Shown here in pieces: positions 1-64,000 of a stretch of 64,000 bases of DNA. Numbering within the stretch: the stretch's first letter is position 1; every line of letters begins with the position of its first letter. This stretch comes from an uncultured Pseudomonadales bacterium (lineage in GTDB: Bacteria; Patescibacteriota; Microgenomatia; UBA1400; PJMF01): assembly GCA_964625685.1 (NCBI GenBank), contig CAZVBO010000001.1, positions 153,570 to 217,569 on the forward strand, in the 5' to 3' direction. The notes under the pieces were generated by a model. It had not been told where the DNA came from and did no database searches. It saw only the letters and a list, made by a program, of their open reading frames with translations. The position numbers and the translations under genes are program-made.

Positions 1-646
1 CATTGTGAAATTTTAATTTAGTAATATCAAATACTACTGCATCTGGTTTCATCACATACCAATTGATATTTAAACCGAGTAGTTTGGTGAGACGAACCAG
101 TGCATGCCGCATCAGAGCTACTCCACCACCTTGAGGGGTAGCACTGATAAAGGCTAAGGATCGTTTGCCAAAACGATGGGCTTGCTCCAACAAAAATTGG
201 AATTCTTCTGGCTGGGTCACATGTTCGTAGTTGGATAAATCCACTAATTCCGAAATGACCACTTTGCCATTTTTCTTAATTCGGGCATTGTGAGAATCGT
301 CATCATTAAAATAGCTAATCGCAATTTCCGCAGCTTTTTGACTGATTTCAGCTCGAGAACCATGAAGATCTTTGGTGCGAACCGGCACAATATCCAAGTC
401 TAGCCATAATCGGGAATAAAGTTGTTTCCACGGTGCTTTGCCATGAATGCCAACTGCCACAATTTTAGTGTGATTAGCTTTCATATAATGCCTGGCCCAT
501 GACAGAAAACTAGCTGTAGCGGTGGTAGCTGATGTAGCTGTTTCTTGAGCCAAAATCACCTGTTTTTTCGATATTAAAGTAATATGAAATGAATCTTTAA
601 AAAAATGCACACCGGCGTAGACGGACTGGATGGAGGATGGTTTCAT
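1..646 (-). CDS. Glycosyltransferase family 4 (trehalose synthase TreT / sucrose-synthase-like), N-terminal part; the 3' end runs off the window
   Basis: The reverse-strand translation starts with ATG at 646 and contains TPQGGGVALMRHALVRL, matching the N-terminal GGGVAE...L.SLVPL motif of TreT-like GT4 enzymes. The frame is open to position 1. Confidence 0.5.
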   Translation of the reverse strand, partial: MKPSSIQSVYAGVHFFKDSFHITLISKKQVILAQETATSATTATASFLSWARHYMKANHTKIVAVGIHGKAPWKQLYSRLWLDLDIVPVRTKDLHGSRAEISQKAAEIAISYFNDDDSHNARIKKNGKVVISELVDLSNYEHVTQPEEFQFLLEQAHRFGKRSLAFISATPQGGGVALMRHALVRLTKLLGLNINWYVMKPDAVVFDITKLKFHN

Positions 647-803
647 AATGAGATCTCCAGTTAGACAAATGTCTAGACACTTAATATTTTTTTCGGGCAG
701 TCGTGAAAGTTTACGTTGCTGTGAAGTAATTCAATGCATGAACAAAACTATTCCTCTTTTTATCCTACCATATGAATTGTGAAGGTTGGGAAAGAATTTC
801 CCG

Positions 804-1076
804 CTAGATCTCAAGCAGGACGGAAAGTTTCATATTTAAAACACTTGCTAGGCGTTTTAAAAACGAAAGTGAAGGAGTGGTTTTAGCATTTTCAACTCGA
901 GAAATAACTGACTGTTTAGTGTGAAGCTTTTTAGCAAGTGCTTGTTGGCTTAGACCTGATTTAAGACGTGCTTCAATAATAGTTCGAGCAATTTGATATT
1001 CAAGTTCTGTTTCTTTGAGGGATAGTTGAACCTGTTTGTTTTTGAGTAGCTGGAGTTTATGTTGTTGCCAATTCAT
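804..1076 (-). CDS. HTH XRE-family antitoxin (HigA-like)
   Basis: A 90-aa ORF with an XRE helix-turn-helix (LSQQALAKKLHTKQSVISRVEN), lying immediately downstream of a RelE/HigB-like gene in the same orientation. Confidence 0.6.
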   Translation of the reverse strand: MNWQQHKLQLLKNKQVQLSLKETELEYQIARTIIEARLKSGLSQQALAKKLHTKQSVISRVENAKTTPSLSFLKRLASVLNMKLSVLLEI

Positions 1077-1113
1077 ATTTTTATATTATCACAATTTTGC
1101 TATAAAAACAACC

Positions 1114-1440
1114 TTATAACGTTGAGTAGTACTTATACCTTCTTAAAGCAATCCTTAAATCGGCTTGACTCATTTTTTGCTGTTTTTTGATAAATCCATG
1201 GAGAAGAACAATTTGTTTCTGCGGAAGTGTCATGAATAGGATCCTGATGTTATCCTGGCCTAGGATTCTAAGTTCCCAAAGAGGAGTTTTTATAATTTTC
1301 TTGGTATGTGGTGGCCCTAAACATATTCCAAATTCTTCGAGTAATGAAAAGGTATGAATAAGCTTTGCTTGAGTTTTAACTGGAAGATTATTTATGAAGT
1401 CATATACAGGATATGACTTATTTGGTAACTGATAGTACAA
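1114..1440 (-). CDS. RelE/ParE-superfamily toxin (HigB / Gp49-like)
   Basis: A 108-aa protein of the small RelE-fold toxin type. The toxin-first then HTH antitoxin order is the HigBA arrangement. Confidence 0.55.
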   Translation of the reverse strand: MYYQLPNKSYPVYDFINNLPVKTQAKLIHTFSLLEEFGICLGPPHTKKIIKTPLWELRILGQDNIRILFMTLPQKQIVLLHGFIKKQQKMSQADLRIALRRYKYYSTL

Positions 1441-1587
1441 AATTTGTCACTTTATCGACATGGTTAAAAGATAATGACATACAGTAGTTACAAAAAGATG
1501 ACTTTCCTACTCTGGACATTTATGCTCAAGTATTTCATAATTTTTCGTTCCTCTTTTGGTATTTAGACAGTCCAATGTGTAGAAAGT

Positions 1588-2181
1588 GTGCCGAGTATGT
1601 TACAAATTTTTCTTGATGTGGAAACACAAAAAACTTTTGAAGAAGTGGGTGGTTATTTCCCTGAAAGATTGGGTATTTCTTTTGTCGGAGTTTGCCTTCG
1701 TGAAGGTAGTAGTGGACCGGGTGAAATGCAGGGCTATTTTGAGCAAGATTTACCCAACCTTTTTCCCTTGTTAGAAAAAGCTGACGTAGTAGTAGGTTTT
1801 AATATCGATGCATTTGATATGCCCACCTTTATTCCTTATTACAAGGCCGATATCTCTCGAATTCCAACGTTGGATGTGATGATGCGAATTAAAGATAGCG
1901 TGGGGCATCGGATTAAATTGGATAATGTGGCTCAAGAAACTCTCGGAGTAGGCAAATCAGGAGATGGGCTCGATGCTATTAAATACTACCGAAATGGTCA
2001 GTTAGAATTATTACGTGATTATTGTCAGCAAGATGTCGCTGTTACTCGAGATGTGTATGATTATGGAGTCCAAAAAGGCCAAGTCAAATTTCGTAATAAA
2101 TGGAACCGATTGATTGAAGCCCCAGTTGATTTTAGTTTTGTTCCTCAAAAGGATGATGGGATTCAAATGAGTTTACTCTAG
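1588..2181 (+). CDS. DEDD-type 3'-5' exonuclease (RNase H-like fold)
   Basis: FLDVETQ near the N-terminus is exonuclease motif I of the DnaQ-like family. A later ...D...Y...D pattern fits the same fold. Confidence 0.45.
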   Translation: MPSMLQIFLDVETQKTFEEVGGYFPERLGISFVGVCLREGSSGPGEMQGYFEQDLPNLFPLLEKADVVVGFNIDAFDMPTFIPYYKADISRIPTLDVMMRIKDSVGHRIKLDNVAQETLGVGKSGDGLDAIKYYRNGQLELLRDYCQQDVAVTRDVYDYGVQKGQVKFRNKWNRLIEAPVDFSFVPQKDDGIQMSLL

Positions 2182-2231
2182 AATTCCAAAATCCTAGCTC
2201 CAAAATCAAAAATCCAGTTATAATACGCAGT

Positions 2232-2780
2232 ATGGCTGACTTACAATCGTATCCAGCAAAAATCTGTTTGACTGCTTCAGGTACTTTAATTTACCATAAT
2301 AAAATTTTATTGATTAAACACAAAAAAGTTCAATTATGGATGTGTCCCGGTGGACATATGGAACCTAACGAACTGCCTCACCAAGCCGCCGAACGAGAGT
2401 TCTGGGAAGAGACCGGAATTAAAGTAAAAGCACTTCATTATGGTTTTCAACCTGACAATGCTCTTACCGAATTCTTACCCATTCCGATCTCAACTAATCT
2501 ACACTGGGTGTCTCAGGAAAACTATCAACGTCGTCTTAAAAATCCATCTCATTTTCAAGCCGAGGAAATGTGGGTAAAAGGTTGTGAGCAACATTACAAT
2601 CAAAATTACCTAGTTGAGCCGCTAGCCGGAGTAGATTTTTCGCAAAATGTAGAAGAAACCGATGGCATTGCTTGGTTCTCCCAAGATGAAATCTCTGAGC
2701 TAAAAACGGGAGCTCAAATTCAATTAGAAATTAGGAATGCTTTTGAAAAGTATCACCACTATGTCACTGACCATTCATAA
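2232..2780 (+). CDS. NUDIX hydrolase
   Basis: Nudix box GGHMEPNELPHQAAEREFWEETGI (GX5EX7REUXEEXGU). Confidence 0.8.
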   Translation: MADLQSYPAKICLTASGTLIYHNKILLIKHKKVQLWMCPGGHMEPNELPHQAAEREFWEETGIKVKALHYGFQPDNALTEFLPIPISTNLHWVSQENYQRRLKNPSHFQAEEMWVKGCEQHYNQNYLVEPLAGVDFSQNVEETDGIAWFSQDEISELKTGAQIQLEIRNAFEKYHHYVTDHS

Positions 2781-3543
2781 TCTCCAAGCCAAAATTGATG
2801 ATAAGCAGATTCTTAAAGGAGTGGATCTTGAAGTAAATAAAGGTGAAATTCACGCCATCATGGGTCCAAATGGTTCTGGTAAATCCACTTTGGCTAATGT
2901 CTTAGCAGGCAACCCTTTTTATAAAATCCAAACTTCAAATTCCCTGCCTGCGCAGGCAGGCAAAATTCAAAAAGAGGAGATGACTCTCGACGGAATAGAT
3001 TTGCTGGACTTGTCTCCTGATGAGAGAGCCCAACGAGGCTTATTTTTAGCTTTTCAATACCCAGTAGAAGTTCCTGGTGTTAGTGTCGAACGATTCCTGC
3101 GGGAAGCCTATCGAGCTCGAATAGGTGAAACAGCAAAAAAAATGTCAGCTCTCGAATTTCGCCAGTATGTTGAGGGTTTGGCAGAAGAACTGCATGTTAA
3201 ACCAGAATTGCTGAAGCGCGGCCTAAATGAGGGTTTTAGTGGAGGTGAGAAAAAGAGATTAGAAATTTTGCAAATGGCAGTCTTACAGCCTGAGTATGCC
3301 ATCTTAGATGAAACAGATTCTGGGTTAGACATTGATGCAATCAAGGCTGTTGCTGATGGTGTCAAAACCGTTATCAAAAAATACCAAACTGGAGTAATCA
3401 TTATTACTCATTATCAACGAATTCTTGATTATATTCAGCCTGATTTTGTGCATGTGATGATTGATGGGCAAATTGTAAGAAGTGGTGATTTTAGCTTGGT
3501 AGGTGAATTGGAAAGTAGTGGCTATGGGAATTTAAAGGCTTAA
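2761..3543 (+). CDS. sufC: Fe-S cluster assembly ATPase SufC
   Basis: Walker A GPNGSGKST, ABC signature FSGGEKKR and Walker B ILDETDSGLD. The gene lies directly upstream of sufB. The start was chosen at the internal ATG (MSLTIHNL) to avoid overlap with the NUDIX gene. Confidence 0.9.
   Translation: MSLTIHNLQAKIDDKQILKGVDLEVNKGEIHAIMGPNGSGKSTLANVLAGNPFYKIQTSNSLPAQAGKIQKEEMTLDGIDLLDLSPDERAQRGLFLAFQYPVEVPGVSVERFLREAYRARIGETAKKMSALEFRQYVEGLAEELHVKPELLKRGLNEGFSGGEKKRLEILQMAVLQPEYAILDETDSGLDIDAIKAVADGVKTVIKKYQTGVIIITHYQRILDYIQPDFVHVMIDGQIVRSGDFSLVGELESSGYGNLKA
2943..2960. repeat. 18-bp perfect palindrome CCTGCCTGCGCAGGCAGG inserted in-frame within sufC
   Basis: The exact palindrome recurs at 14073-14090 and 53503-53520. 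Here it encodes the extra segment SLPAQAGKI in the loop after the Walker A region. Confidence 0.8.
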
Positions 3544-3546
3544 GTT

Positions 3547-4974
3547 ATGTCTCGGTTTGCTCAAAAACATACTCCTAAATTTGACCCTCAAAAAAATGAT
3601 AAGTATGAGTTTGGTTTTTCGTATCCGACGGCTGCATATAAGTATATTTCTCAACCAGGCCTCAATGAGCAAGTGGTTAGAGAAATTTCTCATCTGAAAG
3701 CAGAACCAGAATGGATGCTGAAGTACCGTCTCCAAGCTTTGAAATTATTTGAAGCGAAAGCGATGCCAATGTGGGGGGCGGATCTGACAGCGATTGATTT
3801 TGACAAAATTCATTACTATCTACGACCTACGGACACTCAGGTTGATTCGTGGGAAAAGGTTCCCCCTGAAGTTAAAGCCACTTTTGATAAACTGGGTATC
3901 CCAGAAGCCGAGAGAACTGTTTTAGCAGGAGTTAAAGCCCAATATGATAGTGAAGTGGTGTATGGCTCATTACAAAATGTGTGGGCGAAAGACGGTGTGA
4001 TTTTTTTATCGATGGATGAAGGCTTGAAGCAATATCCAGATTTGGTTAAAGAGTATTTTGGAAAAGTGATTCCTCATGGTGATAATAAATTTGCAGCTTT
4101 GAATTCTGCCGTTTGGTCAGGTGGCTCTTTTGTGTATGTCCCAAAAGGCGTTCATGTCAAAATGCCGCTCCAAACTTACTTTCGAATCAATGCCGCTAAT
4201 GCAGGTCAGTTTGAGCGAACTTTGATTATTGTAGATGAAGGAGCGTCTGTCCATTACATCGAAGGTTGTACCGCGCCTAGTTTTGCCAGTAGTTCTCTTC
4301 ATTCAGCAGTCGTAGAAATTTTTGTTAAAAAAGGGGCTCGTTGTCAGTACACCACCGTTCAGAATTGGTATAAAAATGTATACAACTTAGTGACAAAGCG
4401 TTCGTATGTGGAAGAAGAAGGCCAAATGATTTGGACTGATTTCAACATGGGTAGTCAAGTGACCATGAAGTACCCTAGTTTTATTTTGGCGGGCAAAGGG
4501 GCCAAAGGTGAAGTGCTGTCGATGGCTTTGGCGGGAAAAGGTCAGCATCAGGATACTGGTTCCAAAGCAATCCATTTAGCCCCTTATACCAGTTCAACCA
4601 TTATTTCTAAGTCTATTAGTAAAGATGGTGGCCGCACCAGCTATCGGGGGTTGGTCAATGTGGGGCCACATGCTCACCATAGCCAGAATACGGTGGTCTG
4701 TGATGCTTTATTACTTGACCCACAATCTCGGTCAGATACCTATCCGACTGAAAAAATTTTTAATTCAAATGTCGCTGTGCAACATGAAGCTACCGTTTCT
4801 AAAATTGGAGATGACCAGCTTTTTTATTTAATGAGTCGTGGGATTGGTGAGGAAGCGGCTCGTAAAATGATTGTGAATGGCTTTATTGATGACTTGGTCA
4901 AAAAACTACCTTTAGAGTATGCGGTAGAGATGAATCGATTAATTGACTATGAGATGGAGGGGTCGATAGGATAG
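3547..4974 (+). CDS. sufB: Fe-S cluster assembly protein SufB
   Basis: A 475-aa protein with SufB/SufD beta-helix core motifs, sitting between sufC and the sufD-like gene. Confidence 0.9.
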   Translation: MSRFAQKHTPKFDPQKNDKYEFGFSYPTAAYKYISQPGLNEQVVREISHLKAEPEWMLKYRLQALKLFEAKAMPMWGADLTAIDFDKIHYYLRPTDTQVDSWEKVPPEVKATFDKLGIPEAERTVLAGVKAQYDSEVVYGSLQNVWAKDGVIFLSMDEGLKQYPDLVKEYFGKVIPHGDNKFAALNSAVWSGGSFVYVPKGVHVKMPLQTYFRINAANAGQFERTLIIVDEGASVHYIEGCTAPSFASSSLHSAVVEIFVKKGARCQYTTVQNWYKNVYNLVTKRSYVEEEGQMIWTDFNMGSQVTMKYPSFILAGKGAKGEVLSMALAGKGQHQDTGSKAIHLAPYTSSTIISKSISKDGGRTSYRGLVNVGPHAHHSQNTVVCDALLLDPQSRSDTYPTEKIFNSNVAVQHEATVSKIGDDQLFYLMSRGIGEEAARKMIVNGFIDDLVKKLPLEYAVEMNRLIDYEMEGSIG

Positions 4975-4989
4975 GAGGTGGCGTCATTT

Positions 4990-5066
4990 TGTCATTCCGG
5001 CGGAGGCCGGAATCTATAATATTTTTGCAAAATAAGGTATGGATGCCGACTTTCGTCGGGATGACA
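4990..5066. repeat. MITE-like palindromic element, copy 1 (subfamily B)
   Basis: Sequence TGTCATTCCGGCGGAGGCCGGAATC...GATGCCGACTTTCGTCGGGATGACA. It has TGTCAT/ATGACA termini and two internal hairpins, and is intergenic between sufB and the sufD-like gene. Confidence 0.75.
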
Positions 5067-5079
5067 TTTTAAAGCAACT

Positions 5080-5571
5080 ATGAAACAGAGCAAAATTATT
5101 CTTTCCACAGATGAAGAGAAAACAGTTATTCTCAAAGAATCGGGAGAATATGTATTTGAGTTGACTGGCCCTGGGGCTGAGTTAGAAGTGAAAGGGACCT
5201 TTTTAGCTAAGGATAAAGAAAACCAAGAAATCATTGTGATTATTCGACATTTAGCGCCTCATACTCGGGCTAACACAGTCCTCAAAGGTGTGGCTCAAGA
5301 TAAAGGTCAACTAAGGTTTGTCGGTCGAATTATCATTGATAAAAATTGTGGTGATACCCAATCATTTTTGGAGGAACGGGTATTATTGTTGTCAGATGAG
5401 GCTAAAGCCGAAACGGTCCCAGATTTAGAAATTGAAAGTGATGATGTCAAATGTTCTCATGCGGCCTCGATTAGTCGAATTCCCGACGAGCAGCTATTTT
5501 ATCTTCAAAGCCGAGGAGTGAGTAGGTCACAGGCTGAAAAAATGATTGTAGAGGGGTTTCTCAAGGTTTAG
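5080..5571 (+). CDS. Short SufD-like protein (SufBD family C-terminal domain)
   Basis: A 163-aa ORF after sufB whose C-terminus (QLFYLQSRGVSRSQAEKMIVEGF) parallels the SufB C-terminus (QLFYLMSRGIGEEAARKMIVNGF). Confidence 0.6.
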   Translation: MKQSKIILSTDEEKTVILKESGEYVFELTGPGAELEVKGTFLAKDKENQEIIVIIRHLAPHTRANTVLKGVAQDKGQLRFVGRIIIDKNCGDTQSFLEERVLLLSDEAKAETVPDLEIESDDVKCSHAASISRIPDEQLFYLQSRGVSRSQAEKMIVEGFLKV

Positions 5572-5607
5572 TGATGAGTCATTTTCCGCTGTTGTATAAT
5601 CAAGGGT

Positions 5608-6858
5608 ATGTTTGACGCCAATCAACTTCACTCTGATTTTCCAATTTTGACCCAAGAAATACATGGATTTCCTTTAGTGTATTTGGATAATGCAGCTACT
5701 TCACAAAAACCTCAGTCCGTCATTGATGCTGTTGTTCATTATTATACTCATGACAATGCCAATGTTCATCGAGGAGTACATACTTTATCTGACCGGGCCA
5801 CTCGTTTTTTTGAAGAAAGTCGGCACACCATTACCCAATTTGTAGGAGCTCAGCCTCAAGAATTGATTCTGACTCGAAATACCACAGAAGCTTTGAATGG
5901 GGTTGCATATGGTTGGGCAGACCAACACTTAAGTCTTGGTGATGTTGTTTTAACAACTCTGATGGAACATCATGCTAATTTGGTTCCCTGGCAAGAGGTT
6001 TGTAAACGAACTGGGGCAGTTTTAGAATTTGTGAACATGACTGATGATGGCTTATTAGATCGTGCAGATTTTCAACAAAAGATTCAGAATTCTCGAATAA
6101 AACTGGTGACTTTAACTCATATTTCTAATACTTTGGGAACGGTTAATCCCATTGAAGAATTAATTGCAGAAGTTCGATCAACTTATGGAGAAAAAGTGAA
6201 AGTGGTCATTGATGGAGCTCAAGCTGTGCCTCACCTGCCAGTTAATTTTGATTTACTTGATGCTGATTTTTATGCGTTTAGTGGGCACAAAATGTTAGGT
6301 CCAATGGGAATAGGTGGTTTGTTAGTTAAACAACGCTTAATTGAATCAGGTGAATTTCAACCGTGGTTATTTGGAGGTGGCATGATTGATGAAGTTCATC
6401 AGTCTCAAACCACTTTTCACCCTGATCCAGAGGAAAGATTTGTAGCTGGCACTCCTGATGTGGCATCTGCGGTGGGACTAGCTGAAGCTTGTCGATACTT
6501 AACTGATTTGGGAATGACTCAAGTGAAACAGCATGATCAGGATTTAGTGCAGTATACTTATCAGCAACTTTTAGCAATTCCTGAGGTTCAACTCGTAGGG
6601 TCGAACCCGCTCGATCACCCTGATATTAGACTGGGTTCGGTGGCTTTTCTGTATCAAGGAATTCATGCTCACGATGTAGCTCAGATTTTAGATAGTCAAG
6701 GTATAGCGGTTCGTTCCGGTCACCATTGTTGTATGCCGCTTCATCAAAAAATGGGGTGGCAGGCGACAGTGCGGGCTAGTTTTCAAGTTTATAATACTCG
6801 AGATGATGTAGATCGATTAGTTGAAGGACTGGGAAAAGTGAAAGAGGTGTTTCGATAA
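5608..6858 (+). CDS. sufS: Cysteine desulfurase SufS (class V aminotransferase)
   Basis: FSGHKMLGPMGIGGL contains the PLP lysine, plus HHANLVPWQ. A C-terminal RSGHHC is consistent with the active-site Cys loop. Confidence 0.85.
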   Translation: MFDANQLHSDFPILTQEIHGFPLVYLDNAATSQKPQSVIDAVVHYYTHDNANVHRGVHTLSDRATRFFEESRHTITQFVGAQPQELILTRNTTEALNGVAYGWADQHLSLGDVVLTTLMEHHANLVPWQEVCKRTGAVLEFVNMTDDGLLDRADFQQKIQNSRIKLVTLTHISNTLGTVNPIEELIAEVRSTYGEKVKVVIDGAQAVPHLPVNFDLLDADFYAFSGHKMLGPMGIGGLLVKQRLIESGEFQPWLFGGGMIDEVHQSQTTFHPDPEERFVAGTPDVASAVGLAEACRYLTDLGMTQVKQHDQDLVQYTYQQLLAIPEVQLVGSNPLDHPDIRLGSVAFLYQGIHAHDVAQILDSQGIAVRSGHHCCMPLHQKMGWQATVRASFQVYNTRDDVDRLVEGLGKVKEVFR

Positions 6859-6885
6859 TTGTTGTGTAGGTGTAATGTGTAAAGT

Positions 6886-7269
6886 GTGAGTGAAAATATG
6901 AAAAAAACTCTTAATTCCTATAAAGAACTTGATGTATATAAGAAATCAATTATTTTAGTGAGTTCAATTTACCAACTAACTAGAATGTTTCCTGAAGAAG
7001 AAAAATATGGTTTGATTTCTCAAATGAGAAGAGCTGCAGTATCAATTCCACTGAATATAGCTGAAGGAGCAAAAAGACAGACAACAAAAGAATTTATCCA
7101 TTTTTTTGTATGTAGCGAGTGGCTCCTGTTCTGAGATACAAGCAATATTTGATGTTGTCTCCGCTTTAACAATGGTTGATGAAAATATTAAGAGTGAATA
7201 TGAACAAAAGCTAGAGGAAATTGCTCGAATGTTAAACGGTTTAATTCATAGTTTAAAGGCTAAACGATA
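6886..7269 (+). pseudogene. Four-helix-bundle protein (TIGR02436-like), interrupted by a +1 frameshift in a T7 run near 7100-7106
   Basis: The 82-aa ORF ends ...EFIHFFVCSEWLLF*. Shifting one base at the T7 run restores the family-typical continuation IHFLYVASGSCSEIQAIFDV...IHSLKAKR, ending at 7269. Confidence 0.5.
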
Positions 7270-7301
7270 GGGACACTAAAACACATACACTATTCACTAA
7301 G

Positions 7302-7673
7302 ATGCCCGATTTATACCAAGAAACCATCATTGAAGAATTTAAGTATCCTCGCAATAAAGGTACATTAGCCGGCGCTGATCAAGTACTACATGGCGAAAAT
7401 GCGAGTTGCGGGGATGAATTAACCGTTTATCTTAAAATGAACTCCCAAGGTCGCATTGAACAGCTCCTGTGGGAAGGGAATGGTTGTGCTATCAGTCAAG
7501 CAGCCATGAGTTTACTCAGTAACTATATTTTACAAAATAAATTATCACTTCCAGAAATTCGACAGCTGAATGAGAAAACATTATTAGATCTCTTAGGCTT
7601 AGATGAGATTAATCCAGGTCGAGAAAAATGTCTGATGATTGCTTTAAAAACTATTCAGAAAGCAGTGAAATAG
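7302..7673 (+). CDS. sufU: SufU/IscU-like Fe-S scaffold (NifU N-terminal domain)
   Basis: A 123-aa protein with conserved Cys in GENASCGDEL and EGNGCAISQA, in SUF operon context. Confidence 0.7.
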   Translation: MPDLYQETIIEEFKYPRNKGTLAGADQVLHGENASCGDELTVYLKMNSQGRIEQLLWEGNGCAISQAAMSLLSNYILQNKLSLPEIRQLNEKTLLDLLGLDEINPGREKCLMIALKTIQKAVK

Positions 7674-7682
7674 CTGCCCTCT

Positions 7683-8237
7683 ATGCACATTTTCGTCGGC
7701 TCCACTAATCCCGTCAAAATTAACGCAGTTATTCAGGCTGCCAGTGAAACATGGCCAGCGGTACAAGTTGAAGGATATGAGGTTGAAAGTGGTGTTGCTG
7801 ATCAGCCACGAAGTGATGAGGAAACCAAACAAGGGTCAATTAATCGAGCAAAAAATGTTTTATCAGTAGCAACAAAATTTGGTAATAAAGATGAAGTTCT
7901 TGGAATAGGTTTAGAGGGTGGGGTGTTTGAGAATAAACAGGGGGAAATGTGGTCCACGGTGTGGGTAAGTGTGGTAGATCAAGAAGATAATGTCTTTAGT
8001 TCAAATGGAGCCCGATTTTTAGTTCCATCTATAGTGGCAGACAGAATCCGACAGGGTGAAGAAATGGGTCCAATTATTGCAGAAGTGGTGGGTGAACATG
8101 ATGTGCGAAGTAAGCAAGGTATGATTGGTGTAATCACTAAAAACTTTGTAGATAGAACTGAAGAATACATGAGTATAGCTAAGCTGGCACTCGGGTTGTG
8201 GTACGGTCGACACTGGTTAGATGAACTTTCCAGCTGA
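7683..8237 (+). CDS. Non-canonical purine NTP phosphatase (YjjX/DUF84 family)
   Basis: The N-terminus MHIFVGSTNPVKINAV and the overall 184-aa architecture match inosine/xanthosine triphosphatase-like proteins. Confidence 0.55.
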   Translation: MHIFVGSTNPVKINAVIQAASETWPAVQVEGYEVESGVADQPRSDEETKQGSINRAKNVLSVATKFGNKDEVLGIGLEGGVFENKQGEMWSTVWVSVVDQEDNVFSSNGARFLVPSIVADRIRQGEEMGPIIAEVVGEHDVRSKQGMIGVITKNFVDRTEEYMSIAKLALGLWYGRHWLDELSS

Positions 8238-8272
8238 TTTCACTATTTCCTAATCTAAAAATTTATCTTATA

Positions 8273-8989
8273 TTGATGGTTATGAATAAACCTGGAGTTT
8301 ACTCAGCCAGATTTGAAGAAAAGCAGATTCATAACGATAAATATTGGCAATTTTCCTTCGAGTTTACTGAACCTCATGAAATGAGTTTTCAGGCAGGGCA
8401 GTATGTGTCAGTGGCAGTTGATGACGTGGGTCATCGTCGCTCTTATTCTATTTGTAGTCGACCCGATATTGAACATGGCTTTGAACTCTTGATTGATATG
8501 GAAATTAATGGTCTGGGAGTAAACTATTTCAGGAACCTAGAATTTGGACAGGAGATTAAGCTGATTGGACCAATGGGTCAGTTTGTGATTCAAGATAATC
8601 AAGATGACCAATTGATTTTGATCGCTACTGGATCAGGAATTGCTCCCTTTCATAGTATGCTTTTGGATTTGTTGCAAGTAAAAGGAGAAACTCGACCCAT
8701 TACTCTTTATTGGGGACTAAGATTTGTGAATCAACTTTTTTGGCAAGATGAATTTGAGGAATTGGCTCAACTGTATTCCAATTTTTCATTTTATCCAGTA
8801 GTTTCTAAACCTACACCCGAATGGACATTATCTACAGGTCACGTAACTGATCTACTAGATATTCACGAGTTTAGTCCTCAGGCCGGATTTTATATCTGTG
8901 GAAATACTCATATGATTCAAGATGTGATGGCCACGTTACAAAAACATCAATTTCAACCATCTCAGATGTATCACGAAAAGTTTTTTTAA
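8273..8989 (+). CDS. Ferredoxin-NADP reductase-like FAD/NAD(P)-binding oxidoreductase
   Basis: RRSYSICS (the RxYS FAD motif) and ATGSGIAPF (the NAD(P) GxGxxP motif). Confidence 0.7.
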   Translation: MMVMNKPGVYSARFEEKQIHNDKYWQFSFEFTEPHEMSFQAGQYVSVAVDDVGHRRSYSICSRPDIEHGFELLIDMEINGLGVNYFRNLEFGQEIKLIGPMGQFVIQDNQDDQLILIATGSGIAPFHSMLLDLLQVKGETRPITLYWGLRFVNQLFWQDEFEELAQLYSNFSFYPVVSKPTPEWTLSTGHVTDLLDIHEFSPQAGFYICGNTHMIQDVMATLQKHQFQPSQMYHEKFF

Positions 8990-9004
8990 TAATAATTTTC
9001 TGTT

Positions 9005-9313
9005 TTGGACAGAAAGGGTATCATGCCAGACCAAATTTCTTCATCACCAACACCTGCTTCTACGCCCGTAGCTACTACTCATCAGGTAGGAAAGTATAAA
9101 GTTGAAGTTATTCGAGAGAAATGTATTGGAGCTGCCAGTTGTGTGGCTATTGCTCCCGGTACTTTTGAGCTTGATGAAGAAAACATTGCTAAGATAATTT
9201 CTCAAGATGGAGATGATGATGAAACTCAGCTCTTAGGTGCTCAAAGTTGCCCTACGGCGGCTATTATTGTGACTGATACCGAAACTGGAGAACAAGTGTG
9301 GCCTAAAGAATAA
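9005..9313 (+). CDS. Small ferredoxin (single Fe-S cluster)
   Basis: CIGAASC ... CPTAAI cysteine spacing, directly downstream of the FNR-like gene. Confidence 0.6.
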   Translation: MDRKGIMPDQISSSPTPASTPVATTHQVGKYKVEVIREKCIGAASCVAIAPGTFELDEENIAKIISQDGDDDETQLLGAQSCPTAAIIVTDTETGEQVWPKE

Positions 9314-9349
9314 ATTAATAGATACATTTGATAATATAGGGGAAACTTT

Positions 9350-9982
9350 ATGAAAAACTTACCACTCCTCATAGGAACACTACTTGGTACCTTTGCTCTT
9401 ATATTTGGAGTTGTTTTTTTCTTCTCTAAAAGCAGTGAGGTTACGGCTGATCCAACTTTAGTTCAAGGAAATATGAACCATGTTAAAGGGAATCAAGACA
9501 GTAATATTGTCGTAGTGGAATTTAGTGATTTTCAGTGTCCGGCGTGTGCCGCAACTCAACCCTATATTGACCAAATTTACCAGGATTATCAAGATAAAAT
9601 TAAGTTTGTTTATCGTCATTTTCCCTTGCACAGTCTTCATCCAAATGCTCAGTTAGCTGCCCAAGCAGCTGAAGTGGCAGCTGAGGAAGGTAAGTTTTGG
9701 GAATACCATGATTTGCTTTTTGCCAATCAGAGTGATTGGGAGAATTTGAGTGGAGATGAACTGTTAGAAAAGTTTTCAGCATATGCACAGCAATTACAGA
9801 TTGACAAAACTCTATTCTCAGAGAGAATAGAATCAGACCAGATCAAGCAACGAGTCCAAAGCGATGAGCAAGCGGCTTTACAACTTGGTCTGAATAGTAC
9901 GCCAACATTTTTTGTAAATGATCGTAAAGTACCTGCCCCAGAAATACGGTCTACTATAGACTCGCTTTTGACAAATGAATAA
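9350..9982 (+). CDS. DsbA/BdbD-like thiol:disulfide oxidoreductase, membrane anchored
   Basis: An N-terminal TM segment and the CPAC active site in FSDFQCPACAATQP. Confidence 0.75.
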   Translation: MKNLPLLIGTLLGTFALIFGVVFFFSKSSEVTADPTLVQGNMNHVKGNQDSNIVVVEFSDFQCPACAATQPYIDQIYQDYQDKIKFVYRHFPLHSLHPNAQLAAQAAEVAAEEGKFWEYHDLLFANQSDWENLSGDELLEKFSAYAQQLQIDKTLFSERIESDQIKQRVQSDEQAALQLGLNSTPTFFVNDRKVPAPEIRSTIDSLLTNE

Positions 9983-9985
9983 AAG

Positions 9986-10510
9986 TTGAAAAGGGGCACC
10001 ATGAAAAAATTTATTCCATTTATTTTCCCGGCAGCAGCCATCTTAATCATCTTGATTCTGGCTTTCCGCTGGTACAGCATGAGGACGAGCCAAACGGAGA
10101 CTCCGGCTCCTTTTGCAGAAGGAGTGGAGATTGAGAACTTGACTGACACAGAAGAAAATGAAGTAGCTCGAGGAGTAGGTGACTACAAATCAGTTGAAAT
10201 GAGTAATAGTAGTGAGAATGAGACCGATTTAGGCACCATTCGCTATGAAATTAAGGATGGTAAAGTTCGCTTGTCAGTTTTGGCAACTTTGCCCGAATTA
10301 ACCGATGGCGGAGTCTATCAGGTTTGGTTTAAAGAAGTCAATGGAGAAGCCATTCGTAAGGCTTTCACTTTAGAGATGAGTAAGGGCGGCTATATCGGTA
10401 GCGCTTCTATTTCCAGTGAAGTTTTACCTTTCGAAGTCATTGTTAGCAAAGAGATGACTCAAGATGATACTTTAGAGGAAACTGTATTAAGTGGGACAGT
10501 TTCAGAATAA
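9986..10510 (+). CDS. Hypothetical membrane-anchored protein
   Basis: A 174-aa ORF with an N-terminal TM helix and no recognisable family. Confidence 0.4.
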   Translation: MKRGTMKKFIPFIFPAAAILIILILAFRWYSMRTSQTETPAPFAEGVEIENLTDTEENEVARGVGDYKSVEMSNSSENETDLGTIRYEIKDGKVRLSVLATLPELTDGGVYQVWFKEVNGEAIRKAFTLEMSKGGYIGSASISSEVLPFEVIVSKEMTQDDTLEETVLSGTVSE

Positions 10511-10655
10511 ACCATTTTTCTCAAGGAGTAAGAATTACTCCTTGAAGCGGTAGCCAAGTATGGTAGGCTTAAAGGCAAGCACATTTAAAAAGTGCCCAGT
10601 AAATAGTAACAATTTCATCTCTTCCTCAGGAGGTTGAGAGAAAAAAGGAGAATGT

Positions 10656-10880
10656 ATGGCAAATGCTAGCGCATACAGTTATACCAATAAGAAAGGTCAA
10701 ACCTACTACCTTCACACTCGAGAAGTGACCTTAAAGAATGGTCGTGTACAACGAATTTACTTTTTCGCCCGAGACATTCGTGAAGGTTCTTTAGATGCTG
10801 TGCCTGCTGGTTATGTAGTCGTTGAAACCAAGCGAACTGGTATGCCTGTTTTGAAAAAAGAAGCTCCCAAAGCTAACTAA
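10656..10880 (+). CDS. Hypothetical small protein
   Basis: A 74-aa ORF with an upstream RBS (AGGAG) and a strong terminator immediately after it. Confidence 0.4.
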   Translation: MANASAYSYTNKKGQTYYLHTREVTLKNGRVQRIYFFARDIREGSLDAVPAGYVVVETKRTGMPVLKKEAPKAN

Positions 10881-10902
10881 TTTTTCTTAAGTTAAAATAG
10901 AA

Positions 10903-10930
10903 TTCCCCCGAGTCAAACTCGGGGGGTTTT
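10903..10930 (+). terminator. Rho-independent terminator
   Basis: CCCCCGAGTCAAACTCGGGGGG followed by TTTTT. Confidence 0.65.
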
Positions 10931-10969
10931 TGTACTACGAATTCAAGGGGAACTCGGTACAATAAGATC

Positions 10970-11290
10970 ATGGACACAGAATTAGCGCACCAAGTTAGAC
11001 AAAATTTAAAGCAAGTCATTGATCCAGAATTGAATATTGATATTGTTAGTTTGGGGTTGGTCTATGATGTCCAAGTAGTGACCGAGCCTAAACTAGATAT
11101 CTATATTACCTTAACCCTAACGACCCCAGGTTGCCCTTTAGCTGGAGTTTTTGATACGATGATTACTGATGCTTTACAAACTATTCCAGGGATTGATGCG
11201 GAAAATGATATCCATCTACAGCTGACTTTTGACCCTCCCTGGGTACCTGATATGATGAGCGAAGAAGCAAAAGCAGAATTAGGTATGTAA
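10970..11290 (+). CDS. DUF59 / SufT-like Fe-S assembly protein
   Basis: A 106-aa MIP18/DUF59 fold protein with the TLTTPGCP motif. Confidence 0.7.
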   Translation: MDTELAHQVRQNLKQVIDPELNIDIVSLGLVYDVQVVTEPKLDIYITLTLTTPGCPLAGVFDTMITDALQTIPGIDAENDIHLQLTFDPPWVPDMMSEEAKAELGM

Positions 11291-11304
11291 AAGAGGAATA
11301 TGCT

Positions 11305-11748
11305 ATGACTCTTTATTTAGGGAGCGATCATGGGGGGTTTGTTGCTAAGGAATCACTGAAAATGTGGCTTGAGCAGCAGGGATATCAAGTTACTGATTGT
11401 GGGGCTTATCAATTGGATCGAAGTGATGACTATCCTGATTTTGCTTTTAAAGTAGCTCAGTCAGTCGCCCAAGATCAAACAGCTTATGGTATTTTAATTT
11501 GCCGATCAGGTGGGGGAATGGCCATTACAGCCAATAGGATCTCAGGAATCAGGGCCATTGAAGGATATAGTGAAAATAGTGTCCAACACGGTCGCCAAGA
11601 TAATAATGCGAATGTTTTAACCTTAGCTGGTGACTGGTTATCACTCGACCAAATGCAGCAGATGATTACTCTTTTTATAAAAACTCCTTTCTCGGAAGAG
11701 GAAAGGCATCAGCGACGGATTCAGAAAATTGAAAGCTATACTTTATGA
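11305..11748 (+). CDS. rpiB: Ribose-5-phosphate isomerase B
   Basis: GSDHGGF ... ILICRSGGGMAITANR, the RpiB/LacAB family signature. Confidence 0.85.
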   Translation: MTLYLGSDHGGFVAKESLKMWLEQQGYQVTDCGAYQLDRSDDYPDFAFKVAQSVAQDQTAYGILICRSGGGMAITANRISGIRAIEGYSENSVQHGRQDNNANVLTLAGDWLSLDQMQQMITLFIKTPFSEEERHQRRIQKIESYTL

Positions 11749-12434
11749 AAATTTATCCTAGTATTTTGACCGATTCCATGACAACTTTGACCAATCAGGT
11801 TGAAGCAGTCAAGAATGTACCACATATTTCGACTATTCAAATTGATGTGATTGATGGTTATTTTGCTGATAATTTGACGATTACTCCCTCTGATCTTTAT
11901 GAAGTAGATTTTGGAGAGTTAACCATCGATTTTCACCTGATGACGGAAGAGCCTCTTGATTTTGTCTATGAGTTTTTAGAACCTAAAGAGGAATTGCCAG
12001 TTCGAGCAGTAATTGCTCAAGTGGAAAAAATGAGTCATCAACTCCCTTTTGTAGAAGAAGTGAAAAGCCATCAATGGAAAGTAGGATTTTCGTTGGATTT
12101 ATTTACGCCACTGTCGGCAATTGATCAAGTGTTATGGTCGCAACTTGATATTATTCAACTGATGGCTGTTGAGGCTGGACATCAGGATCAAGCTTTTAAG
12201 AATCAAGTTATTGAAAAAGTTACTCAGCTGAATCAATCTGGACGAGTATCAGATACTACTGAAGTGATTGTAGATGGTGGAGTTAACCTTAAGACAGTGC
12301 ATGATTTAGTAACTGCTGGAGTGTCCAGTATCGCGGTGGGTTCACAACTCTGGAATTCCACCGATTTAAGTGAAACTGTTGAACAATTAATGAATGCTGA
12401 AAAGCCGGAAACTGCCCATGAAGACACAGATTAG
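11745..12434 (+). CDS. rpe: Ribulose-phosphate 3-epimerase
   Basis: The N-terminus IYPSILTDSMTTL (the ...PSILSAD... motif) and a TIM-barrel layout of about 229 aa. Confidence 0.75.
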   Translation: MKIYPSILTDSMTTLTNQVEAVKNVPHISTIQIDVIDGYFADNLTITPSDLYEVDFGELTIDFHLMTEEPLDFVYEFLEPKEELPVRAVIAQVEKMSHQLPFVEEVKSHQWKVGFSLDLFTPLSAIDQVLWSQLDIIQLMAVEAGHQDQAFKNQVIEKVTQLNQSGRVSDTTEVIVDGGVNLKTVHDLVTAGVSSIAVGSQLWNSTDLSETVEQLMNAEKPETAHEDTD

Positions 12435-13038
12435 AGTCCCCCAAACCAAACGAACTTGTACTATTAAAAATGTAGCTATGTTTGGGAGTGCTGATATTGA
12501 CGAATTACATCCTCTCTATCAGGAAGCTTTCAAAATTGCCCGTTATTTGGCCTATCATGGCAAAGTGATTGTTAATGGTGGAGGTCCAGGAGTAATGGAT
12601 GCTTCGACTAAAGGAGCTCAAGCTGGTGGGGGAAAAACCATTGGAGTGACTTTTTATCCGAAAGATATGCCTGAATTTGAAGGTCGTTTCAATGACAATA
12701 AGGTAGATAAAGAGATCAAAACGGCCAACTATATTGAGCGGATGTTTGGGTTGATGGATCACGCAGATATTTTTGTTTGTTTTCAAGGGGGAACAGGAAC
12801 TTTGAGTGAGTGGACCACTGCTTGGTTGTTGGCTCATCTCTATTATGGAAATCATAAACCACTGATTTTATACGGTGGGTTTTGGCACAAGGTGATGGAT
12901 GTCATCATTGAGAACTTTTTTATTGGAGAAAAAGAACAAACTGTGTATCGAATTGCCGAAAATGAAGAAGAATTAATTGCGGCAATGAATGCATTTGAAG
13001 AGGAGTTGGAGCAACGATGCCAACTGCCTCGGGAATAG
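12418..13038 (+). CDS. LOG-family protein (cytokinin riboside 5'-monophosphate phosphoribohydrolase-like)
   Basis: GGGPGVMDA and FQGGTGTLSEW, the LOG/TIGR00730 motifs. The start is uncertain (12418 or 12478). Confidence 0.7.
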   Translation: MKTQIRVPQTKRTCTIKNVAMFGSADIDELHPLYQEAFKIARYLAYHGKVIVNGGGPGVMDASTKGAQAGGGKTIGVTFYPKDMPEFEGRFNDNKVDKEIKTANYIERMFGLMDHADIFVCFQGGTGTLSEWTTAWLLAHLYYGNHKPLILYGGFWHKVMDVIIENFFIGEKEQTVYRIAENEEELIAAMNAFEEELEQRCQLPRE

Positions 13039-13039
13039 T

Positions 13040-13954
13040 ATGCAAAAAGTTATTACTATTGGTTCTTCACTAGTTGATATCTTTGTCAAATCTGATGATT
13101 TCCAACTTCAGAAAACAGACAAGGGGGTAATGCTGTGTCAACAATATGGGGATAAGGTAGAATTGGATAGTTTTGATGTTTTTTCCGGAGGAGGAGCCAG
13201 TAATACAGCGGTAGGTTTTAAAAGAATGGGCTTTGATGCCTCTGTGATCAGTGAAACTGGGCGAGATATGTGGGCACAGTTTGTGATCAATGATTTTACC
13301 AAAGAACGAGTCAACGTTAATTTAATTATCCGCGAAAAAAAAGAAATCACTGGCGGTTCTGTAATTTTATTAGGAAAAGATGGGGGCCGAACCGTGATGG
13401 TACATCGAGGAGCTTCTTCGATGTTAGATCCTCATGATGTTCCAGTGGATCAGTTAAAAGAAGTAGATTGGGTTCATCTCACTAACACAGATGGTCAACT
13501 TAAGACGTTGTCACTTATTTTCCAAACGGTGGCAGAAGGTTCTGTGGGTTTATCCTGGAATCCAGGGAAAAAAGATATTAAACTATTAGTCGAAAATAAA
13601 TTAGCCATTCCTGAAAATGCTGTCGAAATTTTTCTGGTCAATCGAGAAGAATGGCAAATGTTGGAACCAAAGCAGGACGAGTTGTTCAATAAAATGAGAG
13701 TCATTGTGATCACCCACTCTCGGTTGGGTGGCCAAGTTTTTAAAGAAAAGAGTTTAGTAGTGGAGTATGACGTGGATGAAGTCAAAGCTATTGACGAAAC
13801 GGGAGCTGGAGATGCTTTTGGGGTAGGTTTTATTGCAGCCTATCTAAAAAACAAAGATCTTGAAGAGTGTTGTGAATGGGGAAAGAAAAATTCAGCCAGT
13901 GTCGTTCAACACTTAGGAGCCAAGGCGGGGCTATTATATAAAGAGAATCTCTAG
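13040..13954 (+). CDS. PfkB-family carbohydrate kinase (ribokinase-like)
   Basis: GGGASNTAVG (the N-terminal GG motif) and DETGAGDAFGVGF (the C-terminal ATP motif). Confidence 0.8.
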   Translation: MQKVITIGSSLVDIFVKSDDFQLQKTDKGVMLCQQYGDKVELDSFDVFSGGGASNTAVGFKRMGFDASVISETGRDMWAQFVINDFTKERVNVNLIIREKKEITGGSVILLGKDGGRTVMVHRGASSMLDPHDVPVDQLKEVDWVHLTNTDGQLKTLSLIFQTVAEGSVGLSWNPGKKDIKLLVENKLAIPENAVEIFLVNREEWQMLEPKQDELFNKMRVIVITHSRLGGQVFKEKSLVVEYDVDEVKAIDETGAGDAFGVGFIAAYLKNKDLEECCEWGKKNSASVVQHLGAKAGLLYKENL

Positions 13955-14063
13955 GGAGATAAAGGCTTAAAGGGTAAAGCCAGTAATCCCCTTTTCTAAA
14001 AGGGGCATCAAACGAGTGAAACGAACCTGATGGGGTATTCAATAAGTCACTTAAACACCTCTA

Positions 14064-14122
14064 TCTGGCTTTCCTGCCTGCGCAGGCAGGCGCCAGATGT
14101 CTCCTCTTTAATAAGAGGAGAT
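14064..14122. terminator. Twin palindromes between convergent genes; the first contains the CCTGCCTGCGCAGGCAGG unit
   Basis: ATCTGGCTTTCCTGCCTGCGCAGGCAGGCGCCAGAT followed by TCTCCTCTTTAATAAGAGGAGA. They lie between the 3' ends of the PfkB kinase (+) and the Lon-like ATPase (-). Confidence 0.5.
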
Positions 14123-14149
14123 TGCAAAAAATTTGAAATTTTTTGACAA

Positions 14150-15277
14150 TTAATACTGTGGCAAAAAGATTTTAGAATTTTCGGGCGTAATTACTACCTC
14201 TGGGTAACCCTTTTCAACGATAATTCGCGCTGCTTTTCGAACTGCTGTTTGCAAGGTTCGTTGTAGGGTACGAATTCCAGCATCATAGCCTAAAGGACGA
14301 GTAATTTGAGGCCAGAGAGTAGAATCAATCACAAATTGTTCTGGTTTTAAACCAGCTTCTTTGAGGAGCTTGGGTAAAATATACTTTTGAGCAATGGTAA
14401 TTTTTTCTTGATCAGTATAGGAAGGCATGGAAATTTTTTCCATACGGTCCATCACAGCCGTTACAATGTTGGTGGTATTGTTAGCAGTAGCTAAGAAAAT
14501 GGCGTGAGATAAGTCCACTGGATAGTCAATATAGGTATCTCGAAAGGCATGATTCTGAGCTGGATCAAGCAATTCGACTAGAACTCCCATGATATCCATT
14601 CTGGCTTCATCGCTGACCCGGTCTATTTCATCAAGTAAAATTACTGGATTTCGGACCCCAGCTTCACACAAACCCTTAATGACTCGACCCGGTTCAGCCC
14701 CTAATAAGAGGCGAGATTGACCTCTCAATTCATGGGCAGAGCCCATCCCTCCAAAAGGAATTCGGATAATCTTTCGACCAAGTGCTTCTGCTAAGGAGAA
14801 TGCAAAGGTGGTTTTTCCTGTTCCAACTAAACCCACTAGTAGTAGAATTGGGGCTCGAAACTCACCACTTTCACTTTGGGACTGTTTTAACTTCAGCACA
14901 GAAATGTATTCAAGAAATCGATCTTTGACTTCCTGCATCCCAAAATGGTTGGCATCAAAAACTTGCTTGGCTTTAGTAATATCGAGTTCGTCTGTGGTCT
15001 CTGCTTCCCAGGGAAATTTGAGAACCCATTCAATATATCGAGATACTTTTTCGTACTTCTCATCATAGTTTCCCAATTCAGCTGATCTTTCGAGAGCTAC
15101 AATGTCTCGTTGAGCTTTGAGTCTCATCTCTGGTGGAATATGAGCTCGAGCCAATTGATCACGTAAATCGGCAATTTCAGAAGCGAGAATTTTTTTATAG
15201 TTAGTAGAGCTGGTAGGCATATTAGATGCTTCTATCATACCTGAGGAGGGGTTAAAATTCCAAGTTCCAAATACCAA
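14150..15277 (-). CDS. Lon-like AAA+ ATPase without S16 protease domain
   Basis: Walker A GLVGTGKTT, Walker B ILLDEIDR, and Lon-type sensor and lid motifs (DRMEKISMPSYTDQEKITIAQKY, GIRTLQRTLQ). The ORF terminates right after the AAA lid. No protease S16 Ser-Lys dyad region is encoded. Confidence 0.7.
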   Translation of the reverse strand: MVFGTWNFNPSSGMIEASNMPTSSTNYKKILASEIADLRDQLARAHIPPEMRLKAQRDIVALERSAELGNYDEKYEKVSRYIEWVLKFPWEAETTDELDITKAKQVFDANHFGMQEVKDRFLEYISVLKLKQSQSESGEFRAPILLLVGLVGTGKTTFAFSLAEALGRKIIRIPFGGMGSAHELRGQSRLLLGAEPGRVIKGLCEAGVRNPVILLDEIDRVSDEARMDIMGVLVELLDPAQNHAFRDTYIDYPVDLSHAIFLATANNTTNIVTAVMDRMEKISMPSYTDQEKITIAQKYILPKLLKEAGLKPEQFVIDSTLWPQITRPLGYDAGIRTLQRTLQTAVRKAARIIVEKGYPEVVITPENSKIFLPQY

Positions 15278-15370
15278 ATCCAGGTTCAGGATGACGTCCT
15301 TTATTGAAGCCTGTAAGTTTGGAATTTATATTTCTCTTCTCTCTAGTATATAATGGGGTTGTGTTTGATC

Positions 15371-16030
15371 ATGTCTGAAATAGCTATGGCGAAAAATGAA
15401 AAGAAATTAGCTGAACTGAAGCAACTCCATCAAGAATTGGAAAAGCTTGCTGCTGCCAAAAAGTTGCCTTTAGCCCAGCAAGCAACTGACATTGTTCCAG
15501 GAGAAGGAAACAGTAATGCAGAGGTAATGCTGATTGGTGAAGCTCCGGGATACTATGAATCAGTCCAGCGTAGACCTTTTGTGGGGCGATCGGGGCAACT
15601 ACTACGACAAACCCTCAATGAAGTGGGTTTACCAGAATCAGAAGTATATATTTCTAATATTGTCAAAATTCGACCACCAGAAAATCGAGATCCAGTTCCC
15701 AAAGAGATTAATGGCTTTAGACCATTTCTAGACCAGGAAATTGAGATTATCAATCCGACTTTGATGGTGACACTGGGTCGGTATAGTATGGCTAAGTTTT
15801 TACCGGATGTGAAAATTTCCCAAGTTCATGGACGGCTGCACAAGGTAAAATGGAAAAACCAAAATTTATTTGTTTTACCTATGTATCATCCGGCTGCAGC
15901 TTTACGAAGCACTCAAGTCAAAAATCAGTTTTTGGCAGATTTTGCTAAAATTCAAAAAATAGTTAAGTGGATTGAAGGGCAAGAGGATATACTGAAGCTT
16001 GAGGATCAAGTGAAGGAGGCTTTGTTGTGA
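15371..16030 (+). CDS. Uracil-DNA glycosylase, family 4
   Basis: GEAPGYYESVQRRPFVGRSGQLL is the family-4 UDG motif (GEAPG...F.G.AG.LL). TATAAT at about 15346 is just upstream. The start is uncertain (15371 or 15386). Confidence 0.75.
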   Translation: MSEIAMAKNEKKLAELKQLHQELEKLAAAKKLPLAQQATDIVPGEGNSNAEVMLIGEAPGYYESVQRRPFVGRSGQLLRQTLNEVGLPESEVYISNIVKIRPPENRDPVPKEINGFRPFLDQEIEIINPTLMVTLGRYSMAKFLPDVKISQVHGRLHKVKWKNQNLFVLPMYHPAAALRSTQVKNQFLADFAKIQKIVKWIEGQEDILKLEDQVKEALL

Positions 16031-16833
16031 TTATTGCGATTTTTGTGATTCCTATCTTAGCCATCATTAGTGCTGTTCTCCTGTTTAAGTTTAATGGCAA
16101 ACGGTCCATTCTTAAGTTTGACTTTGTCCAATTTATTTATGCTTTTGTTATTACTCCCATTTTATTCGTGTGGTTAAAGTATTTTCTGTTCTATATCCTC
16201 AAACAGGAGTTATCCTTGAGATTATCACTCAATGAGTTATTTCTAGCTGACACGATTTTAAGTGTAATTCTCTTATATGTTTCTTTCTTTATTGTGATTC
16301 ACTCTTTAACGAAAACCTTTAATTTAAATCGACAGAATGATCCACTATACGATATGGTGGCTCATTCTGAATATTTGCATCTTAATTTGTCACACCTGGC
16401 GATCTATGCGGGAAGTATGTTTGTAGCTACTTTACTTTCCCTGTCCAACTTGGCGGTTCCCTTGGCGATTGAAAACACAAGAAATAGTTTTTATGCCATT
16501 TTTGGATTTGGATTATTGGGAGGGATAGCGAGTTTTATGGGAATTTGGAAATATGATTCTCCTGATCCCAATTTTATGAGAATTATGAAGTTGCTGCTGG
16601 CATTTTTCTTTTTGATTCATGCTGTGGCATATTTTTGGTTTGATCCAGGATTTAATACCAGCTATATTTTGTTTTGGTTTGTTTTTGCTCTCTATATGGC
16701 TACTATGTTTATGTCACTCTTTGCCGAACGACCAGAAAAGAAAATGAAAATTTTTCGGCGGATGCCATTCCAAATCAACCCCATGAAACCAAAATATTAT
16801 TTAGCAATTTTAAAAAGAATTATTTATAAATAG
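16027..16833 (+). CDS. Hypothetical polytopic membrane protein
   Basis: A 268-aa ORF with about 7 predicted TM helices, translationally coupled to the UDG gene. Confidence 0.5.
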   Translation: MIIAIFVIPILAIISAVLLFKFNGKRSILKFDFVQFIYAFVITPILFVWLKYFLFYILKQELSLRLSLNELFLADTILSVILLYVSFFIVIHSLTKTFNLNRQNDPLYDMVAHSEYLHLNLSHLAIYAGSMFVATLLSLSNLAVPLAIENTRNSFYAIFGFGLLGGIASFMGIWKYDSPDPNFMRIMKLLLAFFFLIHAVAYFWFDPGFNTSYILFWFVFALYMATMFMSLFAERPEKKMKIFRRMPFQINPMKPKYYLAILKRIIYK

Positions 16834-16841
16834 GAGTTTTT

Positions 16842-18512
16842 ATGTCTCAGTTACGATTGTTACCTTTGGGAGGTATGGGTAAGGTTACCCAAAATATGTA
16901 TGCCTATGAATATGAAAATGAAATTTTGTTATTTGACTGTGGGATTGGTTTCCCCGATGTTCAAATGCTCGGAGTCGATGTTTTGATCCCTGATATTAGT
17001 TATCTCCTTAAAAAGCTTGACTCAGGATCCAAGATTGTGGGGATGGTGTTGTCACATGGTCATGATGATCATATTGCCGCTACACCCTATCTTTTGCCAA
17101 GTCTACCAGAATTTCCCATTTATGCATCTCCCCTCACGGCCGGTTTTGCCCGAAATCGAATGGCAGAGAGTGAAGCCGCTGGTCGAGAAATTATCGTCTT
17201 AAAAGACAAACAACCAGTCAAGATTAGCAGTTTTTTTGAAATAGAGTCATTTGCCGTGACTCATTCTGTACCTGATACCAAACATTTTGCTATTAGAACT
17301 CCGGAAGGAGTAATTTATCATGGGACTGATTTTAAACTTGATCCCAATCCGGTAGATGGAGTGGTAACTGACGTCGAACACATTGCTCAAATTGGTAAAG
17401 AAGGGGTTCGATTGATGTTGATGGATTGTTTGCGAGTAGAAAGAAATGAATGGGTCAAATCAGAATCGACTGTCGGTCCGGTCATTGAGAAGGAAATGAT
17501 GAGTACCCAGGGGAAGTTTGTCATTACCTTAATGAGTTCCCATATTCATCGAATTCAACAAGTAATCAATGCGGCCGTAGAAGAAAAGAGAAAAGTGGTT
17601 TTTATTGGTCGCTCTGTTGAACAAAATGTGGAGGTAGCTCTAGAATTAAATAAACTTCACATTCCAGATGGAGTCATGGTCAATAAGAAACATATTGAAG
17701 ATTATCCTGATCATGAGCTCTGTATTGTGATTGCTGGAAGTCAGGGACAAGAAGGATCTTCGTTGGTTCGCGCTATTTATGGCGAACATCCAGTGATTAC
17801 CATTAAACAGCATGACAAGGTTGTTTTTTCGGCTGATGCTATTCCTGGGAATGAAATTCCTTACTACTCATCAATTGATGAATTAGCTCGTAATGGAGTA
17901 GAGGTAATTTACCCTGATATTTCACCTGATATTCATCAGTCAGGACATGCTAGTGCTCCAGAACAACAGGAATTATTACGGTTAGTACAACCCCAGTATG
18001 TGATGCCTATTGGCGGAGCAGACCGACACCGGGTTTTATTTAAACACGGGGTGGCGGAAGAAGTTGGTTTAAGTTCTGACCAAGTTTTACTACCAGAACA
18101 AGGTGAAGTTATTGGTTTAACCAAAGATAGCCGGCCTCAAGTGGTCGAAAAAGTAAGTTTGAAAGCCTTGAATGTAGATGGACTAGGGATCGGAGATGTA
18201 GGTCCAGTAGTGTTGTCTGATCGGAAGACTTTAAGTAATTCCGGAATTATTGTGCTGATTATTCCTCGAACTAAAGGACAACTTGATTTAGCCAATCTGG
18301 CTGTAATCTCACGAGGCTTCGTCTTTATGAAAGAGGCAGACGAGGTGGTAAAGTATATCAAAGATCAGACAGTCCAAATTATCAATGACTTAGGTGCAAA
18401 AGCCAAGGATGATGACATTAAAAGGGCTTTGGAAAAACGTTTAGGAAAGCGTATTCATAAGGTTATTCAACGTGAACCAATTATTTTACCTGTGATTTTG
18501 AGTACTCAATAA
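16842..18512 (+). CDS. rnj: Ribonuclease J
   Basis: Metallo-beta-lactamase HGHDDH motif, a beta-CASP region and an RNase J C-terminal domain, 556 aa. Confidence 0.9.
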   Translation: MSQLRLLPLGGMGKVTQNMYAYEYENEILLFDCGIGFPDVQMLGVDVLIPDISYLLKKLDSGSKIVGMVLSHGHDDHIAATPYLLPSLPEFPIYASPLTAGFARNRMAESEAAGREIIVLKDKQPVKISSFFEIESFAVTHSVPDTKHFAIRTPEGVIYHGTDFKLDPNPVDGVVTDVEHIAQIGKEGVRLMLMDCLRVERNEWVKSESTVGPVIEKEMMSTQGKFVITLMSSHIHRIQQVINAAVEEKRKVVFIGRSVEQNVEVALELNKLHIPDGVMVNKKHIEDYPDHELCIVIAGSQGQEGSSLVRAIYGEHPVITIKQHDKVVFSADAIPGNEIPYYSSIDELARNGVEVIYPDISPDIHQSGHASAPEQQELLRLVQPQYVMPIGGADRHRVLFKHGVAEEVGLSSDQVLLPEQGEVIGLTKDSRPQVVEKVSLKALNVDGLGIGDVGPVVLSDRKTLSNSGIIVLIIPRTKGQLDLANLAVISRGFVFMKEADEVVKYIKDQTVQIINDLGAKAKDDDIKRALEKRLGKRIHKVIQREPIILPVILSTQ

Positions 18513-18818
18513 AACTGCCTCTTGCGACCTGAGCAGAATCATGATAGAAATATCCTATAATAATTTATTATAGTGCTTATTCTTGAAGAAAGTTGACTTG
18601 AATAAAAAAGTTGATATTTGGACTTCGGGCCGAAACCATTTACAATAGGCATGTAGCAAAATAAAGAAAATGTTTACTTATGTCATCTTTTAGCCATTTT
18701 AGATATTTGTTTCTTTCTCATTTAGCATGGCTAAAATCGTCATCGAAAATACCTAAAATGTCTCAAAATCTGATCATAATTAATACATTTTTTATTTCAC
18801 TACAAGCCTAAAGAGCCT

Positions 18819-20981
18819 ATGGGAAGACGGAAGAAACGCAAACCAATTAAACTGAAAATTAAGTCCGAAACTATTTACACAGTGGTAGGGCTATTTTTGA
18901 TTGTCTTAGGGGTCTTAATTTTGGTTTCTTTCTCTGGTCAAGGTGTTATTTTGCAACGGATGAATGATTACCTCGTGTTAAAGCTAGGGCTATCAATGAT
19001 CTTTTTACCGTTTGTCTTTATTTCTGCTGGTTTAGTCATGTTTCAAACCAAATGGGCTTGGTCTAAGCCTCATGTACTGTTGGGCACATTGATTATGATG
19101 ATGGGTGTCTTGGGTCTAGCTCGATCAGGCAGTATTGGCCTGAGTACCTATGAGAATTTAGCCCGGTTAGTTTCACCTTATGGAGCAGTAGCCATTTTTG
19201 CCTTTTTCTTTTTAAGTGGTCTATTTGTGATGATGCAGTTATCTATTACTGAGCTGATTGAGTTTTTGTCAAAACTATTCAATCGTCCCCGTAAAGCAGA
19301 TGTGGCTCCTGTTGCTGAAGATGACACTCAGAAACTGAAAGGCTTTAAAATTCCGAAACTCAGTTTGAACTTAGGGAAAAAAGAACCAGCTTTCACCGTC
19401 AATGATAACTCAGCAGTTCCAGTTGATGCTAAATTGATGGATGGAACGGCGGTTGTCGATGCCAAACCAGCTATGGGTAAAGGTGATGATTTAGGTGAAG
19501 GTACTATTCAAACCCCTGACACCGCTAATTTGATTTGGGAATACCCACCGTTATCCTTATTATCATCTTCCACCGGTGGTAAAGCTGACCGGGGTGATGT
19601 GAAGCAAAATGCTCAGACCATTGAAAATACGCTTGATTCTTTTGGAATTCGAGCCAAAGTAGTAGAAGTTAATAATGGTCCTTCGGTAACTCAATATGCC
19701 TTAGAGATTGCTAAAGGTACAAAGTTATCGAAGTTAACTGGGTTGTCCACTGACTTAGCTTTAGCTTTAGCAGCGCCTACCGGGCAAATCAGAATTGAGG
19801 CTCCCATTGCTGGTCGGTCACTGGTGGGTATTGAAGTCCCCAATAACTCGGCTCAATATGTGACTCTGAGAACCATGTTAAGCTCAGATACGATGCGGAA
19901 GCATAAATCCAAATTAGCCGTAGCTCTCGGTATTAATGTGGCAGGGAAACCAATTATTGTCGATATTGCGAATATGCCTCATGTTTTGATTGCTGGTGCT
20001 ACTGGATCTGGAAAATCTGTCTGTGTGAACTCATTTTTGTGTTCCATGTTATTCCGAGCCAGCCCAGCCGAAGTTAAGTTTATTTTAGTTGATCCGAAAC
20101 GAGTGGAACTAACTGGTTACAATGATATTCCTCATTTGTTGACGCCAGTGATTGTTGATCCTCCTAAGGTGGTGTCCGCTTTGAAATGGGCGACGGCCGA
20201 AATGGATCGTCGTTACAAGCAGTTAGCTGAAGTGGGTGTAAAGAATATTGCTGGTTATAACGAATTGGCTGGTTTTGTAGCCATGCCAAATATCGTGATT
20301 GTGATTGATGAATTAGCCGATATTATGTTGTTTGCGCCGTCTGAGGTAGAAGAAAGTGTCACCCGAATTGCTCAAATGGCTCGGGCGGTAGGAATTCACT
20401 TAGTGTTGGCTACCCAGCGTCCTTCGGTGGATGTTATTACCGGTTTGATTAAAGCCAACGTGCCGACTCGGATTGCCTTTAACGTGTCTTCGATGATGGA
20501 TTCTCGAGTTATTTTGGATGGACCCGGAGCAGAAAAATTGCTAGGAAGAGGAGATATGCTCTATATTCCTCCAGACCAAGCGAAACCAAGTCGGATTCAA
20601 GGTACTTTTGTGTCAGATCAAGAAGCACATAGTTTGATTGAATTCATTAAGTCTCAAGGTCAAAAACCAAATTATGAGGAAGATATTACGACGAAGTATA
20701 AGGCCAATACGGTCAAAGGTGGAGTGGGTGGTGATACGAGTGGGGGGGCTGAAGATCGAGATCCGCTGTTTAATGAAGCGGTGAAATTGTTCTCTCAATA
20801 TGACAAAGCTTCGTCTTCACTGATTCAGCGACGACTTTCAGTAGGATATGCTCGAGCAGCTCGCATCTTGGATCAACTCTATGAAGCAGGTATGGTCGGC
20901 CCTTCTGAGGGCAGTAAGCCTCGCGAAATTAATCACACGGTGTTGAAACAATACTTGGGTAGTTTAGAGAGTATGGAGTAG
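18819..20981 (+). CDS. ftsK: DNA translocase FtsK/SpoIIIE
   Basis: N-terminal TM helices, Walker A GATGSGKS, and a winged-helix gamma domain (LIQRRLSVGYARAARILDQL). Confidence 0.9.
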   Translation: MGRRKKRKPIKLKIKSETIYTVVGLFLIVLGVLILVSFSGQGVILQRMNDYLVLKLGLSMIFLPFVFISAGLVMFQTKWAWSKPHVLLGTLIMMMGVLGLARSGSIGLSTYENLARLVSPYGAVAIFAFFFLSGLFVMMQLSITELIEFLSKLFNRPRKADVAPVAEDDTQKLKGFKIPKLSLNLGKKEPAFTVNDNSAVPVDAKLMDGTAVVDAKPAMGKGDDLGEGTIQTPDTANLIWEYPPLSLLSSSTGGKADRGDVKQNAQTIENTLDSFGIRAKVVEVNNGPSVTQYALEIAKGTKLSKLTGLSTDLALALAAPTGQIRIEAPIAGRSLVGIEVPNNSAQYVTLRTMLSSDTMRKHKSKLAVALGINVAGKPIIVDIANMPHVLIAGATGSGKSVCVNSFLCSMLFRASPAEVKFILVDPKRVELTGYNDIPHLLTPVIVDPPKVVSALKWATAEMDRRYKQLAEVGVKNIAGYNELAGFVAMPNIVIVIDELADIMLFAPSEVEESVTRIAQMARAVGIHLVLATQRPSVDVITGLIKANVPTRIAFNVSSMMDSRVILDGPGAEKLLGRGDMLYIPPDQAKPSRIQGTFVSDQEAHSLIEFIKSQGQKPNYEEDITTKYKANTVKGGVGGDTSGGAEDRDPLFNEAVKLFSQYDKASSSLIQRRLSVGYARAARILDQLYEAGMVGPSEGSKPREINHTVLKQYLGSLESME

Positions 20982-21036
20982 GAGAAATTCACTCTTTTCT
21001 TTTGAATAAAATTATCCTATAATAATCATCTTACAT

Positions 21037-21443
21037 GGGGATGTATTGCTTTGACGTAATACGCACTTTAACATCTGCAAACCGTCTTTGATCAAAGACG
21101 TTAAACAGGTCACTTACAATAACTGGCAATATGCTCAGTAAAGTCCGTGATATGGCTGGTAGAGCTTTAGCTGCTATCAATCCATTCATGGATCCAAATT
21201 TTGCTTCCGTAGAAGCTTAACTAGGCATTCATGCTTTTACTCTCACTGATGGTAAAGTATGGGTGAAAACTCAGTCAGTGTGACATGAGTAAATTGGTAC
21301 GATTGCTCATTAAGATATAGTACCGGGGAAGGAGACACAGTTTGTTGTTTTACTGGCTTTTTCTTTAGACTCAAAGAACAACTAAGTTTGTAGATGATGT
21401 TATTTTGACTATTGCGGACGCGGGTTCATTACTCGCCATCTCC
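21037..21443 (+). ncRNA. ssrA: tmRNA (ssrA)
   Basis: The 5' GGGGAUGUAUUGCUUUGACG and 3' GGACGCGGGUUCAUUACUCGCCAUCUCCA match the E. coli tmRNA ends (GGGGCUGAUUCUGGAUUCGACG ... GGACGCGGGUUCAACUCCCGCCAGCUCCACCA). The acceptor GGGGAUG pairs with CAUCUCC. An internal ALAA-encoding GCUUUAGCUGCU is present. A promoter-like TTGAAT/TATAAT lies just upstream. Confidence 0.8.
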
Positions 21444-21484
21444 ACACTTCGACTTAATTTTCTTTCTTTACGAAGAAACTTGCT

Positions 21485-22324
21485 CTATATATTTTTATTA
21501 AAATATCTAATATATCTACCTAACTTAGGGTTTGAAATAATATTATACTGTTTAAGCTTCTGTATGAAAGAAAGATAAAAAATAAAAAGAGTTATTAGTT
21601 CCATCTCAATATCGTCACTAGTTTGACCTAAAAGTAAATCGTAACTATGAGAATTTTTTCTTATAAAACTATTAGAACCTGATAGATTGACATGGGTGAA
21701 GTCAGAGAGAAATCTATATACAATTTGATATTGATGTTCAAAAGGATGGAATGCGTTCTTATTTTTCTTCCCTTTTTGTCTCCTATCAGCAATTCGTGCT
21801 CTTTCTAGAAGATTCTTTTCAAAGAATGTTGCGTTTTCAAGATCTTTCTTTTTGCTAAACCTAAGACCTTTTTCTCTAAGCTTATTCAAGTCATAGTTAA
21901 TTTTTTTTCTCATGTTATTGAGCATATTTGGCGACAGAATTGAATTTTCTGTAACCCAAGGATATTTATTAGAAAATTTTTCCATTTCTTCGACATGTCC
22001 TAGCTTTTCGAAACTGTCATGCATAATTAGTGCAAAAAGTCGATTGTTGCTATTGTGACTTAAAAAATAACCCATGTTTATCCATACCTCAAGCATAGCT
22101 CGTAATAGAACTAAAGCAGGTTTTGGTCTAAACTGGCTACAAAGTTCAAAGACAGCTTCACCATAACTATGAATAACACCAAAATTTTGAAGAAGATAAA
22201 TTTGCTTTAGCGTTAATTGACTTACATATATTTTTTTGTTATCAAAGGTATGAATACTCGATTTCATCATATCTCTAATTATTTTTTGTAATTCTAAAGT
22301 TTCAGGAGTGTGTTGTAGCTGCAT
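21485..22324 (-). CDS. Hypothetical protein in a markedly AT-rich gene adjacent to tmRNA
   Basis: A 279-aa ORF with no recognisable family. Its composition is visibly more AT-rich than the flanks, and it lies immediately 3' of ssrA. Confidence 0.5.
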   Translation of the reverse strand: MQLQHTPETLELQKIIRDMMKSSIHTFDNKKIYVSQLTLKQIYLLQNFGVIHSYGEAVFELCSQFRPKPALVLLRAMLEVWINMGYFLSHNSNNRLFALIMHDSFEKLGHVEEMEKFSNKYPWVTENSILSPNMLNNMRKKINYDLNKLREKGLRFSKKKDLENATFFEKNLLERARIADRRQKGKKNKNAFHPFEHQYQIVYRFLSDFTHVNLSGSNSFIRKNSHSYDLLLGQTSDDIEMELITLFIFYLSFIQKLKQYNIISNPKLGRYIRYFNKNI

Positions 22325-22374
22325 ACAATTATTGAAAAAATTAGTCGAAATAAATGATAGTTATAGTATATTAT

Positions 22375-23022
22375 CTAGCTCCCGTGTGCCAAAGTAACTC
22401 CAATTACTGTTTTCGCTCCATATTTTTTCAAAACTTTAGCACATTCATTTAAAGTGGTGCCGGTGGTAGTCACATCATCAATAATCATAATTGACTTGTC
22501 TTTGATTAATTGAAGCTCAATCTTTTGATCTAATTCAAAAATATCCTTAAGGTTACTGAGGCGTTTCTCTTTATCGTGTAGTGAGGCTTGATTGACGGTG
22601 TGTCTGGTGCGAATTAATAGATTTAGATAGGGAATATCTTGTTGTCGGCTCACTTCTTGAGCCATCATTTCTGCTTGATTAAAACCGCGATCCTTTTGAC
22701 GTTTTGGATGCAAGGGAACACTGGTGATGAGATCGACAGTGGGCAAGTTCATAGTGTAATCAATCAACTGACCGGCAAATGTAGCGAGCCCTTTGACATG
22801 ACTGTACTTCATTTCTTTAATGAGATTGGAGATGGGGAAACCGTAGTGGGCGCAGGAAAGCAACTGATCTAAAGAGATATCATCCAGTTTTAAAGTAATG
22901 GGCAAGGTAAAAAAATGAATTTGTTCGTAACAGTTTTGACAGAGATAGGTGAAGGGCTTGCTGCAACCGACGCAGAAGCGGGGAAAGAGGAGTTCTTGGA
23001 GGATTTTCCAAAGGGATTTCAC
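22375..23022 (-). CDS. ComFC-like phosphoribosyltransferase (double zinc ribbon plus PRTase)
   Basis: CVGCSKP...CQNCYEQ zinc ribbon and IIDDVTTTGTTL PRPP-binding motif. Confidence 0.75.
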   Translation of the reverse strand: MKSLWKILQELLFPRFCVGCSKPFTYLCQNCYEQIHFFTLPITLKLDDISLDQLLSCAHYGFPISNLIKEMKYSHVKGLATFAGQLIDYTMNLPTVDLITSVPLHPKRQKDRGFNQAEMMAQEVSRQQDIPYLNLLIRTRHTVNQASLHDKEKRLSNLKDIFELDQKIELQLIKDKSIMIIDDVTTTGTTLNECAKVLKKYGAKTVIGVTLAHGS

Positions 23023-23200
23023 TTTGTTAACTAACTCATTTCTGTATCAAAATTAAAATAAATTTTCTCGCTTTATTCCTTCGTAAATCTCGCCGATGGA
23101 AGTAATACTCACCATGCAATCTATAGCCAGATCGGCTCAGACTCAGTCATTCATCGAAAAAATTTATTTTTTATTTTACCGACCAAAAGTGACAAAGAAG

Positions 23201-24925
23201 TTACTTTGTTTTTTCTGTTTCCAGAAGTTGTTGTAGTTGTAGGACATTTGGATCGTGAGGAAATTCGTGTCGAAGAACTTCGATCAATTTTTGGGCACGG
23301 TCATATTTTTCTTGGAGGAGATAAATTTTAATCAAGGGAATATAGGAAAGATAAAATTGAGGACTCATTCTGAGAACGGTTTCAAATTCTTGTATTGCTT
23401 CATCATACTTGCCCAAACTCGCATATTCGTTGCCTAAATTATGATGGGTTTGGGGATAAATATCCGATAGTCGAATGGCGGCTTGGTACTGTTCAATGGC
23501 TAGTTCGCTTTGGCGTTTTTCTGAATACGCCATAGCTAAATTATTATGAATTCGGGCTGATTCAGTATATTGAAGTAGATGGGTGTAAAGAGAGATGGGA
23601 CTTCGCCACAACCAGTTTTGATGGAGGGTGAGTAAACAGAGTGTAATTATAAAGATAGAAGTGATGCCATAAATAGATTTTCGCAAGAAAGTCATTCGTG
23701 ATAACAGGGATAAAGGGATAAAGGGGGAAAGCAATTGAAAAAGTCGGAACCAAAAGAGCCAAAAACCTACCATGGGCACATAAAGCCAATGTTCATACAT
23801 TAAGCCATTGATGGGAATAATGCCACTGACGGGGGTGAGGCCAATAGCAAACCAGAGTGCTCCAAAAAGAAGCCACACTTTTTTCGTTTGGCGATATTCC
23901 CAGATACTGAGCCCGATAATAATTAGAGTGAGGGCAATTGTCGCCACTAATAGTGGCGGCACTGGTTGCGTCACCAGATCAACATTCCGATCCATATATA
24001 AGGGATGTGGCCAGAACAGAAGTTTGAAGTACTGCCAGAGCACTGAATTAAAGGTCATTAATCGAACCCAGAGATGAGTCGTATAGAGATTGGTTTCTCC
24101 ATAGAGGTTAAAGGAATTGCTAAAGTTGAGGACAGTGGCTCTCAGTCCCATATAACCTACTGCAATCAAAAATTGACTACAAAAATAGAGGAGATGTGAA
24201 ACATGTTTTTTGAAAAAAGATAGTAAGTTTTGCCAACCAACTTGATGAATGCCAACCACCAAGATAACTAAAAATTGCAAACCTAAAGTCATAATGCCTA
24301 TTTCTTTAGAGAAGATACTCGCTATGTAAGCTAAGGAAGAGAAGATGAGCAAACTTACTTTACCGAATTGAAGTGTTTCGTTGTACAGGTTGATACTTAT
24401 TTTTTTGTGTCTAAACGAAAGAGATAATAAGTATAAAGATAAAAAAGCAAAAAAAGTGTAGAGTGAGTCACCACGCGAGTTCATATACACCACGGCTTCA
24501 GTTTGAAGTGGATGGATCAGAAAAATCAGAGAGACTAAAAATGGTAAGTTCAAGAAAGGTTTTCTTTTGTAGTCAAAACTCAATTCAATCAAAATCAAAA
24601 AAAGAAAGATTCCACTTGTGGTATGTAGCAAGGTGTTGGTTAAATGAAAACCGAATGGTCTCAATCCCCAGATAGCATGGTCAATAGCAAAGCTGAGTGT
24701 GGTAAGTGGCCGGTAATAGTCACTTTGTTCACCAGCTCCAGCAATAGTATTGGTGGAAAAAATTTTAGAAATATTTGCAGTTAGCACATACTCATTGCGA
24801 TAAATGAATTGTTCGTCATCCCAGACAAACTGATTACCAAAAGAAGGTAAGTAGAGTAGAAAACCTATCAAGACGAGTAAAAGTAACTGTTTTTTGAGCA
24901 CGTGAACAGAATACCATGTTTTCAA
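23201..24925 (-). CDS. Polytopic membrane protein with C-terminal TPR repeats (GT-C / PMT_2-like glycosyltransferase architecture)
   Basis: More than 10 TM helices followed by TPR motifs (AIEQYQAAIRLSD..., LGKYDEAIQEFETVLRMSP). Confidence 0.55.
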   Translation of the reverse strand: MKTWYSVHVLKKQLLLLVLIGFLLYLPSFGNQFVWDDEQFIYRNEYVLTANISKIFSTNTIAGAGEQSDYYRPLTTLSFAIDHAIWGLRPFGFHLTNTLLHTTSGIFLFLILIELSFDYKRKPFLNLPFLVSLIFLIHPLQTEAVVYMNSRGDSLYTFFAFLSLYLLSLSFRHKKISINLYNETLQFGKVSLLIFSSLAYIASIFSKEIGIMTLGLQFLVILVVGIHQVGWQNLLSFFKKHVSHLLYFCSQFLIAVGYMGLRATVLNFSNSFNLYGETNLYTTHLWVRLMTFNSVLWQYFKLLFWPHPLYMDRNVDLVTQPVPPLLVATIALTLIIIGLSIWEYRQTKKVWLLFGALWFAIGLTPVSGIIPINGLMYEHWLYVPMVGFWLFWFRLFQLLSPFIPLSLLSRMTFLRKSIYGITSIFIITLCLLTLHQNWLWRSPISLYTHLLQYTESARIHNNLAMAYSEKRQSELAIEQYQAAIRLSDIYPQTHHNLGNEYASLGKYDEAIQEFETVLRMSPQFYLSYIPLIKIYLLQEKYDRAQKLIEVLRHEFPHDPNVLQLQQLLETEKTK

Positions 24926-24958
24926 GGGGGAATGATATAATAACGATTGTACTTTCTT

Positions 24959-25014
24959 GGTCGATTAGCTCAGTTTCCCGCAGAGCGGGACCAGCCTCTG
25001 GCTGGGGTTAGACC
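24959..25014 (+). repeat. Pseudo-tRNA fragment (a copy of the first 17 nt of tRNA-Val) with an inserted double-hairpin mini-element
   Basis: GGTCGATTAGCTCAGTT [TCCCGCAGAGCGGGA][CCAGCCTCTGGCTGG] GGTTAGACC. The same double hairpin recurs at 63287-63316. Confidence 0.5.
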
Positions 25015-25056
25015 TGTTGTCAGACAGACACACGATATAGACTTGGTTAAGTATAA

Positions 25057-25130
25057 GGTCGTATAGCTCAGTTGGTTAGAGCGCGCCGTTCACATCGGCG
25101 AGGTCTCTGGTTCGAGTCCAGATACGACCA
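25057..25130 (+). tRNA. tRNA-Val (anticodon CAC)
   Basis: A cloverleaf with GGTCGTA/TACGACC acceptor, D arm, anticodon loop TTCACAT and T arm CTGGTTCGAGTCCAG. CCA is not encoded. Confidence 0.85.
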
Positions 25131-25145
25131 CATTTCCTGATATTT

Positions 25146-25171
25146 CAGGTTCGAGTCCTGAATCGAGCACT
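25146..25171 (+). repeat. Degenerate direct duplicate of the tRNA-Val 3' end (T arm plus acceptor)
   Basis: CAGGTTCGAGTCCTGAATCGAGCAC compared with tRNA CTGGTTCGAGTCCAGATACGACCAC (about 21 of 25 identical), 15 nt downstream of the tRNA. Confidence 0.5.
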
Positions 25172-26224
25172 TTAAATCAATCCAAACTTCTCAAAAACTT
25201 GTCTCACATCTTCACTACTATTCGCTTTGACTAACTCAATTCTGATTTCTCGCGCATTTTCAATGCCTTTGATATACCAACCCAAATGTTTCCGCATGGG
25301 GAAAAAGCCATATTTTTCATCTTGGCCATAGGTTTGTTCATAAAGCTGAGCATGTTCGAGAGCAATCTGCGCCATCTGATGAGCTGGATGTTCACTTGGT
25401 TGTTGTTCAAAGACAAAGGGATTTCCAAAGCTGGCTCGGCCAATTAAGACCCCATCAGTATGGTATTGTTCTGATTTCTTGATACCATCTTGGTAGGATT
25501 GCACATCTCCATTGCCCAAGATTAGAGTATCTGTTTGGTGAATTAACTCGGCTGCTTGGGCAATATACTCCCACTGAGCTTGACCAGTATAGGCCTGGCG
25601 GAGAGTACGGCCATGAATGCCAATGATACTGGGTTCCATTTCCAGTAGTGTGGGGATCCACTCATCAATGACAGGCTGATCGTACCCAATGCGTGTTTTG
25701 ACCGAGATAGGTGGAGGAGTAAAGACAGTTGATTCTTGATGTCTTTGCTCTACGACTCGCCAAATATTTTCAGTAATATCTTTGCAGTCTCGACTTCTTT
25801 TACCATTAAGATAGTCCTGAACACCAGCTTTGGTTTGGCGAATAATTTCTTGTGCGAGCTGGGGAGTTTTAATCAATGAAGCTCCAGCACCGGAATGAGC
25901 GACACTTTTGGCAGGACAACCCATGTTAATATCAATGCCATCAAAACCTAGTTCACATAAAACTATAGCTGTTTGTCGAAAAAAATCAGGAGTCGTCCCG
26001 TAAATTTGAGCAATGATGGGATGTTGAGTTTCATCAAGTAAGAAATCTTTGAGTAACCGGTCGGCGCCATGACAAACCCCTTCGACACTGGTAAATTCAG
26101 TATAGATGACATCGGGGCAGCCGTACTTTTTAGTAATGGCCCGAAAAGGATAATCAGTCACTCCATCCATGGGAGAGAGACCGATAATCGGTAAAGATAG
26201 CTGGTGCCAAAAATCATTTTTCAC
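25172..26224 (-). CDS. dus: tRNA-dihydrouridine synthase
   Basis: MDGVTDYPFR N-terminus, catalytic NMGCP and a TIM-barrel FMN-binding layout. Confidence 0.85.
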   Translation of the reverse strand: MKNDFWHQLSLPIIGLSPMDGVTDYPFRAITKKYGCPDVIYTEFTSVEGVCHGADRLLKDFLLDETQHPIIAQIYGTTPDFFRQTAIVLCELGFDGIDINMGCPAKSVAHSGAGASLIKTPQLAQEIIRQTKAGVQDYLNGKRSRDCKDITENIWRVVEQRHQESTVFTPPPISVKTRIGYDQPVIDEWIPTLLEMEPSIIGIHGRTLRQAYTGQAQWEYIAQAAELIHQTDTLILGNGDVQSYQDGIKKSEQYHTDGVLIGRASFGNPFVFEQQPSEHPAHQMAQIALEHAQLYEQTYGQDEKYGFFPMRKHLGWYIKGIENAREIRIELVKANSSEDVRQVFEKFGLI

Positions 26225-26282
26225 AAAGGGGATTATACAGCAGTTTTATGTGAATATTGAGTAATTGGTGTTTGAAAATTCT

Positions 26283-28043
26283 CTATGATTCAATATCGTT
26301 CAGAATTTGGAGTAACGTTTGGTAAGCATGATTTGTCATTGCAAAGTGATAGACTTCAAGATATTGAGCAAGAAGTGGTTTGTAACGAGATACATTATTT
26401 TCGGTGGCAGTTTCCGCAAATTGGGCAATGCGGTCGATTCGCAGGAAAGCATATTCTTTTTTAAATTGGTGTTGTGAATGTAATTCATGAAGTAAGTAAC
26501 GAAAGTCAGTATAAGTCGTCTCTGTTTGATAAAAACTAGGACCTTCCTTTTGGTAATTGAGGTGAAGCTGTGTGACTTCCGGACCAATTTCTAGTGATTG
26601 ATTGAGTAAAGTGGGATTGGCTTGCTGATCATAAGCAATTAAGGTGAGGTCCACCAACGACATTTTGCTTTGACTAAATTCAAGAGTGTAAATATCACTG
26701 GTTGGTTTAGGAATGAGATAAAGATAATAGAGTGAAGTGGAACGATGATTACTGTCGACATCATCTTGAATTCTTTCTGTAAAGTTCTGAGTGGGAATAA
26801 TCTGATCAACACTATTTTTGACAGTGAGTGTTATGTTTGATTTTGAACCTATTAAAATGTAACTTAGATCAGTATGGCTGGGAGTAAACAGCCGACTGGA
26901 TAAAATTTCCGGATATTGGCTTAAAAATCTTCGATCATAAATCGGATCACTGGTATAAATATCGGTTTGGTCAGCCGTGTAACCCTTTCCCATAAAAAAA
27001 TGGTCTCTCATTTGTAAGATAAACGGTTGGTCAAGATTAATTAAATCTAGATAATTTTGGAAAGTGGGATCAAGATTGACAGTGTACTCCAGTTTCGGTG
27101 TATTTAGGACTGTACTCATTTGGTAAGTCAGCCGGGTGGCCGCTAACCAATTGACTAATCCCTGCCCAATATATCCATCCGGTTGACTTTTTAACCAGGT
27201 GTTGAGATTCGCTGGGTTCATTGGTGACTGATCTGGCAACTGATTAATTCCGTGATAATTCAGAATTGAAGCCAGTGAAGAGAGAGCACAGCCCCAATGA
27301 TAAATGGAGGGATGATTCGACCAAGTACTGGCTGAATCATATTCGTCAAAGGCCCACTGGCTGTCTGATTGTTTAAACTGAGTCAGTGGTAATATTTTCC
27401 CGTAATCTCTATCATCGAGTGATTGAACGATAATATTATCCCAGTAAATTACAGTGGGATAAGCAGCTCCCGTACTGGCTTTTAACCCAACTTTTCCACC
27501 AGTTCCATCCCAAGTAGGATCAATTCCTTCATAAATTTGTTCGTCATTCAGATAAATAGTCAGTACTTCGTCATGAAGTTCTAAAGCAATTTGATTTACC
27601 TCCCCCTCTTTTAAACTAAAAGCAAAACCTTTTTCAAAGGCAGCTTGGCCATTAGTAGCTTTAAACCAGTAGCCACCGTTCGCTACAATATGAATTTCTT
27701 GCCAGTTATTTTCATCTTGGTAACGAAATGAAATATTTCGATCAATACCTTCAGCTGGAAAAAAGTCAAACTGGTAGCGAATATTGATCCACTCCTGGTT
27801 CCAATATTCATCTTTCGGCACCAGTTCAATGATCTGGTAAGGACGGGGAATCGTAGCTGTTAAATGGTTGTCAATAACTGCCCAATAGCTATCATTGCCT
27901 CGGGTGCTATTCCATTTTTCTAAACCATTTTCAAAACTGTCAGTAAACAGTACTGTTTCGGCATGTACTTTTGGAACAGGCTGTGTGAGCATACAATATG
28001 CTAGGAGCAGAAAAAGAGGAAACAACCTTTTTCTGATTTTCAT
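26283..28043 (-). CDS. Secreted protein: N-terminal lectin/CBM-like domain plus a possible papain-like (C39-like) domain
   Basis: A signal peptide and YHWGCALSSLASILNYHG, resembling a C39_2-type Cys motif. The assignment is weak. Confidence 0.4.
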   Translation of the reverse strand: MKIRKRLFPLFLLLAYCMLTQPVPKVHAETVLFTDSFENGLEKWNSTRGNDSYWAVIDNHLTATIPRPYQIIELVPKDEYWNQEWINIRYQFDFFPAEGIDRNISFRYQDENNWQEIHIVANGGYWFKATNGQAAFEKGFAFSLKEGEVNQIALELHDEVLTIYLNDEQIYEGIDPTWDGTGGKVGLKASTGAAYPTVIYWDNIIVQSLDDRDYGKILPLTQFKQSDSQWAFDEYDSASTWSNHPSIYHWGCALSSLASILNYHGINQLPDQSPMNPANLNTWLKSQPDGYIGQGLVNWLAATRLTYQMSTVLNTPKLEYTVNLDPTFQNYLDLINLDQPFILQMRDHFFMGKGYTADQTDIYTSDPIYDRRFLSQYPEILSSRLFTPSHTDLSYILIGSKSNITLTVKNSVDQIIPTQNFTERIQDDVDSNHRSTSLYYLYLIPKPTSDIYTLEFSQSKMSLVDLTLIAYDQQANPTLLNQSLEIGPEVTQLHLNYQKEGPSFYQTETTYTDFRYLLHELHSQHQFKKEYAFLRIDRIAQFAETATENNVSRYKPLLAQYLEVYHFAMTNHAYQTLLQILNDIES

Positions 28044-28070
28044 GATGCTATCTAAACATGGGAAAGTTAC

Positions 28071-29216
28071 GTGAAGATGAAACAGAATTTATCACTTTTA
28101 TTTGTCAATCAGTCTTTAAGCATGGGTGGAGCAGAAGTGTTTGATCGAGATCTGTTGATATTGTTAAAACAACAGGGATTCCAAATTCAAGTCATCACCA
28201 ATAGCATCCCTTTTGCTCAGGTTTTAGAGAAAGAAAAAATTAAGGTAGTTCATCAACCCATTGTGATTGACATGGTGGGTGATTGGAAAGGACTTCTTAA
28301 GGCGGTATTCCTGTGGCCATTTTTTGTATTCAGATATGGCATGTTTCTCTTTAAAAACCGGCATAGTATTGATGGAGTATTAATGAGTGGATTCCCGGAA
28401 AAAATTTTGGTAACACCACTTGCTAAGTGGTTGTCTCTACCGGTAATTTGGTTTGAGTTTGGGCCGATGGATGAACTTTTCAAAAAATTTAAAGGATTGC
28501 CAAAAATTCTTTATGACCAAGTTACTCCTTTAGTTGATCAGGTGATTGTGCCCAGTCAAAAAACAACAAAATCTTTACTGGCGACAACCAATTTTCATGT
28601 TTCGAAAATAGCATTTATACCCTGTGGTCGAATGATTCATCTGCAATCATATCGACGAGTTACCAAAGACAAAGTGCCAACATTGGTTTGTGTTTCTCGT
28701 TTAGAACCGGGGAAAGGCCAAGACCTTTTACTTCAAGCTTTTGCTAAAGTGCATCAGCATTATCCTCAAGTCCAGTTGAAAATTGTGGGTCAAGGCGATT
28801 TCTTACCACACTTACGACATCTTGCTCACTCACTCAAACTTGATCCAGTAGTTCATTTTCAGGACTGGGTAAAAGATCCTTTAGTTGAAATGCGAAAAGC
28901 TCAAATTGTAGTTTTTCCTTCGATGTGGGAGTTGGAAGGTTTTGGACTGGCAGTGATCGAAGCTATGGCTATGCAGCGCCCAGTGGTGGCTTTTAATCGG
29001 GCACCAACCAATGAAATTATTGTACACAATCGGACGGGATTATTAGCAACTCCAGGGGATGTTGAGGATTTAGCCTCTAAAATTATTCAACTTTTGGAAG
29101 ACACAGTTTTACAAAAAGAATTAGCGCAAGCAGCAGTGAGTACATTTGAGAAACAATATCAACTATCAAAGTTACTGCCTGACTATATAATGTTGTTTAA
29201 GAAATATTTTACCTAA
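28071..29216 (+). CDS. Glycosyltransferase family 4
   Basis: C-terminal EGFGLAVIEAMAMQRPVVA is the GT4 E-X7-E region. Confidence 0.8.
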   Translation: MKMKQNLSLLFVNQSLSMGGAEVFDRDLLILLKQQGFQIQVITNSIPFAQVLEKEKIKVVHQPIVIDMVGDWKGLLKAVFLWPFFVFRYGMFLFKNRHSIDGVLMSGFPEKILVTPLAKWLSLPVIWFEFGPMDELFKKFKGLPKILYDQVTPLVDQVIVPSQKTTKSLLATTNFHVSKIAFIPCGRMIHLQSYRRVTKDKVPTLVCVSRLEPGKGQDLLLQAFAKVHQHYPQVQLKIVGQGDFLPHLRHLAHSLKLDPVVHFQDWVKDPLVEMRKAQIVVFPSMWELEGFGLAVIEAMAMQRPVVAFNRAPTNEIIVHNRTGLLATPGDVEDLASKIIQLLEDTVLQKELAQAAVSTFEKQYQLSKLLPDYIMLFKKYFT

Positions 29217-29219
29217 ATT

Positions 29220-30179
29220 ATGACAACTCGTCGTCATCAGCTCACAGTAATCATTACTGTCTTCAATGAAGAACAGACCATTACCAGATTGTTAGACAGT
29301 TTGAGTCACCAAATTTTACAGCCAGCTGAAGTTATTTTTACAGATGGAGGTTCAACTGACAGGACGGTTCAATTAATTAAAACCTGGTCAAAAAAGCAAT
29401 CATTTCCGGTTTCAGTCTACAGTCAAAAACTGAATAGAAGCCAAGGAAGAAATTTGGGAATTGCTAAAGCAAAGTTTAATTGGATTGCCATTACGGATGC
29501 GGGTTGTATCCCACATCGAAATTGGTTGCACCAACTTGTTAGACCTTTGTTAGAAAAAAAATCACTCAACAGCGAATATGAAATAATCGCGGGGTACTAT
29601 GATTCGGCCGCTCAGAATAATTTTGAAGAAGCGGTCGTCCCCTATGTATTGGTCATGCCCGAGCGAGTGAATCCAAATGATTTTTTGCCATCTACCCGAT
29701 CAGTTTTATTTCATAAAAAAGTGTGGGAATTAGGGGGCGGTTTCGATGAAAGTTTAGAACTATCAGAGGATCTTGAGTTTTTTCGTCGAATAAAAAAACA
29801 ATTGCCACAAGTAAAGTTTATTTTCTCAGAAAATGCCAAAGTGAGTTGGTTACCTCGCCAAAACTTAGTGGAATTTTGGCAGATGATTCATAGTTTAGCA
29901 GCTGGAGATATCAAAGCTCATATTTATCGACCTAAAGTGGGACTTATTTTTGGTCGCTATGGGTTGGCGATCATATTAATAGGGTTGGGACTGTGGTTTC
30001 AATTTTCTTTCAAATGGTTGTTAACTCTAGGCGTATTCGGATTAATTTTGTATAGTGCTTGGGCTACTAAAAAAAATATCAAATATGTGCCTCATGGTTG
30101 GTATTGGTTGCCTATCCTGCAAATAGTAGCTGACATGGCCGTCATGAGTGGAACAGTGGTGGGTTTTAGCAAAAGGTAA
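29220..30179 (+). CDS. Glycosyltransferase family 2 with C-terminal TM helices
   Basis: LTVIITVFNEE...FTDGGSTD...ITDAGC is the GT2 A-fold. Confidence 0.75.
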   Translation: MTTRRHQLTVIITVFNEEQTITRLLDSLSHQILQPAEVIFTDGGSTDRTVQLIKTWSKKQSFPVSVYSQKLNRSQGRNLGIAKAKFNWIAITDAGCIPHRNWLHQLVRPLLEKKSLNSEYEIIAGYYDSAAQNNFEEAVVPYVLVMPERVNPNDFLPSTRSVLFHKKVWELGGGFDESLELSEDLEFFRRIKKQLPQVKFIFSENAKVSWLPRQNLVEFWQMIHSLAAGDIKAHIYRPKVGLIFGRYGLAIILIGLGLWFQFSFKWLLTLGVFGLILYSAWATKKNIKYVPHGWYWLPILQIVADMAVMSGTVVGFSKR

Positions 30180-30196
30180 AAAGGTAAAATAGGTAA

Positions 30197-31288
30197 ATGA
30201 TGCCCCCAAAAGCTTCTTCATCATTGCTAGCTGGGATCCAACTGATGGGGTGGATTTTCATTCTGTTGATGTTTTTCGCGGAAAGTATTTTTTATCCTGG
30301 ATTTATTCAACTTCATATGGGGATAAATTTGGCTGTTTTGGGAGCACTCATAGTTATCGCTGAGTGGATTTTTTACTGGTGGTCTCAACCAGCATGGGCG
30401 TCTGTTGTCAGTAAATTCATTTTAAAATATGTTTTCCCAGGATTAAGTTTGATATCTGTATGGTTGGGATTGCTTGAACAAACTCATTTCCCAAATTATG
30501 TTTTTAGCACGTTTCATCTTCATCCCAGCATGTTTGCGTGGTTAGTTTTGATCGTGGGTGTGACGGGAATCAGTTTGTTGCCACTCAAAAATTGGCGTCT
30601 GCATGTAAAACAATGGCTGACTTGGTTACCAATGTACGTTGCTCTATTTTTATTACCATTGGCTGCCAATCATTTCTCTCTTTTCATGCAATTTGGCAAT
30701 GAGGATAGTTGGGTAGAGTATGGAACCTTTGGAGCATTTGTAGTGACTGCAATTCTTTCGGTCAAAATTATCCGTGAGTTGTGGCAACACCATGCTCGTG
30801 ATAGTATTTCGATTCTTCTGGCAGGTTGTATTTTAATGGGTGCAATTTTTAGTGCCGGAGAAGAAATTTCTTGGGGGCAACGACTCTTACATTTGTCTGT
30901 TCCTGCAGAATTTGAGGAAGAGAATGTTCAGCAAGAAATCAATATACATAATTTGAGGATCTTTATGGCTGATGATGGTTTTTACTATTTACAACCGATT
31001 ACAGCTATTTACTTATTAATCAGTTTTTATGCCTTAGTATTTTGGATGATTTCGCCTAAACTTCAAAAGTTATTCCCTCAATTTTCTCAGGCAATTCAGT
31101 TGATTACACCTCCACAATGGGTTATAGGTTATTTTTTGCCTATTTTTATCTATTCGCTGTTGCGAATTTTTACGGGGCCGCTGACGTATAAAGTCTGGGA
31201 AGAATTGGCTGAACTGTATTTTGCCATCGGGGTTGTGATTTTTGTTGGTAACTTTACCTTTTTCTCTTTCCAGAGTAAAATACAATGA
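30197..31288 (+). CDS. Hypothetical polytopic membrane protein
   Basis: A 363-aa ORF with about 10 TM helices, located in the glycosylation cluster. Confidence 0.45.
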   Translation: MMPPKASSSLLAGIQLMGWIFILLMFFAESIFYPGFIQLHMGINLAVLGALIVIAEWIFYWWSQPAWASVVSKFILKYVFPGLSLISVWLGLLEQTHFPNYVFSTFHLHPSMFAWLVLIVGVTGISLLPLKNWRLHVKQWLTWLPMYVALFLLPLAANHFSLFMQFGNEDSWVEYGTFGAFVVTAILSVKIIRELWQHHARDSISILLAGCILMGAIFSAGEEISWGQRLLHLSVPAEFEEENVQQEINIHNLRIFMADDGFYYLQPITAIYLLISFYALVFWMISPKLQKLFPQFSQAIQLITPPQWVIGYFLPIFIYSLLRIFTGPLTYKVWEELAELYFAIGVVIFVGNFTFFSFQSKIQ

Positions 31289-31295
31289 TTATTGA

Positions 31296-31480
31296 GCCTT
31301 CATAGTTTAACGGATAGAACAAAGGTTTGCCTGCCCGCAATGCCGTGAAGCGTCTATAGTTTAAGGGATAGAACAATGGTTTGCGGAACCATTAATCCAG
31401 GTTCGAGTCCTGGTAGACGCACAGACTAAGGCAGGCGGGCGGAACCTTCGATCCAGGTTCGATTCCTGGTGAGGGCACCA
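31296..31480 (+). tRNA. tRNA-Gly (anticodon GCC) interrupted at position 37/38 by about 111 nt that contain tRNA-Arg. The 5' exon is 31296-31331 and the 3' exon is 31443-31477 (+CCA)
   Basis: The 5' half GCCTTCA-TA-GTTTAACGGATAGAAC-A-AAGGT-TTGCC pairs with the 3' half ACCTT-CGAT-CCAGGTTCGATTCCTGG-TGAGGGC-A-CCA. The acceptor has 7 of 7 pairs and the anticodon stem AAGGT/ACCTT. The flanking intervening sequence forms a roughly 9-bp helix that sequesters the anticodon. Confidence 0.5.
31350..31421 (+). tRNA. tRNA-Arg (anticodon GCG as read) nested inside the tRNA-Gly intervening sequence
   Basis: A perfect 7-bp acceptor GCGTCTA/TAGACGC, D arm GTTT..AGAAC, anticodon stem ATGGT/ACCAT with loop TTGCGGA, and T arm CCAGGTTCGAGTCCTGG. 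Confidence 0.75.
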
Positions 31481-31570
31481 TAGTTAATTTCCAAAATCCA
31501 AATTTCAGAATTTATTAATGAACCATCTGGATTGGAAAATTGAATTTTGGTTTTTGGATTTTGAAATGGA

Positions 31571-31657
31571 GGCGGAGTGCCGGAGTGGTCTAACGGGCTG
31601 GTCTCGAAAACCACGCGATCCGCAAGGGTCACTAGGGTTCGAATCCCTACTCCGCCG
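31571..31657 (+). tRNA. tRNA-Ser (anticodon CGA), type II with a long variable arm
   Basis: Acceptor GGCGGAG/CTCCGCC, anticodon loop CTCGAAA, variable arm GATCCGCAAGGGTC and T arm TAGGGTTCGAATCCCTA. Confidence 0.75.
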
Positions 31658-31684
31658 CGTAGAAACTGAAACAGCTTTCTCAAC

Positions 31685-31739
31685 TGGTTCGAATCTCTCC
31701 GAGTCTAACGACTCGTAGAGTCGGAGACCCTACTCCGCC
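31685..31739 (+). repeat. Partial duplicate of the tRNA-Ser(CGA) 3' end, interrupted by a 33-nt hairpin
   Basis: GGTTCGAATC [TCTCCGAGTCTAACGACTCGTAGAGTCGGAGA] CCCTACTCCGCCGCC compared with the tRNA's GGTTCGAATCCCTACTCCGCCGCG. Confidence 0.5.
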
Positions 31740-32257
31740 GCCTGGTAGATTCCGATGGTTTTTTGGACAAAGTGATATTGATTCAATGTTTCTTGATCAA
31801 GTTGAATATTACCTCCTTCAGTAAAAACTAGCCATCCTCCAGGTAAGATAATTTCAGAAATAGCTTTAAATAGGTCTTTATAGGCTGCAGGATTATTCAA
31901 TACATAATCCAGTCTTAGAAGTGTTATCAAATTAAATTTATGTCCTCTTTCTGTGGCTTGTCTTATAAAATGAACCATATCCATCGAAACTTGTTTTACT
32001 TTGTCAGATGCTACCTTGGGATTAAGATCGACAGCGGTAATATTTTCCTGCGGAATCTGTAAAAGACGAGCTAATTCTAGTTCAGCGATTCCTGTTCCAC
32101 AAGCTAATGCCAAATATGACGTTGCGGCATTAGCTTCAAAATTTAAGTCCCTCAAGGCTTCAGCAAAAAACCCTACCATTTCAAAAGAGACTGCTTGTTG
32201 GTTATTTTCTGGTAGATCAGGTCTAAAAAACAGTGAACTCAGTTCGTCTGGAGTCAT
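31730..32257 (-). CDS. Putative class I SAM-dependent methyltransferase
   Basis: LACGTGIAELE (glycine-rich motif I) and VDLNP (motif II-like). The similarity is weak. Confidence 0.45.
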   Translation of the reverse strand: MTPDELSSLFFRPDLPENNQQAVSFEMVGFFAEALRDLNFEANAATSYLALACGTGIAELELARLLQIPQENITAVDLNPKVASDKVKQVSMDMVHFIRQATERGHKFNLITLLRLDYVLNNPAAYKDLFKAISEIILPGGWLVFTEGGNIQLDQETLNQYHFVQKTIGIYQAAE

Positions 32258-32383
32258 ATCGTAGGGAGTATATTAACTATCAATTATAGAAAATTATATA
32301 TTAAAACAAATGGCAGTAGATATTACGTTTAGTTTATTCTAAAGTAAAGCATAGCGTATGATTATTTATAATAAAGGTATGGT

Positions 32384-32755
32384 ATGAATAAGAATGAACG
32401 TGGAAAAATCCCTTATAAAGCTGACCTTAATCCACTGGAAAGAGTTCTTTCAATAATTATGTCATTCTGGTCAGCAGAAAGGCGTCAAAGAATGGCTGTG
32501 AATATGGCCCGTAGCTCAGTGAGTTCTCGTTTAAAGGCATTTGGATTGAGAGACTTATTCGAAATAGAGAGTCGTCCACTTACAAATGGTGATTTACAAG
32601 TAGAAATTTCTCCCCTTAGAGAGTTAACTGCTGAAGAGAAGGTACTTCTTCAGGAATTTGCTCGAAAATCTGATATTGACCAATATTCGTGGAAAAAAAT
32701 TAAGACAGGAAATCAATTTCATTACAGACTCTCTAGAGATAGAAGATTATCGTAA
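32384..32755 (+). CDS. Hypothetical protein
   Basis: A 123-aa ORF with no recognisable family. Confidence 0.4.
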   Translation: MNKNERGKIPYKADLNPLERVLSIIMSFWSAERRQRMAVNMARSSVSSRLKAFGLRDLFEIESRPLTNGDLQVEISPLRELTAEEKVLLQEFARKSDIDQYSWKKIKTGNQFHYRLSRDRRLS

Positions 32756-32762
32756 ATACCTG

Positions 32763-33398
32763 ATGAATTTGCAGCCTTCCCAACTCCTTTCATTTTACAA
32801 ACAGGCAGAAAAACTCAAACTGACTTTACGACACAGTTGGTTAAGTGACGGTGTACGACAAGAAAGTGTGGCCGAACACACCTGGATGATGGCACTGATG
32901 GCATTGGTTTTACTCCCTAAAATGAATGTCAAACTTGATCTGCTGAAAGTATTGAAAATGATTATTCTGCATGATTTGGCTGAAGCGAAAACGGCTGACA
33001 TGCCAGTCTGGGAAGGGGTAGTGAATAAACAGCAGAAAGCTAAAGCTGAAAAAGAAGCGATTGATCAACTACTGGGAACATTGGATGAACAGACCAAACA
33101 AGAATTGTTAGAAATCTGGGAAGAGTATGAAGAGAGAACCTCTCTTGAATCTAAGTTGGTGAAAGTGATTGATACTTTAGATGTCATTGTGCAGCATAAC
33201 GTGGCTCCCATTGAAACTTGGGATGATAATGACTATTTATGGCAGTTATCTCCCCTACAAGATAGCTTCTTTGATTTTGATATCTTCTTTCGCATGACTA
33301 AAAATGAGATTGATGCTTGGTCAATTAAGAAAGTGAAGGCCGCTGGTGGATTAGCAAAACTTGATCAAGCAGAAATAGCTAAACGTTCTTCCAAGTAA
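32763..33398 (+). CDS. HD-domain phosphohydrolase (YfbR-like 5'-deoxynucleotidase family)
   Basis: ESVAEHTW ... ILHDLAEAKTADMP is the H...HD...D metal-binding pattern of YfbR-type HD proteins. Confidence 0.65.
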   Translation: MNLQPSQLLSFYKQAEKLKLTLRHSWLSDGVRQESVAEHTWMMALMALVLLPKMNVKLDLLKVLKMIILHDLAEAKTADMPVWEGVVNKQQKAKAEKEAIDQLLGTLDEQTKQELLEIWEEYEERTSLESKLVKVIDTLDVIVQHNVAPIETWDDNDYLWQLSPLQDSFFDFDIFFRMTKNEIDAWSIKKVKAAGGLAKLDQAEIAKRSSK

Positions 33399-33440
33399 AT
33401 TATTTTTTACAACCCACTTTAGTTTTGTTTAAGATAAATT

Positions 33441-33680
33441 ATGAAAATATGTAACTTTTGTGGTAGATGTTTTCTTTCCTGGCTGATTCCTTTTATAGTT
33501 TCTCTCTTTTTTTATAACAGATCGGGTGAGTTGGTAATTGATGTGTTTTTGTTTAAGTCGATTATGATTGTAACCGGAGCACTCATTTCACTCGTTTTAA
33601 TACCATTACTTTTTCAAAAGATTGAAAATCATTATCTGAGAGAAAGTGTAATTATTGGGTTTATCTGGTTAGCAATTTAG
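33441..33680 (+). CDS. Hypothetical small membrane protein
   Basis: A 79-aa ORF with two TM helices. Confidence 0.3.
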   Translation: MKICNFCGRCFLSWLIPFIVSLFFYNRSGELVIDVFLFKSIMIVTGALISLVLIPLLFQKIENHYLRESVIIGFIWLAI

Positions 33681-33885
33681 ATATAGTAATTTTATTACCC
33701 ATGTCAGGTTTATCTTTTTCAGCATACTTTGCTCAAATTGGATTGCGCTACTTAGTGGTTCCTCTTACTTGTTTGACCGTTGGGTTGACTTTACATCACC
33801 ACCATCATTCTCAGTAACACTATTTTTGGTAAGCGAAAAAAAGCGGTTGTTGATATAATTTGATCATTCTTATCGAGGTATATGT

Positions 33886-34578
33886 ATGCGAATTCGACCG
33901 CACAAAATCTCCTGTATTATTCCTGTTTTTAATGAAGCTAAAACATTAACTTTGGTGGCAGAGACTGTTCTCCAGAGTAAGTGGTTAGATGAAGTTATTT
34001 TCATTAATGATGGTTCTACTGATAAATCAGATCAAATTCTTGATCGATTTCGGTCGCATCCCAAATGTACTATATTTTCAACTTCCCAAAATAAAGGAAA
34101 AGGTTGGGCGGTTTCACTCGGTATTTCTGAAGCTAAGTATGATTTAGTGTTACTGTGTGATGCTGATCTGCAGAACTTGCAAGGAACCCATTTAAAACAA
34201 CTGATTGAAACTTTAAAAAAACATCATTGTGCGATGGTTATCGCCAGTCGGAATCCCCTGGATAGCCGAGTAGCACGAGCTTTTGCTTGGGTCTCCGGGG
34301 AAAGAATTTTTTATCGGAAGAATTTGCGTCCCGAATACTTGTTATTGATGAAAGAAGCTGGCAATGGCATGGAGCAGATTATTAACTTTGTCCATCGACG
34401 GAAAAAGGTAGAATTTGTAGTATCAGACGGGGTGGATCACGTCTTGAAGTATCAAAAAGGCTCATGGCAAGATTGGTCCAGTGGCTATGCTAAGGAATCA
34501 TGGCAGTTTTTGAAAACAGAAGCCAAATTACGCCAGATTCAGCTCAAATTAAAAGTGAATGATTGGTTATTTGGCTAA
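33886..34578 (+). CDS. Glycosyltransferase family 2 (polyprenol-phosphate sugar synthase-like)
   Basis: ISCIIPVFNEAKTL...FINDGSTDKS...LLCDADL is the DPM-synthase-like GT2 core. Confidence 0.75.
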   Translation: MRIRPHKISCIIPVFNEAKTLTLVAETVLQSKWLDEVIFINDGSTDKSDQILDRFRSHPKCTIFSTSQNKGKGWAVSLGISEAKYDLVLLCDADLQNLQGTHLKQLIETLKKHHCAMVIASRNPLDSRVARAFAWVSGERIFYRKNLRPEYLLLMKEAGNGMEQIINFVHRRKKVEFVVSDGVDHVLKYQKGSWQDWSSGYAKESWQFLKTEAKLRQIQLKLKVNDWLFG

Positions 34579-35325
34579 TTATTTTCCTTCAAGAGGAATG
34601 TGTGTTTCCAGCCACTCGGCTGCTTTATCAAAATAGGTGGGTTGGGGTTTTTGATTGATTAAAACTTCAGAGAGGAGTTCCGTCAGAGCCTCTTCTTCAA
34701 TTCCGTTCAACAATAAGGTGATACGATTCGGGAAGCGACCAATTTCGATATACATGACCCGTTGATCTAATTTAGTTTCAAACCAAAACCGGCCCATTTC
34801 CTCCCAGTAGTAAAGTTGCTCATCGATATGAATTCCCCAAGTGGTAATCTTATTGTGAACTTCTTGAGGTGGAATCGAGTTCATTACATAGGACAAAAAG
34901 CCAATCGAAATGACTACGGCAATCGGTAAAAATTGTCCGGCAAAGAACAAAATCAGGGAGATTAAAACCACAATGGCAATAATAGTGCGATAGTATTGCT
35001 GATCACGTTTTTTAAAGGGACGACTGGGAGCATCCCACTCCACAATCAGTTCTTCCGGAACAGGCGTAAATTGGCCGGGAAAGGTTTCTGATTCCCGGAA
35101 GGCCGTGTTAGGGTTATTGTAATCTTGAGTCGTTGGCTGAGGTTCAGTTGAGGGCATTTCCTCGTCAGCGGGGGAAGGTTGATAAGGTTGAGGATTAGTT
35201 GGTGGTTCAGGCAGGGAAGTAGTAACAGGGGGTTCTGGAGTAGGCTCAGTTCGTTGCAAACGACGCTGTCGAAGCTGTTCTAAATAGGCTAGAGAAGAGA
35301 GTGGTCCGGAAGCGGAATCTGCCAT
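34579..35325 (-). CDS. Hypothetical membrane protein with a Pro-rich N-terminal region
   Basis: A 248-aa ORF with PEPPVTTSLPEPPTNPQPYQPSP low-complexity sequence, then 2 TM helices, then a globular C-terminal domain. Confidence 0.4.
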   Translation of the reverse strand: MADSASGPLSSLAYLEQLRQRRLQRTEPTPEPPVTTSLPEPPTNPQPYQPSPADEEMPSTEPQPTTQDYNNPNTAFRESETFPGQFTPVPEELIVEWDAPSRPFKKRDQQYYRTIIAIVVLISLILFFAGQFLPIAVVISIGFLSYVMNSIPPQEVHNKITTWGIHIDEQLYYWEEMGRFWFETKLDQRVMYIEIGRFPNRITLLLNGIEEEALTELLSEVLINQKPQPTYFDKAAEWLETHIPLEGK

Positions 35326-35438
35326 AATTTAAGTTTACCCTAATCCAGGCAGTTTTTTCTAGTATTGAAAGCTATCTGAGATTGACTGTTTAAGAGGAGT
35401 TAGGTATATTTTGATGTTATTTGATAACTTAACATAAT

Positions 35439-36023
35439 ATGGATGCATCAGAAAAAGTAACCACTCAACCAGAAACTGTTCGGAAGTTTCCTAAGTCAGC
35501 TATTACTCCAGGGGAATTGTTTGAAAACTTGAATAAAGATGTTCCACCTATAGCATCTTTACTGAAGGCATCTGTTTCTTTTTTCTTGATTCAACAATTT
35601 TCGATACGACAAAAAGACCATCACCTAAGAGAATTTTTTAAATTTTTTACTCTCGATTTCTTAAATTCCACTGAATCACAATTAGGGAATATGCTCCTGT
35701 ATATTTTTTTGGTTAGTGTGGGTACACTTTATGCGTCATTTCCTATGATTCTCTTGAAGGAGTTAAGTGATAGTACACAGTTACTTGATTTAACGGTAAA
35801 CTCCGGAGGTGAAATGTCGTCTTATCTATGGAGTTTAGTTGTAGTGGCGATGGGAATGTTTTTAATTGGAGAAAGAGTTAAACCCAATTACGAATTGATT
35901 GACAGTTATACCAAAAAAATTTTAGAAAATGACCAGGCTACAATAAAAAAAGATGGATTTTTAAAAATATCTAACACAGATGGAAAATGCGGCAAGATTA
36001 GCTTTAGCGAATTACTTGAGTGA
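35439..36023 (+). CDS. Hypothetical membrane protein
   Basis: A 194-aa ORF with 3-4 hydrophobic segments. Confidence 0.35.
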   Translation: MDASEKVTTQPETVRKFPKSAITPGELFENLNKDVPPIASLLKASVSFFLIQQFSIRQKDHHLREFFKFFTLDFLNSTESQLGNMLLYIFLVSVGTLYASFPMILLKELSDSTQLLDLTVNSGGEMSSYLWSLVVVAMGMFLIGERVKPNYELIDSYTKKILENDQATIKKDGFLKISNTDGKCGKISFSELLE

Positions 36024-36234
36024 GGCTGATGTCTATGTGTCAAGAACCTATCCATCAGTTAGTCATAACTTCCTTTATGAACTTACTCACTTTGTAGTTT
36101 TTACTTTGCTTAATAATAAATGGTAAGAAAAGTTACCATCCAAAACATAACTGTATACCAGCTATTTGGGGATCTTAACCAACCAACATGAGAACAAACT
36201 GAGAATTTTACCTTTGGTGAGATATGATATTGAT

Positions 36235-36570
36235 ATGAATGAAAATCGATTAAAAGTTCTATTTGTTTGTTCTCATAATCAGTGGCGAAGTCCTACAGCT
36301 GAAAAATTCTATGCTAGGGATGATAGGCTGGAAGTACGATCAGCCGGAACTAGCAGTTGTGCTCGGCATACTATTTCTATTCGTGATGTTAAATGGGCTG
36401 ACCTGATTTTGTGTATGGAATCAAAACATGTAGAACTGTTGAAACAACGATTTTCTGCTTTACCAGAGATAGAATCACTCGATATTTCCAATGAGTATCA
36501 TTATGGTGACTTAGAATTGATTGAAGAAATCTATGTAAAAACAGAATTGATTTTAGAAGGCCTAGTTTAA
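36235..36570 (+). CDS. Low-molecular-weight protein-tyrosine phosphatase / ArsC-like (LMWPc fold)
   Basis: VLFVCSHNQWRSPTAE is the CX5R(S/T) P-loop. A downstream D likely corresponds to the DP general-acid motif. Confidence 0.65.
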   Translation: MNENRLKVLFVCSHNQWRSPTAEKFYARDDRLEVRSAGTSSCARHTISIRDVKWADLILCMESKHVELLKQRFSALPEIESLDISNEYHYGDLELIEEIYVKTELILEGLV

Positions 36571-37023
36571 GACTAGAATACTTAAATTAAGAATGCCGGC
36601 GAAACTGACCCACAAGATATACGGTAACAGCAGATAAGCCGCCCATTTGTCTTGGCGGAGACTTCGGCGAATCAAGACCACGATTGAAATCCACAAAGCG
36701 ATGATGCCGACTAAGCCCAAGAGTGGTGATTGTAAACCAAAGAAGAGAACTGACCACAGAATATTAAGTCCCAGTTGGATAAAAAAGAGTTTGATAATTG
36801 GCTGTTTCTTTTTGCCTTTTTTGATCCAAAACAGATACAAAAAAATTCCCATTAAGGCGTAGAGCGTAGTCCAAACTGGGGCAAACACCCAACTGGGAGG
36901 GGTAATAGTAGGTTTATTCAAAGTGTTATACCAAGTAGGAATATTGGGGGACGTGAAAAGTGAACCTGAGATTCCAGCAATTTGAGTTAAAGCGATGGCG
37001 CCAAAGAATTTTTTAAGATGCAT
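36562..37023 (-). CDS. tspO: TspO/MBR family tryptophan-rich sensory protein
   Basis: A 153-aa protein with 5 TM helices and W-rich conserved segments (WYNTLNKP, WVFAPVWTTLY). Confidence 0.8.
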   Translation of the reverse strand: MHLKKFFGAIALTQIAGISGSLFTSPNIPTWYNTLNKPTITPPSWVFAPVWTTLYALMGIFLYLFWIKKGKKKQPIIKLFFIQLGLNILWSVLFFGLQSPLLGLVGIIALWISIVVLIRRSLRQDKWAAYLLLPYILWVSFAGILNLSILVLN

Positions 37024-37195
37024 GAGACTCCTTTTTTGTATACTTCATTGTATCCATAAAGAGAGTGGCGATACAAGCCTTTTTTCTATTTTCTTTTCAG
37101 ATCCAGGCTTGATATTATAGTGATTGAGATCCCGAAATAAATTCGGGATGACAGTTTCTTAGTTTCAATTGTCATGCTGAACTTGTTTCAGCATC

Positions 37196-38470
37196 TTGAT
37201 ATTAATGATTGTGAAATTTATGAACATTCGACACATTTTACTGTGGTTTGGTTTATTATTCATTGCCTCACTCCTTCGTTTATGGCATTTAGACAGCTTA
37301 CCAGCGGTGGTTCACCGAGATGAGGCCTCGATTGGCTATAATGCTTATGCGATTGCTCAGACCGGCCACGATGAACATGGAGTGAGGTATCCGATTAATT
37401 TCCAAGCTTTTGGAGAGTATAAACTACCGGGTCTCATTTACTTGACAGTGCCTTTTGTGAAAATACTGGGACTCAATGAATGGTCCGTGCGATTGCCCAC
37501 AGCTCTTGCAGCTTTGCTCTGTTTGCCTGCTCTTTTTGGGTTAACAAAGGAAATGGGGTTTTCAAAGAAAGTGACTTGGCTAAGTCTGATTTTACTCACT
37601 TTTTCTTTTTGGCACATCACTCAAGCCCGGAATGCCTACGAACCAATGATCGGTTTACTCCTCAGTTTAGTGGCATTGAGTAGCTGGCTAAAAGGTTTGA
37701 AAAAAGGTCGATGGTTTATCTTATCACTGGTGGCATATGGATTAAGTTGCTGGTTTTATAATGTGCCCTGGTTACTTCTGCCGTTAGTATTTGGAGTTTG
37801 GAGTTTCATTGACTGGTTTCATCAACGAGGTAGCATTCGTTCAAAACTCCTGGCTCTCATTGCCGTAGGATTGGTAGCCCTAAGTGTAGGTTGGATATTG
37901 AGCGGAGTGAATGCCAGCCGGAGTGGGACTACCGTTTTTAGTAATCCCGAATTAATTGAAGAATCACAAACGTTAGTTCATGCTGGTTTAGTGGGCGGGT
38001 TGCCTTCGATTATTGCTCGAGGGGCACAGTATAAATTGGTTTTGGCGATAGTTAAAATCGGTCAGGGTTATTTAGCATCATTTAGTCCAACCTATCTTTT
38101 CTTTACTGGTGATGGCAATGCTTGGCATAATTTACAGTCGATTCAACTAGGGAATATGAATCCGGTTTTACTTGTTTGGATTGGGATCGGATTGTGGGGA
38201 GTAATTTCACAGTTAAAACAAAAATCCCACCAGTTATTATTAAGTTATCTGTTGTTAAGTCCAGTCTTAAGTGCGGTGACCGTCGACGCTCCAATTACCA
38301 ATCGATTGCTGGATTTCCATGTAGCGTTAATTATCGTTGCCGCCGTTGGTTTGAGCTGGTTGTGGGAAAGAACAAAACTTAACCAGTGGGCAAAAGGAGT
38401 TTTCATTACGTCGTTGATAGTGTATGTGGGGTTTGTTTGTTTATTTATTGAAAGATATCTTTATTTTTAA
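37196..38470 (+). CDS. GT39/ArnT-like (PMT_2) membrane glycosyltransferase, N-terminal main part
   Basis: HRDEASIGYNAYAIAQTGHDEHG...FGEYKLPGLIY is typical of GT-C family 39. Confidence 0.7.
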   Translation: MILMIVKFMNIRHILLWFGLLFIASLLRLWHLDSLPAVVHRDEASIGYNAYAIAQTGHDEHGVRYPINFQAFGEYKLPGLIYLTVPFVKILGLNEWSVRLPTALAALLCLPALFGLTKEMGFSKKVTWLSLILLTFSFWHITQARNAYEPMIGLLLSLVALSSWLKGLKKGRWFILSLVAYGLSCWFYNVPWLLLPLVFGVWSFIDWFHQRGSIRSKLLALIAVGLVALSVGWILSGVNASRSGTTVFSNPELIEESQTLVHAGLVGGLPSIIARGAQYKLVLAIVKIGQGYLASFSPTYLFFTGDGNAWHNLQSIQLGNMNPVLLVWIGIGLWGVISQLKQKSHQLLLSYLLLSPVLSAVTVDAPITNRLLDFHVALIIVAAVGLSWLWERTKLNQWAKGVFITSLIVYVGFVCLFIERYLYF

Positions 38471-39008
38471 TCAGGTATTGCATCCCTTTTGGAATCCAGG
38501 AGTCAAGACACTCGTCCAGGAAGTGAATCAGCGTCAAGCGGAATACGATCAAATTTATGTCACTTCCGATTTAGAGTTGGGCTACATTTTTTTTGCTTTT
38601 TATACTCCCTTTGAGCCCAGTCAGTTTGCCGCAGAAGCAGAACGATATACCTCCGGGTTTGATCAAGTTGGCCGATTTCAAAAATTTTCTTTTGCTCGGT
38701 TTCCGGTTGAGTGGCGCAGTTTTTCTTTAGAAACAATTGGGAGTGTTTTTTATGATGATGTGGATAGAGTGCTGATTGTTGACCGGGGTAAAACAAGTGA
38801 ACAAATGAAAAAGGATCTAGAAATTACTGATTGGAGAGGTAATATACAATGGACTTTGTGGTCGGTAAGTGTAGATGAAGTATTGGCTCAGTTGAAAGCA
38901 TTACCGATGACTGAAGAGCGACAAGTGGAGATAGAGTATTTAGAATCGTGTCAGGCGGGGTGGTGTGATCGAGAATTGCTACCCGAGACTGGAAAAAGTA
39001 ATTACTAA
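38424..39008 (+). CDS. Probable C-terminal periplasmic domain of the preceding GT39-like gene, read in a different frame (frameshift at the T5 run around 38455-38462)
   Basis: Removing one T from CTTTATTTTTAAT joins ...ERYLYF to NQVLHPFWNPG.... The combined length of about 605 aa is typical for this family. Confidence 0.5.
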   Translation: MWGLFVYLLKDIFIFNQVLHPFWNPGVKTLVQEVNQRQAEYDQIYVTSDLELGYIFFAFYTPFEPSQFAAEAERYTSGFDQVGRFQKFSFARFPVEWRSFSLETIGSVFYDDVDRVLIVDRGKTSEQMKKDLEITDWRGNIQWTLWSVSVDEVLAQLKALPMTEERQVEIEYLESCQAGWCDRELLPETGKSNY

Positions 39009-39042
39009 GTGTTCGTAGTTTCATTTTGATAACAAATTATTA

Positions 39043-39116
39043 TGTCATCCTCGCGCACGCGGGGATCTGGGATATTGGTTGTGTTTTTCCAGATTCCCGC
39101 TTTCGCGGGAATGACA
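39043..39116. repeat. MITE-like palindromic element, copy 2 (subfamily A)
   Basis: TGTCATCCTCGCGCACGCGGGGATCTGGGA...CCAGATTCCCGCTTTCGCGGGAATGACA. Confidence 0.75.
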
Positions 39117-39124
39117 AATAGAAG

Positions 39125-39634
39125 TTAGTACTTCCGACTATCATACGCCCAGTGGAGAAGGGCTTGGCGTTGTTTACGGCGGCAGTCAAAGTCACCTGTA
39201 TGGCAGTTGGCTTTGAGTTGACCTAAGTGGCGGCGAAAGGCTTTCCAACGGTTAATTTGACGTTCATCTTCGTTTGGAATTCTTCTCCCCATGTAATATC
39301 GGCAGTACCATTGGAACCAACCTCGGGGATCTTCCTCATAAATCCAACCTTTTTGTTGCCAGACGGAGAGGGGTTGGCTGGCGTTGATTTTGAAAAAGTT
39401 GAGTGCTGGGTCGTGAAATTCGTGGCAAAGTTTAGCTTTAGTGTACCAGTCAGCAGGAAACTCTTTAGCACAATCAGTCATATACTTGCCACCAAAGACA
39501 CCCAGTTCGAGCATTTGTTGGGGGATGAGATCAGGTTTGAAGTCTGAGTCAAAGTGTTTGCCCATCGGTTCATTGAGCACATATTTATAATTGCGTTGCA
39601 TCAGGTCATTGACGACCACAATTTGGTTTGCCAT
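39125..39634 (-). CDS. Hypothetical Cys/Trp-rich protein, possibly Zn-binding
   Basis: A 169-aa ORF (GWFQWYCRYYMGRR, CHTGDFDC) with no family recognised. It is flanked by a MITE copy and tRNA-Ser. Confidence 0.5.
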   Translation of the reverse strand: MANQIVVVNDLMQRNYKYVLNEPMGKHFDSDFKPDLIPQQMLELGVFGGKYMTDCAKEFPADWYTKAKLCHEFHDPALNFFKINASQPLSVWQQKGWIYEEDPRGWFQWYCRYYMGRRIPNEDERQINRWKAFRRHLGQLKANCHTGDFDCRRKQRQALLHWAYDSRKY

Positions 39635-39677
39635 AGCTTAACTTTATGGGAAATGGAGTGGGTGGTAAAGAGAAGAG

Positions 39678-39762
39678 CGGAGGTGAAGAGATTCGAACTC
39701 TTGAACCCAATAAAGGGTCTGGTTTTCAAGACCAGTGCAATTGACCGCTATGCGACACCTCC
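39678..39762 (-). tRNA. tRNA-Ser (anticodon TGA), type II
   Basis: Reverse strand GGAGGTG...CTGGT-CTTGAAA-ACCAG, variable arm GACCCTTATTGGGTTC and T arm AAGAGTTCGAATCTCTT-CACCTCC-G. Confidence 0.8.
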
Positions 39763-39880
39763 AATTGCCATATTTTATCATCTCTCTTGAGTTTATACAG
39801 CTATAAAGACTATCTGAGCATTTGAATTAGTTGCTTGGATTTTACAGACAAAGTCAGAAAGATAGTATAGAATACAAACT

Positions 39881-40165
39881 ATGATTACTCTCACTTTTGC
39901 TTCAATTATCGGTGTTTTAACTGTGGGAGTTGGATTGCTGGTGAAGCTGTTAGGTTTTCCTGATCAGTTCTTAAAAAATTACCGCCGAAAATCAACGGAA
40001 GGACTGTCAGCCGTTTTTTACTATCTAGCTTTTGTGTCATATATCCTGTGGACTATTCATGGCATTTTGGCAAATGATTGGGTAGTTATTTTAGGCCAGG
40101 GCGTAGGTGTTTTAACTACGGGAGCTATCGTGTGCCAATTACTATTGTATAGAAATAAGGAATAA
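39881..40165 (+). CDS. Hypothetical small membrane protein
   Basis: A 94-aa ORF with 3 TM helices. Confidence 0.35.
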   Translation: MITLTFASIIGVLTVGVGLLVKLLGFPDQFLKNYRRKSTEGLSAVFYYLAFVSYILWTIHGILANDWVVILGQGVGVLTTGAIVCQLLLYRNKE

Positions 40166-40169
40166 GAAC

Positions 40170-40514
40170 ATGGGTATTCAAGTTGAATTTAATCCAGATT
40201 TAGCTTTGCGAAATATGAATGCTTACAAAGATGGAGAACGACAAATTGAGGAGTGTATTCCTGAAAAAATTGAAGTGGGACAAGAATACGATTTCTTAAA
40301 AAAGGGTCAACGGAATTATTGGTTGATGGGAGAAATTCCACTGCTAGAAACCAAGGGGAATGGTAATTTGTCCAAACCAAAAGCCAGTATTATGATCCTA
40401 GAAGCTATTCATTTTCTCCAAAATAATGAAGTCTATACCAGAGGGAAATATCGAGTAATCGAAGTATTTAATGATGATGACATGATTCACTTTAATGGTT
40501 TTGCAAAAGTATAA
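40170..40514 (+). CDS. Hypothetical protein
   Basis: A 114-aa ORF with an RBS-like upstream sequence. Confidence 0.4.
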   Translation: MGIQVEFNPDLALRNMNAYKDGERQIEECIPEKIEVGQEYDFLKKGQRNYWLMGEIPLLETKGNGNLSKPKASIMILEAIHFLQNNEVYTRGKYRVIEVFNDDDMIHFNGFAKV

Positions 40515-40528
40515 ACTAGAAGTTTATT

Positions 40529-40671
40529 ATGACTATTCGTCCTGCTCAACTCACTGACCAAGATACTGTTTTACAATTATTGGATGAATTTTGAACAGTG
40601 CTCACGGTTTTTATCAAAAATATGGATTTGAGAGTAAAGCCCAGCGATTTGTTAAGCCATTAGAAAAGTAA
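40529..40671 (+). pseudogene. GNAT acetyltransferase remnant (internally deleted)
   Basis: MTIRPAQLTDQDTVLQLLDEF-stop, then AHGFYQKYGFESKAQRFVKPLEK-stop. HGFYQKYGF is the GNAT motif B / C-terminal signature, but only about 45 codons remain. Confidence 0.5.
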
Positions 40672-41083
40672 GTTTAGACATTCTAAAGAGTAAAAAACAT
40701 TTTAATACTGGTGTTTCCTTCAAAAATGCTATACTGAGTATATGCAAAAAATAAAAATTGAACAACAAGCCGTGTGCGGCGGCTTTTGGTTTGCCGCATG
40801 GATGTTTACCATTGGGATTCTTGATCTCAGTTTTTGGCAAGGAGTAATCGGCATCATTATTTGGCCATATTACTTGGGTCATGCCTTAACAGCATGGCTG
40901 TAATGTCTTCAATTTTCAGCCAGAGTTTATAATACACATTTAATAAGTATTAACTATAGGCTTTTAGCCTGGTATAATACGTATTCAACAAAGGTATTGA
41001 AATTAGACTGAGTAGTTACTTTGTCACCAAGTTTCTACCCTAACTTCATCTAATCTTTGTAAAATTAAAGGAAAATCAATTCC

Positions 41084-41284
41084 ATGACCGTCGAACAAGA
41101 CACACGCCAGCAATCCGGAATTCATTCAGCTCCTCGCAGAAATGAAGGTCCTCGGTTAGAAGATCCAAAAGTCAATAAAGCACAACTTGATCGTGTCCAA
41201 AGAGAATTCTTTCTGGGAATAATTAAAATTGGAGTGCCGGTAGGGATGGCTTTGACAATTCTGAAAGCATTACATCTTCTCTGA
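41084..41284 (+). CDS. Hypothetical small protein with a C-terminal TM helix
   Basis: A 66-aa ORF with an RBS GGAAAA upstream. Confidence 0.3.
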   Translation: MTVEQDTRQQSGIHSAPRRNEGPRLEDPKVNKAQLDRVQREFFLGIIKIGVPVGMALTILKALHLL

Positions 41285-41287
41285 ATT

Positions 41288-41557
41288 TTATTTATCTTCT
41301 GTGCGTCGATTATGTTCAATTTTCTCAATAGTTGTTGATGGATCAACATCAAGGGTTTCATCAGGCTGAACTTCTTCTCGGGGAACTTTTCCACTTTCAT
41401 AGTCGTGAATAATATCTTGAGTTGCCTCTTGAATAAGCTGAGGCAGTTCTTTTTGAAACTGGGCGGCAAATTCTTGTTCAAATTGTTCTCCCTTGGTGCC
41501 CCACTGCGTATCTTTTTGAATAAAGAGACTGTAGAAAGCTTTCAGCTTTGTCCACAA
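41288..41557 (-). CDS. Hypothetical protein
   Basis: An acidic 89-aa ORF. Confidence 0.3.
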   Translation of the reverse strand: MWTKLKAFYSLFIQKDTQWGTKGEQFEQEFAAQFQKELPQLIQEATQDIIHDYESGKVPREEVQPDETLDVDPSTTIEKIEHNRRTEDK

Positions 41558-41575
41558 CAGATATCTAAAGTGATA

Positions 41576-43849
41576 CTATACATAGACAGGTGAGAGCAAG
41601 AATTTATAGTCAGGACGGAAAGATCCATCAAGTTGTTCCACATGATTTTTAAGTGTTCCATACACTCCAAAGAAAAACTCATTAAAGAGAAACACCGTTA
41701 AGGCATAGGGAATGACTGTTTCTAAACCAGCTATAGGATCTTCTTCTAGACCAACATTGACTGCATCAGCGGCAATTTTGGTCATAATAAATAACAGCAC
41801 AAAGGGAAAAGTTTGCTGATATATTACATCCATTTGCACAAATTTATCGAGTCGGTGTAGAAAGTTAAATAGAACCATATTGTAGATATTAAATGATTTG
41901 TTCCAGCGCAGTTGTTGTTTTAACCAGTCAGCATATGATTCAGGGCAGTCTGTCCAGACAGCACTATCTGGATTAAAGAGTGATTCGTAACCTCGTTCTA
42001 TCATTCTGGTCGAAATTTCCCGATCATCTCCAAATGTAGCCCGACCGGCCACATGGGTGAAGAAATACCAATCAGGGAGAATTTCGCCCAGCATGTCACT
42101 ATCCATGTAGACCCACGGTCCGGACATACAGGTAACTTCACCTGATTCTGATTGAGCAGCACGTTCTTTAAAGAAAGCATACCAATAGCGTTGATACGTC
42201 ATTTCAGTTAACAAATTGGTGTCTCTTGTTTCTACTCTGACATCTCCGGTAATTGAACCAGCATTGGGATGAGCCTGTTTCATCAACTCAGAATTTAAAA
42301 CTGCCAAAGGATCAGAGATCTGTGTATCACTATCAATATTGAGAATTCGATCATGTTTGAAATCTGGTAATTCAGCAATGTTTAAGTTGGCAATCATCTG
42401 ACTTAATTTACCTCTGAAATTAGCTCTGGCCTCTTTTTTCTCCTGCCTGGACATTGTTTTATCTTGTCTTAAATATTCGTTAAACTGGGCATAGTATTGC
42501 TTTTCGAGTTGATCTAGGTAGCCCCGACCCATAGCAGCCGCAAAGCCCATCGCCATAGCTTCTCGTTTACCCCGAGATGGTTGAGCTAATAAAACGGCTT
42601 GACATTCGTTTCGACCTTCGGTTTGATTTACTTGATTGACAATGGCTTGAATTTGAGCAAATTCTTGTTGTTTTGCCGGTGAGCCGTTGGGATCATCGTT
42701 GTAGACCACAAAAGCAGTAGTGACAGGATAGGCTTGGTCTTTGACTGACAAGAGTAATTCCTGAATACTTCCAGGTTCTACCTGATAAGATGGGATTACC
42801 ACTGCGACAGTAGGTGGATTGGGCCCAATTTTTTCATCAATGACTTTTTGGGCAATGTTATTCAAAATATAATCACGGTTAACCTCATAGCCGTATTGAT
42901 GAAGTTTCACAATATATCGATCCACTAATGATTGATAATCGGGATTTTTACTTGCTTTAAAACCGACTTTAATTAAAAACTCATCCCAGCCTAAATTTTG
43001 ATCTAGAATTTTTTGAGCTTCTTGAAAAAGTTCTTGGTCATTGGGATCAAGTTCACGAATAAAGTACTGAAAAGTTTCAATTAGTGGTTCTCGATTATAA
43101 GAACGAGCGCGCTTATTCCAGCGTTCAGCTCGTTCAGTTTGCCAGACGTTCCGCCCAATCGCAGCCATTCCATAGATTGACAAGAAAAAAACGAATTGTT
43201 CACTCAAACGACCAATTTCTACTCCGATATCTAAGATCGTTCCTCCAATAGCAGCAATTCCCAACATCACAATCAGAAATAAAAACCAACGTTCCTTAAG
43301 TGTAGCAAAAAGAGGGACGGTTTCAGTTTCAGCCTGATGTTGTTTGAGCTGAGTAAACCAATCAGGAATTTCACTAGAGGAGAAAACTTCTTCAAAATTG
43401 GTAAAGGCTGTTTGGTCAATCGGAATGACTTTAATGGCAAGTTCTGATTGAAGTTGAGCTAAGAGCTGCCCATCAATGCTGCTGGGTAACGGTAAAACAT
43501 TTTGTTGGGAATTATCCTTAGCATACCCAATATTTTTAAGAAATTGTACAATTTGAGTTTGTTGTGCATGAAAGTCGAATATTGTTTCCGCGCTAAAGAG
43601 ATTCTCGATAAGTTCTGGATCAACTAAAGAATAGTTAACTTGCTTTGCCTCCCTTGATTTTTGGCGGTAATCAGTGGCTAAGTCAGGGTCTTTTTTTTCA
43701 TTTCGAGCTACGATAGCTTGACGACGCCAATAGACCGACTGCAGTAGTGCAATATCCATGTCAGGAAACTCTGTAAAATCAGGAATTTCACCAGTTCGTA
43801 AATAGGCGATAAGTTCAGGGGAGAGTTGTTCGGAATGAGAAGTTGGCAT
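41576..43849 (-). CDS. Processive family-2 glycosyltransferase (cellulose/chitin/hyaluronan-synthase-like) with a large N-terminal extension
   Basis: VVIPSYQVEP..., DSDTQ (DxD) and QQLRWNKS (the Q(Q/R)xRW motif), with TM helices both N- and C-terminal to the catalytic domain. Confidence 0.7.
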   Translation of the reverse strand: MPTSHSEQLSPELIAYLRTGEIPDFTEFPDMDIALLQSVYWRRQAIVARNEKKDPDLATDYRQKSREAKQVNYSLVDPELIENLFSAETIFDFHAQQTQIVQFLKNIGYAKDNSQQNVLPLPSSIDGQLLAQLQSELAIKVIPIDQTAFTNFEEVFSSSEIPDWFTQLKQHQAETETVPLFATLKERWFLFLIVMLGIAAIGGTILDIGVEIGRLSEQFVFFLSIYGMAAIGRNVWQTERAERWNKRARSYNREPLIETFQYFIRELDPNDQELFQEAQKILDQNLGWDEFLIKVGFKASKNPDYQSLVDRYIVKLHQYGYEVNRDYILNNIAQKVIDEKIGPNPPTVAVVIPSYQVEPGSIQELLLSVKDQAYPVTTAFVVYNDDPNGSPAKQQEFAQIQAIVNQVNQTEGRNECQAVLLAQPSRGKREAMAMGFAAAMGRGYLDQLEKQYYAQFNEYLRQDKTMSRQEKKEARANFRGKLSQMIANLNIAELPDFKHDRILNIDSDTQISDPLAVLNSELMKQAHPNAGSITGDVRVETRDTNLLTEMTYQRYWYAFFKERAAQSESGEVTCMSGPWVYMDSDMLGEILPDWYFFTHVAGRATFGDDREISTRMIERGYESLFNPDSAVWTDCPESYADWLKQQLRWNKSFNIYNMVLFNFLHRLDKFVQMDVIYQQTFPFVLLFIMTKIAADAVNVGLEEDPIAGLETVIPYALTVFLFNEFFFGVYGTLKNHVEQLDGSFRPDYKFLLSPVYV

Positions 43850-43977
43850 AAAGTCGATTCTGTTACATACAGTTTGATCTAGGTATTACATATTATATAC
43901 AGATTAAAAATTGATGCTACACCAGTTTTTCAGATACAGGAGTTCTCATTTATGGCTCAATCGCGTAAGATAATAGT

Positions 43978-46149
43978 ATGTGGCAATGGAGTAAATTTTT
44001 GACGAGTAGCAGATGGATTATGCTCTTTTTTGTGGGAGCCACGGCTATCGGTTCGCTTACCACTTTTGTCTTATTAGAGAAAAATAACGCCACCGATCCA
44101 GTTACCCCTGAAGTTATCCATAGCTTGTCAAATCGACTTACTGCCTTAGAAACTCAACCAACTGGCACTTCTTCAAATAATGAGGAGAGGAGTTCTACTG
44201 TTCCTACCAGAGATACTGAAACCAGTTCAGTGGCTCCATTTACCCGTACTATTATTGAGAATGTCACTAAACTCATTCCAACTAATGAAGTTTTAAAGCT
44301 GGATGATGAAGTGGTACTAACTACAGCTAATTTAAACGATTTATTGCCTGGGGCTGAGGGAGGTAATCCTCTTTATTTTGATAGTGAAAATTGGGCCACA
44401 GCGACCCATATTTATCTTAATGATGGCCAATTGGGGATTGGTCGCCAAACTGATAAAACGTTAGAAGTGGGTGGAGATACGCATATTGTAGGCACGTTGA
44501 TTATTGATAATCCGAAAGACAGTCATTTAATAGAACTTACTCCCAGAGGAAATACTGGTTATTTATCCTCAAGTGGCGGAGCGCTTTATCTGAACAATAC
44601 CTACAATATTGGTTCGGGAATAGGTATTTTCTCTGATGCTGGTGCTGAAGCTGAAGGCAACATGATTAATATTAAAGTTGATAATCCGCTTTTTAATCAG
44701 GCAGCATTCTACATGAACTATGATGGAACCTCGAATGCAGTTGAAATTCGAGCTAATACCAATGACCGCTCTTCCAATGCCCTCAGTCTAACTAATTTTA
44801 ATCAGCTAGATAGTGGTCTGGGAGTCATTGGCTATGAACTTGATCGAGGATCAATTAAAGTTTCTCATTACGGTTATGGGAGTGATTCCTCCGCATCAGG
44901 CCTTTCGATTGATCTTCAAGGAACTGGTACAGCCGCTCAAGGCATTTATGTTAATTCAACCGCCATAGGAGGAACTAGTGGTAAATTATTAAGACTCCGA
45001 AATGAATCTATCGATCGATTTGTAGTGGATAATCGTGGTTCTTTATCTTTAGGAGCGGCTGGTACGGATACCTCTATTACTAAAATTGGAAATAATGCGG
45101 ATGATCAATTTTTTGTGGGAACAAATGGAGCCTTTCGAGTCCAACGATCGGTCACAGACTCAGAAGCTTTCCGAGTTCAAGTGGCAGGAGATACCTATGG
45201 CCGCTGGCTGGGTACTGCTGATGGAAAATTGAAATGGAGTAGTGGTCATGATGATTATGACGTGGTGATGCAACGGACAGCTGCTAATACTTTGACTTTA
45301 CTAGGAGGAACATTTGAAGCTAAATCACTTGCGGTGAATAGTGACGTCATGAAATGGACAGCGAGTGATGGCTCGAGACTTGGAAGAGTGGTAGAAACCA
45401 GTGGTGGACATGGGTGGTTTGAGGTGGATGATAGCTCAGGCAATGCCAAAATTGTCTTTCGAGCTGATGGGGGAAATAATTATGTGAATAGTGGGAATTT
45501 TGGAGTGGGCTTAACTACTTTTGGCACAAATGCTAATCGGGTTTTAGGCATTGCTAATGGAACGGCTCCCACGACTTCTATTGCTGATGGAGTCCAACTG
45601 TTTGCTGCAGATTATGACATGGGTGATGGTACAGTCACCAGTGAGTTATTAGTTCGGGATGAGGATGGTAACGTAACTACTCTCTCTCCACACAACTTCT
45701 CTCTCTTACCTGAGGAGAATCAGGCTGATATGGATTGGACATATTATTCTGAGAAAAATGGAAAAGCGATAAACGTTAATATGGCACAGGTAGTTCGATT
45801 GGTCGAACAATTGACTGGTCAACAATTACTTTACATGAAAGATTTGCAATCTGGAGAATCTCTGAGACAGCTTTCACTCCCAGGTGATTCCCCTTTTCAA
45901 ACAGCAACACCTTCCGCAATAGTTCAACCACCGACTCTACGTGGTCAAGTAGTCATACCAATTGATACGATAGAAGTAAGAGTCGAATTTCCCTCTGCTT
46001 TTGAATCTGATCCAATCATAACTGTTACCCCACTTAATTTCATAAGTGGTTCTTATCGTATCCAAAAAAATCAACAGTCTTTTACACTGCAGCTTCAACA
46101 GCCTCAAAGCGAAGAAGTGAGATTTGACTGGATGGCTATCCAAAAGTAG
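43978..46149 (+). CDS. Large membrane-anchored surface protein, Gly/Ser/Thr/Asn-rich beta-rich repeats
   Basis: A 723-aa protein with an N-terminal TM anchor, a Thr/Ser-rich linker and then repetitive G/N/S/T-rich segments reminiscent of beta-helix or fibre proteins. Confidence 0.5.
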   Translation: MWQWSKFLTSSRWIMLFFVGATAIGSLTTFVLLEKNNATDPVTPEVIHSLSNRLTALETQPTGTSSNNEERSSTVPTRDTETSSVAPFTRTIIENVTKLIPTNEVLKLDDEVVLTTANLNDLLPGAEGGNPLYFDSENWATATHIYLNDGQLGIGRQTDKTLEVGGDTHIVGTLIIDNPKDSHLIELTPRGNTGYLSSSGGALYLNNTYNIGSGIGIFSDAGAEAEGNMINIKVDNPLFNQAAFYMNYDGTSNAVEIRANTNDRSSNALSLTNFNQLDSGLGVIGYELDRGSIKVSHYGYGSDSSASGLSIDLQGTGTAAQGIYVNSTAIGGTSGKLLRLRNESIDRFVVDNRGSLSLGAAGTDTSITKIGNNADDQFFVGTNGAFRVQRSVTDSEAFRVQVAGDTYGRWLGTADGKLKWSSGHDDYDVVMQRTAANTLTLLGGTFEAKSLAVNSDVMKWTASDGSRLGRVVETSGGHGWFEVDDSSGNAKIVFRADGGNNYVNSGNFGVGLTTFGTNANRVLGIANGTAPTTSIADGVQLFAADYDMGDGTVTSELLVRDEDGNVTTLSPHNFSLLPEENQADMDWTYYSEKNGKAINVNMAQVVRLVEQLTGQQLLYMKDLQSGESLRQLSLPGDSPFQTATPSAIVQPPTLRGQVVIPIDTIEVRVEFPSAFESDPIITVTPLNFISGSYRIQKNQQSFTLQLQQPQSEEVRFDWMAIQK

Positions 46150-46167
46150 ATACAGTAAAATAACTTC

Positions 46168-47226
46168 ATGGATTCACCTATTCGAATTTTATTTTTGACT
46201 CGTCTCTACCTCCCTCATCAGGGAGGAGTAGAACGTCACATCCAGCAATTGATCCAACATTTGCCGAAGTCGAAATATGAGATTACGCTCGTGGCAGAGC
46301 AAGATAATGAAACTGAAAAGTTAATTGAAAAGATGGACGGAGTTACGATTTATCGAATTCCTCTTCCAGGGCAGCAGTCAAATAAGTGGTCAATTTGGCA
46401 GTGGTGGTGGCAACACCGCTCTTTGCTATTTGAGAGTGATATTATTCACATTCATGATGTCTTTTTTTGGATTTTACCCTTTTTTCCTTGGCTAAAGCTT
46501 TTGCGTAAAAAAGTTTTTATGACTTTCCATGGCTACGAAGGGAATCAAAATCCTCGCTGGAATCAAAAATGGTGGCATTGGTTGGCTGGAAAGTTGAGCA
46601 ATGGGAATATCTGTATTGGGAGTTTCCACCAACCATGGTATGGAGTTAAACCGGATATCATTTCTTATGGGGCAGTTGAGCCAATAGACTCTTCAAAGAC
46701 AAAGCCCCCTACCCATTTATCTTCTCCGCTCAAGATTATTTTTGTTGGCCGATTAGCCGAGGATACTGGTTTGATGACTTATTTAACCGCTCTGAAAAAA
46801 CTGAACCTGGATCATAAATTTCATTTAGATGTGTATGGTAATGGTTCTGATTTAGCCAAAGCCAAAAAATTGGTAGAACAACAGAAATTACCAGTCTCTT
46901 TTAAGGGATTTATTCCCTCTGCTGAAATTCCTTGGCATCGCTATCAGCTCGCTTTTGTTTCTCAGTATTTATCAATCCTGGAGGCTATGTCCGCCGGGTT
47001 ACCCATTATTGCTTATGCGGGTTTTGAACTAAAATATGATTATTTAGCCAGAACTCCTTTTGCTCAGTGGATTAAAATCACGCGTTCAACCAATGAAATA
47101 AATCAAGCCATTTCTCAAGCTGTAGCTTCTACTTGGGCTGATAATGTTAGTCAAAGTCAAAATTGGGCTAATCAACAAACCTGGCAAAAACTTGCTACTC
47201 AATATCAATACTTATGGAAAAATTAA
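46168..47226 (+). CDS. Glycosyltransferase family 4-like
   Basis: N-terminal RLYLPHQGGVERHIQQL (GT4 N-domain) with a Glycos_transf_1-like C-terminal half. Confidence 0.6.
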   Translation: MDSPIRILFLTRLYLPHQGGVERHIQQLIQHLPKSKYEITLVAEQDNETEKLIEKMDGVTIYRIPLPGQQSNKWSIWQWWWQHRSLLFESDIIHIHDVFFWILPFFPWLKLLRKKVFMTFHGYEGNQNPRWNQKWWHWLAGKLSNGNICIGSFHQPWYGVKPDIISYGAVEPIDSSKTKPPTHLSSPLKIIFVGRLAEDTGLMTYLTALKKLNLDHKFHLDVYGNGSDLAKAKKLVEQQKLPVSFKGFIPSAEIPWHRYQLAFVSQYLSILEAMSAGLPIIAYAGFELKYDYLARTPFAQWIKITRSTNEINQAISQAVASTWADNVSQSQNWANQQTWQKLATQYQYLWKN

Positions 47227-47262
47227 TTGTCAAACCAGCATTTTGGTGGTTATAATAACACA

Positions 47263-47539
47263 TATGAATACTCAACTTCTCAAAAAAAAACTGACTCCTT
47301 TAGTGATGTGGTCGATTAAAAACCACTGGATTTTTTTGGTATTGCTGATTGGAGTGCAGTACCTGACAGGTGAACAAATGACGGAACCAAAAGCCTTTAT
47401 TCCGTTATCGGCTCCGATGGCTTTGCAGATTCATTCGGTACTTGGCAAACTAATTTTATTAGGAACCGCTGCCTTATTTTTAGATAAAATGTACTTACTC
47501 TGGTTACGTCGTCGACCCGCCACTCCTACTCAGCCCTAA
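47263..47539 (+). CDS. Hypothetical small membrane protein
   Basis: An internal-start version of the 131-aa ORF with 2 TM helices. Confidence 0.3.
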
Positions 47540-48620
47540 CCGAGTGATCTAAATATTGATGGAAAAATCTGACAGTGCGTTGCATCGCCAAACTAAAGTT
47601 TGACCCGGAAATATTGTGACCACCACTGGGATATTCATAAAACTGATGGGGAATATCTGTTTCATCAAGTAACCGATTTAAGTTGCGACTATATTCAATA
47701 TTGACCGTCTCATCATTCACTGCGTGGTGTAATTCAATTGCACCTGAAATATCACTTAAATAGTTGGTAGGAATAATGGGTGACCATAAGGGGTTATCAG
47801 GAGTTACTTCACCTAAAATATCTCGCAAACTTTGCCGGCGTTGTTGACCAGAAGGACTGGCTTGAGAGGGTCGGTCAGCCCAAGGCTGATCAGCCCTGGG
47901 CTGATACGAAGGATCATGAAGGCCATATTCTTGTAAGTCTTGATAGGTGTAACCAGCACCGGCCCAGATCACGACAGCTGGAATATTTGGTTTGACTGCC
48001 CAAGCACGGAAAACCACATTCCCGGCCATACTATGTCCCCACAGCCCAATTTGGGTAGCATTCACAAAATTTGCATTTTGCAATGCACTGTAGGCGTTGA
48101 GTGTGTCAATGATATACCCGGATGAATAATAGGCTCCACTGGGATCACCTTCAGACTCAGCGTGTCCCCGCAAATCAATCTTAAACACCACAAAGCCATT
48201 TCGGGCTAAATAGTCAACATAATCTACATACCTTTCTGTAGTTTCATACTGTTGAGGAGGAATGTAACCGTGCACAAACACAATCGCTGGCCACCCTCCG
48301 TCAGGCATTTCTCCTGTAGGCTGAGTTAACAGGCCATTGATTTTCAATCCTTCTGATTGATAGCTGGTCAAATAGGCTGTGTAATTAGGATGTTGACTTT
48401 GAACAGTTAATTCATCCAATTGACTCTGATAGGTCTTTCCCCTGAGGTAAGGAATCGACATTTCCACAATTGGGAGAGGAGTGGGCATGACTCTTTCTGC
48501 TACCTTAGAAAAAGTTGAGGAAATGGAACCTGAGTTTGAAGAAGGAGATTGAGCAGAGAAATAATACATTCCCATTCCTAAACCAATCACTATAATCAAG
48601 AAAAGAAGTATTTTTTTCAT
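47526..48620 (-). CDS. Secreted alpha/beta hydrolase (S9 / dienelactone-hydrolase-like)
   Basis: A signal peptide and GLWGHSMAG (GxSxG nucleophile elbow). Confidence 0.7.
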   Translation of the reverse strand: MKKILLFLIIVIGLGMGMYYFSAQSPSSNSGSISSTFSKVAERVMPTPLPIVEMSIPYLRGKTYQSQLDELTVQSQHPNYTAYLTSYQSEGLKINGLLTQPTGEMPDGGWPAIVFVHGYIPPQQYETTERYVDYVDYLARNGFVVFKIDLRGHAESEGDPSGAYYSSGYIIDTLNAYSALQNANFVNATQIGLWGHSMAGNVVFRAWAVKPNIPAVVIWAGAGYTYQDLQEYGLHDPSYQPRADQPWADRPSQASPSGQQRRQSLRDILGEVTPDNPLWSPIIPTNYLSDISGAIELHHAVNDETVNIEYSRNLNRLLDETDIPHQFYEYPSGGHNISGSNFSLAMQRTVRFFHQYLDHSVRAE

Positions 48621-49807
48621 AGAAGATTTGTTTTCCAGTAAGGTTGAGAATTGTACTTAGTAGCGGTAGCAAAGGCTTCTACAGCCGCCCCATTTTGATC
48701 CTGTTTTTGTAAAATGAGACCGTTCAGATAATGAAGCTCAGCATAGGCTCGATTGCCACCATTTAAAATTTGATCAGCTAATTGATGAAACTGTTGATAT
48801 TGCTCTAGCTGGTAGTAAGCTAATAGTGGTTCGAGTTGATACCACAAGGCTCGATGAGGTAAACGATCAGCTACTGTTTCATAGGCCATAACTGCATTTT
48901 CATACTGTCCGAGATGATAGTAAGCCACAGACTGATTGAGGCTGGCATAAGCATTTTGGGGATTTTGTTCTAGTTGTTGTTGAGTTTGATTCAAGGCTAT
49001 GTTCCAGGTCTGAGATTCGCTCAGTAAATTTCCTAATGCTTGTTCAACTTGGGCTTGTTTGGCTGGAGTCACTAAGACTAAAAATTCATTATTAAATGGT
49101 TGCCAGAGTTGCTCAAACTGCTGATAGGTATAGGCAATATCTTTGCCCTGATAAGAATCATCCTGAATTAAAATTTGTTGGGTTTGGTCGTAGCCTTTGA
49201 CTACACGGTAATGCCCGATGTCATCATCAGCCGTTAATAAAGTCCGGGTGATAACTGGTAAATCTAATGCGACTAGAGCTTCTAACTGTTCAATAGTCCC
49301 AGCAGGACGATGATAAGCAAGCAAATCGTACTCTTGAGCTTTTGCCGCGAGTTCACTCAGCGACACCGATTTGTCATCATTATCTCCTTGAGGATTTTGG
49401 TAGGGTCGTAAAGCTTGGCCTAATGATTGTTGGGTTTCATCGATGCCAAAATAGGATAAAGCCATCGTCAGAGAGGCTGGTCCGCAATTATTAAAAGTTT
49501 GGAACATTTGTTTGCCACCCGACAAGGTTTTAGAACGTGGAATAACTCTAGGTGATGGAGCTAAGGGAGATGAAAGAGGTTGCGGGGGAGGTTTAGCCGA
49601 ATCTGCCTCAGTTAAGGGAGTGGGACTTGAAAGTGGAGTTGAGGGAGTGAGACGTGTTGATTGCCAAAAAGTCCAACTAATCCCTAAGCCTATGATAATC
49701 AAGCCAATTCCTCCTAACGGGAGTAACCAGTGAACTCTGCTTTTTGATACAGAAGAACCTGCTGATTGAGTTTGATTTTCTAGTTGAATTGGAGGGTCAT
49801 TTTCCAT
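48617..49807 (-). CDS. Membrane-anchored peptidase C39-like domain protein with C-terminal TPR-like repeats
   Basis: NNCGPASLTMALSYFG is the C39_2 catalytic Cys motif. It is preceded by a Pro-rich linker and a TM helix. Confidence 0.6.
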   Translation of the reverse strand: MENDPPIQLENQTQSAGSSVSKSRVHWLLPLGGIGLIIIGLGISWTFWQSTRLTPSTPLSSPTPLTEADSAKPPPQPLSSPLAPSPRVIPRSKTLSGGKQMFQTFNNCGPASLTMALSYFGIDETQQSLGQALRPYQNPQGDNDDKSVSLSELAAKAQEYDLLAYHRPAGTIEQLEALVALDLPVITRTLLTADDDIGHYRVVKGYDQTQQILIQDDSYQGKDIAYTYQQFEQLWQPFNNEFLVLVTPAKQAQVEQALGNLLSESQTWNIALNQTQQQLEQNPQNAYASLNQSVAYYHLGQYENAVMAYETVADRLPHRALWYQLEPLLAYYQLEQYQQFHQLADQILNGGNRAYAELHYLNGLILQKQDQNGAAVEAFATATKYNSQPYWKTNLL

Positions 49808-49915
49808 TCAGGACATGATATCAGAAATGCAGTCTAAAAGATTCAGAAATGCGTAAGGAATTACAAAAAGTAATAAATACTTTACATTTTGTAAAAAATA
49901 GTATACAATTCCTGT

Positions 49916-50308
49916 ATGAAAAAAATAAACGTGAGTTCAACCTCTTATAAAACAATTCGGATTATTGTATCGATGTATGTGGCAGCTGTAGTTTCATCAG
50001 CAGTGGTGTCAGAAAATTTCATGTTGGCTTTGGCAGGTGTCATTAGTGGCATGTTAGTAATCTGGTTGGCCAAGAAACGAACCAAAACCATTACTGCAGA
50101 CGAAATGATTTTGACTGTATCGGGCAAGGCAGCTCGGATTACCTATTCTCTGACTACTATTTCTTTAGCCTTAGTTTCAGTCTTGCTGATGTTTTTAGCT
50201 AAAGAACCTTTTCCCAAAGCCTTAGGAATTATCTTTAGTTATTTGGCGTTGGCCATGATGGTGGTGTATTCAATTCTGTATAAATACTTGATGAAACAAC
50301 AATCATAA
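49916..50308 (+). CDS. Small membrane protein (DUF2178-like partner of an XRE regulator)
   Basis: A 130-aa ORF with 4 TM helices, immediately followed by a 64-aa HTH gene. Confidence 0.4.
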   Translation: MKKINVSSTSYKTIRIIVSMYVAAVVSSAVVSENFMLALAGVISGMLVIWLAKKRTKTITADEMILTVSGKAARITYSLTTISLALVSVLLMFLAKEPFPKALGIIFSYLALAMMVVYSILYKYLMKQQS

Positions 50309-50313
50309 TCTGT

Positions 50314-50508
50314 ATGACGAACACGATTCGAATTTTACGAGCGGAAAAAGGGATGACTCAAGAAGATTTAGCCAATCGAGTGGGAGTGACTCGCCAGACC
50401 ATTCTGGCAATCGAAAAGAATAAATATGTGCCATCACTGGAACTTGCCTTTAAAATTGCTCGACTCTTTCATAAAAATGTAGAGGAGGTTTTTGAGTATG
50501 AAAAATAA
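50314..50508 (+). CDS. HTH XRE-family transcriptional regulator
   Basis: MTQEDLANRVGVTRQTILAIEKNKYVPSLELAFKIARLF. Confidence 0.7.
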   Translation: MTNTIRILRAEKGMTQEDLANRVGVTRQTILAIEKNKYVPSLELAFKIARLFHKNVEEVFEYEK

Positions 50509-50872
50509 TTTTTTATTTTTGATAGGAATAGGTATTTTTTCGTTCTTTATACTGTTTATAGCGAGTACGACTTGGATTGAAATGGCAGTAGAAGAAAATT
50601 GCAAAGAAGCGGTTTCAGTGTATGGAGGTGACTGTGTAGAAGCGTTGTCGGCAGAAGTTACTGATGAACAGGCTTCTTTTCATGATCGAAATGATGCCAC
50701 TTGGTCTTTGGGTCAGCTCGGTGACAAACGGGCTTTGCCAGTTTTAGAATCACTCCAAAATGGTGATGAAACTCAGACCAAATATAATACTCAACTTTCA
50801 CAATATGAATTGAAGAAAGCCATAAATTTATTAAAATCTGGATTCAATTTAACAAGACCTTTTCGCTGGTAG
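50492..50872 (+). CDS. Hypothetical membrane-anchored protein
   Basis: A 126-aa ORF with an N-terminal TM helix. Confidence 0.35.
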   Translation: MSMKNNFLFLIGIGIFSFFILFIASTTWIEMAVEENCKEAVSVYGGDCVEALSAEVTDEQASFHDRNDATWSLGQLGDKRALPVLESLQNGDETQTKYNTQLSQYELKKAINLLKSGFNLTRPFRW

Positions 50873-50912
50873 CACAATTGTTTTATGTTAAGGAATAGTT
50901 TACGATTAAAGT

Positions 50913-51482
50913 ATGACCTTTCTGGTAGGAGTACTATTTCTCGGACTGTTGGCAATTATTCTTTATTTAGCTCATCAAAGTGTTCAAGTTGTAAGCCAAT
51001 TATCACCTGTTGATGACTTGCAACCCATTGATGAACTTGAGACTCAGTGGAGTGAGTTCTATGGCAAAAGAGACTACATGATGTCTCAGGCAGAACACAC
51101 TTTATTTTACTTACTTTGTCAGTTATATGCCGATCAGTACTTCATTTTTCCTCAAGTAAAATTAGATAAAATTTTTTATGTTAAATCTCCTTTTAAATAC
51201 CAACATCAATATCTGAATCATATTGATCGAAAGTCAGTTGATTTTTTATTGTGTCAGAAAAATCCAGTTAGACCTGTGGTGGCGATTGAACTAGATGATC
51301 ATTCTCATCAAACTGAAAAGAGGAAAGCCAGAGATAAATTTGTAGAGGCTTTATTTTCTACCACTCAACTACCTTTGGTTCGTATTCCTTGTCAACCAGT
51401 TTATGCTTTAGAAGCATTAAAAGAATGTATTGATCCGAGTTTGAGTTTATGTCAATCGGAAGTAACAATTAGAGATTACTAA
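50913..51482 (+). CDS. DUF2726-like protein (PD-(D/E)xK nuclease fold)
   Basis: FPQVKLDKIF ... VDFLLCQK ... VVAIELDDHSH ... RDKFVEALF matches the DUF2726 core (FP.V.L..., IELDD.SH). It has an N-terminal TM helix. Confidence 0.55.
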   Translation: MTFLVGVLFLGLLAIILYLAHQSVQVVSQLSPVDDLQPIDELETQWSEFYGKRDYMMSQAEHTLFYLLCQLYADQYFIFPQVKLDKIFYVKSPFKYQHQYLNHIDRKSVDFLLCQKNPVRPVVAIELDDHSHQTEKRKARDKFVEALFSTTQLPLVRIPCQPVYALEALKECIDPSLSLCQSEVTIRDY

Positions 51483-51702
51483 AATCTTCTTCTGGAATGT
51501 CAAAGTTTTCTAACTCAGTATTAATCGTATTAATATCGGTTGAGTCGGAGACATCTTGTTGCAGGACAGGATCACTACCCGTGGGTTGAATTTCGTCGGT
51601 TTGCATCATTGATGCATCTTCAGGTTTAGGTTGGTTGAGAGAGCATCCGGTTAAGATCAAGCCAGAAGCTAAGATGATCCCCAAGAAAGTAAGTTTTTTC
51701 AT
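51469..51702 (-). CDS. Small lipoprotein
   Basis: A signal peptide with lipobox LTGCS. Confidence 0.4.
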   Translation of the reverse strand: MKKLTFLGIILASGLILTGCSLNQPKPEDASMMQTDEIQPTGSDPVLQQDVSDSTDINTINTELENFDIPEEDFSNL

Positions 51703-51711
51703 AAAGTTCCT

Positions 51712-52296
51712 TTATTGAGCTGCTTGAATAAGAGTTGTTGTAGCACTGCGAAGACTTTGAAGTGCGCTTTGAAAATCGGCTCGAGCTGCCATTGCTAAAT
51801 CTCGGGCAGCTAGAGCCTGGTCTCGTTGTTCCTCATATTTGTCGGGATCAACGGCTTCAAATTGAGCTACTGCTTTTGCCCCTTTGTCACTGGCACTCGC
51901 AATCAAACTTCGAGCAGTGGCGATGTCAGCTTTAGCTTCACTGGTATCTGTCCCATTTTGTGACATCTCTGCTATCTTGGCATCAAGTCGATCAGCAAAT
52001 TTGGTGAGTGAATCAGTATAGTATTGAAATCTTCTCTCTAACCGGTAGGCATGACTTTGGGCAATCGTAGACCGTCGCTGTTGCATAGTATCTTGAACAT
52101 TGTCTCGCATCTCTTGCCGGTTTTCTTGGATATCAGTTCGTGTTTCTTGTCTGTCTTGTTGAAGTTCTTCTCTATTTTCTATTCTTTGATCCACTCGTTC
52201 TTGGCGAGGGGTTTGAGCAGCAGTAGTTAGGGGGAGTAATAGGGAGCTTGCCAGCAAGGTGCTAACTACCCCTAAGGTTAGAGAAAGTTTTGGCAT
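51712..52296 (-). CDS. Secreted coiled-coil protein
   Basis: A signal peptide followed by a Q/R/E-rich heptad-like sequence. Confidence 0.4.
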   Translation of the reverse strand: MPKLSLTLGVVSTLLASSLLLPLTTAAQTPRQERVDQRIENREELQQDRQETRTDIQENRQEMRDNVQDTMQQRRSTIAQSHAYRLERRFQYYTDSLTKFADRLDAKIAEMSQNGTDTSEAKADIATARSLIASASDKGAKAVAQFEAVDPDKYEEQRDQALAARDLAMAARADFQSALQSLRSATTTLIQAAQ

Positions 52297-52457
52297 ACGT
52301 CCTTTCGGGTTATTTTATAAATATCTCAATTCTTCCTGAGTTTCAACTGAGATTAGAATGACTCCTTCTTTTCTTTTCAACATAAAAAATGAGTTAGAGT
52401 TGTGTAAGGATTGATTTACAGCTGACATTTATAATTAATTTTTATCATAATAGAGAT

Positions 52458-53471
52458 ATGATTTCGAAAGTAATTGGCACCTGTGTGGCTGGAGCGGCGG
52501 TAGCCGGAACTATGTATTGGAACCATTGGTCGGCTCGTCATGGTGATGTAGTAGCACCTACTCCAGATACATCTGATGAAGTAACTGAAACGAGTCCTTC
52601 GCCCTCGCCTTTTCCGACTCCCACACCGGTAACTGATCTAAAATGGGGGGCCTATGTAGGTTGGCAGGAAGGAGCCTTAGCCCAATTTGAATCTTTAGTA
52701 GGCAAGCCAGTCGACATGGTGGCTGATTTTGTTCATTGGGGGAATGAACGTGATTTTCCAATGCAGTATGCAGAAATTGCCCGGGATCAGGAGAAGGTTC
52801 TAGTGATCTATTGGGAAGTAAAAGACTATAATTTTGAGGGACCGAATGATCCTCGTTTTAGTTATGATGCTATTTTAGCTGGAAATTGGGATAGCTATAT
52901 TGATCAGTTTGCGGCAGATGCGGCTGTTTATGATGGACCAGTAATTTTACTACCATTTAATGAAATGAATGATAATGTTTCTCCGTGGAGTGGTACCCAA
53001 AATGGCAATTCTCCGGAAAAACATATCTTAGCCTTTCGTTATTTGAGAGATCGATTTCGCACTGTAGCCCCCAATGTTAAGTTTGGGTGGGCAGTGAACA
53101 GTTTATCAGTGCCTGATGAGCCGGGTAATAAGATTGAGGAATATTATCCTGGTTCTGAGTATGTTGATTATGTAGGAGTGGATGGTTTTAATTTTGGTGA
53201 TCCGTGGCAATCTTTTGATGAGGTTTTCGCTCCGGCTTTATCAGTCTTAGTTCAGTATCAAAAACCGATTTATCTTTTTTCGATGGGATCACGAGATGGG
53301 AGTCAAAAAGCCGAGTGGATCAGAGAAGGTTTAGGTCAAGCGGTCCATCACTACCCGGTTTCTGGATGGATTTGGTTTAATGAGAATAAGAGTGAGAATG
53401 GGGAGTATGATTGGCGGGTGAATTCTGATCCGGCTTCATTAAATGCGTTTAGAGAAGTGATTCCGGAGTAA
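52458..53471 (+). CDS. Glycoside hydrolase, clan GH-A (GH26-like)
   Basis: A (beta/alpha)8-type layout with WG.Y, a NE acid/base candidate in LLPFNEMND, and W-rich substrate-binding segments. Confidence 0.45.
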   Translation: MISKVIGTCVAGAAVAGTMYWNHWSARHGDVVAPTPDTSDEVTETSPSPSPFPTPTPVTDLKWGAYVGWQEGALAQFESLVGKPVDMVADFVHWGNERDFPMQYAEIARDQEKVLVIYWEVKDYNFEGPNDPRFSYDAILAGNWDSYIDQFAADAAVYDGPVILLPFNEMNDNVSPWSGTQNGNSPEKHILAFRYLRDRFRTVAPNVKFGWAVNSLSVPDEPGNKIEEYYPGSEYVDYVGVDGFNFGDPWQSFDEVFAPALSVLVQYQKPIYLFSMGSRDGSQKAEWIREGLGQAVHHYPVSGWIWFNENKSENGEYDWRVNSDPASLNAFREVIPE

Positions 53472-53489
53472 ATGGGAAGTCACAGTCTT

Positions 53490-53581
53490 CGTCATCCTCG
53501 CGCCTGCCTGCGCAGGCAGGAATGCGGTGATCTGGAATGGCACAACCAATTTTCCAGATTCCCGTGTACACGGGAATGACA
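53490..53581. repeat. MITE-like palindromic element, copy 3 (subfamily A, carries the CCTGCCTGCGCAGGCAGG palindrome)
   Basis: GTCATCCTCGCGCCTGCCTGCGCAGGCAGGAATGCGGTGATCTGGAATGG...CCAGATTCCCGTGTACACGGGAATGACA. Confidence 0.75.
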
Positions 53582-53658
53582 AGCAAATGAGGTTTTACTT
53601 GTGGGTTTTATTTTCTTACTTGCATCAGTTTTGCTGTAAGTAACATAAGCGAGTAGTT

Positions 53659-55457
53659 TTAAAACAAGGCAATTCCCTCAGTTACTGTTTTAACAGGTAC
53701 ACTACTGGCATTGAGGTAATCGACTATATTTTGCAACATACCGGGTGTAGTCCCATAATCACTGTCGCTGGTATCTACTTGATGAAAGGTGAGGATCAAC
53801 CAGGTGTGATTGGCTTTGGCAGTGTCAATCCAGGATTTAACTTCATCCAAGGTAGTGGTGGACTCAATATTTTGAGTCAGTAAGCCATAACGGTCGGTTG
53901 ATTTAGTGTTATAACCTACTTGGACAGTTCGGGCTGAGGTTAAACCTGAGTCTTGGGCGAACTGTTCAATTTGAGCATTATAGTCTCCATAAGGATAGGC
54001 GAGGCTACGAATTTGACTAATACCAATTTGAGTTAAGTCTAAATTAGCTCCGCTAATCTGTTCTTGGGCGGCGCTGGGCTCAATCGAGATGAGGGAAGGG
54101 TGAGTTTCGGTATGATTTCCAATCTCGTGACCTGCTGTTTGCATGGCTAAAATTTGATCTTTAGTCACATAGGTGTTAATACCGAGTGAAGCGTTATCAA
54201 GAGTGAGATAGCCTACCGAATCAAGCAAGTGGAAAACAGTCACTGACTTGGCATCAACTGGCACATAGAAAGTTCCAGTGAAATCTGCCCAAGTAGCTGA
54301 GGCCTGAGCAGTGCCAACATCATCATAGTAGACAGTGTTATCAGTTCGGGTAATCTGCACTACGACTCGGGTTTCGGTGTCACTTTGATATTGATCACTG
54401 AAAGTGTAGATTTGATCAACCAGAACTGGGACATCAGCAAAGTACCACTTAGCGTCTCCATCGGTCCAACTTGACATTTCGACTTTGACCGCCTTAGAGT
54501 CACTGACTCCGGTGACTGGATAAGAGAAAGTGGCAGTGTTGGTTCCCCAATTACCGGTAAACCAATCGTCGGGTTGGTTATTACTATCGGCATCAATCTC
54601 CAATTCATTATTTTCCGGATTGGCATATTGATTGAGTTTGGTCACGATGTAAAAGGTTCCTTTAACTCCAGCATTGTTGAGAATGGGCATAACTTCTTCA
54701 TAGTGGGACAACCACCATCATCAAAGGTCAGTGAGACAAAGCCTTCATCGAATGTATCTGCACTAGGACTCGGGCTGGGTTCTACTGACGGGCTAGGAGT
54801 TGGCTCTAGACTGGGAGAGGGTGAAGGTTCGGGAGTTGGTTCAACCGAAGGGCTAGGAGTTGGTGAGGGGCTGGGAAAAGGAGTTGGAGATGGTTCTGGT
54901 TCTGATACTGAAGAAAGTGAGTAGTTATCAACTACTAAGGTGCCTTTGGTACTCAACACATGAAGCATAGTCATCGAGACTGTCCCTGCAGGTGGAGTAA
55001 AGTTTACGGTGGTTGTTTGCCAGGTTGAAGATCTAGGGAGAGCTTGTAATTGAACATACACTAATTGCCCATTACTTTTTCGGTATTGAGCGATGATGTA
55101 AGTTCTAGCTGTTGAAGTATAGCTATCTTGAAATACGTACTCCTCACCTGGATTAACGGGCACATCTTGAAATTGCCACTTCGCATCTCCACTACGATAG
55201 CTAGTGATTTTGACTTGAGCAGCTTTTTGCCCGTTCACTCCAGCCACAGGGTAGGTGAAAGAAGCATTGTTACTCCCCCATTTGTCTTTAATCCAAAAGT
55301 CAGGATTATTATCAAAATTGGCATCTACTTCAAAAGAAGGATTGAGGATGGCATTGTTGCCTTCAGCTAAAGCATGACTACTAAAGATTCTTCCCAGAGC
55401 CAATAATGATAAAAAGAAGAATGATACTAGTGGCATGATTTTAATGGGGTTCTTCAT
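53659..55457 (-). pseudogene. Secreted polysaccharide deacetylase (NodB/CE4) with two CBM-like domains; a single-base frameshift near 54705-54712 splits it into 326-aa and 350-aa ORFs
   Basis: The upstream ORF ends LTFDDGG (NodB motif 1 TFDDG). The downstream ORF continues SHYEEVMPILNNAGVKGTFY and later HTETHPSL and LAYPYGDYN. Restoring one T (GGTGGTTG to GGTTGGTTG) gives TFDDGWLSHYEE. Confidence 0.65.
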
Positions 55458-56004
55458 ATAAAAGGTGGGCTGGTGTTTCAGCACAAGAAGCCAGTTCTTG
55501 GCTATATTTACTTTGTAGTGAATGTAAGATTTGCAAATTCTGTTCAGCCGAACCGCTATAATTTTCGATTCCCATACTCTGAGCCAAAGCAACTCTAGAT
55601 TCAAAGTTAGCTTTTTCTCCAAGAGTTTTTAGATAGTTCACCACCGAATTAGTTTTTTGAAGAACTTGAAGTTGGTCATAGAGCTCACAATTGATATCAG
55701 TTATGCCTAAAACCACACTTGAATTTACAACTTCTGGATCTTGCTGAGTGTTATCGGCTAAAGTTGAAAACTTATCTGGTGAAACTTGAAGTTCGGACTG
55801 AGCTGGTAACTGAGATTGGCTTGCTAAGAACTTGCTTTGATTTTTCACTTCTTGGACTTCCTGATTCAATTCATGAATTTCACTCGCTAATAAAATAGGT
55901 GAAGAATGCTTTTCGGTGACAACAGCATAAACAATACTACTCGCACTTGGTAAAATAACCAGGGAAACTAACGAGACGATGGTGAGACCATGATGATATT
56001 TCAT
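55444..56004 (-). CDS. Secreted hypothetical protein
   Basis: A 187-aa ORF with a signal peptide, Q/S-rich. Confidence 0.4.
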
Positions 56005-56109
56005 AAATCTAGAATTTTATCCGATGTAAATACATTTTTACTTTATGTGAGGCAATAATAGCCAGGTGAATTACTACGGAAAATCCAAATAAAGGCATGA
56101 ATGGCATAA

Positions 56110-57136
56110 TTAGACGTACTCCATATGTTTTCTCTCTGGTTTAAACCATTGTAAGGTTCTTTTTTTCCAGAGTGCTTCTACTACAAACTGTTCTAAGAAA
56201 ATGTAGGCGTTCACATAGAGTAAGAACATACAAGGAATGGGAACGAGGATAAGATCCCACCGTTTGGCTTTATGAGCTGCCCAGACACCAAACACAAAAG
56301 CAGCGAGCATGTAGCTTAACAGTAACCAAATTCCTAACCAGATATTTAAAATGGGAACAATAAACATCAAAATGGAAAAAGTCACCCCTTCGACATAGAT
56401 GAGTGAAAGCTCAAACGCTTTGACGGGATGTTCAATGATGTGGTGGTGTTTGAGTAAGTTTTGCCAGCCACCTCCATACCAACGACGCATTTGATTAATA
56501 TAAGAAGAAAGAGTACTGGGGTCTTGAGTATAGGAAATGATTCGGCGATCATAAATAATTTTGAGACGCTTGTGATGGAGTTTATAGGTAAAGTCTAAAT
56601 CTTCAGTAATCGTATCGTGATCAAAGCTAATATGATCTTTGAAGGCTTGAGTTCGAAAGGCACTGGCTGCACCCGGCATCACAAACATGTAATTCAAATA
56701 GCTTTGAGCCAACTTATGAATATTTTGTCCTATGGTGTATTCAAAGGCTCGACACAGAGTTAACCAGTTATAGGGAAGACTAGATACGTAACCAGAAACA
56801 GCGACCACACTTTTTTCTGCAAAATCTTTGGCGATAAGTTCACCAAATCGATGGTCTAGAATGGTATCCGCATCGGTAGTAACGACAACGTCTCCAGTTA
56901 CAAACTGCAATCCATATTCTTGAGCATGACTTTTATTACCAGTATTTTGGGGAGTTTTTTAACAACTATTTTTTTTGTTGAGCATACTTACGTAAAATCT
57001 TGGCCGTTCCATCAGTTGAAGAGTCATTGACGAAGACCAACTGGTCAAATGGTCGGGTTTGATGAAGGCACGATTGAATACAAGCTTCGACCGTTTGTTC
57101 TTCATTATAGACCGGTACGAGAATCGAAATTTCCAT
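56110..57136 (-). pseudogene. Family-2 glycosyltransferase split into an N-terminal 79-aa piece and a C-terminal 266-aa piece at A8 and A6 homopolymer runs (56955-56985)
   Basis: N piece ILVPVYNEE...FVNDSSTDGT. C piece GDVVVTTDADTILD (DxD) plus C-terminal TM helices. Two frame changes are needed to join them. Confidence 0.55.
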
Positions 57137-57299
57137 AAATAAAAGTAGTAAATTTGGTGTATCTACAGGCAAATATAGGTTCTCACGGAAACAAATGTGT
57201 GTCAATTACACATCAATCTTTTGGACAGGTTTTTATTACAATTTTTTGTCGCTTTAATTGGTGAAAGTATAATTACGGAAGTAATCTTTGCAAAAATGT

Positions 57300-58163
57300 T
57301 TAGGTAAATTCAGCTAAACTCGGTTCAATGTTGACTGTTGGCGTCCATTGGTTGATCAAAGTATTAGTTTGAAATTGAGGTAAGTGTTGGTGATACGGTA
57401 CTGATTCTGGATTTTGATAAAAAATTCCTAGCGGAAATTTTTCAGTTTCTAAGGAACGAGTCAAAGCGGCCATTTTATCTTGAGGATTATGATTAACTTC
57501 GGTTAAATCGTAAATTCTTTCGGCAAACCAAGGATGGGTATGATCTTTATTAAAGGTTGGACACAACTGCATAACGTCTACCAAAGCAAAGCCTGAATGG
57601 GTAATAGCAGCTTTCATTAATTGAAGTAATTGTGGAATTTTGGCACTATACCCACGAGAGACAAAACTGGCATTGGCTGCTAGAGCCATATGAATTGGAT
57701 TAAATGGAGTATCAATTACCCCAAACGGAGTGGATTTAGTTTTCGTACCTTCATCGGTAGTAGGTGAACTTTGACCCGTAGTTAAACTGTATCGTTCATT
57801 ATTATGAATAATTAAAGTCAAGTCATGATTCCCCCGAGCTACAGATAAAAAGTGACTTAAGCCTTCACCATACATATCACCGTCACCTGCAATCACAATA
57901 ATTTTCAGATTATGATTGGCTAGCTTAGCTCCCAAAGCACTGGCCAAAGCTCGACCATGAAGTCCATGGAAGCCATAGCAGGTGTTAAAGTCAGCCATAT
58001 TGCCGCTACAACCAATCCCATAAAAGATAACCGTATTCTCAGCTTCCAACTCCAGTTCCGTAATCGCCTTTTGTAAAGTGTTGAGAATTAAAAAATCACC
58101 GCAACCTGGGCACCAGGTTGGAGCAATGGGTGATTTAATAGAAGCGGCAGTAAAACAAGACAT
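57300..58163 (-). CDS. korB: 2-oxoacid:ferredoxin oxidoreductase, beta subunit (TPP-binding)
   Basis: WCPGCGD and the GDG...NN TPP-binding motif. Confidence 0.85.
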   Translation of the reverse strand: MSCFTAASIKSPIAPTWCPGCGDFLILNTLQKAITELELEAENTVIFYGIGCSGNMADFNTCYGFHGLHGRALASALGAKLANHNLKIIVIAGDGDMYGEGLSHFLSVARGNHDLTLIIHNNERYSLTTGQSSPTTDEGTKTKSTPFGVIDTPFNPIHMALAANASFVSRGYSAKIPQLLQLMKAAITHSGFALVDVMQLCPTFNKDHTHPWFAERIYDLTEVNHNPQDKMAALTRSLETEKFPLGIFYQNPESVPYHQHLPQFQTNTLINQWTPTVNIEPSLAEFT

Positions 58164-58166
58164 AGA

Positions 58167-59906
58167 TTATTGAGTTAAATTAGCTAGTAATTCGGTAATA
58201 TCTTCCACATAAAAGGGGCGACCATCATAACGACGAATATGATGATTAAACGTAAGGCCAGTTTCTTGACGAATTAACTTTTCCGCCTGACCTGATCCAT
58301 TTCCTTCTACCATCACCAGCATTTTGGCTTGTTGAGTCAATTTGGTGAAACTTTCAACCGGAAACGGCCATAAGCACGGCAGATGAATTACATTCACACT
58401 GGGTTGTTGACTTGATCTCTCAGTAAGTAACTGAGATAAGACATTGACTGTTGATCCCCAACTGACTAAGGTAATATCCGCAGTTTCTGGGCCTAACACC
58501 ACTGGTTGAGGAAGCTCAGCTTGAATCCCGTCCAGTTTGTGGGCTCGTTTTTCCACTTGATGAATGGTCATAGCAGCATCTTCAGTGGCAAAACCAAACT
58601 GATCATGTTCATATGAGTTGGTCAACTGTAAACCATGCGCTTGTCCGGGAACAGATCTGGGTGAAATTCCATTTTTGGTGAGTTGATAGCGACGGAAAGA
58701 GTCATCTTCAGGCAGCTTGTCCACCATACTTTGGTGAGGTGAATGAGCTTCAACCTTAGGGGTGGTCATGGTTTGATGTGACTCCAAAATAAATTTGTCA
58801 CTCAAAATGAAAACTGGAATTTGATATTTCTCAGCTAAATAAAATGCCTTTTTGGCCAATTCAAAGTGCTCTTCGACTGTTCCGGGGGTTAGGACCACTC
58901 GTTGAATGTCTCCATGACCAGCTGTTAATACGAAACTGAGATCAGCTTGTTCAGTCCAAGTAGGCAGACCAGTGGCGGGGCCTTTACGTTGGGCTTCTAA
59001 AATTACCAGTGGAATCTCCGCAATACTGGCAAAGGAAACTCCTTCAACCATTAGTGCAAATCCGCCGCCGGAGCTACCAGTCATAGCCCGAACTCCAGCA
59101 AAGGAAGCACCCAACGCATTATTAATGGCTGCAATTTCATCTTCGGCGTGTTTGACCACTAAGGGGTAGTTTTTTTGTTGGTCAGCTAAAAAGTGGAGCA
59201 GGCCAGATGCGGGGGTCATGGGATAAGCTGAGTAGAACTGAACCCCTGCTTGAATTGCTCCCAAGCCAATGGCTTCATTTCCCGAAATTAAAATTTTATC
59301 ATCTGCCTGGGTGGGGATCGTCATCAACGGTTTGCCCAACTGTTGAGCTGCTTGAAACCCAGCTTCTAAAGCCTTGAGATCTGCTTCCACAATTTCATCC
59401 TTTTTATCAGCAAACTCATCTCGGACAGCTTGCCGAGCAATCTCCATATCAAAGCCTAAAAAGTAGGCGGTGACCCCTAAGACCACGATATTCATGGCTA
59501 ATAAGTTTCCGGTCACATCTTTCGAAATGGTATAAAAAGGGACCTGCAAAAACTGTCCGTGGGGAATGTCGTATTTGGTAATGTCTACCGGGATCGCGTT
59601 GGTGTTATAGATGATAATGGTTTGATCGGTGGTTTCATCCTTATGTTCTGTTAAACCTTCTGGCCCGAGTGTAATCAGGAGATCTAGATTACGTTTCTGA
59701 CAGAGAGCAGATTGGCTATTGGCAAAAACTTGTCCTGTCTGATGTCCTCCTTTGATGAGAGAGGGGTACTCTAAGTAGTCAAAGGCATTGAGACCATGAC
59801 GTTTACAGATTTTAGCGACCATTTTGGACAGGGCCATCACCCCTTCACCGGCTTTACCGGCGATTTTCCAATTTAAAGAAACGGGAGAGTTAGTAGCTTC
59901 TGTCAT
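58167..59906 (-). CDS. korA: 2-oxoacid:ferredoxin oxidoreductase, alpha subunit with an N-terminal gamma-like domain
   Basis: The N-terminal 180 aa resemble the POR/KOR gamma domain (IAGKAGEGV). They are followed by the alpha-subunit transketolase-like domains. Confidence 0.8.
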   Translation of the reverse strand: MTEATNSPVSLNWKIAGKAGEGVMALSKMVAKICKRHGLNAFDYLEYPSLIKGGHQTGQVFANSQSALCQKRNLDLLITLGPEGLTEHKDETTDQTIIIYNTNAIPVDITKYDIPHGQFLQVPFYTISKDVTGNLLAMNIVVLGVTAYFLGFDMEIARQAVRDEFADKKDEIVEADLKALEAGFQAAQQLGKPLMTIPTQADDKILISGNEAIGLGAIQAGVQFYSAYPMTPASGLLHFLADQQKNYPLVVKHAEDEIAAINNALGASFAGVRAMTGSSGGGFALMVEGVSFASIAEIPLVILEAQRKGPATGLPTWTEQADLSFVLTAGHGDIQRVVLTPGTVEEHFELAKKAFYLAEKYQIPVFILSDKFILESHQTMTTPKVEAHSPHQSMVDKLPEDDSFRRYQLTKNGISPRSVPGQAHGLQLTNSYEHDQFGFATEDAAMTIHQVEKRAHKLDGIQAELPQPVVLGPETADITLVSWGSTVNVLSQLLTERSSQQPSVNVIHLPCLWPFPVESFTKLTQQAKMLVMVEGNGSGQAEKLIRQETGLTFNHHIRRYDGRPFYVEDITELLANLTQ

Positions 59907-60150
59907 GTCACAGGTACTATAGTATATTTTTGGTTGATTGCAAAGCAGAGAAGAAAGTTACTGGTGACTAGATTCATAGGTCGCAACCAACGAGGAACGC
60001 TGCGGAGTGATATCTTTTTGGTGTCGTTCGATCCCCAAAAAGATCACGTCCTTCACTTATTGCTAGGTTAACAATCTCATAACAAGAGTGTTTATCCAAG
60101 AAAATTAATTTTTTTTGAACACTTTCCATTCATTATTTGTTAGTCAGATT

Positions 60151-60230
60151 CGTCATCCTCGCGAAAGCGGGGATCTGGGAAATAAACAGTTTAGTAGTTT
60201 TTACAGATTCCTGCTTTCGCAGGAATGACA
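60151..60230. repeat. MITE-like palindromic element, copy 4 (subfamily A)
   Basis: CGTCATCCTCGCGAAAGCGGGGATCTGGGA...CAGATTCCTGCTTTCGCAGGAATGACA. Confidence 0.75.
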
Positions 60231-60261
60231 TATCAATAATCTTTGAAGTTTCTAGGCAAGA

Positions 60262-60320
60262 CACTAAACGTTAGCCATTTAGATTTTGGAATTTGGACTT
60301 TGAAATTTAGACTTTGAAAT
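60262..60320. repeat. Short AT-rich tandem repeats (GACTTTGAAATTTRG, 3-4 units) in the divergent promoter region
   Basis: GATTTTGGAATTTGGACTTTGAAATTTAGACTTTGAAATTTGGATTTTG. A related inverted arrangement occurs at 31478-31560 and a weaker one at 2186-2215. Confidence 0.5.
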
Positions 60321-60347
60321 TTGGATTTTGCCCACTATACTAGAGGA

Positions 60348-61280
60348 ATGTCTGTAGTTTTGTCGGTTCAGGGTTTGACCAAAATTTACCAGCCGGAAAA
60401 AAAGAGTGATCACCCATTTGTGGCGGTGGATGATGTCAGTTTTGAGTTACATAATGGTGAAATCTTAGGATTTCTAGGTCCAAATGGAGCAGGTAAATCG
60501 ACTACTATCTCGATGTTGCTTGGGGTGACCACACCTACTGCAGGTTCCATTACGTATTTTGGAAAGGACTTTAGTCAACATCGATCAGAAATTTTGCAGC
60601 AGGTGAATTTTGCCAGTACCTATATCAAAATGCCTTGGCGCTTGTCTGTCTTAGAAAATTTACGAGTCTATGCTCGGTTTTACGGGGTCACGGAATCACA
60701 GTTTTTAAGAAGATCAGAAAAGTTTTTGTCGTATTTTGGAGTATGGAATCAGCGTCACAAAACCATGAATAATTTATCGGCAGGTCAAGTAACCCGAGTA
60801 ATGTTGGCCAAAGCCTTTATTCCTCATCCGCGAGTGGTATTACTTGATGAGCCAACTGCATCACTAGATCCAGATATCGCCCATCAAGTTCGTCAATTTG
60901 TCAAAACCCAACAGCAAGAGTTTCACACTAGTATTCTTTATACTTCTCATAATATGGATGAAGTTACTGAATTATGTGAGCGGGTAATTTTCTTAAAGTC
61001 AGGGAAAATTGTAGCAGTAGATACGCCTCAAAATTTAGCAGCCTCAATTTCGACTGCTAAAATGAGACTCCAAGTTAAAGATGGGTTAAAACGAACCGCT
61101 CGGTTTGCCAAAGAACAAGGTTTAGAGGCACAAATCGTCGACCGGGAAATTGAAATTTTACTGGATGAGGATAAAATTGCTGATTTTTTGAGTCAACTGG
61201 CTGCTCACAAAATTACCTACACCCAGATTAGTATTGCGAAACCTACGTTGGAAGATTACTTCCTGAGTATGTCTTTATAA
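60348..61280 (+). CDS. ABC transporter ATP-binding protein (ABC-2 type)
   Basis: GPNGAGKST, LSAGQ and LLDEPTASLD. Confidence 0.85.
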   Translation: MSVVLSVQGLTKIYQPEKKSDHPFVAVDDVSFELHNGEILGFLGPNGAGKSTTISMLLGVTTPTAGSITYFGKDFSQHRSEILQQVNFASTYIKMPWRLSVLENLRVYARFYGVTESQFLRRSEKFLSYFGVWNQRHKTMNNLSAGQVTRVMLAKAFIPHPRVVLLDEPTASLDPDIAHQVRQFVKTQQQEFHTSILYTSHNMDEVTELCERVIFLKSGKIVAVDTPQNLAASISTAKMRLQVKDGLKRTARFAKEQGLEAQIVDREIEILLDEDKIADFLSQLAAHKITYTQISIAKPTLEDYFLSMSL

Positions 61281-61282
61281 CT

Positions 61283-62077
61283 ATGAAATCAATCGTTCAT
61301 AAAAACCACCTGCAAGCTTTTTTCTTGCGTCACTTGTATCCACTGCGACGTGACTTTGATTTGTTAAGTGACATGATTTATTGGCCCATTATTGATACTT
61401 TACTCTGGGGAATTACGGGCCAGTGGCTGGTTGATACATCGGGAAATCAGAGTCTAATTTCGGCCATTTTATTAGGACTGGTGATTTGGAACATTATTTG
61501 GCGAGCCCAATCAGAAGTGTCTCGCAATTTAATTGATGAAATTTGGAATAACAATTTAGTTAATTTATTTTCGACCCCGCTAAGTATTACTGAATGGATT
61601 ATTGGAGTGACTGCTTTGTCTATTTTGAAAACGATGGTGACTTTGGGAGTACTGGCAGTTGCTATTAGTTTGTTGTATCACATTGGAATTTTCCAGTTGA
61701 GTTGGTGGTTTTTACTCTTCTTTATTGGAGCAACTATTACGGGTTGGTGGATAGGTTTTATTTCAGCTGGAGTGGTATTGCGCTATGGACCTAAATATCA
61801 GACCGTAGTATGGACTTTCCCCGGAATTTTAGCGCCCTTTAGTGCCATTTATTTCCCAGTCGATAAATTACCAATGTGGGGACAAATGATCAGTAAAGTA
61901 GTCCCTACCAGTTATATTTTGGAAACTATGCGTTCTGTTTTGTTTCAACAATCAATTTCAAGTTCACTGTTGATAGTCAGTTTTGGTTTAAATTTCTTGT
62001 ACTTGGGTTTGGCTTTATGGTTTTTTGTAAAAAGTTTTGACTACAGTAAAAATCTCGGATTGGGGAGGTTTGATTAA
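61283..62077 (+). CDS. ABC-2 family transporter permease
   Basis: 6 TM helices, translationally coupled to the ATPase. Confidence 0.7.
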   Translation: MKSIVHKNHLQAFFLRHLYPLRRDFDLLSDMIYWPIIDTLLWGITGQWLVDTSGNQSLISAILLGLVIWNIIWRAQSEVSRNLIDEIWNNNLVNLFSTPLSITEWIIGVTALSILKTMVTLGVLAVAISLLYHIGIFQLSWWFLLFFIGATITGWWIGFISAGVVLRYGPKYQTVVWTFPGILAPFSAIYFPVDKLPMWGQMISKVVPTSYILETMRSVLFQQSISSSLLIVSFGLNFLYLGLALWFFVKSFDYSKNLGLGRFD

Positions 62078-62152
62078 TTAAATCAAACTTTTTACTTGAA
62101 TAGGAACTTGAATCTTTATCCAGTATTTGTACAATAAGCGGCATACATACAA

Positions 62153-62303
62153 TATCCTTCAGGGTCGGGTGAAATTCCCAACCGGCGGTAATTCCACAGT
62201 TTTTGGAACAGCCCGCGAGCGCTCTGTAGTTACATACTTCGGAGGTCAAGCAGATCTGGTGAAATGCCAGAGCCGACGGTAAAGTCCGGATGAAAGAAGG
62301 TTC
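62153..62303 (+). promoter_or_regulatory. FMN riboswitch (RFN element) aptamer
   Basis: GGGUGAAAUUCCCAACCGGCGGUA, AGCCCGCGAGC and GCCGACGGUAAAGUCCGGAUGAAAGAAGG closely match the B. subtilis ribD RFN (GGGUGAAAUUCCCGACCGGCGGUAGUAAAGC...AGCCCGUGACC...GCCGACAGUGAAAGUCUGGAUGGGAGAAGG). The P1 helix is CCUUC/GAAGG. Confidence 0.85.
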
Positions 62304-62360
62304 AATAACACTTAGTTGGTAAGTGTTATTGTTGATAGTGAATTCATAATTCACTTTTCT
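62304..62360 (+). terminator. Riboswitch expression platform: a 10-bp hairpin (62304-62330), then an intrinsic terminator GTGAATTCATAATTCAC-TTTTCT (62338-62360)
   Basis: AATAACACTTagttggtAAGTGTTATT, then GTGAATTcatAATTCAC followed by a T run, then RBS GGAG and ATG at 62391. Confidence 0.6.
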
Positions 62361-62390
62361 GAAAATTCCCCCTGAAGAAAATGGAGCAAA

Positions 62391-63281
62391 ATGAAACTCA
62401 AACGTTTGAGTGGAAGTTTAATTGTAATGGCAGCGGCCTTGTGGGCCTTTGATGGGATTTTACGGCGAAGTCTGTATCATTTACCGGCGGTAACGATTGT
62501 ATTTTATGAACATCTAGTCGGCTCAGTATTACTGACTCCAGTAGCTTACTCGCTTTTCAAAAAGGAGAAAATTACTAAAGAGATTTTACAATTGGCTATT
62601 CCGATTGCTTTGTTCGGTGGTTTACTGGGGACACTGTTTATTACGACGGCGTTGATTAAAGTCCAATATATTCCGTTTAGTGTGGTTTTTCTGATTCAAA
62701 AAACTCAGCCTATTTTTGCTATTTTAACGGCTGCTGTTTTGCTGAAGGAAAAAATTACTTCCCGTTTTATTCGTTGGGCTGCTTTAGCCTTAGTCTCTGT
62801 GTTCTTTGTGTCGTTTAAAAATGGCGTAGTCCATTTTGATATTCCTGGGACTATCACTGCGGCTTTATTCTCCTTAGGAGCATCATTTTTCTGGGGGATT
62901 TCGACTACTTTAGGCAAGATGTTGGTAGAGAAAGTCTCTGATACCATGGCCACCACACTCAGGTTCTATCTATCCACAGTCTTGGCATTTATGACAGTGT
63001 TTTTGTTGGGTTCTCAAGCCAGTTTGCTAACGGTGGGTGGGGCTGATATTACCAAGTTAATCATGATTGGTTTTTCAACGGGTTTACTGGCTATGTGGTT
63101 GTACTATAAAGGTTTGAAGAATACACCAGTGAAAGTAGCAACTATTTTGGAATTAACTTTCCCCTTGTTAGCGGTTTTTGTGGATATGTTTTTGTACAAA
63201 ACTTTCCTTGCCCCCAGTCAGTACCTTGCGGCTGCTGTTTTAATGTTTGCGATGTATCAGGTGGGGAAGCAGAATAACTAA
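62391..63281 (+). CDS. EamA/DMT-family transporter under FMN riboswitch control, putative riboflavin importer (RibN/ImpX-like)
   Basis: A 296-aa protein with 10 TM helices and two EamA-like halves. The FMN riboswitch is directly upstream. The family assignment is from topology and the function is inferred from the riboswitch. Confidence 0.65.
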   Translation: MKLKRLSGSLIVMAAALWAFDGILRRSLYHLPAVTIVFYEHLVGSVLLTPVAYSLFKKEKITKEILQLAIPIALFGGLLGTLFITTALIKVQYIPFSVVFLIQKTQPIFAILTAAVLLKEKITSRFIRWAALALVSVFFVSFKNGVVHFDIPGTITAALFSLGASFFWGISTTLGKMLVEKVSDTMATTLRFYLSTVLAFMTVFLLGSQASLLTVGGADITKLIMIGFSTGLLAMWLYYKGLKNTPVKVATILELTFPLLAVFVDMFLYKTFLAPSQYLAAAVLMFAMYQVGKQNN

Positions 63282-63286
63282 TGGTT

Positions 63287-63316
63287 TCCCTCAGAGAGGG
63301 ATCAGCCTCTGGCTGA
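63287..63316. repeat. Double-hairpin mini-element (second copy)
   Basis: TCCCTCAGAGAGGGA-TCAGCCTCTGGCTGA compared with TCCCGCAGAGCGGGA-CCAGCCTCTGGCTGG at 24976-25005. Compensatory changes keep both stems intact. Confidence 0.6.
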
Positions 63317-63350
63317 AATGTTTAGTGTTTATTGGTTAATTGTGTTGCAT

Positions 63351-63385
63351 TGTCATTCCGGCGACGGCCGGAATCCATAATGTTG
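63351..63385. repeat. MITE-like element, left half only (subfamily B)
   Basis: TGTCATTCCGGCGACGGCCGGAATCCATAATG is near-identical to the left arm at 4990-5021. No matching right arm is seen. Confidence 0.55.
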
Positions 63386-63598
63386 GGATTAGTCAAAGTT
63401 TTTTCCCGTAGTATGGTCTCCCGTCTGCCAGGGGGTGGCATTCAGTGATATTTCTTACAATTACGTTTTTCATTGAAATCCCTCTCCCCATCATTATAAA
63501 TACCTCTGTCTTGCTTGCTCAGATAGGTTTGTGTAGGGTGATCAAAAAAGAACTTTTCTGTTGTGAGGACAAGAGAGACAGTGTAAACTTTGGTATAT

Positions 63599-64000
63599 AT
63601 GACGAAACACTGGCTGGAAAAAATATTAGGTATTTTTCTGATTGGTTTTTTACTTTTTTCAAGATTCTTTTTTCTCAATCGGATTCCAGCAACTTTAACT
63701 CATGATGAAATGGTTTATGCCATTCAAGCTCGATCGTTTGCCCTGCAAGGAACAACTTTAGATCAACGCCAACATTTTTGGGATCTCAAACCAGTTCATA
63801 TTATGTATGCGGAATGGCCAGCTCAAGTTATGACTGTAGGGATGTTAGTGAGTCATCACCCCTTACTTTCAGCACATTTAGTGTCGGTTGTGATGGGAGT
63901 CACCTTACCAATTTTATTAGGTTGGTTAACTTGGAATATTTGGCGACGTAAAGATGCGTCACTAGCGGTATTTGCGGTGATGGTTTTTAGTCCACTTTTC
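63599..64000 (+). CDS. GT39/ArnT-like membrane glycosyltransferase, N-terminal part (runs off the window)
   Basis: MTKHWLEKILGIFLIGFLLFSRFFFLNRIPATLTHDEMVYAIQARSFALQG parallels LRLWHLDSLPAVVHRDEASIGYNAYAIAQTG of the 37196 gene. The frame is open to the window end. Confidence 0.6.
   Translation, partial: MTKHWLEKILGIFLIGFLLFSRFFFLNRIPATLTHDEMVYAIQARSFALQGTTLDQRQHFWDLKPVHIMYAEWPAQVMTVGMLVSHHPLLSAHLVSVVMGVTLPILLGWLTWNIWRRKDASLAVFAVMVFSPLF

Follow-up and report, generated by a model that had tools for sequence, protein, structure and literature searches.

Genes and features at the locus

The window, i.e. the whole 64-kb stretch of DNA that was analysed, contains three exact copies of CCTGCCTGCGCAGGCAGG, a perfect 18-bp palindrome referred to here as PAL. 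Copy 1 (2943-2960) is an in-frame insert in sufC (2761-3543, plus strand), which encodes a 260-aa Fe-S cluster assembly ATPase matching SufC structures and lies in a suf operon context. Copy 2 (14073-14090) occupies the loop of the hairpin TCTGGC/GCCAGA in a terminator-like, multi-hairpin intergenic element (13985-14125, plus strand), and copy 3 (53503-53520) lies in the left-hairpin loop of a MITE-like double-hairpin element GTCATCCTCGCG…GGGAATGAC (53490-53582, plus strand) delineated by the repeat families D1/D3 and I1, alignment A3 and its predicted fold. The copies of PAL were not assigned to a strand. The original prediction, made from the sequence alone, stated that the palindrome occurs exactly three times, at 2943, 14073 and 53503. 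This was confirmed: a search of the window allowing up to two mismatches returned no further matches, and the expected count in 100 dinucleotide-preserving shuffles of the window was 0.00. The 8-mer core of PAL, CTGCGCAG, was also restricted to these three sites. Since PAL is stop-free in all six frames and its 18 nt make up six codons, its insertion never breaks a reading frame. The sequence TCCGCCAGCTGGCGGA was noted as a sister palindrome of PAL.

No Rfam family was detected at the PAL sites. The Pfam search of about 40 ORFs in the window revealed no transposase or RAYT and only housekeeping, glycosyltransferase and toxin-antitoxin genes; neither a GIY-YIG ORF nor a transposase-like gene was found in the 64-kb window.

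PAL as an insertion in sufC

In sufC, PAL begins at the third position of codon 61 and is read as S61-L-P-A-Q-A-G67, so that it encodes L62-G67 (LPAQAG) and the frame is kept. When compared with the solved structures 2D2E (E=2.5e-77) and 2D3W (E=4.4e-74), the protein has a 13-residue insertion after Y54-K-I. The extra SufC segment had been ascribed to the palindrome, and this held only partly, as six of the 13 residues originate from PAL, and the other seven from an older 7-bp tandem-repeat tract. The target of PAL was this degenerate heptamer-repeat tract, CTTCAAATTC-PAL-CAAAATTCAAAAAG (2933-2974, plus strand), as revealed by comparison with L002, the closest distinct orthologue (86% amino acid identity). 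At the homologous place L002 carries three GCCAAAA repeats and no PAL, and the two genes differ by a clean gap of exactly 18 bp without target-site duplication (alignment A2).

In the conspecific contig L001, SufC has a short loop, and the whole long loop is absent together with PAL. The window and the L001 contig are 100% identical outside a patch of about 680 bp: every one of the 83 alignment columns that differ lies within 2328-3009, with a dense stretch in 2824-3009. This recombination patch (2328-3009, no strand assigned), which contains the sufC loop, is the sole difference between the two sequences over 8.68 kb. Both sufC alleles are represented in the read sets SRR13617037, SRR13617039 and SRR13617047. 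Thus, the claim of a frame-preserving insertion in sufC was supported both by the 18-bp difference from L002 and by the loop-free L001. The relatives of this SufC belong to Patescibacteria. The SufC proteins of unrelated taxa were checked as well, and the segment was not common to them, which argues against its being ancestral. Neither a filled nor an empty version of the sufC site was matched in a metagenome scan.

The SufC model had a mean pLDDT of 86, and residues 61-70 scored about 50; LPAQAG is thus predicted to form a disordered loop. PAL landed in an existing heptamer-repeat expansion, in a surface beta-hairpin turn past the Walker A helix of SufC. It is a recent insertion that added six residues and most probably persists as a harmless, neutral passenger, although its neutrality is inferred.

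Empty sites of the non-coding copies

The intergenic element that hosts copy 2, defined by its fold and by a paralogue in L001, is flanked by convergent genes for a pfkB-family kinase and an AAA/Lon-lid protein. It has a predicted minimum free energy of -54.7 kcal/mol (z = -5.8), and copy 2 is nested within the outer stem of the predicted fold; the PAL hairpin itself is stable, at -11 kcal/mol. Two other assemblies of this strain, L147 and L148, have an identical copy 2. An empty site was provided by the paralogous element of L001 (3241-3420, about 80% identity), where PAL is absent and the alignment shows a 19-nt gap (alignment A5). A paralogue was used here; the contigs of relatives either came from the same strain and were identical or ended too early. 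For copy 3, two PAL-free paralogous MITE-like elements, recognised by the repeat families, lie within the window itself at 39042-39119 and 60148-60231 (both on the plus strand), and alignment with them revealed an 18-column gap exactly at PAL (alignment A3). Both non-coding copies are located between convergent genes, in terminator-like hairpin clusters.

None of the three empty-site comparisons (the sufC orthologue, the MITE-like paralogues and the intergenic paralogue) revealed a target-site duplication. These results demonstrate that PAL entered each of the three sites as a discrete insert, 18 bp long (19 in one alignment) and without duplication, and that filled and empty states of the site exist between relatives. 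The proposal that the palindrome behaves as a mobile module was therefore supported by two further empty sites of 18 and 19 bp, and the placement of the other two copies in an intergenic terminator-like site and a MITE copy was also correct, the hairpin loops of both being occupied.

Occurrence of PAL in other genomes

The original prediction concerned a single genome, and beyond it we found that PAL is spread across phyla. Among species-representative genomes, no fewer than 119 loci contain the exact 18-mer, and their flanks are unrelated; the counts represent a sample. About 70 of the loci are labelled as Patescibacteria lineages, with some Bacteroidota and other phyla among the rest. Two cultured isolates, Litoribacter ruber and Rosettibacter primus, carry PAL, and nearly all other matches come from metagenome-assembled genomes. 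From base composition we estimate a chance probability of about 1e-12 per position for a 40% GC genome, which would give less than one match if this composition applied to all 596 Gb; 87 PAL sites were in loci below 46% GC. Five copies had one mismatch, each breaking the pairing without compensation, which indicates decay after insertion. Searches of viral contigs gave 25 matches, mostly in high-GC contigs where chance is plausible, and were uninformative.

Of 127 PAL sites, 79 (62%) fall within open frames that span 150 codons or more, and in 57 of these the insert reads LPAQAG. LPAQAG was also found in three superoxide dismutase genes, each time at a different position, and their homologues are without it. 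Homologous genes in other genomes have thus received independent PAL insertions at different positions. A heptamer tandem-repeat context surrounded 8.7% of PAL sites in comparison to 1.3% of control positions (about 6.7-fold). PAL is nested in hairpin loops in the window and in other genomes, including the loops of MITE hairpins, and its arms can in turn enclose other hairpins. Elsewhere its flanks display a weak purine/pyrimidine (R/Y) preference at -1/+1; the typical R/Y flanks are absent from the three window copies. An outward extension of the palindrome, considered as a sign of a longer element, was in merely slight excess over chance and was rejected.

At one tRNA-Gln-associated position PAL is perfectly conserved in five diverged genomes, directly after the stop codon of a conserved upstream gene. 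The PAL-interrupted tRNA-Gln copies are fragments or pseudocopies adjoining an intact tRNA-Gln. The possibility that PAL is an insert in functional tRNA genes was discarded, as its removal restored the tRNA-Gln prediction in locus L039 only.

When 865 ORFs from 119 PAL loci were clustered, no protein family was dominant near PAL. Of 122 sequences (the window and 121 loci), 10 contained GIY-YIG genes, a frequency that does not clearly exceed background. Full-text literature searches with the 18-mer, LPAQAG, DLPAPR and the arm sequence returned nothing relevant.

PAL halves are the termini of a GIY-YIG nuclease cassette

The 9-bp halves of PAL, CCTGCCTGC and GCAGGCAGG, are the outermost termini of a 279-318-bp cassette encoding a GIY-YIG nuclease (PF01541, E=3e-16). 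Both arms were present in 51 of the 56 metagenome loci with close relatives. These 51 two-armed cassettes represent 43 distinct elements in 31 host contexts, with a locus GC content of 0.30-0.65. Their lengths are all multiples of three, and all enter the host gene in the same phase, between codon bases 2 and 3. The cassette is translated straight through as host…D/G-LPAPR-[GIY-YIG]-ARQAG-G…host, and 47 of the 51 are open on both sides. A D or G precedes the element in 48 of the 51 cassettes and at 31 of 57 PAL sites. PAL is identical to the cassette termini, and the frame and the phase are common to both.

The hosts of the cassettes are mostly restriction-modification genes; the host families are HsdR, HsdM, HsdS, DUF1156, SNF2 helicase, Type ISP and N6_N4 methylase. 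Cassette junctions recur in homologous genes, e.g. PHVPD/AWID and FYPxDPD/ (the slash marks the junction). No target-site duplication was detected at the cassette borders, LPAPR…RQAG contains no intein N- or C-terminal motifs, and a search of a plasmid collection for the cassette gave no relevant match.

A full PAL-armed cassette was found in just one of the 119 PAL loci, L071, where a GIY-YIG ORF lies in frame inside an hsdR-like gene and is bracketed by CCTGCCTGC…GCAGGCAGG. Elsewhere, the small GIY-YIG genes located close to PAL lack the arms. Arms-only derivatives intermediate in size comprise a 39-nt form in L071 and tandem forms (P0248 and P0253). In this sample, no PAL site shared its host junction with a cassette site, a comparison made to see whether PAL is the landing pad.

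Discussion

PAL as a probable derivative of the cassette

Since the two halves of PAL equal the cassette termini, PAL is an arms-only derivative of the cassette, its footprint or its landing site. We consider it likely that PAL is a non-autonomous, ultra-short selfish DNA made up of two directly joined 9-bp cassette termini. Its insertion at discrete sites is demonstrated by the data above, whereas its movement is inferred and has not been shown. PAL would be propagated by the cassette machinery, for which three options remain open. The Slx1-like GIY-YIG nuclease may move PAL in trans, and neither mobilisation nor cleavage is backed by assay data; PAL may arise through precise internal loss of the cassette; or it may be the uninterrupted site for cassette homing, for which there are no cleavage data. 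PAL is found preferentially in hairpin loops and heptamer tandem repeats, where DNA can be single-stranded or non-B, and a structured or single-stranded target is inferred from this.

Several reservations apply to this explanation. A partner enzyme was not shown for the window genome. Homing endonucleases classically do not recognise the ends of their own element (PMC1564403), which argues against a simple mobilisation of PAL in trans. It is possible that the frame bias of PAL reflects selection alone, and the conserved tRNA-Gln-associated copy could mean that the sequence is selected and not neutral.

A bolder reading can also be formulated, towards which we incline slightly less than against it. 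PAL would then be the smallest bacterial mobile element recognised, an 18-bp, arms-only, stop-free parasite of an undescribed class of translate-through cassettes, moved in trans by the Slx1-like GIY-YIG nuclease of that class into hairpin loops and slipped repeats, or else a portable landing site of the cassette. The pair would cross phyla and seed LPAQAG in housekeeping proteins of Patescibacteria.

Alternative explanations

The strongest rival, which remains possible, holds that PAL has never been mobile as an 18-mer and is the footprint of a lost GIY-YIG cassette, 9 bp of each arm being kept after a precise internal deletion or excision. In its favour, intermediate arms-only derivatives adjoin full cassettes (the 39-nt and tandem forms described above), PAL and the cassettes are alike in frame, phase and preceding-residue preference, and homing endonucleases as a rule leave their own ends untouched. 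In addition, on our reading of the consensus, slippage across the stem could be supported by the arm junctions, which have a direct repeat of two nucleotides (GC). However, PAL far outnumbers full cassettes in the PAL-bearing genomes (one cassette in 119 loci), and the uniform 9+9 junction is as frequent as all other arm derivatives combined when unbiased flanks are considered. Moreover, a cassette of about 300 bp would have had to enter and vanish at each 3-4-nt hairpin loop and non-coding heptamer repeat of very compact genomes, and the full cassette was not seen in relatives at any of the three window PAL sites.

It is very unlikely that PAL is a REP-like or IS200/IS605-type hairpin that a Y1 HUH transposase (RAYT or TnpA) mobilises in single-stranded form. 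Such an element would fit a GC-rich hairpin in an AT-rich genome, the lack of target-site duplication and the preference for possibly single-stranded hairpin loops and repeats. However, no conserved asymmetric GTAG or CGTC tag and no fixed target tetranucleotide was found beside PAL, which is a perfect, loop-less palindrome, and its copies are mostly within ORFs and not extragenic. A Y1 transposase gene was absent from the window ORFs scanned and none was recurrent near the 119 loci (whole genomes were not covered), and the termini of PAL match the GIY-YIG cassette instead.

We regard it as similarly improbable that PAL is a selected functional sequence such as a terminator or RNA-stability hairpin, a protein-binding site or a useful LPAQAG linker. 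This view gains from the position of copies 2 and 3 between convergent genes in terminator-like hairpin clusters, from the copy next to tRNA-Gln, which five diverged genomes share perfectly conserved and in the same position, and from the stability of the hairpin (-11 kcal/mol). However, the 18 nt are identical across unrelated genes, frames and non-coding contexts, whereas a peptide motif would be expected to show varied codons; the conspecific strain and the orthologues have a SufC without PAL; the one-mismatch copies break the stem uncompensated; and the insert is predicted to be disordered.

Finally, a library or assembly artefact (a linker or a chimeric junction) might be suspected because nearly all matches are in metagenome-assembled genomes and palindromic linkers exist in some library types, but it is all but excluded, since the flanks run contiguously across the site in comparison to orthologues and paralogues, copy 2 is identical in two other SRA assemblies of the same strain, the cultured L. 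ruber and R. primus carry PAL, the matches come from many projects and assemblers, and PAL is in frame in ORFs.

Significance

Organelles and one cyanobacterial family are known to harbour ultra-short palindromic invaders, whose parent and mechanism are almost always unknown. PAL is tied by sequence to a specific nuclease cassette, and its mechanism is therefore directly testable. The multiple-of-three length, the lack of stops and the linker-like arms point to a widespread, splicing-free intragenic lifestyle for mobile DNA. Small indels and loop insertions can thereby arise in proteins of the streamlined Patescibacteria. The parent cassette is strikingly concentrated in restriction-modification genes, and this may be relevant to how defence systems evolve. 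Inserts of the LPAQAG type and the spurious small ORFs resulting from such repeats are also annotation hazards in metagenome-assembled genomes.

Comparison with known systems

We found no published description of PAL in the literature searched, and one such cassette had been noted in 2006, when Dunin-Horkawicz et al. (2006, PMC1564403) reported a GIY-YIG insertion of the Slx1-like cluster in HsdR of M. capsulatus that a homologue with 80% identity did not have. That report treated the insertion as unique and described neither arms nor a mini-derivative. The cassette resembles homing-endonuclease elements (inteins and intron-borne or free-standing GIY-YIG genes) in placing a GIY-YIG gene in a host gene that is not destroyed, in being absent from close homologues and in recurring at one and the same site when homologous genes from different organisms are compared; by this analogy PAL could equal the uninterrupted recognition site, for which cleavage data are lacking. 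Unlike these elements, it has no intron or intein splicing motif and is read through, so that splicing is not part of its lifestyle, and it has conserved inverted-repeat arms in at least 31 unrelated host contexts.

Like a MITE, PAL has inverted termini in common with a longer enzyme-encoding element, and there are arms-only derivatives of intermediate size. However, it lacks a target-site duplication, its parent encodes a GIY-YIG nuclease and not a known transposase, and its 18 bp are far below any described MITE. The REP/REPIN sequences with their RAYT (PMC3116915, PMC3733652) are likewise short, GC-rich, dispersed, non-autonomous palindromes, but REPs are extragenic, 20-40 nt long, imperfect, GTAG/CGTC-tagged, species-specific and linked to a Y1 transposase; neither the extragenic location nor a tagged imperfect palindrome applies to PAL.

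The parallel with the Rickettsia palindromic elements (RPE) drawn in the original prediction stands as an analogy only and not as membership. RPEs (Ogata et al. 2000, cited in PMC3184786) are palindromic repeats that insert in frame into genes, essential genes among them, and lengthen the protein by a tolerated peptide, and PAL shares the in-frame ORF insertion. It does not share their length, as RPEs are about 100-150 bp long (an insert of 30-50 aa), Rickettsia-specific and without a known parent, whereas PAL has 18 bp (6 aa) and is found across phyla.

The GC-rich palindromes of mitochondria include the yeast GC clusters (PMC4478555) and the PstI palindromes of Neurospora, the ultra-short invasive elements of Podospora and the double-hairpin elements of Allomyces (cited in PMC7218506). 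Similarly to PAL, they invade compact AT-rich genomes, are optional between close relatives, adjoin tRNA genes and are sometimes located within coding regions, and it has been proposed that they are mobilised by endonucleases whose genes lie elsewhere in the genome. They differ from PAL in being organellar and 30-50 nt or more in length, in the putative target-site duplications (AG) of the yeast clusters, and in that no element with termini equal to the palindrome halves has been described.

The SDR1-8 repeats of Nostoc/Anabaena (Elhai et al. 2008, Genome Res 18:1484; a study cited in PMC5861425 and PMC3116915) are also reported to be very small, hairpin-forming dispersed repeats without a gene of their own, whose mobility was shown by filled/empty comparison. 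As observed for PAL, they often lie within tandem heptamer repeats or MITEs and form nested insertions. SDR1-8 are 21-27 nt long and confined to Nostocaceae, their parent element is unknown and an RNA intermediate has been proposed, whereas PAL is 18 nt long, identical across phyla and mostly in frame in ORFs, and its halves are the ends of a GIY-YIG cassette.

Insertion of the palindrome in the window

The perfect 18-bp palindrome (PAL; CCTGCCTGCGCAGGCAGG) was present as an exact match at positions 2943, 14073 and 53503 of the window, with no further window matches at up to two mismatches, and its 8-nt core was confined to the same three sites. G or C occupies 14 of its 18 bases (window GC content is about 40%), it did not occur in 100 dinucleotide-preserving shuffles, and we estimate from composition a chance frequency of about 1e-12 per position. 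Copy 1 lies within sufC (2761-3543); its first base is the third of codon 61, and it is read in frame as S-LPAQAG-K. Copies 2 (from 14073) and 3 (from 53503) occupy the loops of a TCTGGC/GCCAGA hairpin in an intergenic multi-hairpin element and of the left hairpin of a MITE-like element, respectively. PAL contains no stop codon in any frame.

The SufC protein search returned an identical protein followed by P0002 (249 aa, 95% identity) and P0003 (254 aa, 86%), all remaining matches being below about 75% identity. When the window was aligned with L002, the contig encoding P0003, the DNA was collinear across the loop and the sole gap was exactly the 18 bp of PAL. At this place L002 has AAAGCCAAAAGC joined to CAAAAGCCAAAAG, i.e. 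three GCCAAAA heptamers, and the window has CTTCAAATTC, PAL and CAAAATTCAAAAAG; no target-site duplication was detected in this alignment. L001, a contig of the same species encoding P0002, was compared over 8.68 kb: all 83 differing columns fell within 2328-3009, the remainder was identical, and the L001 SufC loop was short and canonical-like. This implies that the long SufC loop is dispensable and polymorphic, the difference lying within a recombination patch. The patch (window 2328-3009 versus L001 9032-9680, about 680 bp; both strains are from one sample series) extends from the 3' end of a NUDIX gene into sufC, of which it takes in the 5' third. Judged from sequence alone, it resembles a short homologous-recombination import that could have swapped the SufC loop allele.

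The original prediction that PAL occurs at three sites and keeps the frame in sufC was confirmed by the exact matches and the S-LPAQAG-K reading. Its claim that the palindrome gave rise to the extra SufC segment held in part: the turn after Y54 is 13 residues longer than in the solved SufC structures 2D2E and 2D3W, and only six of these 13 are accounted for by PAL. The AlphaFold model of SufC (pLDDT 86, pTM 0.83 overall) had a pLDDT of about 50 at residues 61-70, and below 50 at 63-65, in a stretch between two strands. PAL in SufC sits in a surface turn that the model predicts to be disordered. A Gp49/HigB-like toxin and HTH antitoxin pair lies upstream of the suf region (804-1440, minus strand), and a small ORF (6886-7134) is found between sufS and a NifU-like gene; its L001 counterpart has a Pfam match to the 23S rRNA intervening-sequence protein family.

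Copy 3 was an 18-column insertion in the alignment with paralogous MITE-like elements at 39042 and 60148. Copy 2 was absent from the paralogous multi-hairpin element in L001 (alignment gap 19 nt), and its sequence was identical in two other assemblies of the same strain. PAL was thus inserted as a distinct 18-bp unit (19 in one alignment) without duplication.

The MITE-like family (4989-5075, 39042-39119, 53490-53582, 60148-60231 and 63350-63384) is built of GC-rich hairpins of the GTCATTCC-N-GGAATGAC type (ATTCCC…GGGAAT). Hairpins of this type occur widely in other phyla, yielding spurious ORFs, e.g. 'SRFRGND'. Intergenic tandem heptamer-type repeats (AATTTGG/TTTTGGA-like), of the kind used as PAL target elsewhere, were observed at 31532-31563 and 60271-60330. 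The tRNA-Val 3' end is duplicated as short direct repeats (25106-25134 and 25145-25173), as are parts of tRNA-Arg (31295-31330/31349-31384 and 31383-31414/31439-31470), a pattern to which either integration at tRNA genes or tRNA pseudocopies could have given rise. The window also carries a tmRNA gene (21037-21447, 95 bits) and an FMN riboswitch (62151-62305, 118 bits) that precedes an EamA-family transporter gene.

Distribution of PAL in other genomes

The exact 18-mer was found in at least 119 stretches of species-representative genomes (one per species; counts are a lower bound). About 70 loci were labelled as Patescibacteria lineages, including WWE3, Microgenomates, Parcubacteria/Paceibacterota, Saccharibacteria and Dojkabacteria; the other hosts belonged to Bacteroidota, WOR-3 and further groups, one Sphingobacteriales genome having at least eight copies, and two hosts were cultured isolates. 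Loci below 46% GC, where chance matches are negligible, held 87 of the 127 PAL sites, and the 18 sites in loci of at least 55% GC may be chance matches. The flanks showed no relation between sites. In about 960 kb of fetched sequence a handful of additional exact copies were present, together with five copies that have one mismatch; these mismatches break pairing, as expected of decay after insertion. These results show that PAL has inserted independently at many unrelated sites.

Open frames of at least 150 codons held 79 of the 127 sites, compared to 83% of random positions in the same loci, and the 79 were read as LPAQAG (57), PACAGR (14) or CLRRQ (8); the reading frame was never broken by PAL. 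The preceding base was a purine at 79% and the following base a pyrimidine at 77% of sites (about 70% also at non-coding sites). Tandem repeats, nearly all of period 7, were enriched 6.7-fold at PAL sites, and in unrelated genomes several sites lay in loops of GTCATTCC…GGAATGAC-type hairpins; such nesting was seen in loci L066, L073, L077, L088 and L144.

Fe/Mn superoxide dismutase genes of three genomes (L079:7653-7961, L081:4620-5279 and L118:2340-2975) carry PAL as LPAQAG, each at its own position, and it is missing from homologues; among NUDIX and Mur-ligase genes, too, more than one insertion was seen. Such recurrence could mean that targeting is linked to expression or that insertion is tolerated in these genes, or it could be chance.

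Five Parcubacteria-type genomes have a tRNA-Gln 5' fragment or pseudocopy, adjoining an intact tRNA-Gln, that PAL interrupts between nt 10 and 11 (L029:1700-2110; L111:380-760, minus strand; L038:3520-4015; L043:350-490; L039:6720-7200, minus strand). PAL is perfectly conserved there, without explanation. In L029, L039 and L043 a conserved AAA-ATPase gene lies immediately upstream of this site. L029 and L111 have a small free-standing GIY-YIG ORF that separates the interrupted copy from the intact tRNA and is bracketed by direct repeats of about 26 nt from the tRNA 5' end.

Another very short perfect palindrome, the 16-nt TCCGCCAGCTGGCGGA, was observed at six loci of about five genomes (L067:2079-2094; L083:1715-1730 and 7273-7288; L098:7450-7465; L106:4962-4977; L108:5738-5753; L113:5470-5485), L067 and L083 being contigs of one genome, likewise L106 and L113. 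Its flanks vary by site, being common only to L106 and L113, and several of its copies lie inside other hairpins. Both palindromes have a blunt-cutter-type central 6-mer (CAGCTG in TCCGCCAGCTGGCGGA, TGCGCA in PAL), and TCCGCCAGCTGGCGGA might represent a different cassette family reduced to its arms.

A GIY-YIG cassette with the PAL halves as its termini

In a WOR-3 genome (L071) an hsdR-like ORF contained exact PAL, a 39-nt arms-only version, and a small GIY-YIG ORF inserted in frame, flanked by CCTGCCTGC-GCCGCG… on the left and …GCGGCGCG-GCAGGCAGG on the right. Metagenome contigs searched for close relatives of this GIY-YIG domain gave 80 loci; among the 56 closest, which were analysed, 51 had both arms. 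Among these cassettes 43 different sequences were distinguished, spread over 31 host contexts, in loci of 30-65% GC. Their lengths (279-318 nt) are all multiples of 3, the first base of each takes the third position in a host codon, and in 47 of 51 the frame stays open for 30 codons or more to either side, the translation being host…D/G-LPAPR…[GIY-YIG]…(A)RQAG-G…host. The outermost 9-mers of the consensus arms (left CCTGCCTGCGCCGCG, right CGGCGCGGCAGGCAGG), when joined, are PAL, translated LPA and QAG. The two bases before the cassette were GA in 33 cases and GG in 15, which agrees with D and G being commonest before PAL. PAL thus equals the joined termini of the cassette and shares its codon phase and flank preference. 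The window itself contains no GIY-YIG gene.

With the cassette removed, the hosts were HsdR, HsdM/N6_Mtase, HsdS, DUF1156, SNF2 helicase, Type ISP enzyme and N6_N4 methylase; all eight identified host families (L150-L205) are restriction-modification or defence proteins, a bias that may partly stem from the hsdR-borne query. Variants with arms read in the CLRRQ frame and tandem "cassette plus arms-only" arrangements were also found. Some hosts carry degenerate arms-only remnants ('LPAPRGSRQAG' in L162, 'PPAPSGARRAG' in L177). One such GIY-YIG insertion, without counterpart in an 80%-identical homologue, was described in Methylococcus capsulatus HsdR in 2006; its domain was assigned to the Slx1-like cluster and the insertion termed unique, with no arms or small derivative described (PMC1564403).

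Possible mechanisms and alternative explanations

We infer that PAL depends on the machinery of the cassette, and three models can be considered. PAL may be moved in trans by the cassette nuclease as a minimal MITE, which is favoured by the great excess of PAL over cassettes in PAL-bearing genomes, the uniform 9+9 junction and the copies in tiny hairpin loops. PAL could instead be the remainder after precise cassette loss; intermediate derivatives speak for this, as does the rule that a homing nuclease does not act on the ends of its own element. Finally, PAL may be the uninterrupted site cut by the nuclease, into which the cassette homes. Homing into a cut site is the classical reason for an element flanked by two halves of one sequence; no junction shared by PAL and cassette was found among the sites compared. 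Slx1-family nucleases are structure-specific, which would fit the PAL preference for hairpin loops and slipped repeats.

A selected function of PAL is not excluded for the intergenic copies, which in the window lie within terminator-like hairpin clusters, or for the tRNA-Gln-linked position conserved in five genomes. For the sufC copy it is unlikely, as the orthologue and the conspecific allele lack PAL and the insert is of low confidence in the model. An artefact is all but ruled out by contiguous flanks, independent assemblies and cultured isolates. Mobilisation of the REP/RAYT or IS200/IS605 type was rejected on four grounds: PAL lacks an end tag, its copies lie mostly inside open frames rather than between genes, the two halves pair without any mismatch, and neither the scanned window ORFs nor the neighbourhoods of PAL loci revealed a gene associated with it.

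Comparison with known systems

The proposal that PAL behaves as a mobile module was upheld as regards discrete independent insertions, the mode of movement being only inferred, and the likeness to Rickettsia palindromic elements (RPEs) was limited to in-frame tolerance. PAL and cassette sequences and peptides had no match in the full-text literature searched; a description beyond that search is possible. The Nostoc SDR elements (21-27 nt) resemble PAL in their heptamer, MITE and nested contexts. Among the closest in behaviour are also the GC-rich ultra-short palindromes of fungal mitochondria, whose proposed movers are endonucleases encoded by mitochondrial introns. However, unlike SDRs, mitochondrial palindromes and RPEs, PAL is 18 nt long, identical across phyla, mostly coding with one preferred frame, and traceable to a specific nuclease cassette.

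Follow-up and report, generated by a model that had tools for sequence, protein, structure and literature searches.

Head-to-head CGTC-tagged REP dimers in a Patescibacteria chromosome and their probable action as single-stranded DNA hairpins for an Ssn-type nuclease

The DNA analysed here (the window) is a 64-kb stretch with a G+C content of 38-42%. Its host is, judged from sequence, a member of the Patescibacteria (candidate phyla radiation, CPR); the best named relatives of two housekeeping proteins were found in Candidatus Pacebacteria, Candidatus Woesebacteria and 'Patescibacteria group' MAGs, and contigs of the SRR136170xx metagenomes carry the window DNA at 99.3-100% identity. Several features were identified besides the repeats that are the subject of this study. 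A Gp49-like/HTH pair at 804-1440 is probably a HigB/HigA toxin-antitoxin system, and a gene of the 23S rRNA intervening-sequence protein family (6886-7134) lies between sufS and nifU-like genes. An inverted repeat at 60007-60047, upstream of the 2-oxoacid:ferredoxin oxidoreductase alpha gene, is kept in relatives at the 81-87% level with compensatory changes (GTGAT-CTTTTTGG/CCAAAAAG-ATCAC versus GATGACACTTTTTGC/GCAAAAAGT-GTCATC) and may be a regulatory hairpin. At 62151-62305, an FMN riboswitch (117.7 bits) was found ahead of an EamA-family gene (62391-63281), which probably encodes a riboflavin-related transporter and is followed by a small hairpin at 63302-63316.

The repeats had been described as five MITE-like palindromic copies, one of them a half copy. 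Four full copies and one truncated copy (c1 to c5) were indeed found where they had been placed, far above chance, and comparison with the window ORFs confirmed that every copy is intergenic. The head-to-head dimer c1 (4990-5066) lies between two co-directional suf genes (3547-4974 and 5080-5571). Its left unit (4990-5017, plus strand) reads TGTC ATTCCGGC GGAG GCCGGAAT C, and its right unit (5039-5066, minus strand) reads TGTC ATCCCGAC GAAA GTCGGCAT C with one C.C mismatch. Two head-to-head heterodimers, c2 (39043-39116) and c3 (53490-53581), are each located between convergent genes. The left unit of c2 (39043-39070, plus strand) has the stem ATCCTCGC/GCGGGGAT with a T.G wobble, and its right unit (39089-39116, minus strand) is TGTCATTCCCGCGAAAGCGGGAATCTGG. 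The left unit of c3 (53490-53535, plus strand) has a 21-nt loop insert including the 18-nt palindrome CCTGCCTGCGCAGGCAGG at 53503-53520, and its right unit occupies 53554-53581 on the minus strand; breakpoints of independent metagenome contigs fall inside this copy. A third heterodimer, c4 (60151-60230; left unit 60151-60178, plus strand; right unit 60203-60230, minus strand), also head-to-head, is placed between the divergent genes for the 2-oxoacid oxidoreductase alpha subunit (58167-59906, minus strand) and an ABC ATPase (60321-61280, plus strand). The last copy, c5 (63351-63440), is downstream of the riboswitch-controlled EamA transporter gene. It has an intact unit at 63351-63378 (plus strand) and a spacer; because c5 can be aligned with c1 past the intact unit, it probably represents a full dimer with a decayed right unit (about 63411-63440), rather than the half copy originally proposed.

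The significance of these copies was estimated by motif and hairpin counts. The shared end motif GTCATYCYNGCG, with at most one mismatch, occurred 9 times in the window versus 1.39 expected, and the right-arm motif GATTCCNGNNNNNNCNGGAATGAC occurred 5 times versus 0.03 expected. A hairpin scan of the window, requiring GTCAT and an 8-bp stem with at most one mismatch, returned 11 matches versus 0.34 in 200 dinucleotide-preserving shuffles; one of these matches, at about 50894-50916, looks like a chance hit. The scan also detected a sixth, divergent pair at 37126-37197 that had been overlooked, so that the count of five was too low. This pair is tail-to-tail, with its tags inward, between the divergent genes for TspO (36562-37023, minus strand) and a PMT-like protein (37196-38470, plus strand). 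Its units read TGTC ATCCCGAA TTTAT TTCGGGAT C (37126-37153, minus strand) and TGTC ATGCTGAA CTTGT TTCAGCAT C (37170-37197, plus strand).

Each of the supposed MITEs consists of two hairpin units of about 28 nt, inverted with their tags outside, around an AT-rich spacer of 18-36 nt (the 28-nt units are 18-24 nt apart and their stems 25-36 nt apart). Inverted ends exist as predicted, but they are really the outer halves of two separate hairpin units and not the terminal repeats of one element. A unit opens with the unpaired (C/T)GTC tag; the two arms of an 8-bp stem then enclose a loop of 4 nt, and an invariant C with a short tail follows the second arm. The tag is present in all 11 window units (9 TGTC and 2 CGTC), as are GTC before the palindrome and C right after it, and the first two stem pairs are A-T and T-A throughout. 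Perfect 8-bp stems were found in 7 of the 11. In canonical units the loop starts with G on the tag strand, and it is 4 nt long in 8 of 9, the exception being the left unit of c3 with its insert. The tails of the scanned canonical units are CTG (five), CCA (two) and CTA (one), and the left unit of c3, which falls outside the scan, has CTG. Both halves of a dimer retain the bases that define orientation (the tag, the 3′ C and the G-first loop), each on the strand of its own unit. Conservation between copies is limited to the units, the spacers being not alignable.

The division into two subfamilies was borne out. Subfamily A (c2, c3 and c4) is a heterodimer in which one side has ATCCTCGC/GCGGGGAT, including the T.G wobble, and the opposite side has ATTCCNGY; the stem of subfamily B (c1 and c5) is ATTCCGGC. 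The proposal that a whole element forms one long hairpin also agreed with folding, this being the best fold of every full copy with z-scores of -4.4 to -8.0; the central ATCTGG...CCAGAT pairing is made by two unit tails facing one another.

The palindrome in the loop of c3 was also found elsewhere in the window. Three exact copies of CCTGCCTGCGCAGGCAGG (2943-2960, 14073-14090 and 53503-53520) were counted versus 0.02 expected. One copy is in-frame within a sufC-like ATPase ORF (2737-3543), whose window allele is 11 aa longer than that of a co-occurring strain (L002), and one is centred in an intergenic hairpin ATCTGGC...GCCAGAT. Several metagenome contigs start or end close to the palindromes at 2943-2960 and 53503-53520. 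In an unrelated viral contig (L272, position 5636) the palindrome is likewise nested inside a CGTC unit; other viral matches are near the chance level for GC-rich DNA.

The original prediction had argued for selection on, or templated copying of, a folded structure from four paired substitutions in the second stem, three of which are perfect and one of which (GCCGAC/GTCGGG) contains a mismatch. Covariance was examined across many more copies. In a 134-unit alignment, changes on both sides were observed in 6 of 8 stem pairs, double-change cells numbered 138 versus 32 in shuffles, the observed score was reached by none of 500 shuffles, and sliding the partner column abolished pairing. The C after the stem was invariant in these 134 diverse units, although the scan did not require it. 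Because this alignment was pre-selected for hairpins, the fairer figures are those from 168 distinct units chosen on the 5′ half alone, by which circularity was avoided. Stem position 6 was Watson-Crick paired in 137 of the 168, with all four pair types represented (CG 79, GC 28, AT 15, TA 15), position 3 was paired in 140, and the base following the palindrome was C in 146. The claim of compensatory change therefore stands, such variation being genuine and marked in hundreds of copies that come from other genomes. Since stem pairs 3 and 6 vary freely yet stay complementary, the fold is what is kept. Wobble strand bias at interior stem positions (G.T versus A.C) was 8 versus 12, giving no signal that would separate selection on the RNA or tag strand from neutral change; the T.G of the subfamily-A left units is simply inherited.

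The REP-like character suggested at the outset was substantiated, the window repeats being a real family of folded palindromic units with the anatomy of CGTC-tagged REPs. In CGTC-tagged REPs the tag is CGTC or, often, TGTC, the stem has 8-9 bp and nearly always shows complementary A and T at its start, the loop measures 4-5 nt, and a tail of 3 nt resembles CCA; the units occur mainly as head-to-head dimers with tags outside, 20-100 bp apart and sometimes as heterodimers, without an associated transposase (Di Nocera et al., 2013; PMC3733652). The window elements show all the features of CGTC family 1 (CGTC-1) save the exact tail, where the opening C never changes and the following bases depart from CCA. 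They are thus members of this known family, the Neisseria form of which is equivalent to dRS3 (PMC3733652), and which is known as dRS3/NTS in Neisseria and as Ssn-related motifs (SRM) more generally. This affiliation had been missed, as had the partner enzyme Ssn shown in other bacteria (Chenal et al., 2025; PMC11893778). The dRS3 pattern (ATTCCC-N8-GGGAAT) gave two exact matches in the window, at 39093-39112 and 53558-53577, in the right units of c2 and c3, versus 0 expected; variation at stem positions 3-6 sets the remaining units apart. dRS3 was lengthened by Chenal et al. (2025) to the 28-nt NTS, CGTCATTCCCGCGMAVGCGGGAATCYRG (PMC11893778). Two window sites fit the N. meningitidis NTS consensus with 1 and 3 mismatches, versus 0 expected, and the better one is the right unit of c2, which agrees at 27 of 28 positions. 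The SRM motif HGTCWYN(0-2)YYVSBRHN(0-5)WNVSBRGN(0-2)RNCYNB matched 4 of 9 canonical units versus 0.13 in shuffles; the other 5, which include the subfamily-B units and some right units, fail this strict regular expression.

No Rfam match at gathering thresholds was obtained at any element. Below threshold, c2 was aligned end to end with WsnRNA46 (RF02625) and FtrB (RF02748) at 32.6 and 30.2 bits, the gathering thresholds being 65-66 bits. When compared with window positions 39022-39144, the consensus of WsnRNA46 (Wolbachia) and of FtrB (Francisella) is itself a CGTC-type head-to-head dimer. These 'sRNA genes' appear to be copies of the CGTC repeat family, and the resemblance of c2 to them lies in the common repeat and not in a conserved RNA gene.

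The distribution of the repeats in other genomes was also investigated. The general dimer pattern had at least 120 matches in viral contigs alone, where the copies take the form GTCATTCCCGCGAAGGCGGGAATCCA...TGGATTCCCGCCTTCGCGGGAATGAC. The recurrent ORFs near these 120 matches encode prohead protease, capsid, terminase and other head proteins of gene transfer agents or prophages, and no transposase was among the clustered ORFs. Because of these neighbours, the viral-contig copies are suggested to be of alphaproteobacterial origin. A pattern scan of 185,579 species genomes with the subfamily-A left arm returned 99 genomic stretches, about 75 of them in one 'Glaciecola sp.' MAG and the others in Saccharibacteria, Gracilibacteria, 'Patescibacteria group' and Rickettsiales MAGs and in Beta- and Gammaproteobacteria; the host genome itself was not among the matches. 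The CPR copies have the TGTC tag of the window and its heterodimer partner types. The 'Glaciecola' MAG (CAYURD01; L127-L225) contains at least 41 full, near-identical dimers of 112 nt. These dimers lie inside a larger composite, itself conserved, whose outer ends are CGTCATTCTCGCGAAGGCCTAATACTGTTCG, and where copies are paired 2.1 kb apart, only ordinary genes were found between them.

The enzyme known to act on such hairpins is well characterised in Neisseria. SsnA is a 94-aa single-domain GIY-YIG protein, the family being defined by CDD model cd10448. Its only substrate for binding and cutting is the forward strand of NTS as ssDNA; it acts on neither dsDNA nor RNA (PMC11893778). Both sequence and structure determine its activity: binding is governed above all by the C that follows the palindrome and cleavage by the three bases that precede it, and the loop may be lengthened, its identity not being needed (PMC11893778). 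Motifs are present near 71% of ssn homologues, and Ssn is encoded by 81% of genomes with more than 200 motifs (PMC11893778). Among loci fetched by the repeat pattern, a unit lies within 134 bp of 8 of 11 distinct Ssn-like ORFs. The Ssn-like gene of a Gracilibacteria MAG is placed between two heterodimers of the window's unit types. In the 'Glaciecola' MAG, such a gene (L147, 810-1124) is flanked, within 480-1400 of that contig, by its own unit type CGTCATCGTGGCGAAGGCCACGAC, which differs from the abundant subfamily-A left unit, and by five tandem half-units (CCACCGTCATCGTGRCAAC).

Within the host DNA that was searched (the 64-kb window and about 10 kb of extra flank, the other ~94% of the genome lying outside), an HMM built from Ssn-like proteins detected no Ssn-like ORF, even at E<=10 in the window. 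When a relative's Ssn was used as query for homologues, 25 matches were obtained, none of them attributable to the host genome. The host's two closest relatives (RNase J 84% and 75% identical) each have a gene for a single-domain GIY-YIG protein of 82-85 aa (PF01541), most similar among solved structures to the UPF0213 proteins 1ZG2 and 1YWL. The Ssn-like genes of these two relatives have no flanking canonical units, and the relatives carry about one unit per 20-40 kb; the link between enzyme and repeat is therefore shown for CPR generally and not for the host lineage. In the relative with 84% RNase J identity, the 85-aa Ssn-like gene comes immediately after the tmRNA gene (L239, 7440-8230). 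At the corresponding position the window has a DUF5677 gene on the opposite strand (21037-21447), and the tmRNA flank is a variable insertion spot.

Taken together, the window repeats are probably head-to-head CGTC-1 REP dimers acting as ssDNA hairpins for an Ssn-type nuclease. By analogy, the working form would be an ssDNA hairpin exposed during replication, repair or DNA uptake, and a nuclease of the Ssn family, small and with a single GIY-YIG domain, would bind the tag strand only and nick a few nt upstream of the tag. In N. meningitidis, such cutting lowers the integration of incoming repeat-bearing DNA. From the repeat-ssn-repeat layout it is suggested that an Ssn-type nuclease spread the repeats in the past or does so still. 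Two roles could thus be proposed, trimming of ssDNA and the spread of the repeats themselves, the grounds being Neisseria biochemistry and the IS-like layout. In the host genome the nuclease would have to be either encoded outside the window or lost, and if lost, the window copies would be fossils. Because SsnA needs sequence as well as structure, cleavage of the window variants is only putative. Directly upstream of c1, a partial duplicate of the tag and stem start is present at 4980-4989 (CGTCATTT before TGTCATTCC), and similar tandem half-unit duplications were seen in the 'Glaciecola' MAG (L132, L174, L206 and L214); such half-unit duplicates may have been left behind when DNA was cut and repaired immediately 5′ of the tag.

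A stronger form of the nuclease reading is that the dimers are non-autonomous mobile elements moved in trans by Ssn, spread between phyla as a module and serving as a filter on incoming ssDNA in DNA-scavenging CPR episymbionts, which we regard as unlikely at present. Copies c1, c4 and c5 were identical in all metagenome contigs spanning them. No target-site duplication was found, the flanks of the window copies sharing no direct repeat. c4 has no counterpart at the orthologous intergenic region of relatives with an 87% identical orthologous protein, a region too diverged in these relatives to define a clean empty site. A metagenome scan with SufS gave no relatives for an empty-site search, and an exact look-up of the PMT-like protein gave nothing. 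With neither a clean empty site nor a target duplication, mobility in the host genome is therefore unproven.

Action at the RNA level, by which transcribed dimers would serve as REP-like mRNA 3′ stabilisers, terminators or small RNAs, is compatible with a role at the DNA level but is in itself doubtful. The elements fold very stably on both strands, and c1, c2, c3 and c5 are downstream of at least one gene. Many REPs are transcribed, as argued by Di Nocera et al. (PMC3733652), and the sub-threshold matches of c2 point in the same direction, since an sRNA consensus made of CGTC dimers means that such dimers are transcribed in other bacteria. However, the idea of terminators was not supported: a T-run is absent from every element, and c3, c4 and c5 were not called in a terminator scan of 52000-64000 (c1, c2 and the 37126-37197 pair lying outside it). 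Two of the six elements, c4 and the 37126-37197 pair, are between divergent genes, and the EamA gene is followed by its own small hairpin ahead of c5. Moreover, the tag, the 3′ C and the G-first loop are kept per unit strand, while a single transcript would read one half of a dimer in the wrong sense, and the RNA version is not bound by SsnA (PMC11893778).

That the copies are inactive fossils, remnants of a past expansion that lost their partner nuclease and have no present function, seems improbable. Decay is visible in the right unit of c5 and in stem mismatches of the c1 right and c3 left units, the window has no Ssn, and c4 and c5 do not differ among all recovered metagenome strains. On the other hand, perfect stems are kept by 7 of 11 units and the tag and 3′ C by all 11, and the density of about one unit per 6 kb is above that of the relatives carrying Ssn-like genes. 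The missing nuclease must also be set against the ~94% of the genome that is outside the window.

Mobilisation as REPINs by a RAYT (an IS200/IS605-type Y1 transposase), a lead that came with the original prediction, was followed and is very improbable. The inverted-doublet architecture is that of REPINs, and a strand-specific enzyme recognising a hairpin is a principle common to both systems, but the tag is CGTC/TGTC instead of GTAG, no Y1_Tnp protein was found in the window or in any locus examined, and no RAYT is flanked by CGTC units in any species according to Di Nocera, De Gregorio & Rocco (2013; PMC3733652). Least credible of all is an origin as classical IS-derived MITEs, or as attachment sites of an IS110/Piv-type recombinase as for the Neisseria Nf phages: inverted ends of at least 12 nt, the use of dRS3 as a phage-recombinase target in Neisseria (PMC11893778) and the at least 41 near-identical 112-nt copies in the 'Glaciecola' MAG, which look like a recent burst, are outweighed by unrelated spacers or interiors between window copies, the lack of target-site duplications, viral-contig neighbours that are gene-transfer-agent or phage head genes and not transposases, and the failure to find a parent IS. 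Pfam scans of the window ORFs revealed no transposase, Y1 transposase, IS110-type recombinase or GIY-YIG protein, in agreement with the prediction that the elements are non-autonomous there.

The preferred reading, CGTC-1 dimers as probable substrates of an Ssn-type nuclease, places the window repeats neither in a new MITE class nor among RAYT substrates but with the CGTC-REP/NTS hairpins, which have a known partner enzyme. What is new is that the CGTC/NTS family reaches the Patescibacteria (a Microgenomates-like host, Saccharibacteria, Gracilibacteria and other CPR MAGs), that two unit types recur nearly unchanged across very distant phyla and that the repeat-ssn-repeat layout is exemplified in CPR. 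If movement by Ssn is true, it would be a transposition route outside every known transposase class, and unit types would be near-identical in Neisseria (27 of 28 nt), Beta- and Gammaproteobacteria and CPR classes because an Ssn-repeat module had passed between phyla. As CPR bacteria are believed to rely on DNA that they import, a repeat/nuclease pair that trims incoming single strands would be worth testing in them. The 'Glaciecola' MAG is the natural place to ask whether Ssn also spreads repeats.

REPINs presumably rely on a single chromosomal enzyme by which ssDNA hairpins are read. Like them, the window elements are non-autonomous and consist of short hairpins in inverted pairs, the whole folding as one long hairpin. 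REPINs and RAYTs differ in having a GTAG tag, an HUH Y1 transposase and species-specific sequences, in contrast to the GIY-YIG enzyme and the near-identical cross-phylum units considered here. With CGTC-1, the window units share the tag, the 8-bp stem starting with A and T, the 4-nt loop and the short unpaired tail, and the copies share the tags-outside dimers, some of them heterodimers, the intergenic location and the lack of a flanking transposase (PMC3733652). Their tails are mostly CTG and not CCA, their spacers are AT-rich, the Patescibacteria are absent from the five phyla listed as hosts, and one pair has inward tags, an arrangement called rare (PMC3733652). Compared with Neisseria, the window has neither an ssn gene nor large clusters around particular genes; about half of its units are outside the published SRM regular expression, and the enzyme-substrate relation is putative in the host lineage. 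As in NTS, however, the GTC tag and the C after the palindrome, which are critical for the enzyme there, are invariant in the window units, and the enlarged loop of c3 is of the kind tolerated by SsnA in vitro (PMC11893778).

Follow-up and report, generated by a model that had tools for sequence, protein, structure and literature searches.

How does one tRNA gene come to lie inside another, and what becomes of the two? The question is raised by a locus in a 64,000-nucleotide stretch of DNA, the window of this analysis, where positions 31296–31480 read as the 5′ part of an outer tRNA, a GC-rich arm, a whole tRNA, a second GC-rich arm and the 3′ part of the outer tRNA. An earlier note on this DNA had described a tRNA whose anticodon loop is split by a short segment with an entire tRNA-Arg inside, a description that the anatomy of the locus confirms. 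It had also offered three explanations. One of them, a tRNA-Gly pseudogene that a duplicated tRNA-Arg had disrupted, is the closest to the reading that we tentatively favour: a small palindromic DNA element entered a tRNA gene and disrupted it, the tRNA that it brought along is of the type disrupted and now does the work, and the outer pieces are a relic. Another, excision of the insert followed by ligation, becomes the main rival. The third, a permuted tRNA, is excluded by the order of the gene parts.

The window is bacterial, with a tmRNA and an FMN riboswitch recognized by Rfam, and its SufB is nearest to Patescibacteria-named proteins (Pacebacteria, Woesebacteria, and Cerribacteria), with 79–81% identity. 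The nested tRNA genes, hereafter the nest, have as neighbours glycosyltransferases, an unknown membrane protein, a methyltransferase, and an HD hydrolase. The upstream gene of 363 amino acids has no relative above 34% identity in the databases, and the downstream methyltransferase has no database relative at all. Among the 18 window proteins scanned against Pfam or NCBIfam, no integrase, transposase, RNA ligase, or RNA endonuclease family was detected, and none of them stood out as a RAYT, IS200/IS605 TnpA, or DDE enzyme.

All features of the locus lie on the + strand. A promoter-like site, TTTACC-17 nt-TAAAAT (31253–31281), ends 15 nt before the outer tRNA; it scores 9/12 in a consensus scan and is weak, with about two such sites expected by chance in the region. 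The 5′ segment of the outer tRNA (31296–31329, tRNA positions 1–34, with a junction that slides by up to 2 nt) is made up of the acceptor strand GCCTTCA, the D arm GTTT-AACGGATA-GAAC, the anticodon stem strand AAGGT, and the loop bases TTG. Then comes an insert of 110 nt (31330–31439), 72 nt of which are tRNA. It opens with the C-rich terminus CCTGCCCGCA (31330–31339; family consensus CCTGCCCGC[C/A]) and the leader or spacer ATGCCGTGAA (31340–31349), whose UGCC is predicted by folding to pair with GGCA in the 3′ flank, and it continues with the inner tRNA (31350–31421), the trailer or spacer CAGACTAA (31422–31429), and the G-rich family terminus GGCAGGCGGG (31430–31439). Within the outer gene, the inner tRNA is thus flanked by just 18–20 nt on each side. 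The two termini can pair as CCUGCC/GGCAGG, as GCCCGC/GCGGGC, or as a helix of 9–10 bp with one U·G and one C·A. The 3′ segment of the outer tRNA (31440–31480, positions 35–73 plus an encoded CCA) contains the loop bases CGGA, the stem strand ACCTT, CGAT, the T arm CCAGG-TTCGATT-CCTGG, the acceptor strand TGAGGGC, the discriminator A, and CCA. A long AT-rich hairpin (31489–31566), for which Rfam gives chance hairpin-type matches only, lies between the nest and a tRNA-Ser(CGA) gene (31571–31658).

The inner gene is orthodox. The intact tRNA-Arg that had been placed at 31350–31421 is recognized by ARAGORN as tRNA-Arg(GCG) and over its full length by Rfam RF00005, with 66.6 bits (gathering threshold, 29 bits) and an E value of 2.7e-12. 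It lacks an encoded CCA, as do three other tRNAs of the window, so that the outer gene alone among the five tRNA 3′ ends carries one. The arginine anticodon GCG is normal in this group. Indeed, a scan of a genome collection with a D-arm/anticodon pattern retrieved stand-alone tRNA-Arg(GCG) genes from three Patescibacteria-like MAGs, with the D, anticodon, and T arms of the inner tRNA and free of outer halves; no second copy of the outer type was found with the same pattern. Two of these genes (L005 and L007) have the body of the inner tRNA except for the acceptor stem, and the third (L006) has one difference more. Each lies near a tRNA-Ser(CGA), as in the window, and no genes are shared between the three loci and the window. 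The trailer CAGACTAA begins with CA, as it does in these stand-alone relatives and in the inner tRNAs of four of the related nests described below (L115, L032, L084, and L090). Inner and outer tRNAs of the window differ in the D loop, the variable loop, and the T loop.

The outer gene is not called by ARAGORN, even in intron mode. Joined together, 31296–31329 and 31440–31480 nevertheless form a complete cloverleaf in which 21/21 stem pairs are made (acceptor 7/7, D 4/4, anticodon 5/5, and T 5/5) and the conserved bases are present: T8, A9, GG in the D loop, TTCGATT in the T loop, and the discriminator A. The earlier note had proposed such a cloverleaf and was right in this respect, but the deletion that it specified, 31332–31442, leaves an anticodon loop of 6 nt; a 7-nt loop requires an insert of 110 nt instead of about 111 nt. 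Two deletions of that length give a valid cloverleaf with ARAGORN. Removal of 31330–31439 yields the loop TTGCGGA and a tRNA-Arg(GCG), joined as ...AAGGTTTG + CGGAACCTT..., whereas removal of 31332–31441 yields the loop TTGCCGA and a tRNA-Gly(GCC), joined as ...TTTGCC + GAACCTT....

The second identity, tRNA-Gly(GCC), had been assigned to the outer gene and is unlikely. When the outer body minus its anticodon loop was compared with 305 tRNAs, the best six matches were all tRNA-Arg, with scores of 52–57 versus 11–40 for tRNA-Gly. The nine tRNA-Gly calls in the loci examined (eight distinct sequences) start with GC[GA]G and end with ...GCT, that is, T73, while the outer gene has the acceptor strand GCCTTCA and A73 where bacterial tRNA-Gly has an acceptor starting with GCG and U73. 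The identity features of tRNA-Arg are A20 in the D loop, the discriminator A or G73, and C35; the outer tRNA has A at position 20, A73, and C35 in both the Arg and the Gly readings, and its D loop AACGGATA resembles AAGGGATA of the inner and stand-alone Arg(GCG) genes. Moreover, a cut at the 10-nt termini of the family gives TTG|CGGA in the window, and inner and outer amino acids are the same in every related nest. By body similarity, D loop, A73, the same-amino-acid rule, and this terminus cut, the outer gene looks like a tRNA-Arg(GCG), as the inner one. The break is probably located inside the anticodon, at 34/35 rather than at the canonical 37/38 named earlier; it can slide by two bases and is equivalent to 33/34 or 35/36 because GC is repeated at both junctions (in the Gly reading, it would be at 36/37).

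The nested arrangement is real. The exact 185 nt are found in five separately assembled runs (SRR13617036, 37, 40, 42, and 47), which makes an assembly artefact unlikely. The sole variant seen is a T-to-C change at 31299, the single polymorphism across 1.4 kb of one assembly, and it converts a G·U pair of the outer acceptor into G-C. The minimum-energy fold of the 185 nt is a nested double cloverleaf of −69.1 kcal/mol; 200 shuffled sequences gave −52.7 ± 4.7 kcal/mol (z = −3.5), and 0/200 were as good as the native fold.

None of the features of known introns was found in the insert. The note's judgement that it is too short for a group I intron holds: such an intron has a catalytic core, P3–P9, and a length of about 200 nt or more, while the insert has 110 nt, lacks such a core, and matches no group I family in Rfam. 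In bacterial tRNAs, group I introns measure 184–894 bp, and a 2026 survey of tRNA introns in Patescibacteria reports group I introns only (PMC13011429). At the Rfam gathering threshold and with E values up to 10, nothing beyond the inner tRNA was detected, neither a group I intron nor a ribozyme. For small self-cleaving ribozymes, no Rfam match was obtained in 31270–31580 with E up to 10, although the central tRNA could hide a split motif; a twister ribozyme, suspected from CUGCC..AAUGCC, is unsupported by this search.

The predicted fold also departs from that of archaeal introns. The flanks had been said to pair with each other in the manner of an archaeal anticodon-intron helix. A 7-bp pairing, GCCUGCC/GGCAGGC, does exist, but it competes with the register CUGCCCGC/GCGGGCGG, which the energy model prefers, and the likeness to the archaeal helix fails, with no bulge-helix-bulge motif (two 3-nt bulges, each with a splice site, separated by a 4-bp helix) in either of the pairing registers examined. 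The preferred fold has one 3-nt bulge (U33, G34, and C35) opposite an unbroken 14-bp 3′ strand, and the other register has a 2 × 7 internal loop.

The nest of the window is not alone. Metagenomes were scanned with a query made of the T arm of the inner tRNA followed by a second T loop too near for a tandem gene, a design that detects nested, tRNA-carrying copies only. The 120 matches are mostly compact tandem genes, 3′-half duplications, or chance resemblances, but at least five further independent true nests have the termini of the window: two of Ile(TAT) in Ile(TAT), broken at 35/36 (L115 and L094), one of Arg(TCT) in Arg(CCT), also at 35/36 (L032), and two of Arg(CCT) in Arg(CCT), broken in the D arm at 21/22 (L090 and L084). 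In the window, L115, and L090, the insert runs 5′ CCTGCCCGC[C/A] ... GGCAGGCGGG 3′, with the C-rich terminus first; in L094, L032, and L084, the termini are flipped to the reverse complement, 5′ CCCGCCTGCC ... GGCGGGCAGG 3′. The occurrence of both orientations relative to transcription is natural for an element of double-stranded DNA and sits uneasily with an RNA signal that acts on one strand. Both the length and the sequence of the spacers that separate the arms from the inner tRNA vary, although the inserts of the window and L115 open with the same 14 nt, CCTGCCCGCAATGC. The host contigs have 32 to 59% G+C, and no gene family recurs beside the nests.

In the six strict nests, removal of the insert restores the outer gene to the base, and no target-site duplication is seen. 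The outer genes retain 20–21 of 21 stem pairs and the conserved loop bases, and the differences between inner and outer stems are all compensated. Several outer genes, that of the window included, encode CCA. The anticodons of inner and outer tRNAs differ in L032; in L094 and L090, the inner tRNA is nearly identical to the outer one.

Looser nests (the L037/L070/L125/L140 group, L048, and L116) have arms of the form CCCGCC TAAATTTTT ... AAAAYTTT GGCGGG. In these outer genes, the D arm is damaged or the anticodon arm is missing, while the acceptor and T stems are intact. The L037 group consists of four orthologous loci in which the nest lies within a block of near-identity of about 0.6–1 kb; because the whole block is nearly identical, the group is uninformative on selection acting on the nest.

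The same termini also occur without a tRNA. Scans of IMG/VR turned up no nest; the matches were chance ones in GC-rich phages and, on contigs L147 and L164, tRNA-free hairpins of 33 and 36 nt that are intergenic and present in both orientations. They read CCTGCCCGC CAGTGCCAGGCGAT GGCAGGCGGG and CCTGCCCGC AATGCTTCGCAACGCGA GGCAGGCGGG; the latter resembles the L115 insert minus its tRNA, and the 14-nt start common to the window and L115 is found in the tRNA-free hairpin too. In these hairpins, CCUGCC-CGCC pairs with GGCG-(A/AU)-GGCAGG and the last CGGG is unpaired, so the conserved unit looks like a tetranucleotide followed by an imperfect hairpin, as in REP sequences. No Rfam family matched these copies (L147:1540–1800) at E values up to 10.

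The window itself contains further GC-rich palindromes. The perfect 18-nt palindrome CCTGCCTGCGCAGGCAGG is present three times: as an in-frame insertion in sufC (2943–2960) and between convergent genes at 14073–14090 and 53503–53520. The motif CCYGCCYGCC, with at most one mismatch, has 13 matches in the window versus 3.7 expected. The copy in sufC sits in a loop that exceeds its counterpart in Thermus SufC by 13 residues, and the copy is absent from the closest relative (L172, with an 86% identical protein), and no such palindrome was found in 48 kb from three relatives. This comparison of filled and empty sites, together with the palindrome-free relatives, indicates that GC-rich palindromes were inserted in this lineage at the DNA level. 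In copy number and orientation, with six nests, the tRNA-free copies, and the three palindromes of the window, the family behaves like REP or MITE sequences.

These observations lead us to propose, tentatively, that the 110-nt segment 31330–31439 belongs to a recurrent type of small DNA insertion, in which two 10-nt GC-rich arms of an imperfect palindrome enclose a tRNA gene and a few leader and trailer bases. It would have entered the anticodon of a resident gene of the tRNA-Arg(GCG) type at an exact point and with no duplication of the target, and the promoter of that gene would now drive transcription of the locus. RNase P and RNase Z, or exonucleases, would free the inner tRNA-Arg(GCG) as the working copy, and the two outer pieces would never be rejoined and would persist as a still-intact relic. 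In a small genome with single-copy tRNA genes, such an insertion might be tolerated only when a replacement comes with it, and sloppy deletion could not then rid the host of the element. The inner tRNA would then match the outer one because only replacement-bringing insertions survive selection.

Several observations make us prefer this insertion: the two orientations of the termini, the tRNA-free copies at unrelated sites, and the palindrome insertions in the same genome; the decay of the outer genes in the looser nests, as predicted for relics; and the orthodox inner gene combined with the lack of any known splicing signal. Other data sit less well with it. The outer genes are strikingly preserved, although a deletion-prone small genome should let a relic decay unless the insertions are recent. 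Two further weak points are the encoded CCA of the outer gene, lacking in the inner gene and the neighbouring tRNAs of the window, and the sole polymorphism, which strengthens a base pair of the outer acceptor. That inner and outer tRNAs are nearly identical in L094 and L090 is more easily explained by local duplication or gene conversion than by a cargo brought in from elsewhere, and the mechanism that would match cargo and target is the weak side of this reading. In a scan that detects nested copies only, every tRNA-carrying copy lay within a tRNA gene, and we know of no transposase or recombinase for such 10-nt ends.

The main rival, which we consider unlikely while giving it serious weight, is a true bacterial tRNA intron of neither group I nor group II that is spliced by enzymes and itself encodes a tRNA, so that each transcript would yield two tRNAs. 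The arms would pair into a helix from which the insert extends; an endonuclease, or RNases P, Z, and III with some trimming, would excise the 110 nt; and an RtcB-type ligase would join the halves into a second tRNA-Arg(GCG), while the excised part would be processed to the inner tRNA. The precise, duplication-free insertion and the conserved termini are in line with such an intron, as are break positions that vary yet always fall in loops, like those of archaeal protein-spliced introns. It would also account for the perfect outer cloverleaves of six independent nests, with their compensated differences from the inner tRNAs, and for the CCA encoded by several outer genes. In L032, the outer anticodon CCT would add decoding capacity to the inner TCT. 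Both cloverleaves are kept in the predicted fold, and the GC-rich complements beside the halves recall the split tRNAs of Nanoarchaeum, where GC-rich complementary sequences next to the halves bring them together.

Several features argue the other way. Instead of a bulge-helix-bulge, there is a single helix with the two junctions opposite each other at its base. Both orientations of the termini are found, and the tRNA-free hairpins lie in intergenic DNA and in coding sequence. Working splicing would make a matching tRNA cargo needless, and the outer genes of the looser nests would be nonfunctional even after excision. To our knowledge, bacteria have no machinery for an enzyme-spliced intron that encodes a tRNA. 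A wider claim, equally doubtful in our view, is that there is a third kind of bacterial intron, protein-spliced through a GC-rich helix in the anticodon or D loop, tRNA-encoding, ligated by an RtcB-type enzyme, and present in Patescibacteria and other uncultivated bacteria; the same splicing machinery might remove related GC-rich hairpins from other RNAs.

A lower probability still attaches to the idea that the outer halves serve as a scaffold and are never rejoined. The top half formed by the acceptor and T arm would help to release the inner tRNA, providing tRNA-like precursor ends for RNase P, CCA, and exonucleases and stabilizing the release or setting its timing, or else the remnant would act as a decoy or regulator. 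Such a role is suggested by the degenerate nests L048, L116, and L037, which keep a perfect outer acceptor and T arm and lose the anticodon or D arm, by the CCA often encoded in outer genes, and by the promoter-like site directly upstream of the outer 5′ end. However, we know of no precedent, the ordinary tRNA genes of the window need no scaffold, and the perfect anticodon stems and loops of the strict nests would have no explanation.

It is very improbable that the halves are remnants of two integrase-mediated integrations, one leaving a 5′ half upstream and the other a 3′ half downstream, after which nearly all the element DNA was lost. Arrays of a tRNA with duplicated 3′ halves are common among the scan matches (L021, L023, L035, L130, and L139), sometimes with upstream 5′ halves and a 3-nt ATA repeat at the junctions. 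At the nest, by contrast, the outer parts meet without a single nucleotide missing or in excess, the flanks of 18–20 nt are the two arms of one conserved palindrome, and no integrase gene lies nearby. A tRNA-targeted integrative element is marked by an intact tRNA and a duplicated 3′ part with kilobases of element between them, together with an integrase gene; the nest has a 5′ half as well. More generally, neither tandem duplication followed by deletion, nor att remnants, nor inversion gives a 5′ half, a whole tRNA, and a 3′ half with base-exact junctions. Finally, an assembly artefact or chance resemblance, for which only the general risk of repeats in metagenome assemblies speaks, is extremely improbable in view of the five identical assemblies, the 21/21 stem pairs and conserved tRNA bases, the z value of −3.5, and the recurrence in other contigs.

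No description of a tRNA nested in a bacterial tRNA was found in the literature searched (full text). Here, a whole tRNA gene is located within another of its kind, with a conserved 10-nt palindrome at its borders, and the arrangement recurs in unrelated contigs. If the preferred reading, a mobile insertion, is correct, the nest would represent a compact selfish strategy, which breaks an essential single-copy gene and supplies the replacement, and tRNA genes could travel as cassettes of about 110 nt. If the outer halves were instead rejoined, bacteria would have their first case of protein-dependent tRNA splicing, with a bearing on the origin of archaeal split and intron-containing tRNAs. Because standard tRNA finders report only the inner gene, tRNA counts in Patescibacteria may be incomplete.

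By its appearance, the nest seems most like an archaeal split or intron-containing tRNA. In both cases, a short, non-self-splicing interruption is located in a tRNA loop (anticodon or D loop), GC-rich complements adjoin both tRNA parts, and the intervening RNA can be functional: the archaeal pre-tRNA-Trp intron encodes a C/D box RNA, as the insert of the nest encodes a tRNA. The nest differs in its bacterial host, in having neither a bulge-helix-bulge nor a known endonuclease, in the whole same-kind tRNA inside, and in its termini of fixed sequence found in both orientations. The group I introns of bacterial tRNA anticodon loops, among them those at 35/36 in Patescibacteria (PMC13011429), share with it the phylum, the region of the tRNA (34/35–36/37), and an interrupted gene that standard tRNA finders miss, but they have 184–894 bp and a catalytic core, whereas the nest has an insert of 110 nt, no core, and a tRNA interior. 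The intervening sequences of 23S rRNA, which are cut by RNase III without ligation, also replace a hairpin loop by an extended stem that may be excised, leaving a fragmented yet folded molecule; in the nest, the host is a tRNA in which a cut in the anticodon would abolish decoding, and a tRNA occupies the stem tip.

Closer in likely behaviour are REP/BIME sequences, MITEs, and the palindromic elements of Rickettsia, which are likewise short imperfect palindromes with several copies in both orientations; the relatives of the nest lie between genes, in frame in sufC, and inside an RNA gene. They differ from these families in having about 10 nt per arm, no target duplication, and no transposase among the window proteins scanned, and some copies carry a complete tRNA at the hairpin tip and are sited in a tRNA of the same kind; we know of no report of tRNA-carrying copies in the REP/BIME, MITE, or Rickettsia palindromic families. 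Integrative elements that target tRNA genes share the target and the outcome, an insertion that keeps a working tRNA of the same kind. They restore a 3′ part, leave a trailing 3′ remnant, and have an integrase, while the nest brings a whole tRNA within 110 nt, has no integrase, and is nested, with no trailing remnant. By analogy with these systems, the nest would act most like a self-repairing tRNA-targeting element combined with a REP- or MITE-like palindrome.

The outer tRNA of the window nest encodes its own CCA (31478-31480) and is the only gene to do so among the tRNA 3' ends compared in the window: the triplet is lacking from the inner tRNA-Arg (31422-31424) and from the tRNA-Val and both tRNA-Ser genes (25131-25133, 31659-31661 and 39674-39676). 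The same arrangement is observed in the nests of L084, L090, L048 and L070, where CCA is encoded by the outer tRNA and absent from the inner one. Over 1381 nt, assembly L020 (SRR13617045) differs from the window by a single substitution, T to C at 31299; the affected base is the fourth of the acceptor stem in the outer tRNA, where a G.U becomes a G-C pair.

The inner tRNA-Arg (31350-31421) carries the anticodon GCG, as do the stand-alone genes in the metagenome-assembled loci L005 (4863-4935), L006 (49-121) and L007 (1885-1957). The usual bacterial tRNA-Arg of this type has ACG, read with inosine; GCG takes the place of ACG in the window lineage, which suggests that decoding of CGU and CGC does not depend there on deamination of A34. 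Downstream of the tRNA-Arg(GCG) comes a tRNA-Ser(CGA), both in the window and, at a distance of about 3 kb, in L005 and L007. The spacer between the window nest and this tRNA-Ser is filled by a long AT-rich hairpin, ttccaaaatccaaa...tttggattttgaaa (31489-31566), whose matches in Rfam were restricted to hairpin-type models and arose by chance.

The GC-rich arms of the nest (31330-31339 and 31430-31439) differ from the perfect-palindrome arms CCTGCCTGC and GCAGGCAGG by T to C and A to G changes. In the full-length register these changes give C.A and U.G. Sliding the register by four bases, to GCCCGC/GCGGGC, brings the changed bases together as a C-G pair; this is one covariation, which favors either the shifted helix or the existence of two alternative helices. 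The perfect palindrome, CCTGCCTGCGCAGGCAGG, is 18 nt long and present in the window in three identical copies. One of them (2943-2960) is inserted in frame in sufC, where it encodes LPAQAG, and the other two are located between convergent genes (14073-14090 and 53503-53520). The closest relative is devoid of the sufC insertion, and the 48 kb compared from three relatives' genomes contain no copy of the palindrome.

The nest termini are also carried by tRNA-free hairpins in the IMG/VR contigs L164 (3536-3568, 3684-3719, 4518-4550, 6462-6494 and 6545-6580) and L147 (1610-1642 and 1693-1728), where they occupy almost all intergenic spacers of the contig. CTCTGTG/CACAGAG repeats border these hairpins, and the adjoining genes encode a methyltransferase, a glycosyltransferase and two Mtd-like proteins (diversity-generating retroelement targets). 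This contig is listed as viral; no phage hallmark domain was detected in the nine ORFs scanned.

In the L090 nest (minus strand), the outer D loop reads GCGGGACA in place of AAGGGATA, with five of the ten bases changed, and the 50 nt that follow match the inner gene exactly. The new D-loop sequence GGCGGG is complementary to CCCGCC of the insert and similar to the 3' junction GGCGGGGAAC. Among the looser nests, those with Arg(TCG) in L037 (543-846) and L125 (9660-9963) have a tRNA-Lys(CTT) 40 nt beyond their end. The block of about 0.6-1 kb holding the nest and this tRNA-Lys is near-identical between the contigs, whereas the proteins encoded upstream share only 59-88% identity, which suggests that the tRNA block was recently recombined or transferred.

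A second class of nests was found in L021 (~12,570-13,320, minus strand), L023 (1894-2643), L130 (5033-5782), L139 (1-404), L035, L039 and L069, on contigs that are bacterial, as testified by tmRNA in L021 and L130. Here, tRNA-Ile(TAT) genes are surrounded by 5' and 3' halves of their own kind, stacked one to three layers deep, with repeated ATA at the junctions and intervening-sequence flanks that lengthen the inner acceptor stem. In L139 (~160-200), a tRNA 5' half with the loop CTTGTC, similar to that of Asp(GTC), is followed by ATGACAAGCGAGGAGCG, which also follows the tRNA-Ile 5' halves of this class; the intervening sequence is therefore not confined to one tRNA. The intervening sequences have in common the motif AAGTGAGGAGCG...CCGAAYGC...ATTATAT, which to our eye resembles a kink-turn or a box C/D pair.
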